The notes beneath the pieces were generated by a model, which saw only the letters and a list, made by a program, of their open reading frames with translations, was not told the DNA's origin and made no database searches. A stretch of DNA of 32,000 bases from positions 5,340,001 through 5,372,000 of the forward strand of contig CP104013.1 in NCBI GenBank assembly GCA_025839675.1, read 5' to 3'. This stretch comes from Candidatus Lokiarchaeum ossiferum. GTDB lineage: Archaea > Asgardarchaeota > Lokiarchaeia > Sigyniarchaeales > Promethearchaeaceae. The position numbers were made by a program, and so were the translations under genes. Below are positions 1 to 32,000 of this stretch, piece after piece. How positions within the stretch are numbered: position 1 is the stretch's first letter; each line of letters opens with the position of its first letter.

Positions 1-1
1 T

Positions 2-124
2 GATCAACTGAACTTATGTAAGATTTTTAAGATCGAACTGGGCTTTCATCAGAAGGTGATACGAAGAGATTGGGGTAAAAATATTACCATTATTGCAAGA
101 AAATCTGAAACTGATCTAATATAG
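2..124 (+). CDS. 3' end of an unidentified protein gene entering from the left edge (partial)
   Basis: Frame 2 is open from the window edge (DQLNLCKIFKIELGFHQKVIRRDWGKNITIIARKSETDLI) to a TAG at 122-124. A long oligo-T tract lies about 75 nt downstream. No family is recognisable from 40 aa. Confidence 0.3.
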   Translation, partial: DQLNLCKIFKIELGFHQKVIRRDWGKNITIIARKSETDLI

Positions 125-198
125 TAAAAAATTTCATATTTTGAATTGAAATTTCGTTTATTAAATTAATAATAGAGTGATTCATCACTTTTCCGTTC

Positions 199-215
199 TT
201 TTTTTTTTTTTTTTT
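199..215 (+). terminator. T17 homopolymer, likely an archaeal oligo-dT terminator for the upstream + strand gene
   Basis: Uninterrupted run of 17 T read directly from the sequence. Archaeal RNA polymerase terminates at oligo-dT tracts. On the minus strand it reads as poly-A, so it is not a terminator for 223..993. Confidence 0.4.
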
Positions 216-222
216 CTTTCCT

Positions 223-978
223 TTATAATTGCAATTTATTCAGAATTTCTGATTTGTTTTTATTCTGGATAGTTATGGGGGATGATCGTGTGGTAGTGAT
301 CATCCAAAGCATTACGCCAAGTAAATAGGCCCATTCTGAAATTGGCATTAATTTCCCTTGATTAATGAATTGAATAAGAAATATTATTAAAGCAATGTCT
401 AAGAATAAATGAACTAGGCCTGCGAATATCATTTCTAACTTATAATTTTGTGAAAAATTGATATTCAAAATCGAACCTCCGTTGATATCTCGTAGTTTTT
501 TAAGATTCAAGAAGAAATAAATATTTGCCACTAGACAAATTCCCACAAAAGTGATACCGGCAAAAATGCAATGAGGAATTTTAAATTCTGCTGGAAATAT
601 TCCAACAAAACTAAAGGTTATGGATGAAATTGATCCTGTAATTAATAGAATTTGAGAAGCAATTGGTGTTCCTACGCACATGATTTGGGATAAATATAAT
701 ACATGTGGCAGAAAAAGGATACCTGCGCAAATAATGCCTAAATTCCACACTTTTTGACCTCTGGGATTTAATAAAAGTGATCCTTGATCGCTAATTGTAT
801 TTTTAAAAATGGAGTAAGGTCTTGAAAAATTGATTTGCGCGTATGTGCAAACAGTAATAATTAAAATTATTATACTAAATACAAAAGCACTATGAATTGT
901 AGGGTTAGTTTTGACTTTTTTAATTACATTTTTGCAATTCAGAAATACCACTGTTTTATTAATTGTTAGACTTTCCAT
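223..978 (-). CDS. multi-pass membrane protein, function unknown (weak DUF998-like motif)
   Basis: Long ORF with about 6-7 hydrophobic segments. The motif YSIFKNTISDQGSLLLNPRGQKVWNLGIICAGILFL resembles the ISxxG loop of DUF998-type membrane proteins. The track start at 993 is GTG, and ATG at 978 (MESLTINK) is more likely. Confidence 0.6.
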   Translation of the reverse strand: MESLTINKTVVFLNCKNVIKKVKTNPTIHSAFVFSIIILIITVCTYAQINFSRPYSIFKNTISDQGSLLLNPRGQKVWNLGIICAGILFLPHVLYLSQIMCVGTPIASQILLITGSISSITFSFVGIFPAEFKIPHCIFAGITFVGICLVANIYFFLNLKKLRDINGGSILNINFSQNYKLEMIFAGLVHLFLDIALIIFLIQFINQGKLMPISEWAYLLGVMLWMITTTRSSPITIQNKNKSEILNKLQL

Positions 979-1040
979 AATTATAATTCTCACAGACTAA
1001 TTGTCTTATATTATTGAATAGAAAAACTATTCATTTAAAC

Positions 1041-1113
1041 ATTATAGTAATTTTCTCCGCAATTTATTCAAGAATAACGAAATATGCAGGTATTATAGTA
1101 ATTTTCTCCGCAA
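1041..1113. repeat. two perfect 22-bp direct repeats (ATTATAGTAATTTTCTCCGCAA) spaced 51 bp apart in a divergent intergenic region
   Basis: Copies at 1041-1062 and 1092-1113 are identical by direct reading. They lie between the divergently oriented genes 223..978(-) and 1201..2043(+). Confidence 0.9.
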
Positions 1114-1200
1114 ATTATGATATGAAAAATTAAAAATCATATTCCCTTTTTTTTATTGTATTTTTTTATTTTAAAATTGTGAGTGGATGTTGATCAAATA

Positions 1201-2043
1201 ATGAAAATTGAATTTCGAGAAGCCAAATCAATCATAACCAAGAGTAATATACCTTCAATCGACTACGTCATTAACCCGTACACTGGCTGTCAACATGGTT
1301 GCATTTATTGCTATGCTGAATTCATGAAACGGTTTACTAATCACAAAGGGGACACCTGGGGGGAGTTTTTGGATGTCAAAATCTATCCTTGGGAAAAAAT
1401 CAAACCGAATAAATATGATGGGAAAGAATTGCTTTTGAGTTCTGTGACAGATCCTTATCTCCCCTTGGAAAAACAACATGAAAATACGCGTAAAATATTG
1501 ACTCATTTAAAGGATACTAATGGGAAAATCTCGATATTAACAAAATCCCAATTGGTTTTACGCGATTTAGATCTATTTAAAAAATTTAAGAATATCGAGG
1601 TGGGAGTTTCTTTGAATACTTTAGATAGTAAGTTCGCACGCAAAATTGAACCTTTTGCGTCTCGCCCGATTGATAGATTAAAAGCTTTGGAACAAATTCA
1701 TCAAGCTGGAATAAAAACCTATGTATTTATATCTCCAATCTTTCCTAAGATCACTAATTTTCAAGAAATTATGGAATATTCGGCAAATTATGCAGATTCT
1801 TTCATGTTTGAAAATTTAAATTATCGACCGCATAATGTTGGAAGAATTTATGATATAATTCAAGAGACTCGTCCCGAGCTTCTTGATTTTTATAAGACCC
1901 TTCGAAAAGATCAATCCTATTGGGAATTATTAAAAACAGAAATTGAAGTTTATTGTAAACGCCATCAAATTCAAAGCAAAATCGAGTTTCATCATGGTGG
2001 ATTCACTAAGGATAAGAAAAAGATGAAAATTCCTTCAAAATAA
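1201..2043 (+). CDS. radical SAM protein, SplB-like (COG1533, the 'DNA repair photolyase' group)
   Basis: INPYTGCQHGCIYCYAEF contains the CX3CX2C radical-SAM cluster motif in the context typical of SplB-like proteins. The track start is GTG at 1183; ATG at 1201 (MKIEFREAKSI) is the likely start. Confidence 0.8.
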   Translation: MKIEFREAKSIITKSNIPSIDYVINPYTGCQHGCIYCYAEFMKRFTNHKGDTWGEFLDVKIYPWEKIKPNKYDGKELLLSSVTDPYLPLEKQHENTRKILTHLKDTNGKISILTKSQLVLRDLDLFKKFKNIEVGVSLNTLDSKFARKIEPFASRPIDRLKALEQIHQAGIKTYVFISPIFPKITNFQEIMEYSANYADSFMFENLNYRPHNVGRIYDIIQETRPELLDFYKTLRKDQSYWELLKTEIEVYCKRHQIQSKIEFHHGGFTKDKKKMKIPSK

Positions 2044-2566
2044 TGCTTTATGGCCAATACTATTTTTTGATCAGAGTTGGTTCAACGAAGCATAAAACAC
2101 CCCTTTTTTCTTAATTTTCTAAATTTGGCCACAATTCAATCGTGTTATCACAGAAAGTAAATACATTTGAAATGATAAACAAATTCATGAAGTGATTACT
2201 CCATATCGATAATCTCATGATCTTTTTCAAGTTTATTTGAGAATAAATTTTGCAAAACCAATGTACTAATTGCACGATAATAATATGAAAAATGTATTTA
2301 TCATTCCATCATTTTATATATTTATCGTCCCTAAGTATCATATTGAGAGTCATTTTCAAAAATAACTGAATGAAAAACCAATGGGACAATTTTTTTTTTT
2401 TACTTCGTTTTCATAAGAAATTATTCCAACAAAATCATTATGGTTTTAATTTCGAGAATAGAGTCCAAAATATGCTCCTATTGAACTAATCTCATAAGAA
2501 AAAAATCTCTCAAAAAACCAAACGGTAAAGAAGAAAGAATTAAAAAAATGTATTGTTACCAGGAAA

Positions 2567-3217
2567 TTACATATCTAACTCTTTTTTGAGTTTTTCAATT
2601 TCATCCTTGAGTTGATCCTTGGATCGTAAATTACTGTCAGGTTCTTCATCATCGTATAACGACATACTTTCTATTCGAGGTTCTGGAGTATCTGGCAATT
2701 GACCAGCATCTTCTAGCATGAGTTCAGTTTCCAATTGGGAAAGTTCATCATCAATATCTACACCCATATCCATTTCTGGATCCCCTGCAAATAGTTCACC
2801 TGCTTCATTAATTTGGTCGATGCTATCTTCTGCTTCTTCGGTTATTTCTAAAGCTCGCTCAGCATTAACTGTCACTGCAACATCTTTTAATTCAGTTGCG
2901 GAAGCTTCCATTGTTCCTGCAACATCTTTTATCACGCCTGCTTGTTCTAAAGCATCAAGATGCCGTTCGCTACGCATGATCATTGCATTATATTGCAATA
3001 CTTTTTGCTGATATTGCTTGTAACGAATGAGCATTGTCTTTGAGGCTTGCTTATTTCCTGCTTTGAGAAATTTTTTTGCTTTGACTTTGCATAATTGAGC
3101 TTTATTCTCATAATCCTTGATTTTGAGGTCTAATTTATGAGTTAACGTCTTAAGACGGGCTTCAGTGGTAAGCTTGTCCTTCTTTTTATCCTTTGGGAAG
3201 AGTTTCTTAAATACCAT
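2567..3217 (-). CDS. ESCRT-III subunit, Snf7 family (Vps20/32/60, CHMP4-like)
   Basis: The basic N-terminal helical hairpin contains AKKFLKAGNKQASKTMLIRYK (compare yeast Snf7 ARIFLTKGNKVMAKNALKKKK). It continues with MRSERHLDALEQAG and then an acidic half (DIDDELSQLETELMLEDAG) ending in a terminal amphipathic helix. ATG at 3217 (MVFKKLFPK) is preferred over TTG at 3229. Confidence 0.85.
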   Translation of the reverse strand: MVFKKLFPKDKKKDKLTTEARLKTLTHKLDLKIKDYENKAQLCKVKAKKFLKAGNKQASKTMLIRYKQYQQKVLQYNAMIMRSERHLDALEQAGVIKDVAGTMEASATELKDVAVTVNAERALEITEEAEDSIDQINEAGELFAGDPEMDMGVDIDDELSQLETELMLEDAGQLPDTPEPRIESMSLYDDEEPDSNLRSKDQLKDEIEKLKKELDM

Positions 3218-3308
3218 AATTGGTTTCAACTATATTATATTATAATAAAAAGGTAGCAATTGGAACTTTAATAGTTTTAGGAGGCCAAAAATTTTCCGTG
3301 GATTAGCC

Positions 3309-3947
3309 CTAATTCAAGGCTTTGTCGCGACAATAATCTTTGATCGCTTCTATTCCCTCTTCAAGAATATCAATTTCTTTAGTGGGTAAATTGCAATTAT
3401 CCATCCTGATTTGAACAAGAGATTCATAGCGATGAAGATTTTCTAATTCAAAAATGGGATTATTTGATAAATTTAAAGATTTTAAATGAGAAAACGCACA
3501 ATCTGGTATTTTTGTGATATTGTTATATGATAAGTCCAAAAATTCCAAATTTTTTAATAATCCAAGTTCATAATATGATTCTAATTGGTTTTCAGATAAA
3601 TTTAAAGAGATTAATTTAGTCAAAGAAATCATTTGTTCTAAAGCAGACGATTTGAGCTGGTTTCCACTGAGATTTATAATTGTTGCATTTTGGCATCCAT
3701 CAATATTGCGGAGTTTTTTTATCCGGTTAGAAGGAACTTGAATTTTATTAAGGTGGGGAAAATTCCCAAACTGTCTGGGAATTAAGGCCAATCCAACAGA
3801 AATTAATTGTATTTCAATCACATGTCCATTTGAAACGCTATAATTGAATCCGAAAGAATTATCTAATATATTCATTATGCTTTGAATACTGCGCCTTTCG
3901 TTGACGTCTTTGATTAACTTCAATTTTAATTTGGGATTGAAAAACAT
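3309..3947 (-). CDS. leucine-rich repeat (LRR) protein, SDS22-like 22-residue repeats
   Basis: About 6 consecutive LxxLxLxxNxL units, e.g. LISLNLSENQLESYYELGLLKN / LEFLDLSYNNITKIPDCAFSH / LKSLNLSNNPIFELENL. The track start is TTG at 3956; ATG at 3947. Confidence 0.85.
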   Translation of the reverse strand: MFFNPKLKLKLIKDVNERRSIQSIMNILDNSFGFNYSVSNGHVIEIQLISVGLALIPRQFGNFPHLNKIQVPSNRIKKLRNIDGCQNATIINLSGNQLKSSALEQMISLTKLISLNLSENQLESYYELGLLKNLEFLDLSYNNITKIPDCAFSHLKSLNLSNNPIFELENLHRYESLVQIRMDNCNLPTKEIDILEEGIEAIKDYCRDKALN

Positions 3948-4259
3948 CTCGCTCAATTTGATTTTATGTTTATTACTTTTATAATTTGCTTATCACTTTT
4001 CATCAAGAGATTCAGACAGAACATAATACTAAGGACTGCAGATCCAAACCAAAATTTTCATTAATGAATTCTACAATTAATGGTTTAGGTGTCCTAAATA
4101 AAAAGGTCAACTTTATATGTTGCTTCTTTTTCGAAATAGAGCACCCCATGGTATCCTCACTCACTGACAAGAATATGGACTATCTTGGAAAATCCGTTTT
4201 ATCCTAATTTTGAAAAAAAATGAGATAAAATTTTTAACCAGATTTAGTTTCAAAGAGAC

Positions 4260-5141
4260 ATGAAAACACGTATAATTAATCTCGCGGGATTTTCATTGAT
4301 TGTGCTTTTATTGTCTAACACTCTAACTTCTGTCGATGCTGTCACAAATTTTCCAACTTGGGTGCCACAAAATACTGATATCGAAGATTTTACCTTACTA
4401 TGGAATGAAACCACTTATTCTGAAAATTTTATTTGTAGTGAAGCTGAAAATCTATCGGTTTATAGCCAAGTGTGGTATAGAAACAATTCACAAGACGAGA
4501 CGGTAAGTTTTATTGCATCGGCTATCACTGATTTAGATTTAGATATTCTAAATGAAAAGTTAAGCTGGCAGATGAATCTACTTGTTGCAATTGGTTTTCC
4601 TGAATTTACAGGTAAGACATCTTGGGATTTGTTTATTTTTATACTTAACCAAACTTATGGGGAAATGGGAGAAGTTACCAGTGAGCTTGCTAACTGGGAA
4701 GCTGCTTATGAGTGCAATACTACCGGGTCTATTTTCAACTATTTCATCATCGGTATGGTTGATGAGTCCAAAATGGCTCTTAGTTTTGCCCTTGAATTAA
4801 ATTCGAACTATTGGTGGACACTTTTGGATGATCAAATGGGACAAATAATAGGTGGGATTGTGTCGACATTATTGAAACTTGCGGCTTTTATTTCCACATT
4901 GGGAATTGAATGTCCCGAATCCAGCGGGGATCCTGCTGTTCCAGTTTCTCAAATTTCAAAAGGGGTGATTGAAGAATCGCAATACACCAGTCGGGAAGAT
5001 ATGGTCGATTTCAATTCAAAAATGGGCACTTTTATAAACCCAAAAGCCGCAATTCCAGGGTATTCTATTGGGATCATGGTTGGGACATTCCTTTTAATCT
5101 GTCCGATTTTGTTCGTTATTGAATTTAAGAAGAAACACTAA
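4260..5141 (+). CDS. secreted or surface protein with an N-terminal signal peptide and a C-terminal PGY-TM-KKKH anchor
   Basis: The N-terminus MKTRIINLAGFSLIVLLLSNTLTSVDA looks like a signal peptide. Several NxS/T sequons are present. The C-terminus is IPGYSIGIMVGTFLLICPILFVIEFKKKH (motif, hydrophobic helix, basic tail). Confidence 0.6.
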   Translation: MKTRIINLAGFSLIVLLLSNTLTSVDAVTNFPTWVPQNTDIEDFTLLWNETTYSENFICSEAENLSVYSQVWYRNNSQDETVSFIASAITDLDLDILNEKLSWQMNLLVAIGFPEFTGKTSWDLFIFILNQTYGEMGEVTSELANWEAAYECNTTGSIFNYFIIGMVDESKMALSFALELNSNYWWTLLDDQMGQIIGGIVSTLLKLAAFISTLGIECPESSGDPAVPVSQISKGVIEESQYTSREDMVDFNSKMGTFINPKAAIPGYSIGIMVGTFLLICPILFVIEFKKKH

Positions 5142-5192
5142 TAGATACAAATTTAAAGATTGGTTCTATTAAAAAAAATCGTGGCATCTTTC

Positions 5193-5204
5193 TTTTTTTT
5201 TTTT
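5193..5204 (+). terminator. oligo-T (T12) terminator candidate
   Basis: T12 run about 50 nt after the stop of 4260..5141. Confidence 0.4.
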
Positions 5205-5415
5205 CTCTACATTTGCCATAAAAATTCGTTTTTTTCCGCTTTTGCCACAAATTTTACCCGAATTATATCTAATATGTAATAATTGGTGGTGTAGACACAT
5301 ATATTATCACGAAAGAAGGCAATTTAGTGTATTAATATAATAACTTGAACATCTTTTCAAATAATTCAAGGAGTAGAAAGTTAAACACTTAAGTCCCCAA
5401 AAGTAAGGTATATCT

Positions 5416-6927
5416 ATGGAAAATTTCACAATGGTGGAGAAGTTGGTTGAATCGAAGATCGTGAGTACCATCGGTCCAGCCACGTCATCTGAAGAGATGC
5501 TCTTGAAATTGCGTAATAAGGGTGTTGATGTCTTTCGAATGAATTTCTCACATGCTTCACAAGATTATGCCAACGAAACGGGTCTTTTTCAACGAATTCG
5601 AACTGTTGCACCCGATCTTGCGATTTTATGTGATATTCAAGGTCCAAAAATTCGAATTGGCCAAATTGAAGGGACGGTTTTATTATCGCATGGAGATGAT
5701 TTCTACTTATACGAAGAATCAATTATAGGTGATAATACAAAAGCTTCAATTTCATATAAAGGATTTTATCATGATGTTGAAATCGGTGGAAAGATTTTCA
5801 TAAATGACGGGTTAGTCTGTTTAGAAATACTTGAAAAAGATGATAAAACACGATGTGTTAAGACCAAAGTTATTGCTGGTGGGCCCATTTCTTCAAGAAA
5901 AGGGGTCAATATTCCTTCCGGGCATCTAAGTACCGAAAATCCTACAGAAAAAGATCGTCGTGATCTTAAATTTATTGCAGCATTGCAACCGGAATATGTG
6001 GCAGCCTCCTTCATTGCTAATGCTGAAGAAGTTCGGACTATTCGCAAAATTCTGCAAAATGGAGGTGCATCAAGAACTAAAATCATTTCTAAAATCGAAA
6101 GACCTATTGCTCTAACGAATTTTGATGAAATTTTAGATGCTTCTGATGGAATTATGGTTGCTCGAGGAGATCTTGGCGTGGAAATTCCCGCGGAAGATGT
6201 ACCTATGAGACAAAAAGAAATGATCTTGAAATGTAATCGTGCGGGAAAGCCGGTTATAGTTGCAACACAAATGTTGGAATCCATGACAACTAATCCTGTC
6301 CCAACACGGGCTGAAGTTAATGATGTTTTTAATGCCGTTTATGATCGAAGTGATGCCGTCATGTTATCTGGTGAAACGTCTGTTGGAAAATTTCCCCTCG
6401 AAGCGGTCGCATACATGGATAAAATTATTAATAAAGCAGAAAAGTTCATACCTCCCCTTGCCCCGGAGAAGATTGATTCTGAAGAACCTAAGATGTACGA
6501 AGCCATTGGGCATGCTGTCTACGAATTAGCTAATGTATTCCAGAAAGTAAATTTTCGTGGAAAAATTGTTATGTTTACTAAGGGTGGAAAATCTGCTCGA
6601 AAAGCTGCTAAATATAGGCCTGAATTTTCAATACTTGCTATTACTCATGATAAGGTGACTTCTCGGCAGCTTCGGCTTGTTTGGGGTGTACAACCTTTCT
6701 ATATTCCTTCCTTAAATATGGAAGATTGGCAATCCGAAGAAATTATGCAACATGGAATTCAAAAATTGGTTGAATATGGGATGCTTGAAATGAAAGAGCA
6801 TGTGATTTGTACTGTCCCTTCACGGATAACTCCGGGTCGTTCATCTATTATTGGACTCTACTATGTAGAAGATATTCTAAAAGGGTGTAATATATGTCCT
6901 CAAGAATATAAACCAATTTGGAGATAG
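5416..6927 (+). CDS. pyk: pyruvate kinase
   Basis: Family-diagnostic motifs run across the full length: IVSTIGPATSS, FRMNFSHA, DIQGPKIRIG, IISKIERP, MVARGDLGVEIP, ATQMLESM, PTRAEVNDVFNAV and DAVMLSGETSVGKFP. Confidence 0.95.
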   Translation: MENFTMVEKLVESKIVSTIGPATSSEEMLLKLRNKGVDVFRMNFSHASQDYANETGLFQRIRTVAPDLAILCDIQGPKIRIGQIEGTVLLSHGDDFYLYEESIIGDNTKASISYKGFYHDVEIGGKIFINDGLVCLEILEKDDKTRCVKTKVIAGGPISSRKGVNIPSGHLSTENPTEKDRRDLKFIAALQPEYVAASFIANAEEVRTIRKILQNGGASRTKIISKIERPIALTNFDEILDASDGIMVARGDLGVEIPAEDVPMRQKEMILKCNRAGKPVIVATQMLESMTTNPVPTRAEVNDVFNAVYDRSDAVMLSGETSVGKFPLEAVAYMDKIINKAEKFIPPLAPEKIDSEEPKMYEAIGHAVYELANVFQKVNFRGKIVMFTKGGKSARKAAKYRPEFSILAITHDKVTSRQLRLVWGVQPFYIPSLNMEDWQSEEIMQHGIQKLVEYGMLEMKEHVICTVPSRITPGRSSIIGLYYVEDILKGCNICPQEYKPIWR

Positions 6928-6934
6928 TATAAAT

Positions 6935-6964
6935 TCCAAATTTGGACCTTTAGGTGTTTTTTTT
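6935..6964 (+). terminator. 12-bp perfect palindrome (TCCAAATTTGGA) followed by T8, terminator candidate for pyk
   Basis: The palindrome is at 6935-6946 and T8 at 6957-6964, starting 8 nt after the pyk stop codon. Confidence 0.45.
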
Positions 6965-7301
6965 AAAGATTATCTGCTCCATCATTTCTTTTTTTTCCAT
7001 TTCAATAGAACAATCTTCTAAAATCTATTTTTTATTCTTACTCAATTTGATTTCGTAGATCTAATATTAATATAACCAAGAAGTTGACTTAAAAATAAAA
7101 GAATTTTTTAGTGCAAATTCCAAAAATATACGATGATTTGCTGTAGTAAATGTATTAATTCAATTTTGTTTACTTTTTTTTTATTTAAGTTTAACGATCT
7201 CTTTTTTCTTTTTTTTCAACAGAAAATAATGAATTTTGAATAGCTTTTTTTAATTACCAAAAGGAAATATTATTTGTAAAAAAATTAAAAAAGGGATATC
7301 T

Positions 7302-8507
7302 TTGTGGAAAGAAGTTGAAAAATTCGAAAAAAGTGGAGACACTGACAAACTTATTAAGGTGTCTGTATCAGATCTAATAGAAATTCGCGAGAACTTAATT
7401 GATTTCGAATGGAAAGCTATTAAGTATGAAAAGAAAATATCAGAACTTTCTAAGAACCAAACTTCTGAAATGAAAATTAGGTCAGAAAAACAAGATGAAG
7501 CTTTAAATCTAGTGAAACAGAAAGAAATTGATGAACTTAAAAGAATGATTGAGGATAAAACTCAACTTATTGATACTCTAAATCAAAAAATATATTTTTT
7601 AAGCACAGTTGTAGAGATTGATCAAATAGGTGTATCTGATCAAGGTGCCCACATTGCTATAGATACGGAAATTCGAGAGCGGGATGCTGAAATAATAAAA
7701 TTGCAGAATATTATTTCGGATTTGGAACTTAATAATCGTTCAAAAGATCTCAGTTCCCTTGAAATTCAATTAGAAAAATTAAAGAAAGATGCTCAGACTC
7801 AAATTGAAATTTTAGAATTGAAAAATCAAGAATTATTTAATGCTAAATCTTTGGTGGAATCTCAGCTTGAGAAGATAAAAAAAGATATTCAAGTTCAAGC
7901 AGAAATCCTAGAATTCAAAAATCAAGAATTAGTTGATGCTGAAACAAAAATTAAATCTCAAAAAGCAGAGTTTAATCAAGCATTGATTGAATTTGATGAA
8001 GAAAGAAAGAGAATGGTTCATGATCTTGCTTTGCAGAAAGAATCTTCAAGTACTGAGCAGAATATGCAAAAATCCGCAATGAAAAAGATTGAAACAGAAA
8101 ATAATTTGTTACAAGACAAAATTATTCAAAAAGATTTGAAAATTGAGGAGCTAAATCGTGTTGTTACTAAGTTCAAATTTCAGACTCATTCTGTAGATCT
8201 TACTGAAATGGCCAAAAAAGATGAAATGATTGCTCAGCTGAAAATTAGTTTGAAAAAGGCAGAATATAAATATAACGAAAGTCGAAGAAAAATTGAAAAG
8301 TCTCAAATTCAGCAATCCCATGTATCTAAATTAAGACAAAATGCAGTATGTCCTGCAAAACGTAATCAGATCATTTCTAAATCGAAAGAAAATGATCCAT
8401 CGATAGCCTTGTTTCAACAAGAATACACAAGTATGGTTCGGAAAACTAAGCAGATGAAAGGAATATTTCAGCAAGATGGTCAATCCAATAACTCCGCTTT
8501 TAAATAG
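7302..8507 (+). CDS. coiled-coil protein, unknown function, with an internal 32-aa tandem duplication
   Basis: Heptad-like K/E/Q/L-rich sequence throughout. The only in-frame start near the 5' end is TTG at 7302, so the start is uncertain. T8 at 8540-8547 follows the stop. Confidence 0.6.
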   Translation: MWKEVEKFEKSGDTDKLIKVSVSDLIEIRENLIDFEWKAIKYEKKISELSKNQTSEMKIRSEKQDEALNLVKQKEIDELKRMIEDKTQLIDTLNQKIYFLSTVVEIDQIGVSDQGAHIAIDTEIRERDAEIIKLQNIISDLELNNRSKDLSSLEIQLEKLKKDAQTQIEILELKNQELFNAKSLVESQLEKIKKDIQVQAEILEFKNQELVDAETKIKSQKAEFNQALIEFDEERKRMVHDLALQKESSSTEQNMQKSAMKKIETENNLLQDKIIQKDLKIEELNRVVTKFKFQTHSVDLTEMAKKDEMIAQLKISLKKAEYKYNESRRKIEKSQIQQSHVSKLRQNAVCPAKRNQIISKSKENDPSIALFQQEYTSMVRKTKQMKGIFQQDGQSNNSAFK

Positions 8508-8763
8508 GGGTCAAAGATCTTTACTTACATTCATCTTTCTTTTTTTTATTAATATTTTTTGAAGTGGGATCAAATTGATTCTATGCAAGTAATTCCATTC
8601 TTTTATTTGATGTTTTAGGGAAAGATAAGTTTTCATAAATCAATTTTTTTCAAAAACTCTATAGGTGTGCCATCTGCATCCTATTTTTCTTGATTGTGAT
8701 TAACAAAATTTAAAACTAACAAAAAGCAACTGTTAAATATTAATATTATTCTGGGCAAAGAAA

Positions 8764-9033
8764 ATGGCAGATAAAGTATGTACTGAATGTGGCGGGAAAA
8801 GCTTCCGAATTGTGTCTGATGAATGGATGAAACGAACTTTCCGATTTGTTGAGAAGGGTCAACTTAATATGTGCGATGGATGTGGTGCAAAATTCCTTGT
8901 GTGCCCTAAATGTGGTGATTTATTAACGCGTGTGCACCCTGCTTTAGAGAAATGGGAAGTTGATGATACTTGCAAATCCTGTGGCTATGTTGATAAAGAT
9001 ATAAAAGCCTGGGATGGTGTAAGTGCTCGATAA
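8764..9033 (+). CDS. small zinc-ribbon protein (4 x CxxC), paralog 1
   Basis: CTEC...CDGC...CPKC...CKSC gives four CxxC pairs, enough for two predicted Zn sites. It shares CGAK, C-KCG and L-RVH with the next gene. Confidence 0.65.
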   Translation: MADKVCTECGGKSFRIVSDEWMKRTFRFVEKGQLNMCDGCGAKFLVCPKCGDLLTRVHPALEKWEVDDTCKSCGYVDKDIKAWDGVSAR

Positions 9034-9099
9034 TTAATGAAAAATTACATTCAATCTTTTTTATCTATTTGTATGCATTATTTGGGACTCTGAATTAAA

Positions 9100-9378
9100 A
9101 TGGAAGATCAGTGTTGTGAAGTGTGTTGTGGAACTGGATTTGCAAAAGTACAAGATTCTATACTACTCTCCCACTACTCGTTTATAACCAAAGAAAATTT
9201 GTATTCTTGCAAGAAATGCGGAGCAAAATATACAAGTTGTAAAAAATGCGGGTATATTTTAAATCGAGTTCATATTTCTTTGGATATTTTTGATTTAAAA
9301 GTGATATGTCCTTCATGTGAGACCAAAGATAATGAACTCATCCTTTGGATTCAGAAAAATTCAGAAAAAAAACCTTGA
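9100..9378 (+). CDS. small zinc-ribbon protein (4 x CxxC), paralog 2
   Basis: CEVC...CKKC...CKKC...CPSC with the same spacing and the same conserved CGAK / KCG / RVH positions as 8764..9033. Confidence 0.65.
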   Translation: MEDQCCEVCCGTGFAKVQDSILLSHYSFITKENLYSCKKCGAKYTSCKKCGYILNRVHISLDIFDLKVICPSCETKDNELILWIQKNSEKKP

Positions 9379-9425
9379 GACCGATATAATCGATATATGA
9401 TCTCAAGACAGAATTTGATGATCAC

Positions 9426-10889
9426 CTAAAATACATTTGCTATTTTCAATTTGATCATCTGTTCCGCAGAAAGATCTGTAAATCCTTTTGATTCCATCAT
9501 TTCGATAAAAGATATTGATACATCATGAATCAGCATCTCCTGTATTTGCTGTAAGGTAATAGAGGTAAATTTATTTTTCATTTTTCTTACAAATGATGGT
9601 GTAGCATTGTGAATACAAAGTTTTTTTGCTTCAATTAGTTGGAAAGTAAATTCTAATTCTTTCAATTGTTTCAGGAAGTCAATACTCACATTATGAATTG
9701 CACATCTTTGAATTTCTTCTAATGTAGAACTGGGGAAACCTAATTCTCTAATGTTTCTGATATAATCCAGAGAAACATCATGAATACGGAGATTTATTAA
9801 ATCTTCAGTTGATATATTCGTGTATCCCATATCAAAAATACCTTGAATAAAATCTACTGAAACTCCATGAATGCACATTTTTACAAATGAATTAGCACTA
9901 ATATCTGAAAAACCGAATTTGTACATTTTTTTGACCAGTTCTGGGGTGCATCCATGTATTGAAAAGTCGATATATCGATTTATTGTGAGATCTTTAAATC
10001 CAACTTCATGAAATTTGGCGATATATTCTGGAGTTACATTGTGGATTGCCATTTTTTTCAAATTTGATAATGAAATATCAGTAAACCCTAAATCCTTCAA
10101 TTTGAAAAATGTTTCCATCTTTACATTATGAATTCTTAATTTCTTAATCTCAGAAAATTCAATATTTTCAAATCCTGCTTCTTTCAGTTGTCCAATGAAG
10201 GTAGGTTCAATTGAAAAGTTTTCTGCATCAATTAGATCTGTGATGCTTAGTTCTCCAACTCCTGATGCTTTCAGTGCCCTAACTTTTTCTGGGTTAACAT
10301 TATGTATACGCATTTTAACAATTTGATTCGGAGTTGGCTGATACCCAAGATCATTCAATTCATGAATATACTGTGGGGTCACATCATGAATCTGGAACTT
10401 CACTATTTGGGATGTAGTTAAATCAAATCCCAATTCAATCCATTTTTGAATAATTGCACTTTTAACCCCATGGATAGAGAATTTAACAAGTTCATCAAGT
10501 GAGATTGTTTTATATCCGAGATTATGGATTTCTTGTATGTATTCTAAACGAACTTGATGAATTATTGATTTCACCATTAAATCATCTGAAATATTAGTGT
10601 ATCCAAAACTATTCAAACCTTCTTTATATTCTGGTTTGACATGTTTAAGGATTAATTCCTTAATTATAGATAACGTTAATTCCGTTCGTTCTAAATTTTT
10701 TATCTCAACATAAAACTCTGCAGTTACAAAATCACTTACATTGTTGATCAAATTTTCAAATGATTCTCCTTGAAAATTTCGGCTTTGAAGGTATTCACGA
10801 TCCAGCACACGTAGTGCTTTCTCTGCATCTTCTGGTGAAATTTCTCCTGAAGCGACCTTTCCTAAAATATCTAATCTATTTTGTTCCAT
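9426..10889 (-). CDS. tandem-repeat protein, about 13 x 28-29 aa 'IH[NDG]V...G[FY]' units, unknown function
   Basis: Repeats are read directly, e.g. IHGVKSAIIQKWIELGFDLTTSQIVKFQ / IHDVTPQYIHELNDLGYQPTPNQIVKMR / IHNVTPEYIAKFHEVGFKDLTINRYIDFS. The N-terminal LGKVASGEISPEDAEKALRVL is a SHOCT-like helix. Confidence 0.75.
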   Translation of the reverse strand: MEQNRLDILGKVASGEISPEDAEKALRVLDREYLQSRNFQGESFENLINNVSDFVTAEFYVEIKNLERTELTLSIIKELILKHVKPEYKEGLNSFGYTNISDDLMVKSIIHQVRLEYIQEIHNLGYKTISLDELVKFSIHGVKSAIIQKWIELGFDLTTSQIVKFQIHDVTPQYIHELNDLGYQPTPNQIVKMRIHNVNPEKVRALKASGVGELSITDLIDAENFSIEPTFIGQLKEAGFENIEFSEIKKLRIHNVKMETFFKLKDLGFTDISLSNLKKMAIHNVTPEYIAKFHEVGFKDLTINRYIDFSIHGCTPELVKKMYKFGFSDISANSFVKMCIHGVSVDFIQGIFDMGYTNISTEDLINLRIHDVSLDYIRNIRELGFPSSTLEEIQRCAIHNVSIDFLKQLKELEFTFQLIEAKKLCIHNATPSFVRKMKNKFTSITLQQIQEMLIHDVSISFIEMMESKGFTDLSAEQMIKLKIANVF

Positions 10890-11186
10890 TTTTTACTCAC
10901 ATACCTTCAATCATTGTGGGGTTAGATGACACTGCCATCTATATTTGTTAGAAGCCTTGATGTCGGAGTAAAATTTATCCACCAATTCCTCGAACCAATG
11001 ATCGATTAAGAGAGTATCATCATTTTGAATATAAAAATGTTTAGCATTTCTATCAGAAATTAGTTCTATTTGATAGTAGGAATCATGGTAAGCATGTAAT
11101 TTATTTACTCAAATTTGGGTAAATTACCTTCATTTAGTTCTTAAAATTGAGTAATCTTTTTATATATTGTGAGTATTGATATTCTT

Positions 11187-11867
11187 ATGAGTAATTTATC
11201 TCTAGAATCTAATGAATCTCTGGCGCCATTACGCTCTTCAGAAACAAGTAAGAAAAGCAGAATAACATTAGACATCGCAGGTGCTGCAATTTTTAGTGCA
11301 CTTTCAGTTGTATTATCATTGTTAACTACCGAAATGTTACCACGCATGGCATGGGGAATTGCATATTTTGATCCTGTTTCAATTATTTGGTTAACAGCAT
11401 TCCTTGTTTTCGGATTTCGATGTGGTATCTTTACTGCAATTATTGGCTCTATTGGATTAATGTTTTTTGATCCAACACCATTTGTTGGTCCTGTTATGAA
11501 ATTTGTTGCTACAATTTGGTTAATGATAGTTCCTTATTTCATCATTCAACTTTCAAAAAGGCGAACTTTAACGGGTCAAGATATGAAAAAAAAGAAGTTT
11601 TATATTCAAAGCGCTTTGATTGCCTGGGGAATTCGATCCGTTGTAATGATTGCTTTGAATTATTTATACATTGCTTTCGTTTTTGGTGGGGTTGAGACTA
11701 TTCCATTCTATGATATGTCTTGGATTGGATTAGGGATGATAACATCAAATATTGCCATTATTATATCTGTATTTTTGTTAAATACCATTCAAACCATTGC
11801 AGATGTATTCCTTCCCTATTGGTTAATCTTTTCAACCAAAATTTATGATCATTTTCAAATTTATTAA
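11187..11867 (+). CDS. polytopic membrane protein (weak resemblance to the ECF-transporter S-component / substrate-capture type)
   Basis: About 5-6 hydrophobic segments. The first helix LDIAGAAIFSALSVVLSLL resembles S-component N-terminal helices, which is a weak match. The track start is GTG at 11169; ATG at 11187 (MSNLSLES). Confidence 0.55.
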   Translation: MSNLSLESNESLAPLRSSETSKKSRITLDIAGAAIFSALSVVLSLLTTEMLPRMAWGIAYFDPVSIIWLTAFLVFGFRCGIFTAIIGSIGLMFFDPTPFVGPVMKFVATIWLMIVPYFIIQLSKRRTLTGQDMKKKKFYIQSALIAWGIRSVVMIALNYLYIAFVFGGVETIPFYDMSWIGLGMITSNIAIIISVFLLNTIQTIADVFLPYWLIFSTKIYDHFQIY

Positions 11868-11927
11868 TATTTTTTTCAATTCATTTTTAGACTCGTAAAA
11901 CTCTATATTTACTCTACCCTAAATTAT

Positions 11928-12785
11928 ATGATAGTAATGGGTCAAGAAAAGTTTGATGATATTGGGATTCCTTTATTTTATGTAGAACGAAGATATCCTA
12001 CTTCACGGGCCATTGAATTACATCCTGATTTAATTCCATTTTTAAAAACACGTGATCCTCCAAGAATAAATAAGGAAAGTCGGGAAGCTTTACTTCTTTA
12101 CAACTATTACGTAGCACAAGATTTATTTAATTTAACCATAGAATTTGAGAGAGATGTTGCCATTGTTCCTACACCGGTTATGCGTTATGCTTTCTTACAA
12201 CATTTAATCCATCCTAATTGTTCTATCATCGAGATTGGGACTGGTGCAAGTGCAATTATTGCCCTAATTGCAGCAAAATGTTTCAATGCTCAAGTATATG
12301 CAACAGAGATGGATCCTACCTACATTGAGTATGCAAAAAGAAATGTGAATGCAAATAAACTTGAAAATAAAATTCATGTGATCAATTCTCATGGAAAATT
12401 TCTTGATGGTGTTATTCCAGAAAATCTTAAAGTTGATTTTATTTTATCCAATCCTCCTTATTATGATAAAATATTATCCCCAAAAGTTCTTTGGGGTGGG
12501 AAAAAGCATGAATTAGTAGGAGAAGGTAGTCAAGGGGAAAATTTCATTATTTCAATGATTGAAGAAGGATGGAAATATCTAAAAACTCCTGGTTGTATCG
12601 CATTCATTATTCCAAAGACAAGAGTTGCTACTATGAATGTAATTGAAGAATTCCTTAATGAACAAGATATGGAATACGATATTATTGGAATTCTTGCAGG
12701 TAATCGGACAAGATACGTATTTAGGATCTATAAGAAATATTTTGACAGCTATTTTTCTGAATTTGATTCTAATAAAATAAGTTGA
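11928..12785 (+). CDS. SAM-dependent N6-adenine RNA methyltransferase, RlmF/METTL16-like
   Basis: Colinear with my recollection of E. coli RlmF. IVPTPVMRYAFLQHLI matches LCPPVPGRADYIHHLADLL. Motif I is IIEIGTGASAIIALIAA and motif IV is FILSNPPYY (NPPY). ELVGEGSQGENFIISMIEEG matches ELWCEGGEVTFIKKMIEES. Confidence 0.7.
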   Translation: MIVMGQEKFDDIGIPLFYVERRYPTSRAIELHPDLIPFLKTRDPPRINKESREALLLYNYYVAQDLFNLTIEFERDVAIVPTPVMRYAFLQHLIHPNCSIIEIGTGASAIIALIAAKCFNAQVYATEMDPTYIEYAKRNVNANKLENKIHVINSHGKFLDGVIPENLKVDFILSNPPYYDKILSPKVLWGGKKHELVGEGSQGENFIISMIEEGWKYLKTPGCIAFIIPKTRVATMNVIEEFLNEQDMEYDIIGILAGNRTRYVFRIYKKYFDSYFSEFDSNKIS

Positions 12786-13099
12786 TCATTTTCATCATAT
12801 TATCAAGAAATAATTTTTCTATTCATTTTTTTTTGAAGTTTTAATTGATATTTTCAAAAAAAGAGTCAAATCTTCAAATAATAATGTGGGAATAGAAATA
12901 TTTCCTAAAGCTTTATAATTTTTTGAGAAAATTTCTATCCTATCAATATGTTTTGATCAAAATTTTGGAAAATACTATGTACTTTTTTGCTAATGTTCCA
13001 AATTCATATTAAATTAATTCAAATCGAAACAAATTATTCTTAATTTTCACGGGAAATCTAATAAAATACATTTAAATTATTCAATCGCCTTTTTTGAGT

Positions 13100-13999
13100 A
13101 TGGGAATTTTTAGTTTACTTAGAAGAAAAACTAAACAAAAATCCGTATTTTTAGGATTGGATAATTCGGGAAAATCCACAATCATATCCTTTTTGAAAGA
13201 AGGTAAATTTGTCGAACATACTCCAACAATGGGAAAAGATTTGCAGAAATTGGAAATCGATGGGACCCGGTTTTTGTTGTTCGATATGGGAGGGCAATCA
13301 CATTTTAGAAAAATGTGGACTGGTGAAATGAAAGATTCAAAATGTGTAGTTTTCGTAATTGATGCTGCTGATCCTGATCGTTTTAATGAATCTAAATCCG
13401 AATTACAAAAAGTTTTACCTTTAATTGCTGGAAAAGATATGAAATTACTAATTCTTGCTAATAAGTCTGATAAACGTAATGCAATACCTTTAGATCAACT
13501 CATTGATATTTTCGAACTTAGTAATCTTCCAAATTTTGAAATAATGTCCATTTCTGCCAAAACTGGACTAAATATGGCTGATGCTTTTGTGAAATTCTAT
13601 TCGTTATTAACAGGAAAAATGTTAAAAAAAAATACAGTGACTCAAGCAATCTCTATTTTTGATCCAAGCGGTCTTCCCATAATTACTCGATCCAAATCAG
13701 ATCATGATGATAGAGATATATTGGAAGGTGGTTTTATAACTGCAATTACTCATTTTGGTAAAATGAAAAATAATGCAAATTGTATCAAATTCGAAAGTGA
13801 AAATGATGGTGTTTATGTCATAAAAAGAACAGAGAATTATATTGGGGCTTTATTATGGGATGAAAATTTGGACATTCCAATTGATGATACTGAAAGTGCC
13901 TTGGATGATCTTTTAAATCATTTAGAATCTTCTCTCAAGTTTAAAGATCACGAAGAAGTTGCATATTATGTAAGTCAGTATTGCACAAACATGATATAA
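13100..13999 (+). CDS. Arf/Sar-family small GTPase with an extra C-terminal domain of about 115 aa (Roadblock/longin-like by pattern)
   Basis: G1 is VFLGLDNSGKSTI (Sar1: LFLGLDNAGKTTL). G2 is TPTMG, G3 is LFDMGGQ, G4 is NKSD and G5 is SAK. VVFVIDAADPDRFNESKSEL matches Sar1 IVFLVDAADPERFDEARVEL. The N-terminus is MGIFSLLRRK. Residues from about 183 to the end form an additional alpha/beta module. The track start is TTG at 13094; ATG at 13100. Confidence 0.9.
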   Translation: MGIFSLLRRKTKQKSVFLGLDNSGKSTIISFLKEGKFVEHTPTMGKDLQKLEIDGTRFLLFDMGGQSHFRKMWTGEMKDSKCVVFVIDAADPDRFNESKSELQKVLPLIAGKDMKLLILANKSDKRNAIPLDQLIDIFELSNLPNFEIMSISAKTGLNMADAFVKFYSLLTGKMLKKNTVTQAISIFDPSGLPIITRSKSDHDDRDILEGGFITAITHFGKMKNNANCIKFESENDGVYVIKRTENYIGALLWDENLDIPIDDTESALDDLLNHLESSLKFKDHEEVAYYVSQYCTNMI

Positions 14000-14063
14000 T
14001 GTAAATAAGGCTAAAATTTCATCTTTTTTTTATAAATGATCAATATCAATAAGGTAAAACATT

Positions 14064-14564
14064 ATGGCAATGCTAATTTCAAAATCGATAATTACAAGTT
14101 TAGGTGGATATAGTGGTTCTAATCCAAAAATTCTTAAAGTTTTCCCCAGTTCTCCAGATTTACTCAATGAAGATGTTTTAGAAATATGTTTACCCACAGG
14201 AGCTGTGCCAAATGAATTCTTTTTAAAGGAATATCAAAAAACTAAAATTTTGATTTATACCTTTGAAATCGAAAAGGAAGAAGAACGTAATGATTTAGGA
14301 TCCATTAGTTTTGGAATTGGATCAGAAGTTGAAGTAAATAATCTGAAATCTATGATTTTATTAATTTTTAATTTTCTCAGAAGAAATAATATTCTTTCAT
14401 TTCTAATTTTAGAAAATGCTATGCCTGAAATGATAGATGCTTTAAATAACGAGGGTAAAATTCAATTTACTGATTCATATTGTATGGATATCAAGCGAGA
14501 ACTTAAAGCAAATAACATTAAGTTAGAGAAAGTAAGTAGGAAACGTAGAGGTGGAATGATTTAG
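14064..14564 (+). CDS. soluble 166-aa protein, unknown function
   Basis: ORF with no hydrophobic segments. Its stop TAG overlaps the GTG start of the next gene by 1 nt (TAGTG). No family is recognised with confidence. Confidence 0.6.
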   Translation: MAMLISKSIITSLGGYSGSNPKILKVFPSSPDLLNEDVLEICLPTGAVPNEFFLKEYQKTKILIYTFEIEKEEERNDLGSISFGIGSEVEVNNLKSMILLIFNFLRRNNILSFLILENAMPEMIDALNNEGKIQFTDSYCMDIKRELKANNIKLEKVSRKRRGGMI

Positions 14565-15217
14565 TGGCTACTTTTGAAATTGTCGTCAGGAACATATCTT
14601 CTATTTTAGGTTTACTTATATTACTCTTGCTACTAGTATTCCTTTATTTTAGGAATTTTAAGGATTTTAAAGAGTATGGTGAATGGAATTGGACACGGGT
14701 AGTTCTTTCTTTAGGAATTTTCATTAATTTCCTTGATCGACTTTTGTTTGTGATATTTTACATCTTTGATTGGAAATTTACCACAGATAGCATGATGGCG
14801 GATTCAATTTATGCCGAACCGTATTTATCTTATCTTGGTATTTTGAAAGGATATCTTGTTGTATTTGGGGCATTTTATGTGTTATATTTAAATCAGAAGG
14901 ATGAAATGTTAATTGCTCCAGTATTGCTTTATTCAGGTGCTCTAGTGCTATATTATACTGCCCAAGTCATCTTATATCATTATATCTTTATTTTTTGTGC
15001 AGGTGTAATCACTTTATTCCTTTTAAATGAGGCTGGATGGAGTATGAAAGATAATAATGCAATGGGCCTAGGTCTAATGTACGTTTTCATTTTTATTGGA
15101 GGAGTTATACCAAATGCGGTTGTTTCAAATATAATTCGTTTAGTCGCTTATCTTATTGGATTCACAATCATAACTGGAATATTCAAGATATTTAAAAACA
15201 AAGAGGAAGAAGAATAA
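14564..15217 (+). CDS. integral membrane protein, about 7 hydrophobic segments, unknown function (paralog A)
   Basis: Seven hydrophobic stretches by eye and a charged C-terminal tail, KNKEEEE. The GTG start overlaps the upstream stop, and its own stop overlaps the next ATG (TAATG). Confidence 0.7.
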   Translation: MATFEIVVRNISSILGLLILLLLLVFLYFRNFKDFKEYGEWNWTRVVLSLGIFINFLDRLLFVIFYIFDWKFTTDSMMADSIYAEPYLSYLGILKGYLVVFGAFYVLYLNQKDEMLIAPVLLYSGALVLYYTAQVILYHYIFIFCAGVITLFLLNEAGWSMKDNNAMGLGLMYVFIFIGGVIPNAVVSNIIRLVAYLIGFTIITGIFKIFKNKEEEE

Positions 15218-15879
15218 TGGTTTCAGAACAGATTTTAATGTTTGTAGAAATAGGAAATTCGCTATTTGGTTTTATTGGGATCTACTTAGCAATTAAACAG
15301 TGGAAAAAGTATAAAAATCCTGCTGATATATTCGTAGTATTAATAAACCTTCTTGCAGTTGGAGCTGTATTATTTTCAGCGTTCACATTCTTACTTATTG
15401 GGTATTTTCCAGAAATCAATCTTGCTTTCAAGATAGGTAATCTTCCTATTGAGTGGATCTTTAAGATCGGGATAAGTATGATGTATATGATATTCATGGT
15501 ATATCTGTTAGAATGGAAATTTCTTTATACTGTGCCCTTCATTGTTGGGTTATACTTTTTCTTATATGGATTTCATACTGGAAATGAAAATATCCTCAAT
15601 ATTTATCTTGGGACAATAATTTTTTCGGCTATATGGTTGATTTATAATGCAATCAAGAATAGGAGTGGATTATCTTTAGGGCTTTTTATTGTAGCTGTTT
15701 TTTATGCTATTAGTACCCTTATTAGTGATTTTCTATTTTTATACTATTTATTCCGATATTTAATGTCTATTTCACTGATTCTTGGAATTAATGGATGGTT
15801 TGAAGAAAAAATACTATATAACCGAAAAGAAGAAAAGAAAATCCAAAATACATGGATTGCTCGAGCCACCAGATCTTAA
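15217..15879 (+). CDS. integral membrane protein, about 7 hydrophobic segments, unknown function (paralog B)
   Basis: Similar length (220 vs 217 aa) and topology to paralog A. Both share a K-rich loop after TM1, an [DE]WKF motif, a GLxLGL motif and a charged tail, NRKEEKK. Confidence 0.7.
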   Translation: MVSEQILMFVEIGNSLFGFIGIYLAIKQWKKYKNPADIFVVLINLLAVGAVLFSAFTFLLIGYFPEINLAFKIGNLPIEWIFKIGISMMYMIFMVYLLEWKFLYTVPFIVGLYFFLYGFHTGNENILNIYLGTIIFSAIWLIYNAIKNRSGLSLGLFIVAVFYAISTLISDFLFLYYLFRYLMSISLILGINGWFEEKILYNRKEEKKIQNTWIARATRS

Positions 15880-16058
15880 TTTGCACATTTTTTCTTTATT
15901 TTAAAAAAAGTAATATCAATATATGGGAAAAGTGTTTTTCTTTATGTAGTCCTTCAAAATCAGGTTTTCAGTAATTTTATTACCATTACTTTGTATAGTA
16001 TTGAAAATGAAAATCTTGAAATAAGAAAAATGAATATCTAAAAAGACCGCAAAAAAGA

Positions 16059-16520
16059 TTAATTTGGACTAATTTTATCCAAATCTGACAAATCCAATCC
16101 TGCACCAATATCTTCAGGCATTTCTGATAAGAATTCGTCTAAAATATTACGTAATTCATCTCCAGATCGTTTTAATACAAGGCGAATTAACCCCAAGTTG
16201 ACATCAACATCAGAGATTAAACATAGTACCCCTTTCCCACAAGAAGCAGCAAAAATCTTCCCTCCTTCAAATTCAGAAGTGACGATCTGTAATGCTCCTA
16301 ATTCTAAATTTCTTCCTTGTTCTTCTGATGCGCAGAAAACTGCACTTGCGATGGCTCCAATGCCATCAACATCCATTGGAATATATGAGAACTTGGAAAC
16401 ATGAGCAATTGTTAAACCGGTTCGATCAACCAAAATGACCTTTTTGATACCGGATTCGGATTTAATAATTTTACTGAGGATTACATTAAATGATTTAGTT
16501 GAAAGTGCCATAATTTTCAT
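16059..16520 (-). CDS. Roadblock/LC7 (MglB-like) domain protein
   Basis: GIKKVILVDRTGLTIAHV...GAIASAVFCASEEQGRNLELGALQIVTSEFEGGKIFAASCGKGVLCLISDVDVNLGLIRLVLKR matches the Robl_LC7 pattern (xxVxlvDxdGlxia ... ANlGlvr). It also has an acidic C-terminal tail. Confidence 0.85.
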   Translation of the reverse strand: MKIMALSTKSFNVILSKIIKSESGIKKVILVDRTGLTIAHVSKFSYIPMDVDGIGAIASAVFCASEEQGRNLELGALQIVTSEFEGGKIFAASCGKGVLCLISDVDVNLGLIRLVLKRSGDELRNILDEFLSEMPEDIGAGLDLSDLDKISPN

Positions 16521-16720
16521 CCTATTTTGATTATGAAGAATCGGAAAGTTTTAGAGACTCTGCTTCCAGAAATCTTCTTCCTAATTATTAAAATCAATAT
16601 ATAACCTTATAAAATTTTGCAGATAATTTGGGTGTGAAATATTGGAATAAAAAAGAAATTGATTATTCTAAGAATTGAATAACCAAGGATATCCATTATA
16701 TAAAATCAATTTCCTTTTCC

Positions 16721-16732
16721 AAAAAAAAAAAA
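16721..16732 (-). terminator. oligo-T (T12 on the minus strand) terminator candidate for the pncB-pncA unit
   Basis: A12 on the + strand, about 97 nt downstream of the pncA stop in the direction of transcription. Confidence 0.35.
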
Positions 16733-16828
16733 GAATTCTTTTTGAGTAATAATTGATTAAATTGAAATCATTTGAATGGTATCTTGTTCTATTGAATGCT
16801 TACATCTTATTCACGTTAGTCCTATGAA

Positions 16829-17470
16829 TTATTGGACAATTTGGATTCCTTCATGTTCCATTTTATCTAAAGAAATTTGAATATTATTTTCTGGTTGATC
16901 AATTCCTTTTGTTAAATTTTGCAAGAAAAAGACTTCAAAACCTTCCTTTTTTGCATCAATGGCTGTATAGAAGCAACAATAGTCCAAAGCAAGTCCACAA
17001 ACAAATATTTTTCTTACATTTAAATCGTTAAGCAACCCCGTCAATCCAGTTTTAGTTAGTTTATCATTTTCTAAGAAAGCAGAATAGCTGTCAATTTCTT
17101 TTCGATATCCTTTTCTTAAAATTGCTGTAGCATAAACAATTTGCAATTTTTCATTGATTTCTGCTCCCTTTGTTCCTTGTATGCAGTGATCTGGCCAAAG
17201 AATTGGTCCTAATCCTGCTGTTTCGATAACATCCCCTGGTTTTTTACTATCATATACACTAGCGAAGGAATGGTGGCCGATTGGATGCCAATCTTGAGTA
17301 AAAATAATTTTTCCTTGATTCTCATGAAATTTTTGAATTAAATCATTTATTTGTGGAATTATACGATCTCCTTCAGACACCGCTAAAGATCCTCCGGGCA
17401 AGAAATCATTTTGCATATCAACTACAAGTAATGCTGAATTAGCACTAATTTGAATATCGTCAATTTTCAT
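16829..17470 (-). CDS. pncA: nicotinamidase/pyrazinamidase (isochorismatase family)
   Basis: ALLVVDMQNDFLPGGSLAV, DWHPIGHHSF, WPDHCIQGTKGAE and VCGLALDYCCFYTAIDA are catalytic and metal-site motifs of PncA. Its start lies 2 nt after the pncB stop. Confidence 0.9.
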   Translation of the reverse strand: MKIDDIQISANSALLVVDMQNDFLPGGSLAVSEGDRIIPQINDLIQKFHENQGKIIFTQDWHPIGHHSFASVYDSKKPGDVIETAGLGPILWPDHCIQGTKGAEINEKLQIVYATAILRKGYRKEIDSYSAFLENDKLTKTGLTGLLNDLNVRKIFVCGLALDYCCFYTAIDAKKEGFEVFFLQNLTKGIDQPENNIQISLDKMEHEGIQIVQ

Positions 17471-17472
17471 CT

Positions 17473-18657
17473 TTAATCACTCTTCTTCATTTTTTCTGAA
17501 AAAACTTTTTTAAGATATTTTAAGTATTCCTCATCGTTACACATGCCTTTTTCAGGACTATCTGAGATTTTAGCTACAGGTTGTCCATTACATCTAACCA
17601 TCTTGATGACAATTTGTAATGGATTTTGATTTGGGATATCATTAGTTAAATTTGTTCCGATCCCAAAGGAGACTTGAATTCGTGATTGAAAATGTTCCAA
17701 AATCTTCCTGGCGATATTAAAATCTAAACCATCACTAAATACAATAGATTTCGTCCAGGGGTTGATCTTCATCGCTTCATAATGCTGAATTATTTTTTCA
17801 CCAACTATGAAAGGATCTCCTGAATCATGTCTTACTCCATCATATAACTTGCTGAAATATTTATCAAAATCAAATAAAAATGCGTCAATTCCCACTATGT
17901 CTGATAATGCTATACCTAAATCTCCTCGATATTCGTCCACCCATTTCTGAAGCATAAATTTTTGACTATCTATCAATCTGACGCCCACAGCTTGTCCTGC
18001 TTGTAACCATTCATGAGCCATAGTTCCGATTGGTTTGATATTGAACTGTTTTGCTAGTGAAATGTTGCTCGTTCCAACAAAATTGACTAAATTGAGTGGG
18101 GAATTCACCAATTCATTAATAATTTGTTTCTGCCAAGAATAAGAGAATCTTCTACGTGTTCCAAAGTCTGCAAATTTAAATTTATTACCCAATTTTTGAA
18201 CAAAATGCATTTTTTGTTCTAATAATTTCATTGCACCATTGAAATCAGGATTTTGTACATTATTTGAAAAATAAATTTGGTTTACAATAGCTAAAATTGG
18301 AACTTCAAATAAAATTGTTAATAACCAGCTACCTTCAATTTTAATATCTAATTCTTTGTTTTCAACGGTTAGTTTAACGTGATCCGGATTTAACCTAAAA
18401 AATTTGAGAAAATCAATGAAATCCTTCTTCAAGAAGGATAATGATTTCAAATAGTCCAACTCATCTTTTTTGAATGAAAGAGAGCAGAGATGGTTGATCT
18501 CCCTTTTAATTTCGTCACTAAATGGGCTTAAATCAATGTTTTCTGTACGACACTTAAATTCGTATAAAACTTCAATATCTGGGAAGAAATGGAGGACACC
18601 TTGCATCATAGTAAATTTGTAGAGATCATTGTCCAGTAAGCTATTTATTATAGGCAT
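17473..18657 (-). CDS. pncB: nicotinate phosphoribosyltransferase
   Basis: Colinear with bacterial PncB: LLDNDLYKFTMMQ, FADFGTRRRFS, FVGTSN, GTMAHEWLQA, GVRHDSGDP, VSFGIGTNLTND and VAKISDSPEK. Confidence 0.9.
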   Translation of the reverse strand: MPIINSLLDNDLYKFTMMQGVLHFFPDIEVLYEFKCRTENIDLSPFSDEIKREINHLCSLSFKKDELDYLKSLSFLKKDFIDFLKFFRLNPDHVKLTVENKELDIKIEGSWLLTILFEVPILAIVNQIYFSNNVQNPDFNGAMKLLEQKMHFVQKLGNKFKFADFGTRRRFSYSWQKQIINELVNSPLNLVNFVGTSNISLAKQFNIKPIGTMAHEWLQAGQAVGVRLIDSQKFMLQKWVDEYRGDLGIALSDIVGIDAFLFDFDKYFSKLYDGVRHDSGDPFIVGEKIIQHYEAMKINPWTKSIVFSDGLDFNIARKILEHFQSRIQVSFGIGTNLTNDIPNQNPLQIVIKMVRCNGQPVAKISDSPEKGMCNDEEYLKYLKKVFSEKMKKSD

Positions 18658-18743
18658 ATACCATCCTTACCTAAGAAATAGCTCTTTGCATTAAAAATTG
18701 TTTAGGTTTAAAAAAAACTCGCAGAAATGAATTTGGTTTTTTA

Positions 18744-19046
18744 CTATAACATTGCTTCTTCATCAATCTCAGCGATTTTATAATAAATTTGTTTCAACGT
18801 GTCCTTTGCTTCAGTCCACAAAGTAGCATCTCCGCTGGTTAAATCATCTAGATATTTCTCAAGCATTTTAATAGCGGCTTCTCGTTCACGTTTAATCCGA
18901 TTTTTTAGACAAAATTCAAATTCTACATTATCATGAATTCCTAAATCCATCATTACTTTTTCAATAAGATCATCGTCAGGCCAATCCAAAGATCGATATT
19001 TTTGGATATTTTGTTTAATAAGAAGTTTATCTGGAGTTGGAATCAT
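18744..19046 (-). CDS. small hypothetical protein (100 aa, helical, acidic)
   Basis: ORF in the same orientation as its flanking genes. No recognisable family. Confidence 0.5.
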   Translation of the reverse strand: MIPTPDKLLIKQNIQKYRSLDWPDDDLIEKVMMDLGIHDNVEFEFCLKNRIKREREAAIKMLEKYLDDLTSGDATLWTEAKDTLKQIYYKIAEIDEEAML

Positions 19047-19072
19047 TAAAATTCTCTCTTTCTGGGATATTA

Positions 19073-19082
19073 AAAAAAAAAA
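19073..19082 (-). terminator. oligo-T (T10 on the minus strand) immediately after the aspS stop codon
   Basis: A10 on the + strand abutting the TAA stop (19083-19085, minus strand). Confidence 0.4.
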
Positions 19083-20420
19083 TTATGGATCTAATCTATC
19101 AGGAGTGCGTGGATAGAAAACGCATTCTTTAATTTGGTCCACACCTGTGATTATTTGCAACCATCGTGCAATACCGAAGCCCATACCTGCATGGGGTGGC
19201 ATACCATAATCAAAAGCTTGGAGATGACTTTTAAAAGCATCCGGATTCAATCCTTGTTTTTCAAGATTTTTAATTAATAATTCTTTTTCATGAACACGTG
19301 TTCCTCCTGAAGATAATTCTAGCCACCCTTTTTGTAAATCAAATCCGTCACTCAATTCTGGATTCTCTGGGTCGAAATGAATGTAAAATGGTTTAACACT
19401 CATTGGCCATTTTGTAATGAAGTAATATCCAGGTAAAATTTCATCTAGTTTTCGATAAGCTTCGGTTGAAATATCTTCTCCGAATTCAATTTTAATACCG
19501 CATTTTTCATCAATTATCTTTAAAACTTCTGAATAGGTATATCTTGGGAAAGGAATTTGGGGGACTTCAAAATTTTCCCATTGATCGAGGATTTTAAGGT
19601 CTTCTTCACATTGGACTTTAATTGCTTGTAGAACACTTTGGACTAATCCTTCCATGGCCACTAAAACATCTTTATAATCTGCAAAGGCCAATTCCATATC
19701 TAATTGGTATATTTCACAGAGGTGTCGGTTTGTGAAGGATTTTTCCGCCCGATAACAAGGGGCTATTTCAAAAACATTTTCATAAACACTACATAGTCGT
19801 TCCTTATATAGTTGAGCACTTTGAGATAAATAAGCATCTTTATCAAAATATTTGATTGGGAATAGTTCTGTTCCGCCTTCCGTTGCACTTCCAATTATTT
19901 TTGGTGTCATTATTTCTGTGTAATTATTTTTAACCAAATATTTACGGATTTCATTTAACATAACAGATTGGATTCGGAAAATCGCTTGATTTCGCGGATG
20001 GCGTAAATCCAATGAACGGTTATTCAAACGTGTATCTAAATCGGACATGGCTTTTCCTGTCATATCCAATGGGAGTTGTTCTATTGCCTGATTAAGGATG
20101 CAAATCTCTAGTGGGACAAGCTCTACTCCATGAGGACCATTTTTAAATGCTTTTACTTCCCCTTTTATTAGTAAACACCATTGATTCCCAACAGATTTTG
20201 CCTTCTCAAAAATTTCATCGGAAACAACTCCTTTTTTAGCTGTAACTTGTACAGTGCTAAATTTATCTTGCAAAACAATAAATACTAATCCGCCTAATTT
20301 TCTGGTACGAGTAACCCATCCTCCAATAATTACTTCTTGTCCTACCAAATCGGGGGATAAATCTTTGGAAAAATGTGTTTTTCTCATTTCTCCTAAGGCT
20401 TCTAGTGAATTTTCACTCAT
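19083..20420 (-). CDS. aspS: aspartyl-tRNA synthetase, archaeal/eukaryal type
   Basis: N-terminal OB fold (GWVTRTRKLGGLVFIVLQD). Class II motifs are PKIIGSATEGGTELFPIKYFDKDAYLSQSAQLYKE, APCYRAEKSFTNRHLCEIYQLDMELAF and GMGFGIARWL. The length of 445 aa is typical of archaeal AspRS. Confidence 0.9.
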   Translation of the reverse strand: MSENSLEALGEMRKTHFSKDLSPDLVGQEVIIGGWVTRTRKLGGLVFIVLQDKFSTVQVTAKKGVVSDEIFEKAKSVGNQWCLLIKGEVKAFKNGPHGVELVPLEICILNQAIEQLPLDMTGKAMSDLDTRLNNRSLDLRHPRNQAIFRIQSVMLNEIRKYLVKNNYTEIMTPKIIGSATEGGTELFPIKYFDKDAYLSQSAQLYKERLCSVYENVFEIAPCYRAEKSFTNRHLCEIYQLDMELAFADYKDVLVAMEGLVQSVLQAIKVQCEEDLKILDQWENFEVPQIPFPRYTYSEVLKIIDEKCGIKIEFGEDISTEAYRKLDEILPGYYFITKWPMSVKPFYIHFDPENPELSDGFDLQKGWLELSSGGTRVHEKELLIKNLEKQGLNPDAFKSHLQAFDYGMPPHAGMGFGIARWLQIITGVDQIKECVFYPRTPDRLDP

Positions 20421-20482
20421 AAGTTAATAAAAAAGGGGTAAATATTCAAGTTTTCGAAAAAAAATGTGGTTTCATTAAAAAT

Positions 20483-21871
20483 TTATTTTTTATATTTTCT
20501 TAGTTCCCGGAGCAAAACCGTGGCATATGTACCCTTTGGTAATGAAAATTCCAGTTTAATTCCATGAGGATCCAATTCTGGATATTTATTTGTGATGTAT
20601 GCTTGACTAATCTTTAGGCTTGAAGGTTTGTTAAAAATGGGCCTAAAAGTTCCATCGAAGCTAAAAATTCTTGAATATTGATGATTAAACTGATTCATTT
20701 CAAAATTTTCTTCTTCCAATATATTTTTGTATATCGGTTCAAAAGCAGGATAGTCTGTTAATTTCGTTTTATGTCCCAATATAGGAGCTATAATTGTTGC
20801 TCTTTCATGTTTAAATGCTTTTAAAATGGTTGCATCATTCCATCCTTTTCCTCCTTCATATTTATATGTAATAAGAGATGGATGTCCTTTAGGCTCCATT
20901 AGAATTGAGACAAGATCTCCTGAAATCGGTTGTGATAACGGATGTCCCTGAGAAATTCTTTTGGAAATGGCTTGATTAAATATATATGATTGGAAAGAAG
21001 ACATGACCAGATTTACTAGAGGTGTTGGTAAAGCAAAAAATGCAGATTGGAAATCCTCTTGATTTTGGACGAGCTTATTTACGATTAATTTCTCATAATG
21101 AAATCCTCTTGGCCAATTTTTGAGAACTTCGCTTAGATTTGAAGTCTCCCGTAATTTTTCTCGAAATTGTTTATTTTCTTCATATTCTTTAGGATAAATT
21201 TGATATAAAAATTCTTCACACGCTTCTTTAAACTGTCCTAAAAAGGCATATCTGCCAACTTTATGTGAATTGGGACGATGTTGGCCGAATCTTTGCATTC
21301 CAAAATAATTTGGAAATCCATATGTATTAATTTGTTCCGTCCATTCTGCTAAAGTTCCTTCAATTTCTTGGTATTCTTCATGAATATTACGGAGGTTTAT
21401 TGTAAAATTGTTTCCCCAAAGTTTTCCAAGTTCAATCTCTTCCTTAGCGGGTCTGATATTGGTAATTGTTATATTATTATGTTTAAAATTCTTCAAATCA
21501 TTCATTCGGTTGCCTCTTACTGTAAATCTTTGGGCAGTTATTGCTGTATGATCTTTGATTCCAGCCCATTTAATATGATTTGGAGGGACGTGTAAATATT
21601 CTGCGAGTGTTTTAGAAGCTAGAATCGTATCCATTTTTTTTTTTATTACAGTAAAAATGGTGGCTTTATCTCGACGAGGATTAAAATGGGTATTTGCCAT
21701 TTCCTTTTCATGAGTTGAAAGAATTTCTCCAGAAAGGGTTATTTCCCGAACAATGAAATCAGATATTTCACTTTTTAATATTCCATTAATTGGTGTTGTC
21801 GAAGTTGTGTATCCGCTAATTCCACACCGTTTTCGTTGTTTTTCATTAATATCTTGATGACTTGTTTCCAT
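20483..21871 (-). CDS. truD: tRNA pseudouridine synthase D (TruD/Pus7 family)
   Basis: AGIKDHTAITAQRFTV is the catalytic GxKDxxAxTxQ motif, and NYFGMQRFG is also present. The longest ORF reaches 21946, only 1 nt from the divergent gene, so the internal METSHQ start at 21871 is more plausible. Confidence 0.85.
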   Translation of the reverse strand: METSHQDINEKQRKRCGISGYTTSTTPINGILKSEISDFIVREITLSGEILSTHEKEMANTHFNPRRDKATIFTVIKKKMDTILASKTLAEYLHVPPNHIKWAGIKDHTAITAQRFTVRGNRMNDLKNFKHNNITITNIRPAKEEIELGKLWGNNFTINLRNIHEEYQEIEGTLAEWTEQINTYGFPNYFGMQRFGQHRPNSHKVGRYAFLGQFKEACEEFLYQIYPKEYEENKQFREKLRETSNLSEVLKNWPRGFHYEKLIVNKLVQNQEDFQSAFFALPTPLVNLVMSSFQSYIFNQAISKRISQGHPLSQPISGDLVSILMEPKGHPSLITYKYEGGKGWNDATILKAFKHERATIIAPILGHKTKLTDYPAFEPIYKNILEEENFEMNQFNHQYSRIFSFDGTFRPIFNKPSSLKISQAYITNKYPELDPHGIKLEFSLPKGTYATVLLRELRKYKK

Positions 21872-21947
21872 TTTTTCACAATCCAATTTATTCTGTACGA
21901 TGTAACAAAGCGTAAATTCTATTTTGAATTTTCTTAATTGAGTCACT

Positions 21948-22337
21948 ATGAAAGATTCTCAAAATCCCTTGATCGATCAATTTTACATGGTAATTACTAA
22001 ATATTGTAATCGAAAATCCCCCTTAAGTATGATTGATATAATGCTCTACTTACAACAATTATTTACTGCGGAGGAGATTAATGGAGAAAGTGTTTTTGGC
22101 GATGGGGCCCAAAATAAAATATACTGGAGTGGAATTTCCTCAGAGTTATCCCAAGGTTTAGTTCGCATTTGGACAGAAAAAAAAATGTGTTTCTATGAAT
22201 GTAATCCAAGTTTTTACATATCTCATCCTGAAATACTGGAACAATTTTTATCCAATAAGCAAAACTGGATTCCTGTGCTTTTAGAACCTTATAAAGAAGA
22301 AAAATCTGTTCAATACTTGAATCAAAAACTGAACTAA
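21948..22337 (+). CDS. hypothetical protein (129 aa)
   Basis: ORF with an ATG start, divergent from truD and convergent with rps11. No family recognised. Confidence 0.5.
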   Translation: MKDSQNPLIDQFYMVITKYCNRKSPLSMIDIMLYLQQLFTAEEINGESVFGDGAQNKIYWSGISSELSQGLVRIWTEKKMCFYECNPSFYISHPEILEQFLSNKQNWIPVLLEPYKEEKSVQYLNQKLN

Positions 22338-22495
22338 AACTCCAAACTAAATTAGAAATTTTTTTTAGAAAAATTTTCTTGACCTACATTAGTTTAGGTA
22401 ACAAGTTGCAAAGCCTCGTTTAAAACTAGAAAAAGGTATCAGTTCGACAAATATTTTTAGAATAAATAAAAAAAGTAATCGAATTTATCGATATT

Positions 22496-22906
22496 TTAAA
22501 CACGTCGGCCTCGTCGACCACCTTTACGACGAGTTCCATCATGTGATATTGGTGTAACTTCTTCAATTCTTCCGATTCGTAATCCCGATCTGGATAATCC
22601 TCGGATAGCAGATTGTGCACCTGGGCCAGGGGTTTTTGCACCGCGACCGCCGGGAGCTCGCACTTTGATGTGGATTCCTCGAATGCCTTTATCTTTTAAT
22701 TGAAGGGATGCTCGCATTGCACATTGCATTGCTGCATAGGGTTTAGCTTCGTCTCGATCACTTTTTACTACCATTCCCCCGCTGATTCGAGCTAAGGTTT
22801 CAGCACCAGAAAGATCAGTAATTGTTAGGATCGTATCGTTATAAGAAGCAAACAAATGGGCGATTCCCCATTTCATACTTTTTTTATCAACGCTGTATTT
22901 GGACAT
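22496..22906 (-). CDS. rps11: 30S ribosomal protein S11 (uS11)
   Basis: [42 protein letters not shown]...[14 protein letters not shown] is the archaeal uS11 signature. Confidence 0.95.
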
Positions 22907-22909
22907 TTA

Positions 22910-23458
22910 TTATTCCTCCACTACTTCTTCTTTTGGAGCGGATTTTCCTAAACCCCAGATTTTAGATTGGTCTTCATGGAAAGGAGAATTAATACTGTAT
23001 GTAACTTTATCTTCTTTTTTAACTAAATAAGAAGGTGAATCGATTACATTATTATTAACTGCTATATGTCCATGAGTTGTTAACTGTCGAGCTTGAGTTA
23101 TTGTTTTTGCTAATCCATTTTTAAAAACTATTGTTTGAAGCCGTCTTTCTAAGATGTTTTCAACCGATAAGGATAAAATATCATCAGAATGCGCATCAGG
23201 ATTTACCAACCCAATTTTAACCAAACTATCTCGCAATTCAGCAAATCGATCTTCACGAATTTCTTGAGGTAAGGTTTTGTTGGATCGTGCTAATTGTCGC
23301 ATTTTTGAAAGTTGATATTTATGTCGTCGAAATTCCTTTTTATTTCTCAAACCGTATTTTCCTAAATAACTGAATTCTTCAACAATTCGTTCTTTTTCGA
23401 AAGGATTGTTAGGGGTAGCATATTTTTTACGTAGTCGTCTTGGATCTCCCATTTTCAT
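22910..23458 (-). CDS. rps4: 30S ribosomal protein S4 (uS4)
   Basis: MGDPRRLRKKYATPNNPF at the N-terminus, plus an S4 RNA-binding domain (RRLQTIVFKNGLAKTITQARQLTTHGHIAVNN). Its stop lies 3 nt from the rps11 start. Confidence 0.95.
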   Translation of the reverse strand: MKMGDPRRLRKKYATPNNPFEKERIVEEFSYLGKYGLRNKKEFRRHKYQLSKMRQLARSNKTLPQEIREDRFAELRDSLVKIGLVNPDAHSDDILSLSVENILERRLQTIVFKNGLAKTITQARQLTTHGHIAVNNNVIDSPSYLVKKEDKVTYSINSPFHEDQSKIWGLGKSAPKEEVVEE

Positions 23459-23466
23459 TCACCTTT

Positions 23467-23991
23467 TTATTTCTTCATATCCTTTCGGTAATAACCAACA
23501 ACTAATCCTCTTCGACCAGTTGTTCGAGTTCGTTGACCTCGGACTTTTAATCCATACATATGTCGGATTCCTTTCCAACTTCGGGTTCGTTTCATTCGAT
23601 CAATATCCATTTTATGAACTAATTCAAGATCAGTTCCTGAAATGTGTCGAAATTCTCCAGTACGTAAATCTTTTTGGCGATTGACCATCCAGAGTGGAAC
23701 TCCATACTTTACAGGATTTTTAATCATTTCAACGAGTTTCTCTTGTTGTTCTTCGGTTAGTAAACCAATTCGCATGTTAACGTCAAAGTTAGGATCTTTC
23801 TGAGCATAAATTCGACAAATTGCTTGTGCGAGTCGCATGCCAACCCCGCGAATTTGAGATAAGCCAAAAGGCACGCTACGGTGTCCTTCGACGGATGTCC
23901 CAATAATTCGGAGGAGATTACGAAATTCTGGTTTTTTTTGATAAAATTCTTTATCATGGTAGGTTTTTTGTGGCAATATAGTGCACTCCAT
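23467..23991 (-). CDS. rps13: 30S ribosomal protein S13 (uS13)
   Basis: FRNLLRIIGTSVEGHRSVPFGLSQIRGVGMRLAQAIC...WKGIRHMYGLKVRGQRTRTTGR. The track ORF extends to 24027. The conserved core starts at about KKPEF, so an internal start (ATG at 23991 or a nearby TTG) is likely. Confidence 0.9.
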   Translation of the reverse strand: MECTILPQKTYHDKEFYQKKPEFRNLLRIIGTSVEGHRSVPFGLSQIRGVGMRLAQAICRIYAQKDPNFDVNMRIGLLTEEQQEKLVEMIKNPVKYGVPLWMVNRQKDLRTGEFRHISGTDLELVHKMDIDRMKRTRSWKGIRHMYGLKVRGQRTRTTGRRGLVVGYYRKDMKK

Positions 23992-24192
23992 TTTTGCGAT
24001 TAGATCGCAAGAAAAAGAATACATCATTTGATTAAAATTTTTTTATAAAAGATATGATTAAATAGGGGAAAAATGTAGAATTCTATCTTTTCCTAAAAAT
24101 GGATTATTTTTTTATTAATCTGCCAGCAAGTTCTAATTTATATCGAAAAGAGTGTAATTTTTGGATTAGAAAGAAAAAAAATAAATTTTGAT

Positions 24193-25593
24193 TTATTGCA
24201 TAGAAATAGAATATTTTGGATTGAAATAGATGATCAATTCCTTATGTTTAAAGACGGGCAATATTTTATCCTTAGCATATTCCAAGTATACTTTGATTTC
24301 AAGAGTATCATCAATTAGTTTCTCTTCAAATTTAATCAAAATTTCCCCAAATCCATACATGTTCCCAATCATATTCGAAAAATTCCAATAAGCTTCTCCC
24401 AAATTTGATGACGATGAATTCAAATATGCAATTTTAATGTTGAAAAAGGAAGTTTGGTTGATCAATTTGATCTTTGATGGGTTACTCGCAATATTTTCAA
24501 TTGTAAAGTTTCCAGATGTCCATCTTTCTCTCGGAATACTATCCCAATATGACATCGTTCCGCATATTCGAATTGGTTTGAAACATGGTACAACCTTGAT
24601 GTAACACTTTGAATCAAGTGAATTCAAAGAAAAATAGATGTTATCGGCATTTGGGGATGTAGATTTTTTGGTGGTATAATAATTGCTTCCATTTTTATTG
24701 AGGAAACCTGTAGGTGTGACTAATTTAAAATGTTCTTCTGTGATTTGAGAGGAAATAATAAAATTTGTTGATTGATTAGGTGCCCAATATCTGGCTTCTA
24801 TAATTCCACCATTTTCCAATAATACTTCCACATTATTTTTCTTTTCAAAGTGAGAAGCCCATCGAAAATCTAAAAGTTTTTCAGATTTAGTTTTAACTTC
24901 AAAAATTGCTGGGTTTTTAAAAAGAATATTCCATGAATCACTTGATATTGCTCCTGTCGATGACTCGCAAAAAATGTTTTGAGAAAAGTTAATAAAATCC
25001 ATAAAAAGGTTGATATTTCCTTGTTTTGAAGAACATATTAAATCAGAATGGATTGAACATTGTTCAAGGTTAAGATTAATATCACCTGAAGAAGATTGTA
25101 TGTCAAAAATCGCGAATGATGCGTTTTTTGCTTGAATTTTGAAATTTCCTGCTTTTGAATTACTTCCAATGGAGTAGTTTTCATAACAAGGATCAATATA
25201 AACCGTGAAATCACAAAAAATTAGTTCTTGAATCGGAGAAATCAACTTGTTTTTGCGAGAGATACTAATTATTAAAGTATCCTTATCAATTTTTTCAGAA
25301 AAAATTAGTTCTAAGGGATATCTCGTTGATTTTTGACTATATGTTATATTCCAGTTTGCTTCATAGATATTTTTGGTTGCATTTGGTATGATTTTAATGT
25401 TAACATCTATATCTGATGCGAGGTAATTTAATTCTACATTTTTGAATTTTCCAATATCTGATGTTTCTAATTTATATGTTCCAAAATAATCTTGCTTAGT
25501 CAAAAATTCTGATGTAATCACAACAAAACTTGTTGTAGAAATGAGGAATGAACTAATCAGAATCAAAACTTTCATATTTTTTTTCATTTTCAT
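24193..25593 (-). CDS. secreted or membrane-anchored beta-rich protein with an internal domain duplication (possible DUF4097-like adhesin core)
   Basis: The N-terminal MKMKKNMKVLILISSFLISTTSFVVI is a signal or anchor sequence. There are many NxS/T sequons. The central part holds SSSGDINLN / SKQGNINLF / SSTGAISSD repeats. The start is uncertain: the track has TTG at 25644, and several ATGs lie between 25626 and 25575. Confidence 0.6.
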   Translation of the reverse strand: MKMKKNMKVLILISSFLISTTSFVVITSEFLTKQDYFGTYKLETSDIGKFKNVELNYLASDIDVNIKIIPNATKNIYEANWNITYSQKSTRYPLELIFSEKIDKDTLIISISRKNKLISPIQELIFCDFTVYIDPCYENYSIGSNSKAGNFKIQAKNASFAIFDIQSSSGDINLNLEQCSIHSDLICSSKQGNINLFMDFINFSQNIFCESSTGAISSDSWNILFKNPAIFEVKTKSEKLLDFRWASHFEKKNNVEVLLENGGIIEARYWAPNQSTNFIISSQITEEHFKLVTPTGFLNKNGSNYYTTKKSTSPNADNIYFSLNSLDSKCYIKVVPCFKPIRICGTMSYWDSIPRERWTSGNFTIENIASNPSKIKLINQTSFFNIKIAYLNSSSSNLGEAYWNFSNMIGNMYGFGEILIKFEEKLIDDTLEIKVYLEYAKDKILPVFKHKELIIYFNPKYSISMQ

Positions 25594-25802
25594 TTTTCTC
25601 AATAAATTTATATAGTGAACTTTCATTTTTATATTTTCACACAATTTGGGATTTGATGTAATTAGAAAAAATGATTTTTTAAATATATTCTACTAGTGCA
25701 TTATATGATTAAATTGAACAAAAATGAAAATTAGGCCAAAAGGATTAAAAAAATTATCAAGTTGCTAGAAAAAGTGTAAGAATTGCTGAATTTAAAAAAA
25801 AC

Positions 25803-27062
25803 CTAATTGGGAATCATTACTTTTAATTTTATATCTTCAAAGGTTTCTTCACATACCATTTTTTGTAATTCATTTCTATCATTTCCGACTTTTTCAAGTA
25901 ACTCTTTGAATTCTCTTTTTCTACGATTTAAATCGTTTTCAAAATGTTCAAAATCTATTGTCAATGTAGCTATTTTATCTTTTAATTCGTTTCGTTTCTG
26001 TTCCAAACCTTTCTTTTCAAGAATCTTCTTGCATTCCGCTTTTTCATCTCGTATTTGGATTATTTCTTTGATATTTTCTTCCAAAGAATTTTCACTTACA
26101 ATCTGATTAATATTCTCAATTATTCGTTCACGTAAATCTGATTTTAATTTAAGTGGATCATGTTCATCTTCTAACATTAATCTTGTTTTAATTAAAATTT
26201 GTCTTAATTGGGGGATTTTTGGGCCATCATTAATTATATTTGTTACTGGTGATTTAATATATGCTTTAATTTGATCTGGTCGCATTTCTCGTGCTCTGAT
26301 GCTTCCTTTTTCTAATCCTTTGAGTAATTTTTTAAATGCTTTCTTGAATTTTAAAGAATCAGAAAGTTGTGTTGATTTTGATTGTTCTAAAGTCTCAATC
26401 CTTTCAAGATTTTGTAAATCTGGATCTTTACTTAAATTAAATAAACTTTCTTCCATCTCTTTAAGTTTATCACTCATTTGTATTTTTTCTTGATCTAAGG
26501 CTTCAATTTTGGATTTTGTGGTTCCTAACCTTTCAATATTATTATTTAGTAATGGAATTTTTTTCAATAGTCCTTCAGCATTTTTTCCATCTTGATAATT
26601 TTTTAGCATGTATTTGTTAACTTTTGCACTGATGTTCCCCATTTTTCGAAGGTGCATATCAATTTCTTTAATTTCAATCTTGTATGCTTTTCCAAATCGA
26701 GGGATACTCTTTTTGCCTTGATTATTATATATTCCATAGACTTTTTTTATGCCATCGATGAAATTCATTGAGTTTTCGTAGGTTATATCAACATGGACGG
26801 TCGGAATTTTAACTGATTCCAGTGTTTCGACAACATTATCAATAAAACGTTCCATAATTGATTGATTTTTTGGATCAAGTGGTTCTTCTTCATTTGCTAA
26901 CGTTCTTTGGGTCCATGTGCGCAAAGATGTTCTTGCTTCTGCCATTTCACGTTCTGCGTTACTGAATAACTTAGTAAGGAGTTTATGTTGTTTTTTAAAC
27001 CGCGTTTGCAGCGATTTTAGATACCATTCTTCAAGCTCATCAAGTGGGATTTCGGTGGACAT
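25803..27062 (-). CDS. helical/coiled-coil protein, unknown function (about 420 aa)
   Basis: Long ORF, K/E/L-rich with heptad-like stretches, especially in the C-terminal 120 aa. The track start is TTG at 27068; ATG at 27062. Confidence 0.6.
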   Translation of the reverse strand: MSTEIPLDELEEWYLKSLQTRFKKQHKLLTKLFSNAEREMAEARTSLRTWTQRTLANEEEPLDPKNQSIMERFIDNVVETLESVKIPTVHVDITYENSMNFIDGIKKVYGIYNNQGKKSIPRFGKAYKIEIKEIDMHLRKMGNISAKVNKYMLKNYQDGKNAEGLLKKIPLLNNNIERLGTTKSKIEALDQEKIQMSDKLKEMEESLFNLSKDPDLQNLERIETLEQSKSTQLSDSLKFKKAFKKLLKGLEKGSIRAREMRPDQIKAYIKSPVTNIINDGPKIPQLRQILIKTRLMLEDEHDPLKLKSDLRERIIENINQIVSENSLEENIKEIIQIRDEKAECKKILEKKGLEQKRNELKDKIATLTIDFEHFENDLNRRKREFKELLEKVGNDRNELQKMVCEETFEDIKLKVMIPN

Positions 27063-27174
27063 TTTCAATTACTAGTAAAGAAAGGTCGGATCTTTAAAAA
27101 TTTTTAAGCACAATTAGTACAAGACAATGAAGGTAGTGAGTGAAAAAAGATTGTGAAAAATATGTTCTAAGTGG

Positions 27175-28929
27175 TTAACTTGATTTTTGGCTATTTTTTA
27201 ACATCAAATTTCTTAGTGCTTCCATGTCTATTCCCAAATATCCTTCTTTGGAATAAAGGGGTGATCTTATTGACTCCATTGCTTTCTCTTCATCAGAAAT
27301 AAAGAAAATTCCTTTTTTCAAAAAATCATCAAAATAGGTTGCAAATTTCATCCGATCTACTGTTAAATTTTCTGCAGTTGGTTCATCATATAATTTAATT
27401 AATGGCATTTCCTTTGTATCTGCTTTCATCCCTTTCATCCCTGCAAATAATCCTCCTAGTGTGGCGATAAATGGGAGTTGATGTGCAATGTGATTCATAG
27501 ATAGTAATGCTTGAATATTTTTAGCGGAAAGAGAATCCGTTAATAAATCAATATTGAATCCAAAGCAAGCTTTAAAATGAGTTTTTACCTTTTTCTCAAC
27601 TTCTTTAGTGAATTTTCTGAATGTTTCGGGACTTTCTTCAACATTTTTTTTAAGAAGTTTATCAAACCCTTTAGATTCTATAATTTTTAAAAATGCTTTT
27701 CCATCTTTAATTCCCATTTGGACAAGTGTCGCCCAAATTTTATTTTTCTCTTCATTTTTTTGATAAGTTAAAAGGAGAACATTTTCAAAATATTCGATAA
27801 CAGTGCGAAATGCTTGATTGAAGTTCCCTATTCCTGGTCCTAATTGTAGTCCAAATAATTTTAAAAATGAGTTCAGAAGAGAATCCGGATACCAAGTTGT
27901 ACTATATGCCAACTCAAAGCAAAATGTAAAAATATCAAATAAGTCATTACTTGGATCATTGCATTTTTCAAGAAATTCAAAAATTTCACTTTCATCTATA
28001 ACCTGAGTTCTTAAACCTGTTTTGTTATGTATTTTTTCTGCTATTTGGATTAATGGCAATTCTATATTGTAAAATTCTTTAAACAATATATTTGGAAGTG
28101 GATTTACGCTTAATCGATGATTACTAATTATGAATTTTAATCCAATGAGTGGTTTTTTTCTCTTTTTTGAATAAATGATCAAATTTTCGATTGAATCATC
28201 ATACAATGTTGTTAAAATTCTTGCCCATTGTTCAAAATCAACATTTTTCATTCTTTTTACGCTTTTTTCCACATTTTTAAACGAAAGATTGTATGAAAAT
28301 TGAGAAAGAACATAATTCATTTTTGATTTTTTCTTTTTTCCTAAATATTGAAAAACGTTCTTTAGATCCACTAGTTCTTTAATTGTACTCAAAGCATCAT
28401 GATTGAAGTCCGGAATAATTTTGGATATAATCCTTTTATAATTTATAGGAAGTATTATACTTCGAGATGTCGCTATACTATAATTTTTCTCAAGAAAATC
28501 CTTAATAAGTTCTTGGATTGGTTCATAATTATCTAAATGGGATTGTAAATTTGTAAAAAAATCTTGAAAATTATCAGATTTATCTATAAACTTAATTGAT
28601 AATTGAAGAAATGATTGTAATTTTCCTAAATTGTCTAATTCCTCAATAAATTCTGTTGTAATTTCACAAAAATCCAAAATTTGTAAATTATCATCCACTA
28701 TTACAAATGATATTGACGAAAAAGGGTGATGTGAGTAATAGTTTTCAATTAGAAAATAAATTTGATGGAGATCCCATCTTAATGGCAATCCTGCCATTAT
28801 TTCAGGAGGAATTGAAATTTTCTCAATAGGGTTTATAGCTATTTTGTTAATATAATTAATCAATTCTTCAAAACTTTCCCGAAACAGTGAGACGGAATTT
28901 TTCTCGGAGTTCTGTGAAACTTCATTCAT
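27175..28929 (-). CDS. large hypothetical protein (584 aa), predominantly helical, unknown function
   Basis: Uninterrupted 584-codon ORF with an ATG start, lying 106 nt upstream of 25803..27062 on the same strand. No motif recognised. Confidence 0.6.
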   Translation of the reverse strand: MNEVSQNSEKNSVSLFRESFEELINYINKIAINPIEKISIPPEIMAGLPLRWDLHQIYFLIENYYSHHPFSSISFVIVDDNLQILDFCEITTEFIEELDNLGKLQSFLQLSIKFIDKSDNFQDFFTNLQSHLDNYEPIQELIKDFLEKNYSIATSRSIILPINYKRIISKIIPDFNHDALSTIKELVDLKNVFQYLGKKKKSKMNYVLSQFSYNLSFKNVEKSVKRMKNVDFEQWARILTTLYDDSIENLIIYSKKRKKPLIGLKFIISNHRLSVNPLPNILFKEFYNIELPLIQIAEKIHNKTGLRTQVIDESEIFEFLEKCNDPSNDLFDIFTFCFELAYSTTWYPDSLLNSFLKLFGLQLGPGIGNFNQAFRTVIEYFENVLLLTYQKNEEKNKIWATLVQMGIKDGKAFLKIIESKGFDKLLKKNVEESPETFRKFTKEVEKKVKTHFKACFGFNIDLLTDSLSAKNIQALLSMNHIAHQLPFIATLGGLFAGMKGMKADTKEMPLIKLYDEPTAENLTVDRMKFATYFDDFLKKGIFFISDEEKAMESIRSPLYSKEGYLGIDMEALRNLMLKNSQKSS

Positions 28930-29133
28930 TAGTAAACCTCTTTTTGAGAAACATTAAAAAGATTTTTTCACAAATTCACCAAAAATTGAAAAAAGTAACA
29001 AATTTTGAATGGAAATGGATAAATTTTGATAAAAAGTTAGAAAATAACATTTAGAATAGACAAAATCTAATTCTATTTTCTTAATTTAAACAGAAATTTT
29101 TTTATCAATTGTTTGTTATAGGTTAAATTGAGT

Positions 29134-30432
29134 ATGGAAAGAGCAAAAATATTTGATAATCTACCTAACTTGGAAACTGTTTTGGAACTTTATATAAATT
29201 TGTGTGGTAAACCGGAACCGGAGGAAGAAGAAGAAGCACAAAAGAATTTGGTCCCTATTTTTAATCAATGGCTTGAAAATATTAAGGAAAATGATGGGTA
29301 TTATTCTGATATTCAAGAAATTTATAATATGATTAGCAATTGGGATACTTTGGAAAGTTGGTTCTTTGAAATTCCTTTCTTGAAACAGAAATTGGGGGAA
29401 TTTTTATTGATTTTTTATCCAAAAAATGAACAATTAAATCAAATTTTTGCGCCAGTTGATAAAAAACCAAATGAAAATAATATTGTTCATACCGAAGAAT
29501 CATTTCAAAAAAGTGATTTGAAGGCACCTATTGTTGATCTTGACAGTAACTCCGTACAAGATGTAAAAAAAAATACATTAGAGCTGAATTTTCAAAAGCA
29601 AATTCTTACTAATTCGATCGATGTTGAAAAACAAACAAAAATTGAAAAAAGACTACAAGAAATGGAGAAAAGGATGGCCGATTTAATGGAAAAAGAAGGA
29701 AGGGTCAAAGTCGAAGACCAAATTAAACCTTCTCCTCCTCTAAATGAAATGCCCCAAATTCAACAATATGATAGCGATACAAAATTACATCCACCGAAAT
29801 TCAATATTCCAAATGTTCCGAAGCCTAAGAAAAAAGTTACTCCAAATAACAATAACATCATCCCAGACATTACAGAAATTTCAAAAGAACAAAAAAAACT
29901 CCCTATTCCAATTAAAATAACTCCTCAAGTTCCATTTACACCTGAAGAAGAGAATATAATTGATATTAATGATAATGAAGGAGATTCAAAATATAAAATA
30001 CAGAATATCGAAACAAATATCTCTATTCAAAATTCTCCTGAAATTGTACCCCTACAATACGTTCCTTCATCAAAAAATAATATATCTTCTAATGCAATTC
30101 GAATCACTAATATCGATGTTTCATCTCATATCATCCGTCCTGAGCAAGATCTGAATCAAAATATCTCCCCTAAAATCGAACAGATAAAGTATTTAGATAA
30201 CAAATTAGAAAACGAAAATCTAATTGAATCTTCAATTGATGTTTTCAAAGAAATTATTTCCTTAGAGTCAAAAAAATATTACCTTGAACAACAGATGAAA
30301 GAACTGGAAAAAAACGTTTCTGGGGGTTTAATGTCTGCTGAAAATTATCAACTTCAAATTTCGAAATATAATTCTGAATTATTTAATTTTTCAACTCACA
30401 TTGAAAAATTACGTTCAAAGATTCTTGATTAA
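29134..30432 (+). CDS. hypothetical protein: helical N-domain, long P/N/I-rich low-complexity linker, C-terminal coiled coil
   Basis: The three-part composition is visible in the translation. The track start is TTG at 29128; ATG at 29134 (MERAKIF). Confidence 0.6.
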   Translation: MERAKIFDNLPNLETVLELYINLCGKPEPEEEEEAQKNLVPIFNQWLENIKENDGYYSDIQEIYNMISNWDTLESWFFEIPFLKQKLGEFLLIFYPKNEQLNQIFAPVDKKPNENNIVHTEESFQKSDLKAPIVDLDSNSVQDVKKNTLELNFQKQILTNSIDVEKQTKIEKRLQEMEKRMADLMEKEGRVKVEDQIKPSPPLNEMPQIQQYDSDTKLHPPKFNIPNVPKPKKKVTPNNNNIIPDITEISKEQKKLPIPIKITPQVPFTPEEENIIDINDNEGDSKYKIQNIETNISIQNSPEIVPLQYVPSSKNNISSNAIRITNIDVSSHIIRPEQDLNQNISPKIEQIKYLDNKLENENLIESSIDVFKEIISLESKKYYLEQQMKELEKNVSGGLMSAENYQLQISKYNSELFNFSTHIEKLRSKILD

Positions 30433-30497
30433 AAAATTACATAAATAAATTTAAGTCAAAAAAAACAAATATTAATCACTTATTGAAGGTAAAAAAA

Positions 30498-30902
30498 ATG
30501 ACTAAAGAAAAATATATTGAACTTTTAAATCACGCTTTTGATGAAGGCACCCCTTTTATTAATGTAACCGAATTCTATTCCTTTGCCCTAATTCCTAAGG
30601 GTGACAAATGGTTGGAAGCAGCTTACGATTTTGAAGAAAAAAATCTAGATGATACAACTGAATTAGATTCGGAAAATGCGTATTATCACTTTTGTGAAGA
30701 AATTGAAAAAGCTATGTCCGATGAAGTGGAAGATTTCATGTTAATTACTTGGAAAGAGTTTAAAAAGGGATTTGGGGATGATTTTTCAGCAAATTTAAAG
30801 GCTGGGATCGTTGAATTGACCTCAAATCCAACTAAATATTCCAAAAATCTTCCTATCGTGTTAAATAAAGATGATTTGGATAAAGTGATTTCAAAGTTAT
30901 AG
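30498..30902 (+). CDS. small acidic hypothetical protein
   Basis: ORF downstream of 29134..30432 on the same strand. The track start is TTG at 30483; ATG at 30498 (MTKEKYIELL). Confidence 0.5.
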   Translation: MTKEKYIELLNHAFDEGTPFINVTEFYSFALIPKGDKWLEAAYDFEEKNLDDTTELDSENAYYHFCEEIEKAMSDEVEDFMLITWKEFKKGFGDDFSANLKAGIVELTSNPTKYSKNLPIVLNKDDLDKVISKL

Positions 30903-30912
30903 TCTCATTTTT

Positions 30913-32000
30913 TTATTGGAATTTTAAAATTGCTTCTAATCCGGCATTGTGATCTGCTGGACAGCCAGGTATAAATAATACGTTATTGAGAATATCAGGC
31001 ACATTTTCTTTCATTAATCTATTCTTATACTCCCCATAATTTTTTTTAGTGCATTGTCCAAAAAAGATTTTTGGGATTGAATCGATTTCAATTTCATTTA
31101 TATCTCTTTTTCCAATATAGAAGTAAATTTTCGGGTATTTTTGTTGTAATTTAACCCATTTTTCCATAAGTGCAGAATTAAATGAAAATTTCCGGAAAAT
31201 CCGAGAATATGCCATCTGACATCCCGTACACCCCCAAGATGAGCATTTTGAATAAATATTTCCATATTTTATAAAATCTGCAGGTTTTTGAAACGGGGGA
31301 CTTGCAGGAATAAGGGGGAGACTTCTTTCTGATATTTTTACTTGCATCGGTGGAATATGGGGGGCTTCTTCATGGGAAATTCCCATAATTGTTAAACAAG
31401 CGTTATCAACTTCGACCATATTTTCCCCTCCGATGCATAAATTTAGTGTTCTCGTTTTTGTTTGTCCTTCAGGATGCATTGACGGCCCCGTACCTTCTAA
31501 AGCAGTAGTAGCGTCAACTAAGTTGAAATCTGGTTTGATGATTGCACCTAGCTCTGTAATACAATCGTGAAGATTTGTTTTTCCCCCATATCCTAAATGG
31601 AATTGCTTTTTATCCCTTAGTAGAAGCAGTCCTTTTTGATTTTTTAAACTAAGGGTTGCTCCAGTCATTAAATGGGACTTCATTTTTGGAACATTAATAT
31701 ATGTGTGTGTTTTAACATATTTTGGGATGGATAATGTTCCATATTTCCATTGAATATCCATAAAATCTGTGAACTCCAAGTTTTCAGAGATCACATCAAT
31801 TCCATATTTTTTTTGAAGTCGTTTAATCATGCGTTCGTATTTTGTTTCTTCCAACAATCTTTGAAAATGTTCTTGTTTGAATGAGAAATACCCTGAATTT
31901 TCTCCAATTATGAATTTTTTTCCTCCTAATTTTGATAAAGCGAGAATCAATCCTTCAACTAGCTTCGGATGAGTAATGGTGGGATTTCGAGGATCTGTCG
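30913..32000 (-). CDS. DUF362 domain protein (partial, N-terminus beyond the right edge)
   Basis: VPKMKSHLMTGATLSLKNQKGLL and VDATTALEGTGP match DUF362 core motifs. The frame stays open upstream of the track Met to the window end (TDPRNPTITHPKLVEGLILALSKLGGKKFIIGENSG, the conserved THP...GE region). There are C-terminal Cys clusters (CSSWGCTGC, PGCP). Confidence 0.75.
   Translation of the reverse strand, partial: TDPRNPTITHPKLVEGLILALSKLGGKKFIIGENSGYFSFKQEHFQRLLEETKYERMIKRLQKKYGIDVISENLEFTDFMDIQWKYGTLSIPKYVKTHTYINVPKMKSHLMTGATLSLKNQKGLLLLRDKKQFHLGYGGKTNLHDCITELGAIIKPDFNLVDATTALEGTGPSMHPEGQTKTRTLNLCIGGENMVEVDNACLTIMGISHEEAPHIPPMQVKISERSLPLIPASPPFQKPADFIKYGNIYSKCSSWGCTGCQMAYSRIFRKFSFNSALMEKWVKLQQKYPKIYFYIGKRDINEIEIDSIPKIFFGQCTKKNYGEYKNRLMKENVPDILNNVLFIPGCPADHNAGLEAILKFQ

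Follow-up and report, generated by a model that had tools for sequence, protein, structure and literature searches.

What is the function of an Arf-type GTPase gene that sits beside genes for a soluble protein and two membrane proteins, and which of its neighbors regulates it? The question is raised by a locus in the window analyzed here, 32,000 nucleotides of Candidatus Lokiarchaeum ossiferum DNA. A preliminary description saw five adjacent genes as one coherent unit: a GTPase with an extra C-terminal module, a 166-aa protein, two 7-TM proteins and a convergent Roadblock/LC7 gene. We find that positions 13100–15879 hold a conserved four-gene cassette of Lokiarchaeia, which encodes the GTPase, the 166-aa protein (P166) and the membrane proteins TM-A and TM-B. 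We propose that the cassette is a membrane-docked longin GAP acting on an Arf-like switch, a reading that we consider about evenly balanced between right and wrong.

A conserved four-gene cassette

The five ORFs, both 1-nt overlaps, the T8 tract and the convergent gap all lie where the preliminary description placed them. The four cassette genes are on the + strand. The GTPase ORF (13094–13999) opens with a TTG at 13094; a database protein from Ca. L. ossiferum that is 100% identical to the GTPase (P0001, 299 aa) starts with the ATG at 13100 (MGIFS...), and we use 13100–13999 for this Arf-family small GTPase with a C-terminal longin-type domain. P166 (14064–14564), TM-A (217 aa, 14564–15217, GTG start) and TM-B (220 aa, 15217–15879) follow. 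The stop codon of P166 shares one nucleotide with the start codon of TM-A (TAG/GTG, 14562–14566), and that of TM-A shares one with the start codon of TM-B (TAA/ATG, 15215–15219). GTPase and P166 are separated by a 64-nt spacer (14000–14063, + strand) with a T8 tract (14024–14031), an ATAAAT element and an AAGGT Shine-Dalgarno-like motif, all three of which are kept in a sister locus, L001. This spacer, which may act as a partial terminator or an internal promoter, is unusually long: the median at the same junction is 13 nt in the other loci with this gene order (type 1). The earlier caveat that the T8 tract may mark separate transcription of the GTPase holds for the Lokiarchaeum pair only, and not for the other type-1 loci.

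The arrangement is far beyond chance, because it is seen again in ~80 independent loci from genomes and metagenomes. Whether the survey was anchored on the GTPase (34 genome loci) or on TM-A (39 metagenome loci), the same gene set was recovered. The P166 gene is immediately upstream of TM-A in 62 of 64 testable loci, TM-B is immediately downstream of TM-A in 62 of 64, and a GTPase of ~300 aa adjoins the cassette in 41 of 41. The tight coupling of genes 2–4 is upheld, with junctions within -8 to +5 nt for P166/TM-A (55/59 non-redundant loci) and TM-A/TM-B (59/62). There are two gene orders. In type-2 loci the GTPase gene lies ~230 nt further downstream, a distance at which it probably has a transcript of its own. 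The four-way link has exceptions: some GTPase and P166 pairs lack the TM genes, and two genes resembling TM-A stand alone.

Could these genes be neighbors merely through the shared ancestry of close genomes, with no functional link? Many type-2 loci do come from related MAGs with wider synteny. Nonetheless, the cassette survives at 25–55% protein identity amid wholly different neighbors, and homologs of genes 2–4 with 25–40% identity follow GTPase homologs amid differing flanks. The two gene orders, the 1-nt overlaps in most loci, the copying of the cassette as a whole block in two loci (L014 and L035) and its recovery from either anchor all argue in the same direction, effectively refuting an explanation by shared ancestry only, which we consider exceedingly improbable. 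The four families co-diverge (r = 0.78–0.93), and each recovers the split between type 1 and type 2 (44/45 cases); this co-divergence reflects shared inheritance and is not proof of physical contact.

The fifth gene does not belong to the conserved cassette. The Roadblock/LC7 gene (16059–16520, - strand) is real and MglB-like, matching Pfam Robl_LC7 above its cutoff (2e-9) and, among PDB proteins, MglB best (5e-5); against the NCBIfam MglB model it scores 25.7 bits, where the cutoff is 200. It would be natural to see its product as a dedicated regulator of the GTPase, either as a GAP or as a partner of the C-terminal domain, since the gene is 179 bp from the TM-B stop codon, the 32-kb window encodes no second GTPase, and the sister genome keeps the gene in position and 100% identical. 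We nevertheless regard this five-gene reading as very unlikely. Among the surveyed loci, a Roadblock homolog adjoins the cassette only in L001, which is from a near-identical relative (91% identical), and its position there is uninformative because synteny extends throughout the flank downstream (nicotinamidase, NAPRTase, AspRS, TruD). Small ORFs adjoining ten other cassettes encode no Roadblock or longin domain. Moreover, the gene is encoded opposite to the cassette, which has a likely longin regulator of its own. Hence, the unit claimed in the preliminary description persists across loci as a membrane-associated GTPase module of four genes rather than five.

An Arf-family GTPase and an NPRL2-like longin

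The GTPase belongs to the Arf family by Pfam (Arf, 8e-37, residues 7–166), PDB profile and fold. It has about 89 full-length homologs, and its AF2 model has a pLDDT of 88 and a pTM of 0.84. The best fold and sequence matches are Asgard ArfRs (8oum, 8oun and 8oul), followed by Arl and Arf proteins. Residue conservation was counted over 132 unique homologs. In the G domain (residues 12–171; 13133–13612), the P-loop, switch I Thr, DxGGQ, NKxD and SAK motifs are all intact; G19, G24, K25, T27, T43, D62, G64, G65, N121, K122 and D124 are invariant, and Q66 is present in 130 homologs. The conserved, basic amphipathic N-terminus (MGIFSLLRRKTKQK; 13100–13141) is predicted to be an Arf-type membrane-binding helix. 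G2 is found in 114/132 homologs, positions 3, 4, 6 and 7 are hydrophobic, positions 8, 9 and 14 are K or R, and the net charge is about +4. The mean hydrophobic moment is 0.51, versus 0.35 for shuffled residues and 0.57 for Arf1.

The C-terminal module (residues 183–297; 13646–13990) had been described as a Roadblock domain. DSSP on the AF2 model gives strands at 183–187 and 193–198, a helix at 205–221, strands at 228–233, 237–243 and 248–253, and helices at 261–278 and 284–297. This order, beta-beta-alpha-beta-beta-beta-alpha-alpha, is that of a longin and not of a Roadblock domain as the two are defined in PMC10933270. A G191-x-P193 motif lies just ahead of beta2 (G191 in 130/132 homologs, P193 in 129/132), and the tail, Y294-x-T-N297, is invariant (N297 in 132/132). 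The domain has no invariant Arg, position 243 being R in 78 and K in 46 of the 132 homologs. It matches no Pfam or PDB sequence; the only protein that aligns with the whole GTPase, over about 300 columns, is LokiRagO (8yl2), and some orthologs have weak Pfam Gtr1_RagA matches.

P166 was initially taken for an orphan. It has no match among Pfam, NCBIfam or PDB sequences; it has at least 104 distinct homologs, and its confident AF2 model (pLDDT 87, pTM 0.82) predicts a longin domain of NPRL2 type, with the same order of strands and helices as the GTPase module. The top Foldseek matches of P166 are NPRL2/Npr2 in GATOR1/SEAC (E = 3e-5, TMq 0.55–0.60), followed by NPRL3, the Asgard longin 8yqg, FLCN and DENND10. 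NPRL2/Npr2 is the arginine-finger subunit of GATOR1/SEAC. The C-terminal tail of P166 is basic (net charge about +4).

Given this type of longin domain, P166, and not the Roadblock protein, is the likely regulator, and we infer that it may be a GAP for the cassette GTPase. The candidate arginine finger is Arg75 (codon CGT, 14286–14288, + strand), which lies in the modeled beta4–beta5 loop, between strands 60–69 and 77–85; this is the loop that holds the arginine finger in longin GAPs. R75, D77 and L78 are each found in 104 of 104 homologs. A second motif, S19-N20-P21-(K/E)22 (14118–14129, + strand), ends the loop before beta2, which begins at residue 22 in the model; S19 is found in 101, N20 in 90, P21 in 97 and E22 in 91 of the 104 homologs. 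It occupies the position of the "GP motif" of longin GAPs (PMC12290439), as S-N-P and not as the canonical G-P. In an hhalign comparison, R75-N76 of P166 aligns with R78-N79 of NPRL2; this match is not significant (probability 0.9%, E = 0.06), and a pairwise alignment without constraints scores z = -0.2 relative to shuffles. Since sequence similarity is not significant, R75 and R78 can be equated only by the matching fold and by their place in the loop.

An alternative explanation is that the two longins, of P166 and of the GTPase, act as a GEF or scaffold platform like Mon1-Ccz1, TRAPP or Ragulator, and that the GTPase is activated by it or tethered to it at the TM pair. The four genes would form the same membrane module, and the invariant Arg would be structural or partner-binding rather than catalytic. 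Most longin domains serve as GEF platforms or scaffolds and not as GAPs, and the same roles are the most frequent ones of longin and Roadblock dimers, which counts against a GAP role for P166. So does the additional regulation that would be required if a GAP were always next to its substrate. The link to NPRL2 is at the fold level only, the GP motif is non-canonical, and the longins of DENND10, CPLANE/Fuzzy and Lst4 are also among the fold matches. On the other hand, NPRL2/Npr2 chains take all of the first seven places among the fold matches (E <= 1e-3), and a 100% invariant Arg in the beta4–beta5 loop, followed by an invariant D-L, is the proposed hallmark of longin GAPs. We consider the GEF or scaffold reading possible but doubtful.

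Two membrane proteins and a proposed mechanism

Hydropathy indicates seven hydrophobic segments in TM-A and about seven in TM-B, and the positive-inside rule suggests an N-out/C-in topology for TM-A. The two were described earlier as paralogs. BLASTP detects no similarity between them (E = 0.58), whereas hhalign aligns them colinearly over 177 columns (97.3%, E = 2e-11), and by this profile comparison they are distant paralogs in a new family; this suggests a heterodimer. Neither has a match in Pfam, NCBIfam or PDB, consistent with the view that they are not an ordinary transporter family, and a search of 1.84 billion proteins gives TM-A just 40 cluster representatives. The most conserved motif of TM-A, D163-N164-x-x-x-G168 (15050–15067, + strand; family consensus RVKDNGALGL), is in the predicted cytoplasmic TM5–TM6 loop; D163 and G168 never vary, and N164 hardly does. 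N42, R45, Y108, N110, G205 and F207, in predicted cytoplasmic loops or the tail, are also conserved, as is the cytoplasmic tail of TM-B (W213-I214).

How might the four proteins work together? For the proposed membrane-docked GAP, coupled translation would yield P166, TM-A and TM-B, with the TM proteins forming a heterodimeric membrane platform whose conserved cytoplasmic loops could dock P166. The GTP-bound GTPase would reach the membrane through its N-terminal helix, and its C-terminal longin would pair with that of P166, as in NPRL2-NPRL3, FLCN-FNIP and SMCR8-C9orf72. Arg75 would then enter the nucleotide pocket and accelerate GTP hydrolysis. Because the GAP would be docked on TM-A and TM-B, the pair could set the place at which the switch is turned off, or the signal that does so. 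The conservation, order and coupling of the genes, the folds, the invariant motifs and the paralogy of the TM proteins are observations; the physical complex, the GAP activity, the binding to membranes and any sensing by the TM pair are predictions.

A refinement compatible with the membrane-docked GAP is that TM-A and TM-B are a transporter or "transceptor" whose substrate state is reported or controlled by the GTPase and longin, similar to SLC38A9 with Rag-Ragulator and PQLC2 with C9orf72-SMCR8-WDR41. Multi-pass transporters of the lysosome, among them PQLC2, a PQ-loop protein with 7 TM helices, do recruit longin-GAP complexes in eukaryotes, and the ~7 TM helices and strongly conserved cytoplasmic face of TM-A and TM-B fit such a role. 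However, neither protein resembles any transporter family or has an internal 3+1+3 repeat of SWEET/PQ-loop type, conserved residues are mainly in loops and not at polar intramembrane positions, and no substrate-related genes are conserved nearby. We consider this refinement unlikely.

Relationship to known GTPase systems

The cassette pairs an Arf-type GTPase with the P166 longin, in keeping with the theme of small GTPases and Roadblock/longin-superfamily regulators invoked in the preliminary description. MglA-MglB and the actinobacterial conservon (CvnA-D) share this theme, and the conservon also includes a membrane sensor. Unlike MglA-MglB, the cassette has an Arf-type GTPase, its conserved regulator is a longin and not MglB, and the nearby MglB-like gene is not conserved; unlike the conservon, it has no histidine kinase or DUF742 protein.

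For the G domain, the closest proteins are the Asgard ArfRs HodArfR1 and GerdArfR1 (8ouk, 8oul, 8oum, 8oun; profile E = 1e-38 to 1e-33; 35% identity by fold); membership in the ArfR clade, as opposed to the older "ArfL" group, is putative. ArfRs share the conserved N-terminal amphipathic helix, which confers membrane binding in those characterized. The characterized ArfRs are single-domain proteins of 160–220 aa, whereas the cassette GTPase adds the ~120-aa longin-type domain and is locked in an operon. The combination of a G domain with a Roadblock/longin-superfamily C-terminal domain is found in the MK-D1 "GTPase-RB/longin" architectures, LokiRagO and eukaryotic Rag/Gtr, and Asgard Rag-like GTPases of this kind are often annotated as Arf (Tran et al.). 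Nonetheless, identity to LokiRagO is only 17–20% (TM-score 0.48–0.50), and no Rag or Gtr protein is within the top 60 PDB profile matches. The N-terminal helix is an Arf and not a Rag feature, the C-terminal domain is in longin and not in Roadblock order, and true tandem Rag-like pairs (L080) lack the cassette.

The earlier statement that the locus matches no described system applies to the operon and the two TM families, for which we found no description in the literature; the four-gene Lokiarchaeia operon is apparently undescribed so far. It does not apply to GTPase-longin/Roadblock fusions or NPRL2-like longins, which are known Asgard protein classes. A GAP role has already been proposed for Asgard longins with Arg/GP-type motifs, and their partner GTPase has been asked after. 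In the Asgard archaea, the closest relatives of eukaryotes, GTPase-regulator pairs that can be tested are rare, and the cassette offers one, with P166 resembling an off-switch shaped like the catalytic domain of NPRL2, a eukaryotic nutrient-sensing GAP subunit.

The closest eukaryotic longin-GAP complexes are GATOR1 (NPRL2-NPRL3-DEPDC5), which acts on RagA, FLCN-FNIP, which acts on RagC, and C9orf72-SMCR8-WDR41, which acts on Arf and is recruited by PQLC2. Unlike these, P166 is just a longin domain of 166 aa and lacks both a DENN domain and the C-terminal domain of NPRL2; it has S-N-P for G-P; the longin with which it would pair is carried by the GTPase; the cassette has no equivalent of DEPDC5, WDR41 or Ragulator; and the same operon supplies the membrane partners, a new pair of 7-TM paralogs. 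Like them, the cassette combines a longin fold closest to NPRL2/Npr2, a beta4–beta5 Arg and a Pro-containing motif before beta2 with a second longin available as a dimer partner, a predicted Arf/Rag-like GTPase substrate and an association with multi-pass membrane proteins.

Gene order and conservation of the cassette

The features on which the preliminary description was built, namely the ORFs, the TAGTG and TAATG stop/start overlaps, the T8 tract and the convergent gap, were all located where it had reported them. An ORF check placed four genes on the forward strand: the GTPase gene (13094/13100-13999; Pfam Arf, 8e-37), followed by those for the 166-aa protein P166 (14064-14564) and the membrane proteins TM-A (14564-15217) and TM-B (15217-15879), these last three without a Pfam match. 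The Roadblock gene (16059-16520, reverse strand; Pfam Robl_LC7, 2e-9) converges on TM-B across a gap of 179 bp. The four cassette proteins are 100% identical to UYP48256-48259 from the 6.03-Mb genome of Ca. L. ossiferum. Their public names mislead: the Arf-type GTPase is “GTPase Der” in NCBI and UniRef, the other three are “hypothetical” or “uncharacterized”, and UniRef gives P166 the name “DUF835 domain-containing protein”, for which Pfam scans at E <= 1 across 38 family members offered no confirmation. Analysis of the cassette corrects the public annotation of its four proteins.

The architecture of the GTPase, ~300 aa including a C-terminal domain, is found in about 89 full-length homologs with 40-91% identity. 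At loci where the GTPase is 54-56% identical and the flanks are wholly different, packed genes of about 165, 210-240 and 220 aa still follow, and these are homologous to P166, TM-A and TM-B (BLASTP E 1e-19 to 1e-40). We scanned a genome collection using the full-length GTPase alignment as anchor (34 loci), and metagenomes using TM-A, with the type-2 TM-A sub-alignment (39 further loci); HMMs iterated from the window proteins recovered the same genes at these loci wherever the contigs extend far enough. The P166 gene is directly upstream of TM-A in 62 of 64 testable cases, TM-B is directly downstream of TM-A in 62 of 64, and a GTPase with the C-terminal domain adjoins the cassette in 41 of 41. 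Exceptions include two solitary TM-A-like genes, in L072 and L074.

The genes occur in two orders. Type 1, with a GTPase at least 47% identical to that of the window, reads GTPase, P166, TM-A, TM-B; type 2, with a GTPase about 40% identical, reads P166, TM-A, TM-B, GTPase. By a direct nearest-start test on non-redundant loci, the junction measures -8 to +5 nt for P166 and TM-A (55/59) and for TM-A and TM-B (59/62), and for the GTPase gene the median separation is 13 nt at type-1 loci and about 232 nt at type-2 loci. The cassette has been duplicated as a whole block in tandem at one locus (L014) and in inverted orientation at another (L035). Pairwise distances of the four families correlate (r = 0.78-0.93, highest for GTPase and P166), and each family independently recovers the split between types 1 and 2. 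The four genes very probably form a functional module. An alternative explanation, chance synteny, is extremely improbable, given the retention of the block amid wholly different flanks.

Three GTPase and P166 pairs lack TM genes of their own (5098-6491, reverse strand, in locus L006; 436-1840, forward, in L007; 7001-8455, forward, in L081), which points to GTPase-P166 as the closest pairing. Each of these pairs adjoins a complete cassette, and GTPase plus P166 may be a minimal unit that shares the TM proteins of its neighbor. At the loci with a solitary TM-A-like gene of 226 aa (L072, 1567-4262; L074, 595-1275), P166, TM-B and GTPase genes are absent from adjacent positions. The L072 gene is accompanied by two paralogous unannotated proteins of 281 and 295 aa, the former with an N-terminal zinc ribbon. 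Both carry an “LRSxFxKKxILLxSD” motif resembling the DENN core; a DENN identity has no Pfam support.

The spacer between the GTPase and P166 genes (14000-14063), in which the T8 tract lies (14024-14031), is 64-69 nt long in two Lokiarchaeum genomes, whereas the median across other type-1 loci is 13 nt. Both Lokiarchaeum genomes (the second being L001, a close relative, at 1610-1684) retain three elements in it: the T7/T8 tract, the sequence ATAAAT and a Shine-Dalgarno-like AAGGT. The spacer could be an attenuator or internal promoter specific to the Lokiarchaeum lineage.

The coherent unit of five genes proposed in the preliminary description survives, on the adjacencies found here, as a unit of four: the Roadblock gene is a neighbor and not a member. 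A Roadblock homolog lies beside the cassette only in L001, where synteny extends across the entire downstream flank (nicotinamidase, NAPRTase, AspRS, TruD). None was found beside the cassette in the other genome and metagenome loci, and ten small unannotated ORFs next to other cassettes, when scanned directly with Pfam, gave no Roadblock or longin domain. The Roadblock protein is MglB-like (PDB 5e-5), with a score of 25.7 bits against an equivalog cutoff of 200 for NCBIfam MglB. A model in which this protein is the regulator of the GTPase is very unlikely. It could draw on the absence from the window of any other GTPase gene, and there may be a lineage-specific functional link to the cassette in Lokiarchaeum; the absence of a homolog beside the cassette outside syntenic L001 speaks against this model. 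Separately, a comparison of L. ossiferum with L001 (3694-4146, reverse strand) gives 100% identity over 150 aa for the Roadblock protein, while the adjoining cassette proteins are 75-91% identical; the constraint on it is much stronger than on its neighbors.

The GTPase and its candidate longin partner

What kind of switch does the cassette encode? The G domain of the GTPase belongs to the Arf family by Pfam (126.8 bits against a cutoff of 22.3), by PDB profile search and by fold. In the profile search it is closest to the Asgard ArfR structures 8oun, 8oul and 8oum (E 1e-38 to 1e-35, 35% identity), followed by Arl3, Arf1 and Arl1 (ArfR/Arl/Arf overall E 1e-38 to 1e-31). ArfR, ARL1 and ARF1 are also the best Foldseek matches of the AF2 model (pLDDT 88, pTM 0.84). 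It is not a Rag-type G domain: Gtr1_RagA, which some orthologs match weakly, has no match in the window GTPase, and the top 60 PDB profile matches include no Rag protein. The match to G-alpha is partial and below threshold (30.5 vs 48.8 bits). Across 132 unique family members the G1-G5 motifs are invariant or nearly so, and the catalytic Gln of DxGGQ, Q66, is present in 130. The conserved N-terminus, MG-[ILV]-F-x-[IFL]-[LFI]-[KR]-[RK], is amphipathic and basic (net charge +4), with a hydrophobic moment of 0.51 compared with 0.35 for shuffled residues and 0.57 for Arf1. It is predicted to form an amphipathic helix, in a region (residues 1-9) where the pLDDT of the model is < 50.

The extra C-terminal alpha/beta module on the Arf-type G domain had been recognized correctly, but its reading as a Roadblock fusion is not upheld by the AF2 model, in which the order of secondary structure is beta-beta-alpha-beta-beta-beta-alpha-alpha. 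This is the longin order in the definitions of PMC10933270; the Roadblock dimerization domain of Rag/Gtr has the order alpha-beta-beta-alpha-beta-beta-beta-alpha. On the model, the domain is thus of the longin type, within the superfamily that includes Roadblock but without the Roadblock order. A Roadblock identity found no support in sequence either: the C-terminal 120 residues match nothing in Pfam or the PDB and show no BLASTP likeness to the Roadblock neighbor. hhalign detected no similarity between this domain and P166. The sole full-length structural alignment of the GTPase is with LokiRagO (8yl2), a RagA-like Lokiarchaeal GTPase, at 17-20% identity, and the protein therefore combines a G domain of the Arf type with a Rag-like layout of two domains. 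At the site equivalent to the GP motif of longins the C-terminal domain has G191-x-P193, and it has no invariant Arg. In these respects it resembles the non-catalytic partner in NPRL2-NPRL3, FLCN-FNIP and SMCR8-C9orf72.

P166 had been taken for a soluble orphan. It does lack family matches by sequence, with nothing in Pfam, NCBIfam or PDB, but with 104 unique homologs and a predicted longin fold it is no orphan. Its AF2 model (pLDDT 87) consists of a longin domain (beta-beta-alpha-beta-beta-beta-alpha-alpha), a short C-terminal element and a basic tail, after which the protein ends; the model has no DENN domain. All seven Foldseek matches at E <= 1e-3 are NPRL2/Npr2 chains of GATOR1 or SEAC (E 3e-5 to 8e-4, TMq 0.55-0.60), and lower matches include NPRL3, a Lokiarchaeal longin, FLCN, DENND10 and Lst4.

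It is striking that R75, D77 and L78 are invariant among the 104 unique homologs (R75 in 104/104). In the model, R75 lies in the beta4-beta5 loop, between E60-69 and E77-85. Longin-type GAPs have their arginine finger at this position, as NPRL2 does with R78, which we confirmed in the 6ces_N sequence. In its predicted longin fold and the Arg in this loop, P166 has two of the features expected of such a GAP, with R75 as the candidate finger. Homology of P166 to NPRL2, FLCN or SMCR8 was not found in sequence: for NPRL2, hhalign gave a probability of 0.9% (E = 0.06) and pairwise alignment z = -0.2, and the sole alignment that places R75 on NPRL2 R78 is itself non-significant. What distinguishes GAP longins is a GP motif that closes the loop ahead of beta2 (PMC12290439); at this site P166 has S19-N20-P21, with Asn in place of Gly; S19-N20-P21-E22 is 87-97% conserved in the 104 unique homologs, with Pro in 97. 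The C-terminal domain of the GTPase is the candidate partner longin for P166. An alternative function for the longin pair is as a GEF or scaffold. The Asn at the GP site would sit well with this, and the invariant R75 at the finger position less so; we regard it as somewhat unlikely. The regulator that the preliminary description had sought in the Roadblock protein is, on the structural models, probably P166, the putative longin GAP.

The membrane proteins and a model for the cassette

TM-A and TM-B contain about seven hydrophobic stretches apiece; their topology is predicted as N-out/C-in, and the residues conserved in each family lie mostly in loops and tails predicted to be cytoplasmic. The two proteins align colinearly as distant paralogs (hhalign 97.3%, E = 2e-11). 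Neither family has a match in Pfam, NCBIfam or PDB beyond scattered short-TM noise such as Mim2 and TgpA_N. A SWEET/PQ-loop 3+1+3 repeat was considered and is unsupported: hhalign of N-terminal against C-terminal halves gave a probability for an internal repeat of 0.3% for TM-A and 4% for TM-B, and there was no PQ-loop or MtN3 Pfam match. The TM-A family is small, with 40 cluster representatives among 1.84 billion proteins, and no representative carries an extra domain since all are 85-281 aa long. In one type-1 sub-branch (Sigynarchaeum-like), TM-B orthologs are 321-358 aa long rather than about 220 and therefore have an extra C-terminal region (L009 3790-4755, L011 4265-5341, L013 9231-10196 and L081 5951-6982).

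How might the four proteins act together? The best-supported reading, to which we give roughly an even chance, is that a longin GAP docked at the membrane serves an Arf-like switch. P166 and a TM-A/TM-B heterodimer would be produced at a fixed ratio, with P166 seated on the cytoplasmic face of the heterodimer. The GTP-bound GTPase would reach the membrane via its amphipathic helix, the longin domains of P166 and the GTPase would pair, and R75 of P166 would complete the GTPase active site. All of these physical contacts and the catalysis are what we infer; the conservation, coupling, folds and motif invariance are observed. The TM pair could also be a transceptor, which is compatible with a membrane-docked GAP; the conserved cytoplasmic surfaces would suit this, the TM families match no known family, and we consider it unlikely. 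A more specific proposal, tentative and rather doubtful, is an archaeal receptor-to-GTPase unit, in which the TM-A/TM-B heterodimer senses a ligand, nutrient or membrane state and gates an NPRL2-like arginine-finger GAP acting on the Arf-like GTPase. If true, this unit would parallel, within one prokaryotic operon, the longin-GAP platforms for nutrient sensing on eukaryotic lysosomes (GATOR1-Rag-SLC38A9, C9orf72-SMCR8-PQLC2-Arf), and might be their evolutionary forerunner.

Small GTPases number in the dozens in Asgard archaea, alongside many Roadblock and longin proteins, and to our knowledge the matches between regulators and GTPases are essentially unknown. For one family, the cassette provides a concrete genomic answer: an Arf-type GTPase, a longin with an invariant Arg and two dedicated membrane proteins. 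Since Ca. L. ossiferum is a cultured organism, open questions can be tested directly with four small proteins, including whether longin-based GAP chemistry is older than eukaryotes, by what means archaea attach an Arf-like switch to a membrane, and the role of the new 7-TM family.

The cassette differs from several known systems. Its GTPase is Arf-type and not MglA-type, and the MglB-like Roadblock gene is not conserved with it, unlike in MglA-MglB. The conservon (CvnA-D) combines a sensor histidine kinase, Roadblock, DUF742 and a GTPase, whereas the cassette has no kinase and no DUF742. In contrast to GPCR/heterotrimeric G-protein systems, TM-A and TM-B have no receptor-family match and the GTPase is not of the G-alpha type. 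P166 shares the longin fold and the beta4-beta5 Arg with longin GAPs (NPRL2/FLCN/SMCR8 type and Avl9-type DENN GAPs) but lacks a DENN domain.

GTPase-longin/Roadblock fusions and NPRL2-like longins are Asgard classes already described (Tran et al. PMC10933270; Liu et al.; PMC12290439), and Ca. L. ossiferum has been noted as enriched in them. GTPase genes generally share no operon with Roadblock or longin genes, and it is therefore hard to match GTPases to GAPs or GEFs (Tran et al. PMC10933270). A 2025 Traffic paper asks whether ArfR or Rag GTPases are the partners of GAP-like Asgard longins (PMC12290439). The conserved ESP neighborhoods listed by Liu et al. are ESCRT and a LAMTOR1-like, Rab-like and DENN operon. 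The earlier view that no described system matches holds for the operon and the TM families, of which we found no account in a literature covered incompletely (supplementary asCOG tables, for example, may hold one), but the component classes are known in Asgards. What is new here is that a small GTPase with a longin regulator, a known theme, is hard-wired to a new 7-TM pair.

Distribution and neighboring genes

The cassette can be placed confidently in Lokiarchaeia/Promethearchaeota, including Sigynarchaeum. Heimdallarchaeia and Helarchaeota were considered and rejected: their MAGs have distant GTPase matches without the cassette. Taxonomic breadth read from MAG labels is unreliable. On some MAGs the labels “Hod-” and “Hermodarchaeota” cannot be trusted, because MAGs labeled “Promethearchaeota” share their synteny and have proteins up to 92% identical; the GTPase of the “Hermodarchaeota” locus L029, for example, is 92% identical to that of the “Promethearchaeota” locus L019, with the same extended synteny. 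Records with inconsistent phylum labels also include L018, L025, L015 and L010, and a typical type-1 cassette occurs in a “Bathyarchaeota” bin. A Helarchaeota contig (L080, 5001-6922) encodes two tandem 308-aa GTPases with strong Gtr1_RagA matches and no cassette. This is the Rag-like heterodimer arrangement that has been reported in MK-D1. Some 2.7 kb downstream of the pair is an actin-family gene.

Several genes recur near type-2 cassettes (FAD oxidoreductase, TPR protein, amidohydrolase, phosphatase, thioredoxin, TrmB), and these look like lineage synteny rather than module members. At 16 loci, a ~250-aa protein that combines a GTPase domain with an N-terminal longin (Fuz_longin_1, 4e-4) is encoded about 1.5 kb upstream of the type-2 cassette, for example in L019 (2691-3443, forward strand) and L017 (2628-3392, forward), with an FAD-dependent oxidoreductase gene in between. 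Its recurrence may reflect lineage synteny only. In L033 (10060-13315) and L037 (10070-13337), two tandem GTPase-domain proteins of ~520-560 aa are encoded about 2 kb downstream of the cassette GTPase.

The genes that flank the cassette in the window are not conserved with it at greater evolutionary distance. Those at 11169-11867 (forward) and 16829-18657 (reverse) are ordinary: an ECF-transporter S-component-like protein, a methyltransferase and a nicotinamidase/NAPRTase NAD-salvage pair. Several large ORFs of the window (293-584 aa) have no Pfam match at E <= 1e-3, at 4260-5141, 7302-8507 and 9426-10889 and in a run of four within 24193-30432. A Snf7/ESCRT-III-like gene (Pfam Snf7, 4e-13) adjoins a gene for a leucine-rich-repeat protein (2567-3229 and 3309-3956, both on the reverse strand), and the two are another pair of eukaryotic-signature type in the window.

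Follow-up and report, generated by a model that had tools for sequence, protein, structure and literature searches.

The window, a stretch of 32,000 nucleotides of Candidatus Lokiarchaeum ossiferum DNA, contains a gene that, judged by its sequence, encodes a small GTPase of the ArfR (Asgard Arf-related) type with intact nucleotide-binding and switch motifs. In the structural models, a longin-type domain is firmly placed at the C-terminal side of this G domain and fused directly to it. The encoded protein is one of a discrete family of ~300-aa GTPases distributed across several Asgard lineages. The domain fusion adds little by itself, as comparable fusions have been documented before. The new lead is the strict linkage of the GTPase to a small soluble protein and to a pair of paralogous membrane proteins. 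In the interpretation favoured here, which is considered reasonably probable, the ArfR-type GTPase with its fused longin domain would act as a membrane GTP/GDP switch regulating the two linked membrane proteins. The features of the locus are listed in Table 1.

Table 1. Positions of the GTPase gene, its predicted parts and the linked genes within the window.
Feature	Position	Strand	Basis
299-aa ArfR-type GTPase gene with predicted C-terminal longin-type domain	13100..13999	+	ORF list
Candidate membrane-binding N-terminal motif MGIFSLLRRKTKQK, residues 1-14	13100..13141	+	Family consensus, moment calculation
Arf-family G domain, residues 14-172	13139..13615	+	Pfam Arf, PDB matches, ARF1 alignment
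Linker from G-domain α5 to C-terminal β1, residues 173-182	13616..13645	+	DSSP on AF2 model
C-terminal domain, modelled as longin-type, residues 183-299	13646..13996	+	AF2 models, Foldseek, conservation
Neighbour 1, soluble 166-aa protein NEF87_004542	14064..14564	+	Conserved next to the GTPase gene at all loci with sufficient flank
Neighbour 2, 217-aa membrane protein with ~6 TM segments	14564..15217	+	ORF list, conserved linkage
Neighbour 3, 220-aa membrane protein with ~6 TM segments, NEF87_004544	15217..15879	+	ORF list, conserved linkage

The GTPase Gene and Its Family

The GTPase reading frame extends from an ATG at 13100 to a TAA ending at 13999 and comprises 299 codons, with zero internal stops. 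Its product is 100% identical to GenBank UYP48256.1 of Ca. Lokiarchaeum ossiferum, which is annotated as 'GTPase Der'. An alternative start is possible at a TTG (13094) upstream of the ATG; the latter is preferred because the sequences of 37 out of 49 homologues start with MG. All motifs quoted in the preliminary description, which was made from the sequence alone, were recovered, namely GLDNSGKST (residues 19-27), DMGGQ (62-66), NKSD (121-124), SAK (152-154), VIDAADPDRF and MGIFSLLRRK. So was the uninterrupted two-domain reading frame, in which a G domain is followed by a folded C-terminal domain of ~117 residues. The contrast drawn there with the single-domain Arfs of eukaryotes is misplaced, as the protein is archaeal (100% protein match to Lokiarchaeum ossiferum).

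About 85 full-length homologues (~300 aa, both domains), at 40-91% identity, are found in Loki-, Hod-, Hermod-, Sigyn- and Helarchaeota, and the two-domain GTPase is present in 28 Asgard genome loci. Moreover, a protein labelled as ArfR in Table S3 of Vargová et al., NHI93820.1, has the same C-terminal domain and is 31% identical over 286 aa, across both domains. The exact GTPase family was not found in the part of that table covered by the search, and no family member was found in the MK-D1 alignments as OCR-derived text, which is weak evidence.

Such a distribution bears directly on the concern that an error in sequencing or assembly had fused two adjacent genes, or that a stop near codon 180 had been missed. 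Standalone proteins consisting of the C-terminal-type domain alone do occur elsewhere, and to this extent an artefact would be conceivable. However, the reading frame is continuous and lies on a contig of 6.0 Mb, the linker has the conserved sequence LTGxxIKK, and both the ~300-aa length and the domain order are kept in the 28 loci and in the ~85 homologues, which stem from independent assemblies. The conservation of the two-domain protein across homologues and loci thus excludes a missed stop as well as an assembly join, and the probability of such an artefact is practically nil.

An Arf-Related G Domain

The assignment of the G domain as Arf/Sar-like is borne out by profile searches. The Pfam Arf model matches residues 6-164 with an E-value of 9.3e-37 and 126.6 bits (cut-off 22.3), the best score among the models, followed by Ras (49.8 bits) and SRPRB (29.7 bits, cut-off 25); for Gtr1_RagA there is no Pfam match in the GTPase at E ≤ 0.1. 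The G1-G5 motifs are intact (GLDNSGKST, T43, DMGGQ with the catalytic Q66, NKSD and SAK), and their residues are invariant among 49 homologues. The set of motifs typical of Arf is likewise present: GLDxxGK(T/S), PT(I/M)G, (W/F)DxGGQ, RxxW and NKxD.

In a BLASTP comparison with human ARF1, the GTPase aligns with zero gaps over residues 3-143 at an offset of +5, with T43, D62, Q66 and W73 as the equivalents of ARF1 T48, D67, Q71 and W78. Because the alignment is gap-free, the spacing between switch I and switch II, that is, the interswitch length, matches that of Arf. Two residues of the hydrophobic Arf effector triad (F51 and Y81 of ARF1) are swapped for the conserved K46 and E76, so that Arf-like effector binding should not be assumed.

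Within the Arf family, the closest relatives are the Asgard ones. The best PDB matches, in both sequence and fold, are structures of Asgard GerdArfR1 (8OUN/8OUM), and also 8OUK, followed by Arf, Arl and Sar1; to GerdArfR1 the identity is 35% and the TM score is 0.85. In phmmer searches of the labelled sequences of Vargová et al., ArfR proteins scored 78-101 bits, HsARF1 81, ArfL 39-42 and RagGtr 18-42. A neighbour-joining tree of a small sequence set, rather than the full Vargová dataset, grouped the family with ArfR and ARF1 in 45 of 100 bootstraps, with ArfL in 6/100 and with RagGtr in 1/100, so the ArfR placement is not robust in the tree.

The N-terminal segment preceding the G domain, MGIFSLLRRKTKQK, begins with a short hydrophobic cluster and continues into a polybasic stretch, and its family consensus reads MGxFxxxxRKTxxK. 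Residues 2-12 have a hydrophobicity (H) of 0.29, a moment (µH) of 0.50 and a net charge of +4; only ~11 residues are involved, and 15% of shuffled sequences reach this moment, so that it is not significant. The segment is shorter than the helix of Arf1, and residues 1-9 are disordered in the AF2 model (pLDDT < 50). Residues 1-14 are a candidate membrane-binding amphipathic segment.

A C-Terminal Domain of the Longin Type

The C-terminal region is folded and not disordered, as indicated by an AF2 model of the GTPase with pLDDT 87.2 and pTM 0.84 (a second AF2 model has pLDDT 81) and by superpositions on longin structures. The segments foreseen in the preliminary description agree with the model, as follows: β1 183-187, β2 193-198, α1 205-221, β3 228-233, β4 237-243, β5 248-253 and α2 261-278. 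An additional C-terminal helix, α3 (284-297), had been overlooked. According to DSSP on the two AF2 models, the resulting order, ββαβββαα, is exactly that of longins. In the AF2 model, DSSP predicts no helix in the linker that separates the G-domain α5 from β1, and in the absence of a helix before β1 the domain does not have the Roadblock order of Rag. In other words, the earlier view of this region as a platform stands insofar as it is a structured α/β domain of the longin/Roadblock superfamily, but its designation as Roadblock does not.

Fold comparisons point in the same direction. In Foldseek, longins are the best matches of the C-terminal domain, with TM scores of 0.57-0.62 (AP2 σ2, ζ-COP, the N-terminal domain of AP2 μ, and AP3 σ); examples are AP2 σ2 6owo_S (0.61), ζ-COP 5mc7 (0.60), COPI 9qpq_L (0.62) and AP2 μ 7og1 (0.62), each with a probability of 1.00 but with E-values of only 4e-4 to 4e-3. 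Most Roadblock folds reach TM scores of 0.34-0.52, with two Ragulator chains at 0.55-0.56 and the C-terminal domain of Gtr1 at 0.42. The longins of σ/μ-adaptins and ζ-COP, which superpose best, and the first longin of Mon1/Fuz/HPS1 share the secondary-structure order of this domain; they differ from it in sequence (identity 9-16%) and in being separate coat or GEF subunits, not fused to a GTPase.

At the sequence level, the C-terminal domain alone has no match in Pfam, including Robl_LC7, and its family profile gives only chance-level matches among PDB sequences. In relatives, the corresponding domains match Fuz_longin_1 (24.7 bits, cut-off 26.1), Clat_adaptor_s (16 bits) and Robl_LC7, all below the Pfam threshold. 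With hhalign, no relationship of the C-terminal-domain profile was detected either to the Roadblock protein encoded in the window (probability 0.6%) or to the family of the 166-aa neighbour (probability 0.3%). Conserved positions include G191, P193, G210-G211-F212, W253, H274-L275-E276, Y294 and N297. There is no conserved Arg in the domain, so that it probably does not act as an arginine-finger GAP on its own.

These results also weigh on the proposal that the protein has a Rag/Gtr-type architecture, in which a Roadblock C-terminal domain would dimerise as in Rag heterodimers and the whole would represent an evolutionary intermediate between Arf and Rag. The function of Rag GTPases relies on the C-terminal platform for dimerisation and for docking to a membrane scaffold. 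The overall order does resemble Rag/Gtr, since both place an α/β platform from the longin/Roadblock superfamily after the G domain, at the C-terminus. Additionally, the C-terminal domains of Gtr1/Rag and the LAMTOR/MglB Roadblocks are among the matches of the C-terminal domain, some homologues have weak precomputed Pfam matches to Gtr1_RagA (22 bits in one paralogue), and Foldseek aligns the full model over ~300 columns to a solved Lokiarchaeota RagA-like GTPase, 8YL2.

That alignment, however, has 19-20% identity and an rmsd of ~10 Å, and both domains depart from the Rag pattern. Rag C-terminal domains follow the Roadblock order αββαβββα, whereas the domain described here has the longin order without an N-terminal helix and superposes best on longins (0.57-0.62, against 0.34-0.56 for Roadblocks). 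The G4 motif of the GTPase is NKSD, while labelled Asgard RagGtr proteins have HKYD, HKID, HKCD or HKSD, and Rag G domains group apart, as seen in the single bootstrap out of 100 and in the 18-42 bits against RagGtr compared with 78-101 against ArfR/ARF1. The alignment with ARF1 is gap-free through switch II, unlike the inserts of the MK-D1 GTPase-Roadblock class (PMC10933270). The protein is consequently not Rag-type in either its G domain or its C-terminal domain, and the Rag/Gtr interpretation is considered unlikely.

Relation to Known Asgard GTPases

Asgard ArfR, or 'AArf', GTPases have been described by Vargová et al. (bioRxiv 10.1101/2024.02.28.582541; Nat Microbiol 2025) and Zhu et al. 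2025 (PMC11914678), and the structures 8OUK-8OUN are available. Those characterised are single-domain proteins of 160-220 aa, the multi-domain ones having been set aside from analysis. The L. ossiferum protein is closest to them in G-domain sequence and fold, in the P-loop GLDxxGK, in the Arf switch spacing and in the short MG-hydrophobic-basic N-terminus, and the labelled ArfR NHI93820.1 shares its two-domain layout. Its family differs from them by the additional C-terminal domain of ~117 aa, by K46/E76 in the effector triad and by a fixed gene neighbourhood.

The idea that the architecture is new is refuted by published Asgard fusions and by the labelled ArfR with the same C-terminal domain. 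Asgard fusions of longin or Roadblock domains to Arf-like and Rag-like GTPases have been on record since 2016 (Klinger 2016, as cited in PMC4917890), and further reports of such fusions followed (Tran et al. 2024, PMC10933270; PMC11914678). The fusions of Klinger et al. 2016 (as cited in PMC4917890), Tran et al. 2024 and 'LokiRagO' (8YL2) follow the same principle, a GTPase covalently joined to a platform in Lokiarchaeia; no mention of the 'LokiRagO' structure 8YL2 was found in the literature searched. Among the sequences of Lokiarchaeum GC14_75 covered, extra N-terminal sequence occurs on one ArfL (KKK45962) and on the single ArfR (KKK44255). The MK-D1 fusion classes LG, LGR, GR, RG and GXLX have Rag-like G domains (Tran et al. 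2024, PMC10933270), whereas in the L. ossiferum family an ArfR-type G domain is directly followed by a domain of longin order.

Conserved Gene Neighbourhood and Possible Function

The GTPase gene and its three neighbours occur together, on the same strand, in every locus with enough flank, and this four-gene linkage spans Loki-, Hod-, Hermod- and Sigynarchaeota. The module exists in two gene orders, with the GTPase gene on either side of the other three, and in several tandem duplications, in which it is duplicated as a unit. The start of neighbour 2 overlaps the stop of neighbour 1, and the 64-bp gap after the GTPase gene holds a T-run and a TATA-like element. Together with the variable gene order, these elements suggest that the GTPase gene may be a transcription unit separate from the other three.

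None of the three neighbours has a counterpart in Pfam or the PDB. Neighbour 1 has no Pfam or PDB sequence match and no recognisable family; its 23 homologues are found only in Asgard archaea, and its invariant residues include G15, S19, P21, P44, R75 and D77. It is a candidate regulator or adaptor. A role as a longin GAP is an impression from its sequence pattern: no longin- or DENN-type Pfam match is present in 21 members of the family, and hhalign matched this family to the GP-motif region at the N-terminus of a labelled ArfR too weakly to count (probability 12.5%, E 0.002). That N-terminal region of the labelled ArfR is itself read as longin-like from the GP motif only, with no Pfam longin match. 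Neighbours 2 and 3 have no Pfam and no PDB match, but are paralogous to each other (hhalign probability 90.5%, E 1.4e-6).

Because the linkage is kept across lineages and changes of gene order and is duplicated as a unit, it names neighbours 1-3 as concrete candidates for native partners of the GTPase, although linkage alone is no proof of an interaction. The native regulators of Asgard Arfs are still to be established (Zhu et al. 2025, PMC11914678), and gene neighbourhoods were examined in neither of the ArfR papers (Vargová et al.; Zhu et al. 2025). No description of a linkage of the GTPase to a ~170-aa protein and two six-TM proteins was found in the literature searched. If these partners were confirmed, an archaeal relative of Arf would for the first time be placed in its native functional setting, and since L. 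ossiferum is cultured, the candidates can be tested in the organism.

In the favoured interpretation, the GTPase would switch between its GTP and GDP states at the cell membrane, to which it would be attached by its short hydrophobic/polybasic N-terminus together with the two membrane proteins. The built-in longin domain would replace the separate longin/Roadblock proteins that serve other small GTPases. Dimers of such proteins are the usual GEF/GAP platforms, as in MglB, Ragulator, Mon1-Ccz1, TRAPP, FLCN-FNIP, GATOR1 and C9orf72-SMCR8. The longin platform may contact the G domain and/or pair with a second longin-like subunit, which might be a second copy or the 170-aa neighbour, and would thereby control the nucleotide state or bring the active GTPase into contact with its partners. 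The activity of the two membrane proteins, whatever its nature, would be regulated as a result.

A more ambitious version of this scheme envisages one native ArfR machine, in which the longin domain and the 170-aa neighbour, perhaps longin-like and carrying the invariant Arg75, form a heterodimeric GAP/GEF docked on a heterodimer of the six-TM paralogues. A heterodimeric platform of this kind is seen in FLCN-FNIP, GATOR1, C9orf72-SMCR8 or Mon1-Ccz1. As a whole, this version is rather unlikely; if it were true, an Asgard GTPase of the Arf family would for the first time have an identified native regulator, membrane receptor and effector, and there would be a prokaryotic precedent for the eukaryotic systems in which a GTPase works with a longin platform and a polytopic membrane protein.

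The membrane neighbours could also be seen as a receptor or translocation component, with the GTPase as a single-chain device like SRβ-SRX, i.e., an Arf-family GTPase fused to its GTP-dependent longin partner. The longin domain SRX binds the Arf-like SRβ, and in 2003 Schwartz and Blobel reportedly described SRX as a longin fold that binds SRβ-GTP. In both systems, an Arf-family GTPase would thus cooperate with a longin domain on a membrane, and this reading is favoured by the strict linkage to membrane-protein genes, by the SRPRB score above its cut-off and by the nesting of SRβ among ArfR/Arf sequences (Vargová et al.). Nevertheless, the score of the Arf model is far above that of SRPRB, SRX is absent among the top 50 fold matches of the C-terminal domain, and the TM proteins have no similarity to a known translocon or receptor in Pfam or the PDB. 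Furthermore, SRβ, which carries a TM anchor, and SRX are found in two distinct chains, and SRX is part of SRα together with an NG GTPase domain; here, the GTPase has no hydrophobic segment and no N-terminal TM anchor, and no SRα-like NG domain is linked. An SRβ-SRX-like device is therefore held to be very unlikely, and regulation of the two linked membrane proteins by a membrane switch is retained as the favoured interpretation.

Two minor observations concern the surroundings of the module. A Roadblock/MglB-like gene at 16059-16520 on the minus strand was dropped as a possible partner, as it lies near the module in no other locus. Finally, some orthologues of neighbour 3 carry a Cys-rich C-terminal tail.

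The protein has an intact Arf-type switch and, fused to it, a longin-type domain that packs against the switch in the model. In genomes it is obligatorily linked to one soluble protein (X, 166 aa) and two paralogous membrane proteins (TM1 and TM2).

Authenticity of the GTPase gene

The GTPase gene is a single open frame in the six-frame ORF list, opening at 13094 (TTG) or 13100 (ATG), with a stop codon ending at 13999. The ATG is the likely start because 37 of 49 aligned homologues begin with MG; it yields 299 residues with the N-terminus MGIFSLLRRK, and every motif quoted in the preliminary description was located in this frame. Roughly 25 bp 5' of the gene is a TATA-like TTTAAATT, which would suit an archaeal transcript with a short leader or none. 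UYP48256.1 of Candidatus Lokiarchaeum ossiferum is 100% identical, and the low G+C of the window (about 30%) agrees with this organism; the protein is archaeal and not eukaryotic, so the earlier contrast with single-domain eukaryotic Arf/Sar proteins is out of place. Its GenBank/RefSeq name, 'GTPase Der', is a misannotation, since the protein reaches 28.6 bits with the NCBIfam Der model, far under the cut-off of 306.7.

The alternative that an assembly join or a missed stop created the fusion was dismissed. About 85 further proteins (296-310 aa) align over their full length at 40-91% identity, originating from Promethearchaeota/Lokiarchaeia, Hodarchaeota, Sigynarchaeota and one mis-binned 'Bathyarchaeota' MAG, and a scan of species-representative genomes placed the family at 28 Asgard loci, Hermodarchaeota among them. 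All G-motif residues are invariant in the 49-homologue alignment, as are G191, P193, G210-G211-F212, W253, H274-L275-E276, Y294 and N297 in the C-terminal part, and the interdomain linker LTGxxIKK is kept. This conservation indicates that the two-domain fusion is real and under selection.

Features of the window and of the GTPase, with predicted secondary structure elements
Feature	Position	Strand	Source
Snf7-family gene	2567-3229	-	Pfam
Leucine-rich-repeat gene	3309-3956	-	Pfam
Pfam-less ORF	7302-8507	+	
Pfam-less ORF	9426-10889	-	
GTPase gene	13100-13999	+	
K46 codon	13235-13237	+	
E76 codon	13325-13327	+	
GTPase-X intergenic region	13997-14063		
X (NEF87_004542)	14064-14564	+	
TM1	14564-15217	+	
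TM2 (NEF87_004544)	15217-15879	+	
Roadblock/LC7 gene	16059-16520	-	Pfam
Pfam-less ORF	24193-25644	-	
Pfam-less ORF	25803-27068	-	
Pfam-less ORF	27175-28929	-	
Pfam-less ORF	29128-30432	+	
β1	residues 183-187		AlphaFold2
β2	residues 193-198		AlphaFold2
α1	residues 205-221		AlphaFold2
β3	residues 228-233		AlphaFold2
β4	residues 237-243		AlphaFold2
β5	residues 248-253		AlphaFold2
α2	residues 261-278		AlphaFold2
α3	residues 284-297		AlphaFold2

An Arf-type G domain

Residues 6-164 match Pfam Arf (E 9.3e-37; 126.6 bits, cut-off 22.3), with far lower scores for the Ras, Roc and SRPRB models. The Arf-like character noticed earlier is borne out by the PDB sequence search, in which the Asgard ArfR structures 8OUN/8OUM (GerdArfR1) rank first (E 2e-28), followed by ARF5, ARL3 and SAR1 (about 1e-23); the Foldseek ranking agrees (8OUM, TM 0.85, 35% identity). 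In the scheme of Vargová et al., the small GTPases of Asgard archaea fall into ArfR, ArfL, RagGtr, RasL and MglA, with ArfR sister to eukaryotic Arf/SRβ. Against labelled sequences from the accessible part of their Table S3, phmmer gave 78-101 bits for ArfR, 39-42 for ArfL and 18-42 for RagGtr; human ARF1 scored 81. A small neighbour-joining tree (100 replicates) grouped the family with ArfR and ARF1 in 45 replicates, with ArfL in 6 and with RagGtr in 1, while the GTPase family (100), ArfL (100) and RagGtr (94) were each monophyletic. The G4 motif is NKSD, as against HKxD in the labelled RagGtr sequences. From these scores, groupings and motif, it is provisionally concluded that the G domain is ArfR/Arf-type rather than Rag-type. 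The protein is not regarded as an intermediate between Arf and Rag.

In BLASTP, human ARF1 aligns without gaps over residues 3-143 at an offset of +5, with K25, T43, D62, Q66 and W73 matching ARF1 K30, T48, D67, Q71 and W78; the spacing from switch I to switch II is thus that of Arf. The hydrophobic effector triad differs at two positions, with an invariant K46 in place of F51 and a nearly invariant E76 in place of Y81, which argues against a simple transfer of Arf effector contacts to the GTPase. K46 and E76 may form a salt bridge in place of the hydrophobic patch.

The N-terminus is conserved, hydrophobic and then polybasic, with a charge of +4; it is short and modelled with low confidence, and its hydrophobic moment (µH 0.50) is statistically unremarkable. 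Membrane binding through this segment is plausible.

A longin-type C-terminal domain

AlphaFold2, supplied with the 49-sequence alignment, gave a full-length model of pLDDT 87.2 and pTM 0.84, the high pTM indicating that the two domains pack in a defined way in the model. No helix is predicted between G-domain α5 (residues 159-171) and β1, and the C-terminal domain modelled alone (pLDDT 81) keeps the same element order. The predicted order, ββαβββαα, is that of longins; Roadblock domains, including the C-terminal domains of Rag/Gtr, reportedly follow αββαβββ(α) (Levine et al. 2013). The best Foldseek superpositions of the isolated domain are the longins AP2 σ2, ζ-COP, the AP2 μ N-terminal domain and AP3 σ (TM 0.57-0.62 over 113-124 columns), whereas the Roadblock folds, among them MK-D1 Roadblock2/3, LC7, MglB, LAMTOR subunits and the Gtr1 C-terminal domain (TM 0.42), lie lower (TM 0.34-0.56); E-values are all modest (4e-4 to 5e-3). 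The predicted domain is therefore longin-order rather than Roadblock: the preliminary assignment to a Roadblock/longin platform stands at the level of the superfamily, and its Rag-type Roadblock identity does not.

Residues 165-299 have no Pfam match, and the domain has no match among PDB sequences. When 1.84 billion representatives were searched exhaustively with a profile of the domain, only 56 relatives came back: the GTPase's own family, other proteins joining an Arf G domain to this domain, and standalone proteins of 130-165 aa. Among the relatives, P0171 falls just under the cut-offs for Fuz_longin_1 (24.7 bits against 26.1) and Robl_LC7 (21 against 23). The standalone proteins include P0124, P0128, P0130 and P0140-P0143; P0124 starts with GFLDGLKKK, resembling the N-terminal motif of the GTPase family, and passes directly into the longin-type domain without a G domain.

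Relation to known fusions

Dey, Thattai & Baum (PMC4917890), with reference to Klinger et al., mention fusions of longin or Roadblock domains to Asgard GTPases. The MK-D1 architectures listed by Tran et al. 2024 (PMC10933270) are G, LG, LGR, GR, RG and GXLX; one class has a Rag-like structure, lies close to Arf and bears an Arf annotation. Zhu et al. 2025 (PMC11914678) remark that additional domains, longin for example, occur on some Asgard Arfs. NHI93820.1, labelled ArfR in the accessible part of Table S3, aligns with both domains (31% identity over 286 aa); the C-terminal-domain HMM finds it at E 5e-13 in a database of ten reference sequences, and its own C-terminal domain scores sub-threshold for Fuz_longin_1 (18.5 bits) and Clat_adaptor_s (16.1 bits). 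The structure of a 'RagA-like' GTPase with two domains from Lokiarchaeota is known (8YL2); no paper describing it was found in the literature searched. Proteins of this kind are thus already known, and the novelty of the fusion itself is low. In the same literature, no characterisation was found of this ArfR subfamily, whose longin-order domain directly follows the G domain.

In the accessible part of Table S3, Helarchaeales SZ_4_bin10.384 has three adjacent entries labelled ArfR; one has a 'HPIKGP' GP motif in its N-terminal region, and the other two, NHI93820.1 and NHI93821.1, are extended at the C-terminus. These entries point to clusters of multi-domain ArfR genes in other Asgard lineages. 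ArfR KKK44255 and ArfL KKK45962 of GC14_75 bear extra sequence on the N-terminal side.

A conserved four-gene module

Three divergent GTPase homologues are followed on the same strand by three matching genes with overlapping or near-touching ends; the encoded proteins (166-178, 209-229 and 220-311 aa) each align with their window counterpart. When HMMs of the four families were run against all ORFs of 32 Asgard loci, all four genes were present in every locus with enough flank. The GTPase gene (G) stands at the 5' end in one set (G-X-TM1-TM2: the window, L001-L012, L017 and L026) and at the 3' end in another (X-TM1-TM2-G: L014-L032); in the latter set the gene before the module encodes an unrelated FAD oxidoreductase. 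L005, L006, L013 and L027 contain tandem or inverted copies of the whole module, and a further duplicated module is marked by the homologues P0029 and P0034 on one 14-kb Hodarchaeota contig.

TM1 and TM2 have about six hydrophobic segments each and are paralogous (hhalign probability 90.5%, E 1.4e-6, 128 columns). X, TM1 and TM2 have no Pfam family and no PDB sequence match, and their homologues are all Asgard 'hypothetical proteins'. In some TM2 orthologues (L002 7162-8091; L003 7178-8014) the C-terminus is extended by about 90 aa with CPxC...CxH spacing, a possible zinc-ribbon; the window TM2 lacks this extension.

The GTPase gene and X are separated by 64 bp that contain a T8 run and then a TATA-like TTTTATAAAT, the latter about 25 bp ahead of the following ATG; the two look like archaeal terminator-like and promoter-like signals separating the GTPase gene from the three-gene block. 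These signals, and the fact that the GTPase gene can stand at either end, suggest a core operon of X-TM1-TM2, with the GTPase as a neighbouring partner that is transcribed separately. Gene neighbourhoods are not discussed in Vargová et al. or Zhu et al. 2025. The conserved module is a useful new lead to native partners of Asgard Arf-family GTPases.

Proposed mode of action

Longin and Roadblock domains are small-GTPase-binding platforms, usually dimers. They serve as GEF platforms (Mon1-Ccz1, TRAPP, DENN), GAP platforms (MglB, FLCN-FNIP, GATOR1, C9orf72-SMCR8), scaffolds (Ragulator, Rag C-terminal domains) and, in SRX with SRβ, a GTP-dependent partner. Based on this general behaviour, it is proposed that the GTPase may act as a membrane-associated switch whose built-in longin domain would provide dimerisation and/or regulator docking, with X as the obvious candidate regulator and the TM1/TM2 pair as the putative target. 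The C-terminal domain has no conserved Arg in the family alignment and is thus unlikely to be an arginine-finger GAP by itself. In the X family, Arg75 and Asp77 are invariant and a G-x-x-G-S-x-P segment is conserved ahead of the second hydrophobic stretch; these features may bear a loose resemblance to the 'GP motif plus Arg finger' of longin GAPs (PMC12290439); profile comparisons gave no support for this likeness.

Other genes in the window

The Roadblock/LC7 gene (153 aa, Pfam E 2e-9, weak MglB-like NCBIfam match) lies 180 bp past the module on the opposite strand, and no such homologue is near the module in the other 32 loci. No Pfam family matches six ORFs that are 400-585 aa long. Genes for an ESCRT-III/Snf7-family protein (Pfam Snf7, E 4e-13) and a leucine-rich-repeat protein (LRR_8, E 3e-19) stand side by side, both of the eukaryote-signature type typical of Asgard genomes.

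Follow-up and report, generated by a model that had tools for sequence, protein, structure and literature searches.

A 32,000-nt stretch of Candidatus Lokiarchaeum ossiferum DNA (hereinafter designated the window) encodes two hydrophobic proteins downstream of a small GTPase, raising the question of whether these proteins are dedicated partners of the GTPase and what they might do for it. Asgard archaea have very many eukaryote-like small GTPases, whose partners and membrane targets are essentially unknown. In MK-D1, small GTPase genes generally do not lie in operons with regulators, and the GTPases can consequently not be matched to partners (PMC10933270).

The two hydrophobic proteins (hereinafter designated A and B) are encoded on the + strand by ORFs of 217 aa (A, 14564–15217, GTG start) and 220 aa (B, 15217–15879); B matches NEF87_004544 of L. 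ossiferum at 100 % identity. The stop codon TAA of A and the start codon ATG of B share 1 nt (TAATG, 15215–15219), and the same arrangement is found between the stop codon TAG of the preceding + strand gene X (14064–14564), which encodes a 166-aa soluble α/β protein of an unannotated family, and the GTG of A (TAGTG, 14562–14566). Shine-Dalgarno (SD)-like sequences are present at 14548 (GAGGTGG) and 15202 (AGAGGAAG). The GTG start of A is genuine, as close relatives carry ATG at the same site and their N-terminal 76 residues are conserved. In every module checked (see below), the codons at the X/A and A/B junctions overlap or lie ≤2 nt apart. A prior sequence-only reading of the locus had described A and B as a translationally coupled pair, and its coordinates hold exactly. 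The GTPase gene G (13094–13999, + strand, ~300 aa) lies upstream of X. Between the two genes, a T8 run followed by TTTATAAAT (14024–14037, + strand) can be read from the sequence and is a possible terminator for G combined with a TATA-like box for X-A-B; separate signals at this position would fit the location of G before or after X-A-B elsewhere. Downstream of B, a convergent gene (16059–16520, – strand) encodes a Roadblock/LC7 (MglB-like) protein (Pfam Robl_LC7, E 2e-9).

Hydropathy reveals seven hydrophobic segments in A and B alike, and the AF2 model of B contains seven long helices, usable as secondary structure within a fold of low confidence. Lysine and arginine residues accumulate in loops 1, 3 and 5 and the C-terminal tail, with K+R counts of 13.0 versus 0.8 in the remaining loops for the B family (n = 35) and 10.0 versus 1.5 for the A family (n = 10). 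By these positive-inside counts, A and B are each predicted to be seven-transmembrane (7-TM) proteins of the same N-out/C-in topology, in line with the approximately seven segments per protein that had been counted by eye. The C-tail is short and acidic in A, and long, conserved and basic in B. Segments of the B family show traces of an internal repeat (TM1-2 versus TM5-7, hhalign probability 59 %, E 9e-5, over 40 columns; N-half versus C-half, probability 37 %), which is no more than suggestive of a PQ-loop/SWEET-type 3+1+3 duplication.

The sequence-only reading had further proposed that A and B descend from an old tandem duplication. Pairwise comparison of the two proteins is not significant (BLASTP E 0.58; Smith-Waterman/global alignment shuffle z 1–2.5), and their relationship is invisible to shallow 3-sequence profiles (hhalign probability 0.5 %); it is resolved by deeper family profiles only. 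Comparison of the A family with the B family by hhalign yields a probability of 97.6 % and E 3.9e-12 over 186 collinear columns, while controls with reversed sequences yield ≤2 % and E ~0.03, and a plain B-family HMM matches every A-type ORF (E 7e-9 to 3e-3; E 6e-6 for A of the window). By these profile comparisons, A and B are genuine, if very remote, paralogues; their genes are always adjacent and tightly coupled. The motifs first cited for this kinship fared unequally: the Lys-rich loop after TM1 and xLGL at the start of TM6 do align, but [DE]WKF is not homologous. The EWKF of B aligns with NQKDE of A, and the DWKF of A sits in a different loop, on the outside, with no conservation across the A family. 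The resemblance is coincidental.

A and B could not be placed in a known family by sequence. Neither matches Pfam better than E 0.23 or NCBIfam at all; the 35 B-family members produce scattered single Pfam matches only (E ≥ 0.008), to unrelated DUFs, and the best match of the B-family profile among PDB sequences has E ≥ 0.33. Profiles of known multi-pass families (GPCRs, PAQR/HlyIII, PQ-loop/SWEET, Yip1, PRA1 and transporters) are likewise unmatched by A and B. The initial impression that the pair carries no recognisable transporter signature thus extends to any transporter, enzyme or receptor in Pfam, NCBIfam and PDB sequences. The AF2 model of B, built from a 5-sequence alignment, has a pLDDT of 49.5, and a Foldseek search of the PDB with it returned no match at E ≤ 0.001; the catenin, TRPV and designed helical bundles that were listed are meaningless because the model is too poor. 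For the same reason the absent Foldseek match does not count as a negative, and A and B may have a known fold, for example that of a transporter or an enzyme. An exhaustive representative search was needed to recover the family: it places 53 representative clusters in the B family at E ≤ 1e-3, whereas a word-indexed protein search retrieves only two to three close homologues for A and B, and the use of a profile adds few. Profile scans of genome contigs returned no loci with the A alignment and two with a B sub-alignment, one of which (L005) was left out as an apparently chimeric contig, in which a B tail and a truncated G lie on opposite strands.

Conservation within A and B peaks in the predicted cytoplasmic loops and the C-tail of B rather than in the helices, and the external loops are short and variable. 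In the B family, the information content reaches 2.98 bits in loop 5 and 2.49 bits in the C-tail versus 1.06–1.42 bits in the outside loops. The C-tail of B carries the motif G-x-N-G-W-x-[DE]-x-K-x-[FL]-Y-[DN]-R-x4-K-I-Q-N-T-W-I, and W213 of B is invariant in the family alignment. The corresponding cytoplasmic motifs of A are R-x-[FIL]-[KR]-[DEQ]-[FY]-K-E...N-[YW]-x-R in loop 1, N-[QR]-x-[DE] in loop 3 and K-D-N-x-x-L-G in loop 5. Residues N34, K147, N148 and S150 and the D/E/K/N positions of the tail all belong to cytoplasmic loops; no polar or charged residue is conserved inside the helices, the top-30 positions being mainly F, Y, P, G, L and I. TM4 is the exception among the helices in that it is conserved and begins with a YxLP motif.

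G likely starts at the ATG at 13100 (MGIFSLLRRK...) and comprises a G domain (residues ~7–170) preceded by an amphipathic helix at the N-terminus and followed by a conserved ~125-aa C-terminal α/β domain. The protein matches Pfam Arf with E 8e-37 (126.8 bits versus a cutoff of 22.3), the motifs GLDNSGKST, DMGGQ and NKSD are invariant across six orthologues, and the N-terminus MGIFSLLRRKTK combines a Met-Gly start with a hydrophobic moment of 0.55. Its best PDB sequence matches are 8oun, 8oum, 8oul and 8ouk ('GTP-binding protein'/'Arf GTPase'), which we take to be Asgard Arf structures, followed by Arf, Sar1 and Arl. Judged by profile, motifs and the Met-Gly amphipathic helix, G is an Arf family GTPase. 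A small GTPase upstream of A and B, as first described, is therefore present, but the X gene stands between G and A. All orthologues conserve the C-terminal domain, which has weak matches only (E range 0.05–0.8), to Clat_adaptor_s (E 0.052), Fuz_longin_1 (E 0.12) and LAMTOR3/MP1 (E ~0.7). The architecture of G resembles that of Rag; assignment to the Rag/Gtr GTPases is not supported, as the window protein has no Gtr1_RagA match and a faint one is seen in two relatives only.

A family HMM finds X in every module, and X itself matches nothing significantly in Pfam or among PDB sequences. One of six members matches uDENN weakly (E 0.086), and the single-sequence AF2 model of X, with a pLDDT of 34, is unusable. 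Comparisons by hhalign of X with the G C-terminal domain, of X with Robl and of the G C-terminal domain with Robl all give probabilities <1 %; with no detectable mutual similarity, the idea that X or the G C-terminal domain is a roadblock/longin domain pairing with the Roadblock protein is unsupported. X, which the sequence-only reading had missed, is the tightest-linked partner, and the X-B pair is kept at one divergent locus (L092) even without A and the GTPase.

We identified 12 modules on Loki-lineage contigs (the window, L001, L004, L006, L009 (two), L010, L011, L090, L091 (two) and L093) and an additional, partial one (L012). The order X-A-B is invariant among the 12: A always follows a ~165-aa X, B always follows A (A orthologues in 12/12 full modules), and G lies directly before or after the trio, giving two or three gene orders. 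Flanking genes differ between the loci, and duplicated copies occur within genomes; the window and L001 share their entire neighbourhood, making synteny between these two uninformative. At L092, the X-B pair adjoins a P-type ATPase. The linkage is specific to this GTPase subfamily. Among 80 Arf-like loci from metagenomes, four are orthologues, namely those with a full-length GTPase match, which implies that the C-terminal domain is present; the three of these on long enough contigs all have X, A and B, and none of the 76 generic Arf loci does. Identities within the G, X, A and B families rise and fall together between modules (Mantel r 0.66–0.88, p 2e-4), although shared descent by itself would lead to such correlated divergence. 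A Zn-ribbon-like domain is fused to the C-tail of B in five family members and to an X-like domain in L091, and is a separate neighbouring protein in L006; the fusions place the tail of B and X in one cytoplasmic context. The four-gene linkage of G with X-A-B is conserved and restricted to the Loki lineage. The proposed genetic tie between A/B and a small GTPase is genuine and recurs amid unrelated flanks. The Roadblock gene, which had been drawn into the system at the outset, adjoins the module in the window and its close relative L001 only and is absent beside all other modules; being adjacent in Lokiarchaeum only, it was rejected as a member and is probably not core. An upstream ECF-S-like membrane protein (11169–11867) and a methyltransferase (11928–12785) are also absent beside other modules and were discarded as parts. 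We found no description of this module in the literature, of which our coverage is incomplete, and its novelty is not proven.

Linkage, specificity, translational coupling, co-divergence, A-B paralogy, cytoplasmic conservation, the Zn-ribbon-like fusions, the survival of X-B and the literature lead us to favour a reading in which A and B make up a platform in the membrane onto which X and the GTPase G dock, with a probability of about 0.45, a little short of even. Their obligate pairing suggests that A and B would probably assemble into a heteromeric 7-TM membrane platform, whose docking face would comprise the cytoplasmic loops 1, 3 and 5 of both proteins and the long basic C-tail of B. This cytoplasmic face would bind X and, with or through X, G, which is itself equipped with an Arf-type N-terminal amphipathic helix and a C-terminal α/β domain. 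The module may thereby hold the GTPase switch at one defined place on the membrane and would probably govern the nucleotide state of the switch (we infer this direction of regulation). Several observations were counted against the docking platform: G seems to have its own promoter and terminator signals, no GTPase lies near X-B in L092, shared descent would suffice for the correlated divergence, A and B may have a known fold, and X and the G C-terminal domain resemble neither each other nor the Roadblock protein.

The features of A and B themselves bear on two other roles. As an effector of the GTPase, the pair would be a small channel, transporter, lipid-handling or membrane-shaping machine switched by G, with X as adaptor. 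Polytopic 7-TM proteins that are always paired would suit such a machine, as would the conserved TM4 and helix F/Y/P/G positions, the P-type ATPase beside X-B in L092, and the weak repeat of TM1-loop-TM2 in TM5-loop-TM6 (the 59 % match above), which is of a kind seen in some small transporters. We nevertheless consider this role unlikely, though worth keeping in mind, since searches of Pfam, NCBIfam and PDB sequences link A and B to no family of transporters or enzymes and conservation peaks on the cytoplasmic loops and tail, the helices having no conserved polar or charged residue. Those same conserved intracellular loops and C-tail correspond to the sites at which GPCRs contact G proteins, and 7 TM with N-out/C-in is the GPCR topology; the pair might then respond to a cue from outside or from the membrane and serve G as its exchange factor, as a GPCR-like module that evolved independently. 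Pfam G-alpha also matches the switch region of G, below threshold (E 2.6e-7). Against such a receptor, very little of A and B is exposed outside, the loops there and the N-terminus being very short and of low conservation (1.06–1.42 bits), so that a ligand site is not obvious; A and B resemble none of the 7-TM receptor families, X goes unexplained and G-beta/gamma is missing, and we regard it as improbable. A lineage-specific Asgard receptor system, in which the heteromeric 7-TM pair and X as adaptor would constitute a nucleotide-exchange platform for the Arf-like GTPase, is given an equally slim chance.

G and its surroundings bear on the remaining two. The signal recognition particle receptor offers a precedent for an Arf-like GTPase (SR-beta) acting with a longin-like domain (SRX of SR-alpha) at the translocon, and the module could by analogy serve to target membrane proteins or insert them: its genes likewise bring together an Arf-like GTPase, a small α/β partner and proteins of the membrane, and Pfam SRPRB matches the G domain (E 5e-7). 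That match is far weaker than the one to Arf, A and B have no similarity to Sec or YidC components, and occurrence in a single archaeal lineage with duplication within genomes is ill suited to a housekeeping machine, all of which makes this analogy very unlikely to hold. Finally, A and B might have no functional link to G, owing their position to inherited gene order and their mutual similarity to composition, as the shared neighbourhood of the window and L001 and the non-significant pairwise A/B similarity would allow. This is scarcely credible and largely refuted by the profile controls and the generic Arf loci: the forward profile match has E 4e-12 while reversed controls fail, the generic loci are without X-A-B, and the module is met again between unrelated flanks, its genes arranged in two or three orders, and in duplicated copies.

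Several known systems resemble the module in part. The eukaryotic lysosomal assembly of Rag/Gtr, Ragulator/EGO and SLC38A9 likewise combines a G domain followed by a C-terminal α/β dimerisation-type domain with small soluble α/β partners and a polytopic membrane protein of its own, which contacts the GTPase through a cytoplasmic tail, and in Lokiarchaeum a Roadblock gene is found close by. G, however, has an Arf-like rather than a Rag G domain, neither X nor its C-terminal domain is established as roadblock or longin, and the paralogous 7-TM pair is unrelated to SLC38A9. Yip1 and Yif1 are paralogous multi-pass membrane proteins that form a heteromer binding small GTPases at a specific membrane. 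Like A and B, these receptors for Rab/Arf-family GTPases (with PRA1 and Sys1) include a paralogous multi-pass pair, but members of the Yip1 family cross the membrane five times and extend a long N-terminal domain into the cytosol, instead of having 7 TM and a conserved C-terminal tail, and Pfam Yip1 does not match A, B or the 35 family members. Arf-like proteins are the fold family closest to G-alpha, and GPCR-heterotrimeric G protein systems share with the module the 7-TM N-out/C-in topology, the conserved intracellular loops and C-tail and the linked GTPase; they differ in that A and B are an obligate paralogous pair with no sequence relationship to 7-TM receptors and a minimal external surface, associated with a small GTPase and soluble X in place of G-alpha-beta-gamma. 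Among Asgard proteins, G shares the MG-amphipathic helix and Arf G motifs with ArfR/AArf (10.1101/2024.02.28.582541; PMC11914678). Characterised ArfRs are single-domain proteins of 160–220 aa, proteins with extra domains having been set aside, and neither paper mentions transmembrane proteins, operons or gene neighbours (10.1101/2024.02.28.582541; PMC11914678); the G subfamily, by contrast, is extended by a C-terminal domain and always accompanied by X-A-B. In yeast, the N-terminal helix attaches Asgard ArfR proteins to membranes with no membrane specificity (10.1101/2024.02.28.582541). An Asgard operon of a LAMTOR1-like Roadblock protein, a Rab-like GTPase and a DENN protein (Liu et al., 10.1101/2020.10.19.343400) also couples a small GTPase to putative regulators, which the weak uDENN match of one X member recalls; its GTPase is Rab-like rather than Arf-like, it contains no membrane proteins, and X, at ~165 aa, is not a demonstrable DENN protein.

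The gene module names three candidate partners (X, A and B), two of them integral membrane proteins, for one Arf-like subfamily. Three families without annotation (A/B, X and the G C-terminal domain) emerge from it, together with an accessory Zn-ribbon-like domain. As L. ossiferum is available in enrichment culture, the positioning and regulation of an archaeal Arf-type switch by dedicated membrane receptors becomes testable. If true, the receptor system would represent the first prokaryotic polytopic membrane proteins dedicated to a small GTPase, and may serve as a model for how membrane-identity cues were first coupled to Arf-type switches before eukaryotes.

Four genes follow one another on the + strand of the window: an Arf-like small GTPase of about 300 aa (G, 13094-13999), a 166-aa protein (X, 14064-14564) and two membrane proteins, A (14564-15217, 217 aa, GTG start) and B (15217-15879, 220 aa). 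The latter is 100% identical to NEF87_004544 of L. ossiferum (6.04-Mb contig), a member of the Promethearchaeota, former Lokiarchaeota. A Roadblock/MglB-like gene (16059-16520, – strand; Pfam Robl_LC7, E 2e-9) converges on them. X overlaps A, and A overlaps B, by 1 nt (TAGTG and TAATG), and SD-like GAGGTGG and AGAGGAAG sit 12-16 nt 5′ of the A and B starts. Comparison with relatives, which have ATG at exactly that position and an N-terminus conserved over 76 residues, identifies the GTG as the genuine start of A. A public annotation of A in L. ossiferum (P0003, 141 aa) begins at Met77 (window 14564-14794), presumably since the true start is GTG, and, given the relatives' ATG at the position of 14564, that annotation lacks the first two helices. 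The start of G is probably ATG 13100 (MGIF...) rather than TTG 13094; a TTTAAAT-like box lies ~30 nt 5′ of this ATG (~13066-13075). A T8 run and TTTATAAAT (14024-14037) separate G from X, and T-runs follow the B stop codon. Judging by the T8 run and the TATA-like boxes, G and X-A-B may be transcribed as separate, near-leaderless units, which fits the variable position of G among genomes.

Hydropathy gives seven segments in A and seven in B, in agreement with the sequence-only reading, and the AF2 model of B, despite low fold confidence (pLDDT 49.5), has seven long helices (2-31, 35-63, 79-97, 103-121, 124-148, 151-168 and 173-200) plus a C-terminal helix. Lysines and arginines in the B family (35 sequences) number 13.0 per protein in loops 1, 3, 5 and the C-tail and 0.8 in the N-terminus and loops 2, 4 and 6; the corresponding counts in the A family (10 sequences) are 10.0 vs 1.5. 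These family-wide counts fit a predicted N-out/C-in topology for both proteins.

Pairwise BLASTP between A and B finds nothing significant (E 0.58), their alignment scores lie only z 1-2.5 above shuffles, and three-sequence profiles detect no relationship. An exhaustive HMMER search with B collected 53 representative clusters at E<=1e-3, most of them 205-230 aa long and aligned over their whole length, and A-type orthologues were gathered via genomic context. With hhalign, the A family (7 sequences) matches the B family (35 sequences) at 97.6% probability and E 3.9e-12, the collinear match spanning 186 columns (residues 22-217 of A, 19-208 of B). With 10 sequences in the A family the figures are 97.2% and E 3e-11, and reversing either profile gives <=2% and E 0.02-0.09. 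The plain B-family HMM also matches every A-type ORF (E 7e-9 to 3e-3). By these profile comparisons A and B are truly paralogous, with an old divergence and the same architecture, in line with the tandem duplication proposed earlier. Two of the motifs on which that proposal drew, the Lys-rich loop after TM1 and GLxLGL before TM6, fall at aligned positions (the latter as xLGL at the TM6 start); the third, a shared [DE]WKF, does not, as B EWKF aligns with A NQKDE, and A DWKF, a feature of outside loop 2, is found only in Lokiarchaeum. B carries a long, conserved C-tail absent from A, G-x-N-G-W-x-[DE]-x-K-x-[FL]-Y-[DN]-R-x4-K-I-Q-N-T-W-I, with W213 invariant. Within the B family alignment, TM1-loop-TM2 weakly resembles TM5-loop-TM6 (hhalign 59%, E 9e-5) and both loops hold a K-N-x-[ND]-type motif, suggesting a possible ancient internal duplication.

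As the sequence-only reading had supposed, A and B bear no recognised transporter signature: neither matches Pfam or NCBIfam, Pfam gives no consistent match over 35 B-family members, and the B profile reaches at best E 0.33 against PDB sequences. Foldseek on the AF2 model of B returns no match, the model being too weak for fold-level exclusion.

The four-gene module, and with it the genetic tie to a G protein, recurs in other Loki-lineage contigs with unrelated flanks. The order G-X-A-B is found in L001 (a close relative), L004 (B only 30% identical), L006, L011 and L093, and X-A-B-G in L010, L012 (X cut at the contig end), L090 and both divergent copies of L009 (also L007 and L008). The order X-A-B is invariant, with junctions overlapping or <=2 nt apart, and G lies on either side within a few hundred bases. 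Two complete paralogous modules stand side by side in L009 (2287-8410, divergent) and L091 (3655-9721, convergent), indicating duplication of the whole four-gene unit. A metagenome scan with the G alignment yielded 80 loci. Four match G over its full length and thus carry its C-terminal domain; the three of these on long enough contigs all have X, A and B, and the other 76 loci, of generic Arf type, have none of these genes. Across 12 modules the identity matrices of the four proteins are correlated (Mantel r 0.66-0.88, p 2e-4), as is expected from co-inherited modules and not in itself proof of contact. A divergent locus, L092 (4499-5675, +), keeps only an overlapping X-B beside a P-type ATPase gene, and neither A nor a GTPase gene lies within 5 kb; the module may therefore have X-B as its core. 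In a Promethearchaeum MAG contig (L005, 439-1134) a B C-tail lies on the strand opposite to a truncated G, followed by X, an arrangement that is probably due to an inversion or a chimeric assembly.

G carries the GLDNSGKST, DMGGQ and NKSD motifs of Arf proteins, an MG-amphipathic N-terminus kept in orthologues, and top PDB matches to 'GTP-binding protein' and 'Arf GTPase' entries, then Arf, Sar1 and Arl. Its conserved C-terminal domain (~125 aa) gives only weak, thematically suggestive matches (LAMTOR3 E 0.7, Clat_adaptor_s 0.05, Fuz_longin 0.12). A stand-alone paralogue of this domain directly follows B in L011 (3238-3708, +; HMM E 7e-26), a hint that the domain acts in a pair with another of its kind. 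X has no significant family match (uDENN E 0.086 in one member), and X, the G C-terminal domain and the Roadblock protein share no profile similarity. The Roadblock gene adjoins the module only in the window and L001 (3694-4146, –), where its product is 100% identical bar a 3-residue N-terminal extension; the module proteins beside it are 75-92% identical, implying unusually strong constraint on the Roadblock protein.

A Zn-ribbon-like domain without a Pfam match (CPxC, ~30 residues, CxH, then Y[IV]DRNFxVR) forms a fusion with the B C-tail in five family clusters (P0007, P0026, P0039, P0052 and P0053), as in L090 (1159-2097). It is joined to an X-like domain in L091 (3-536, –) and, in L006, stands in a separate 283-aa protein encoded directly upstream of the module (4371-5222). 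Its HMM does not match two tandem paralogous ~90-aa zinc-ribbon-like proteins of the window (8764-9033 and 9100-9378, +), each with several CxxC pairs. Nearby, a 487-aa protein (9426-10889, –) is made up of ~35-residue repeats over nearly its whole length, in which an 'IHNV/IHGV...' motif recurs; it has a SHOCT-like N-terminus and no convincing Pfam match.

Conservation in the A and B families peaks in the predicted cytoplasmic loops, plus the B tail: 2.98 bits in B loop 5, 2.49 in the C-tail, 2.14 in loop 1 and 2.03 in loop 3, against 1.06-1.42 in its outside loops, and about 3.0 bits in A loops 3 and 5. TM4 (2.24 bits, beginning with a YxLP motif) is the sole helix conserved to this degree. 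Within the helices no polar or charged residue is conserved, and very little of either protein is exposed outside. Such a distribution is easier to reconcile with a membrane docking platform than with a transporter or ligand receptor. An A-B heteromer would offer a cytoplasmic surface that binds X and, with or through X, would position and regulate the Arf-like GTPase; we infer all of these contacts and favour this reading, at roughly 0.45.

The main competitor, that A and B are a GTPase-switched channel, transporter or lipid machine, sits less easily with helices free of conserved polar or charged residues; we regard it as possible, at perhaps half the weight. A GPCR-like sensor acting as exchange factor would suit seven helices beside a G protein, the minimal external face counts against it, and we consider it unlikely. 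An SR-beta/SRX-like targeting device seems less probable still. Least credible of all, beside the recurring module, is that A and B have no functional link with the GTPase. The earlier description of A and B as a GTPase-linked pair holds, and its interpretation is supported in part.

The closest functional analogues are the eukaryotic small-GTPase membrane platforms Rag-Ragulator-SLC38A9, Yip1-Yif1 and Sys1-Arfrp1, none a sequence relative. The Asgard literature covers ArfR/AArf GTPases, GTPase-longin/roadblock fusions and a Roadblock-Rab-DENN operon and, so far as consultable, describes no membrane-protein partner; in MK-D1, GTPase genes do not as a rule share operons with regulators (Tran et al., PMC10933270). 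Small-GTPase modules with dedicated membrane partners are a kind already known; this one is built from unannotated families whose named members all belong to the Loki lineage.
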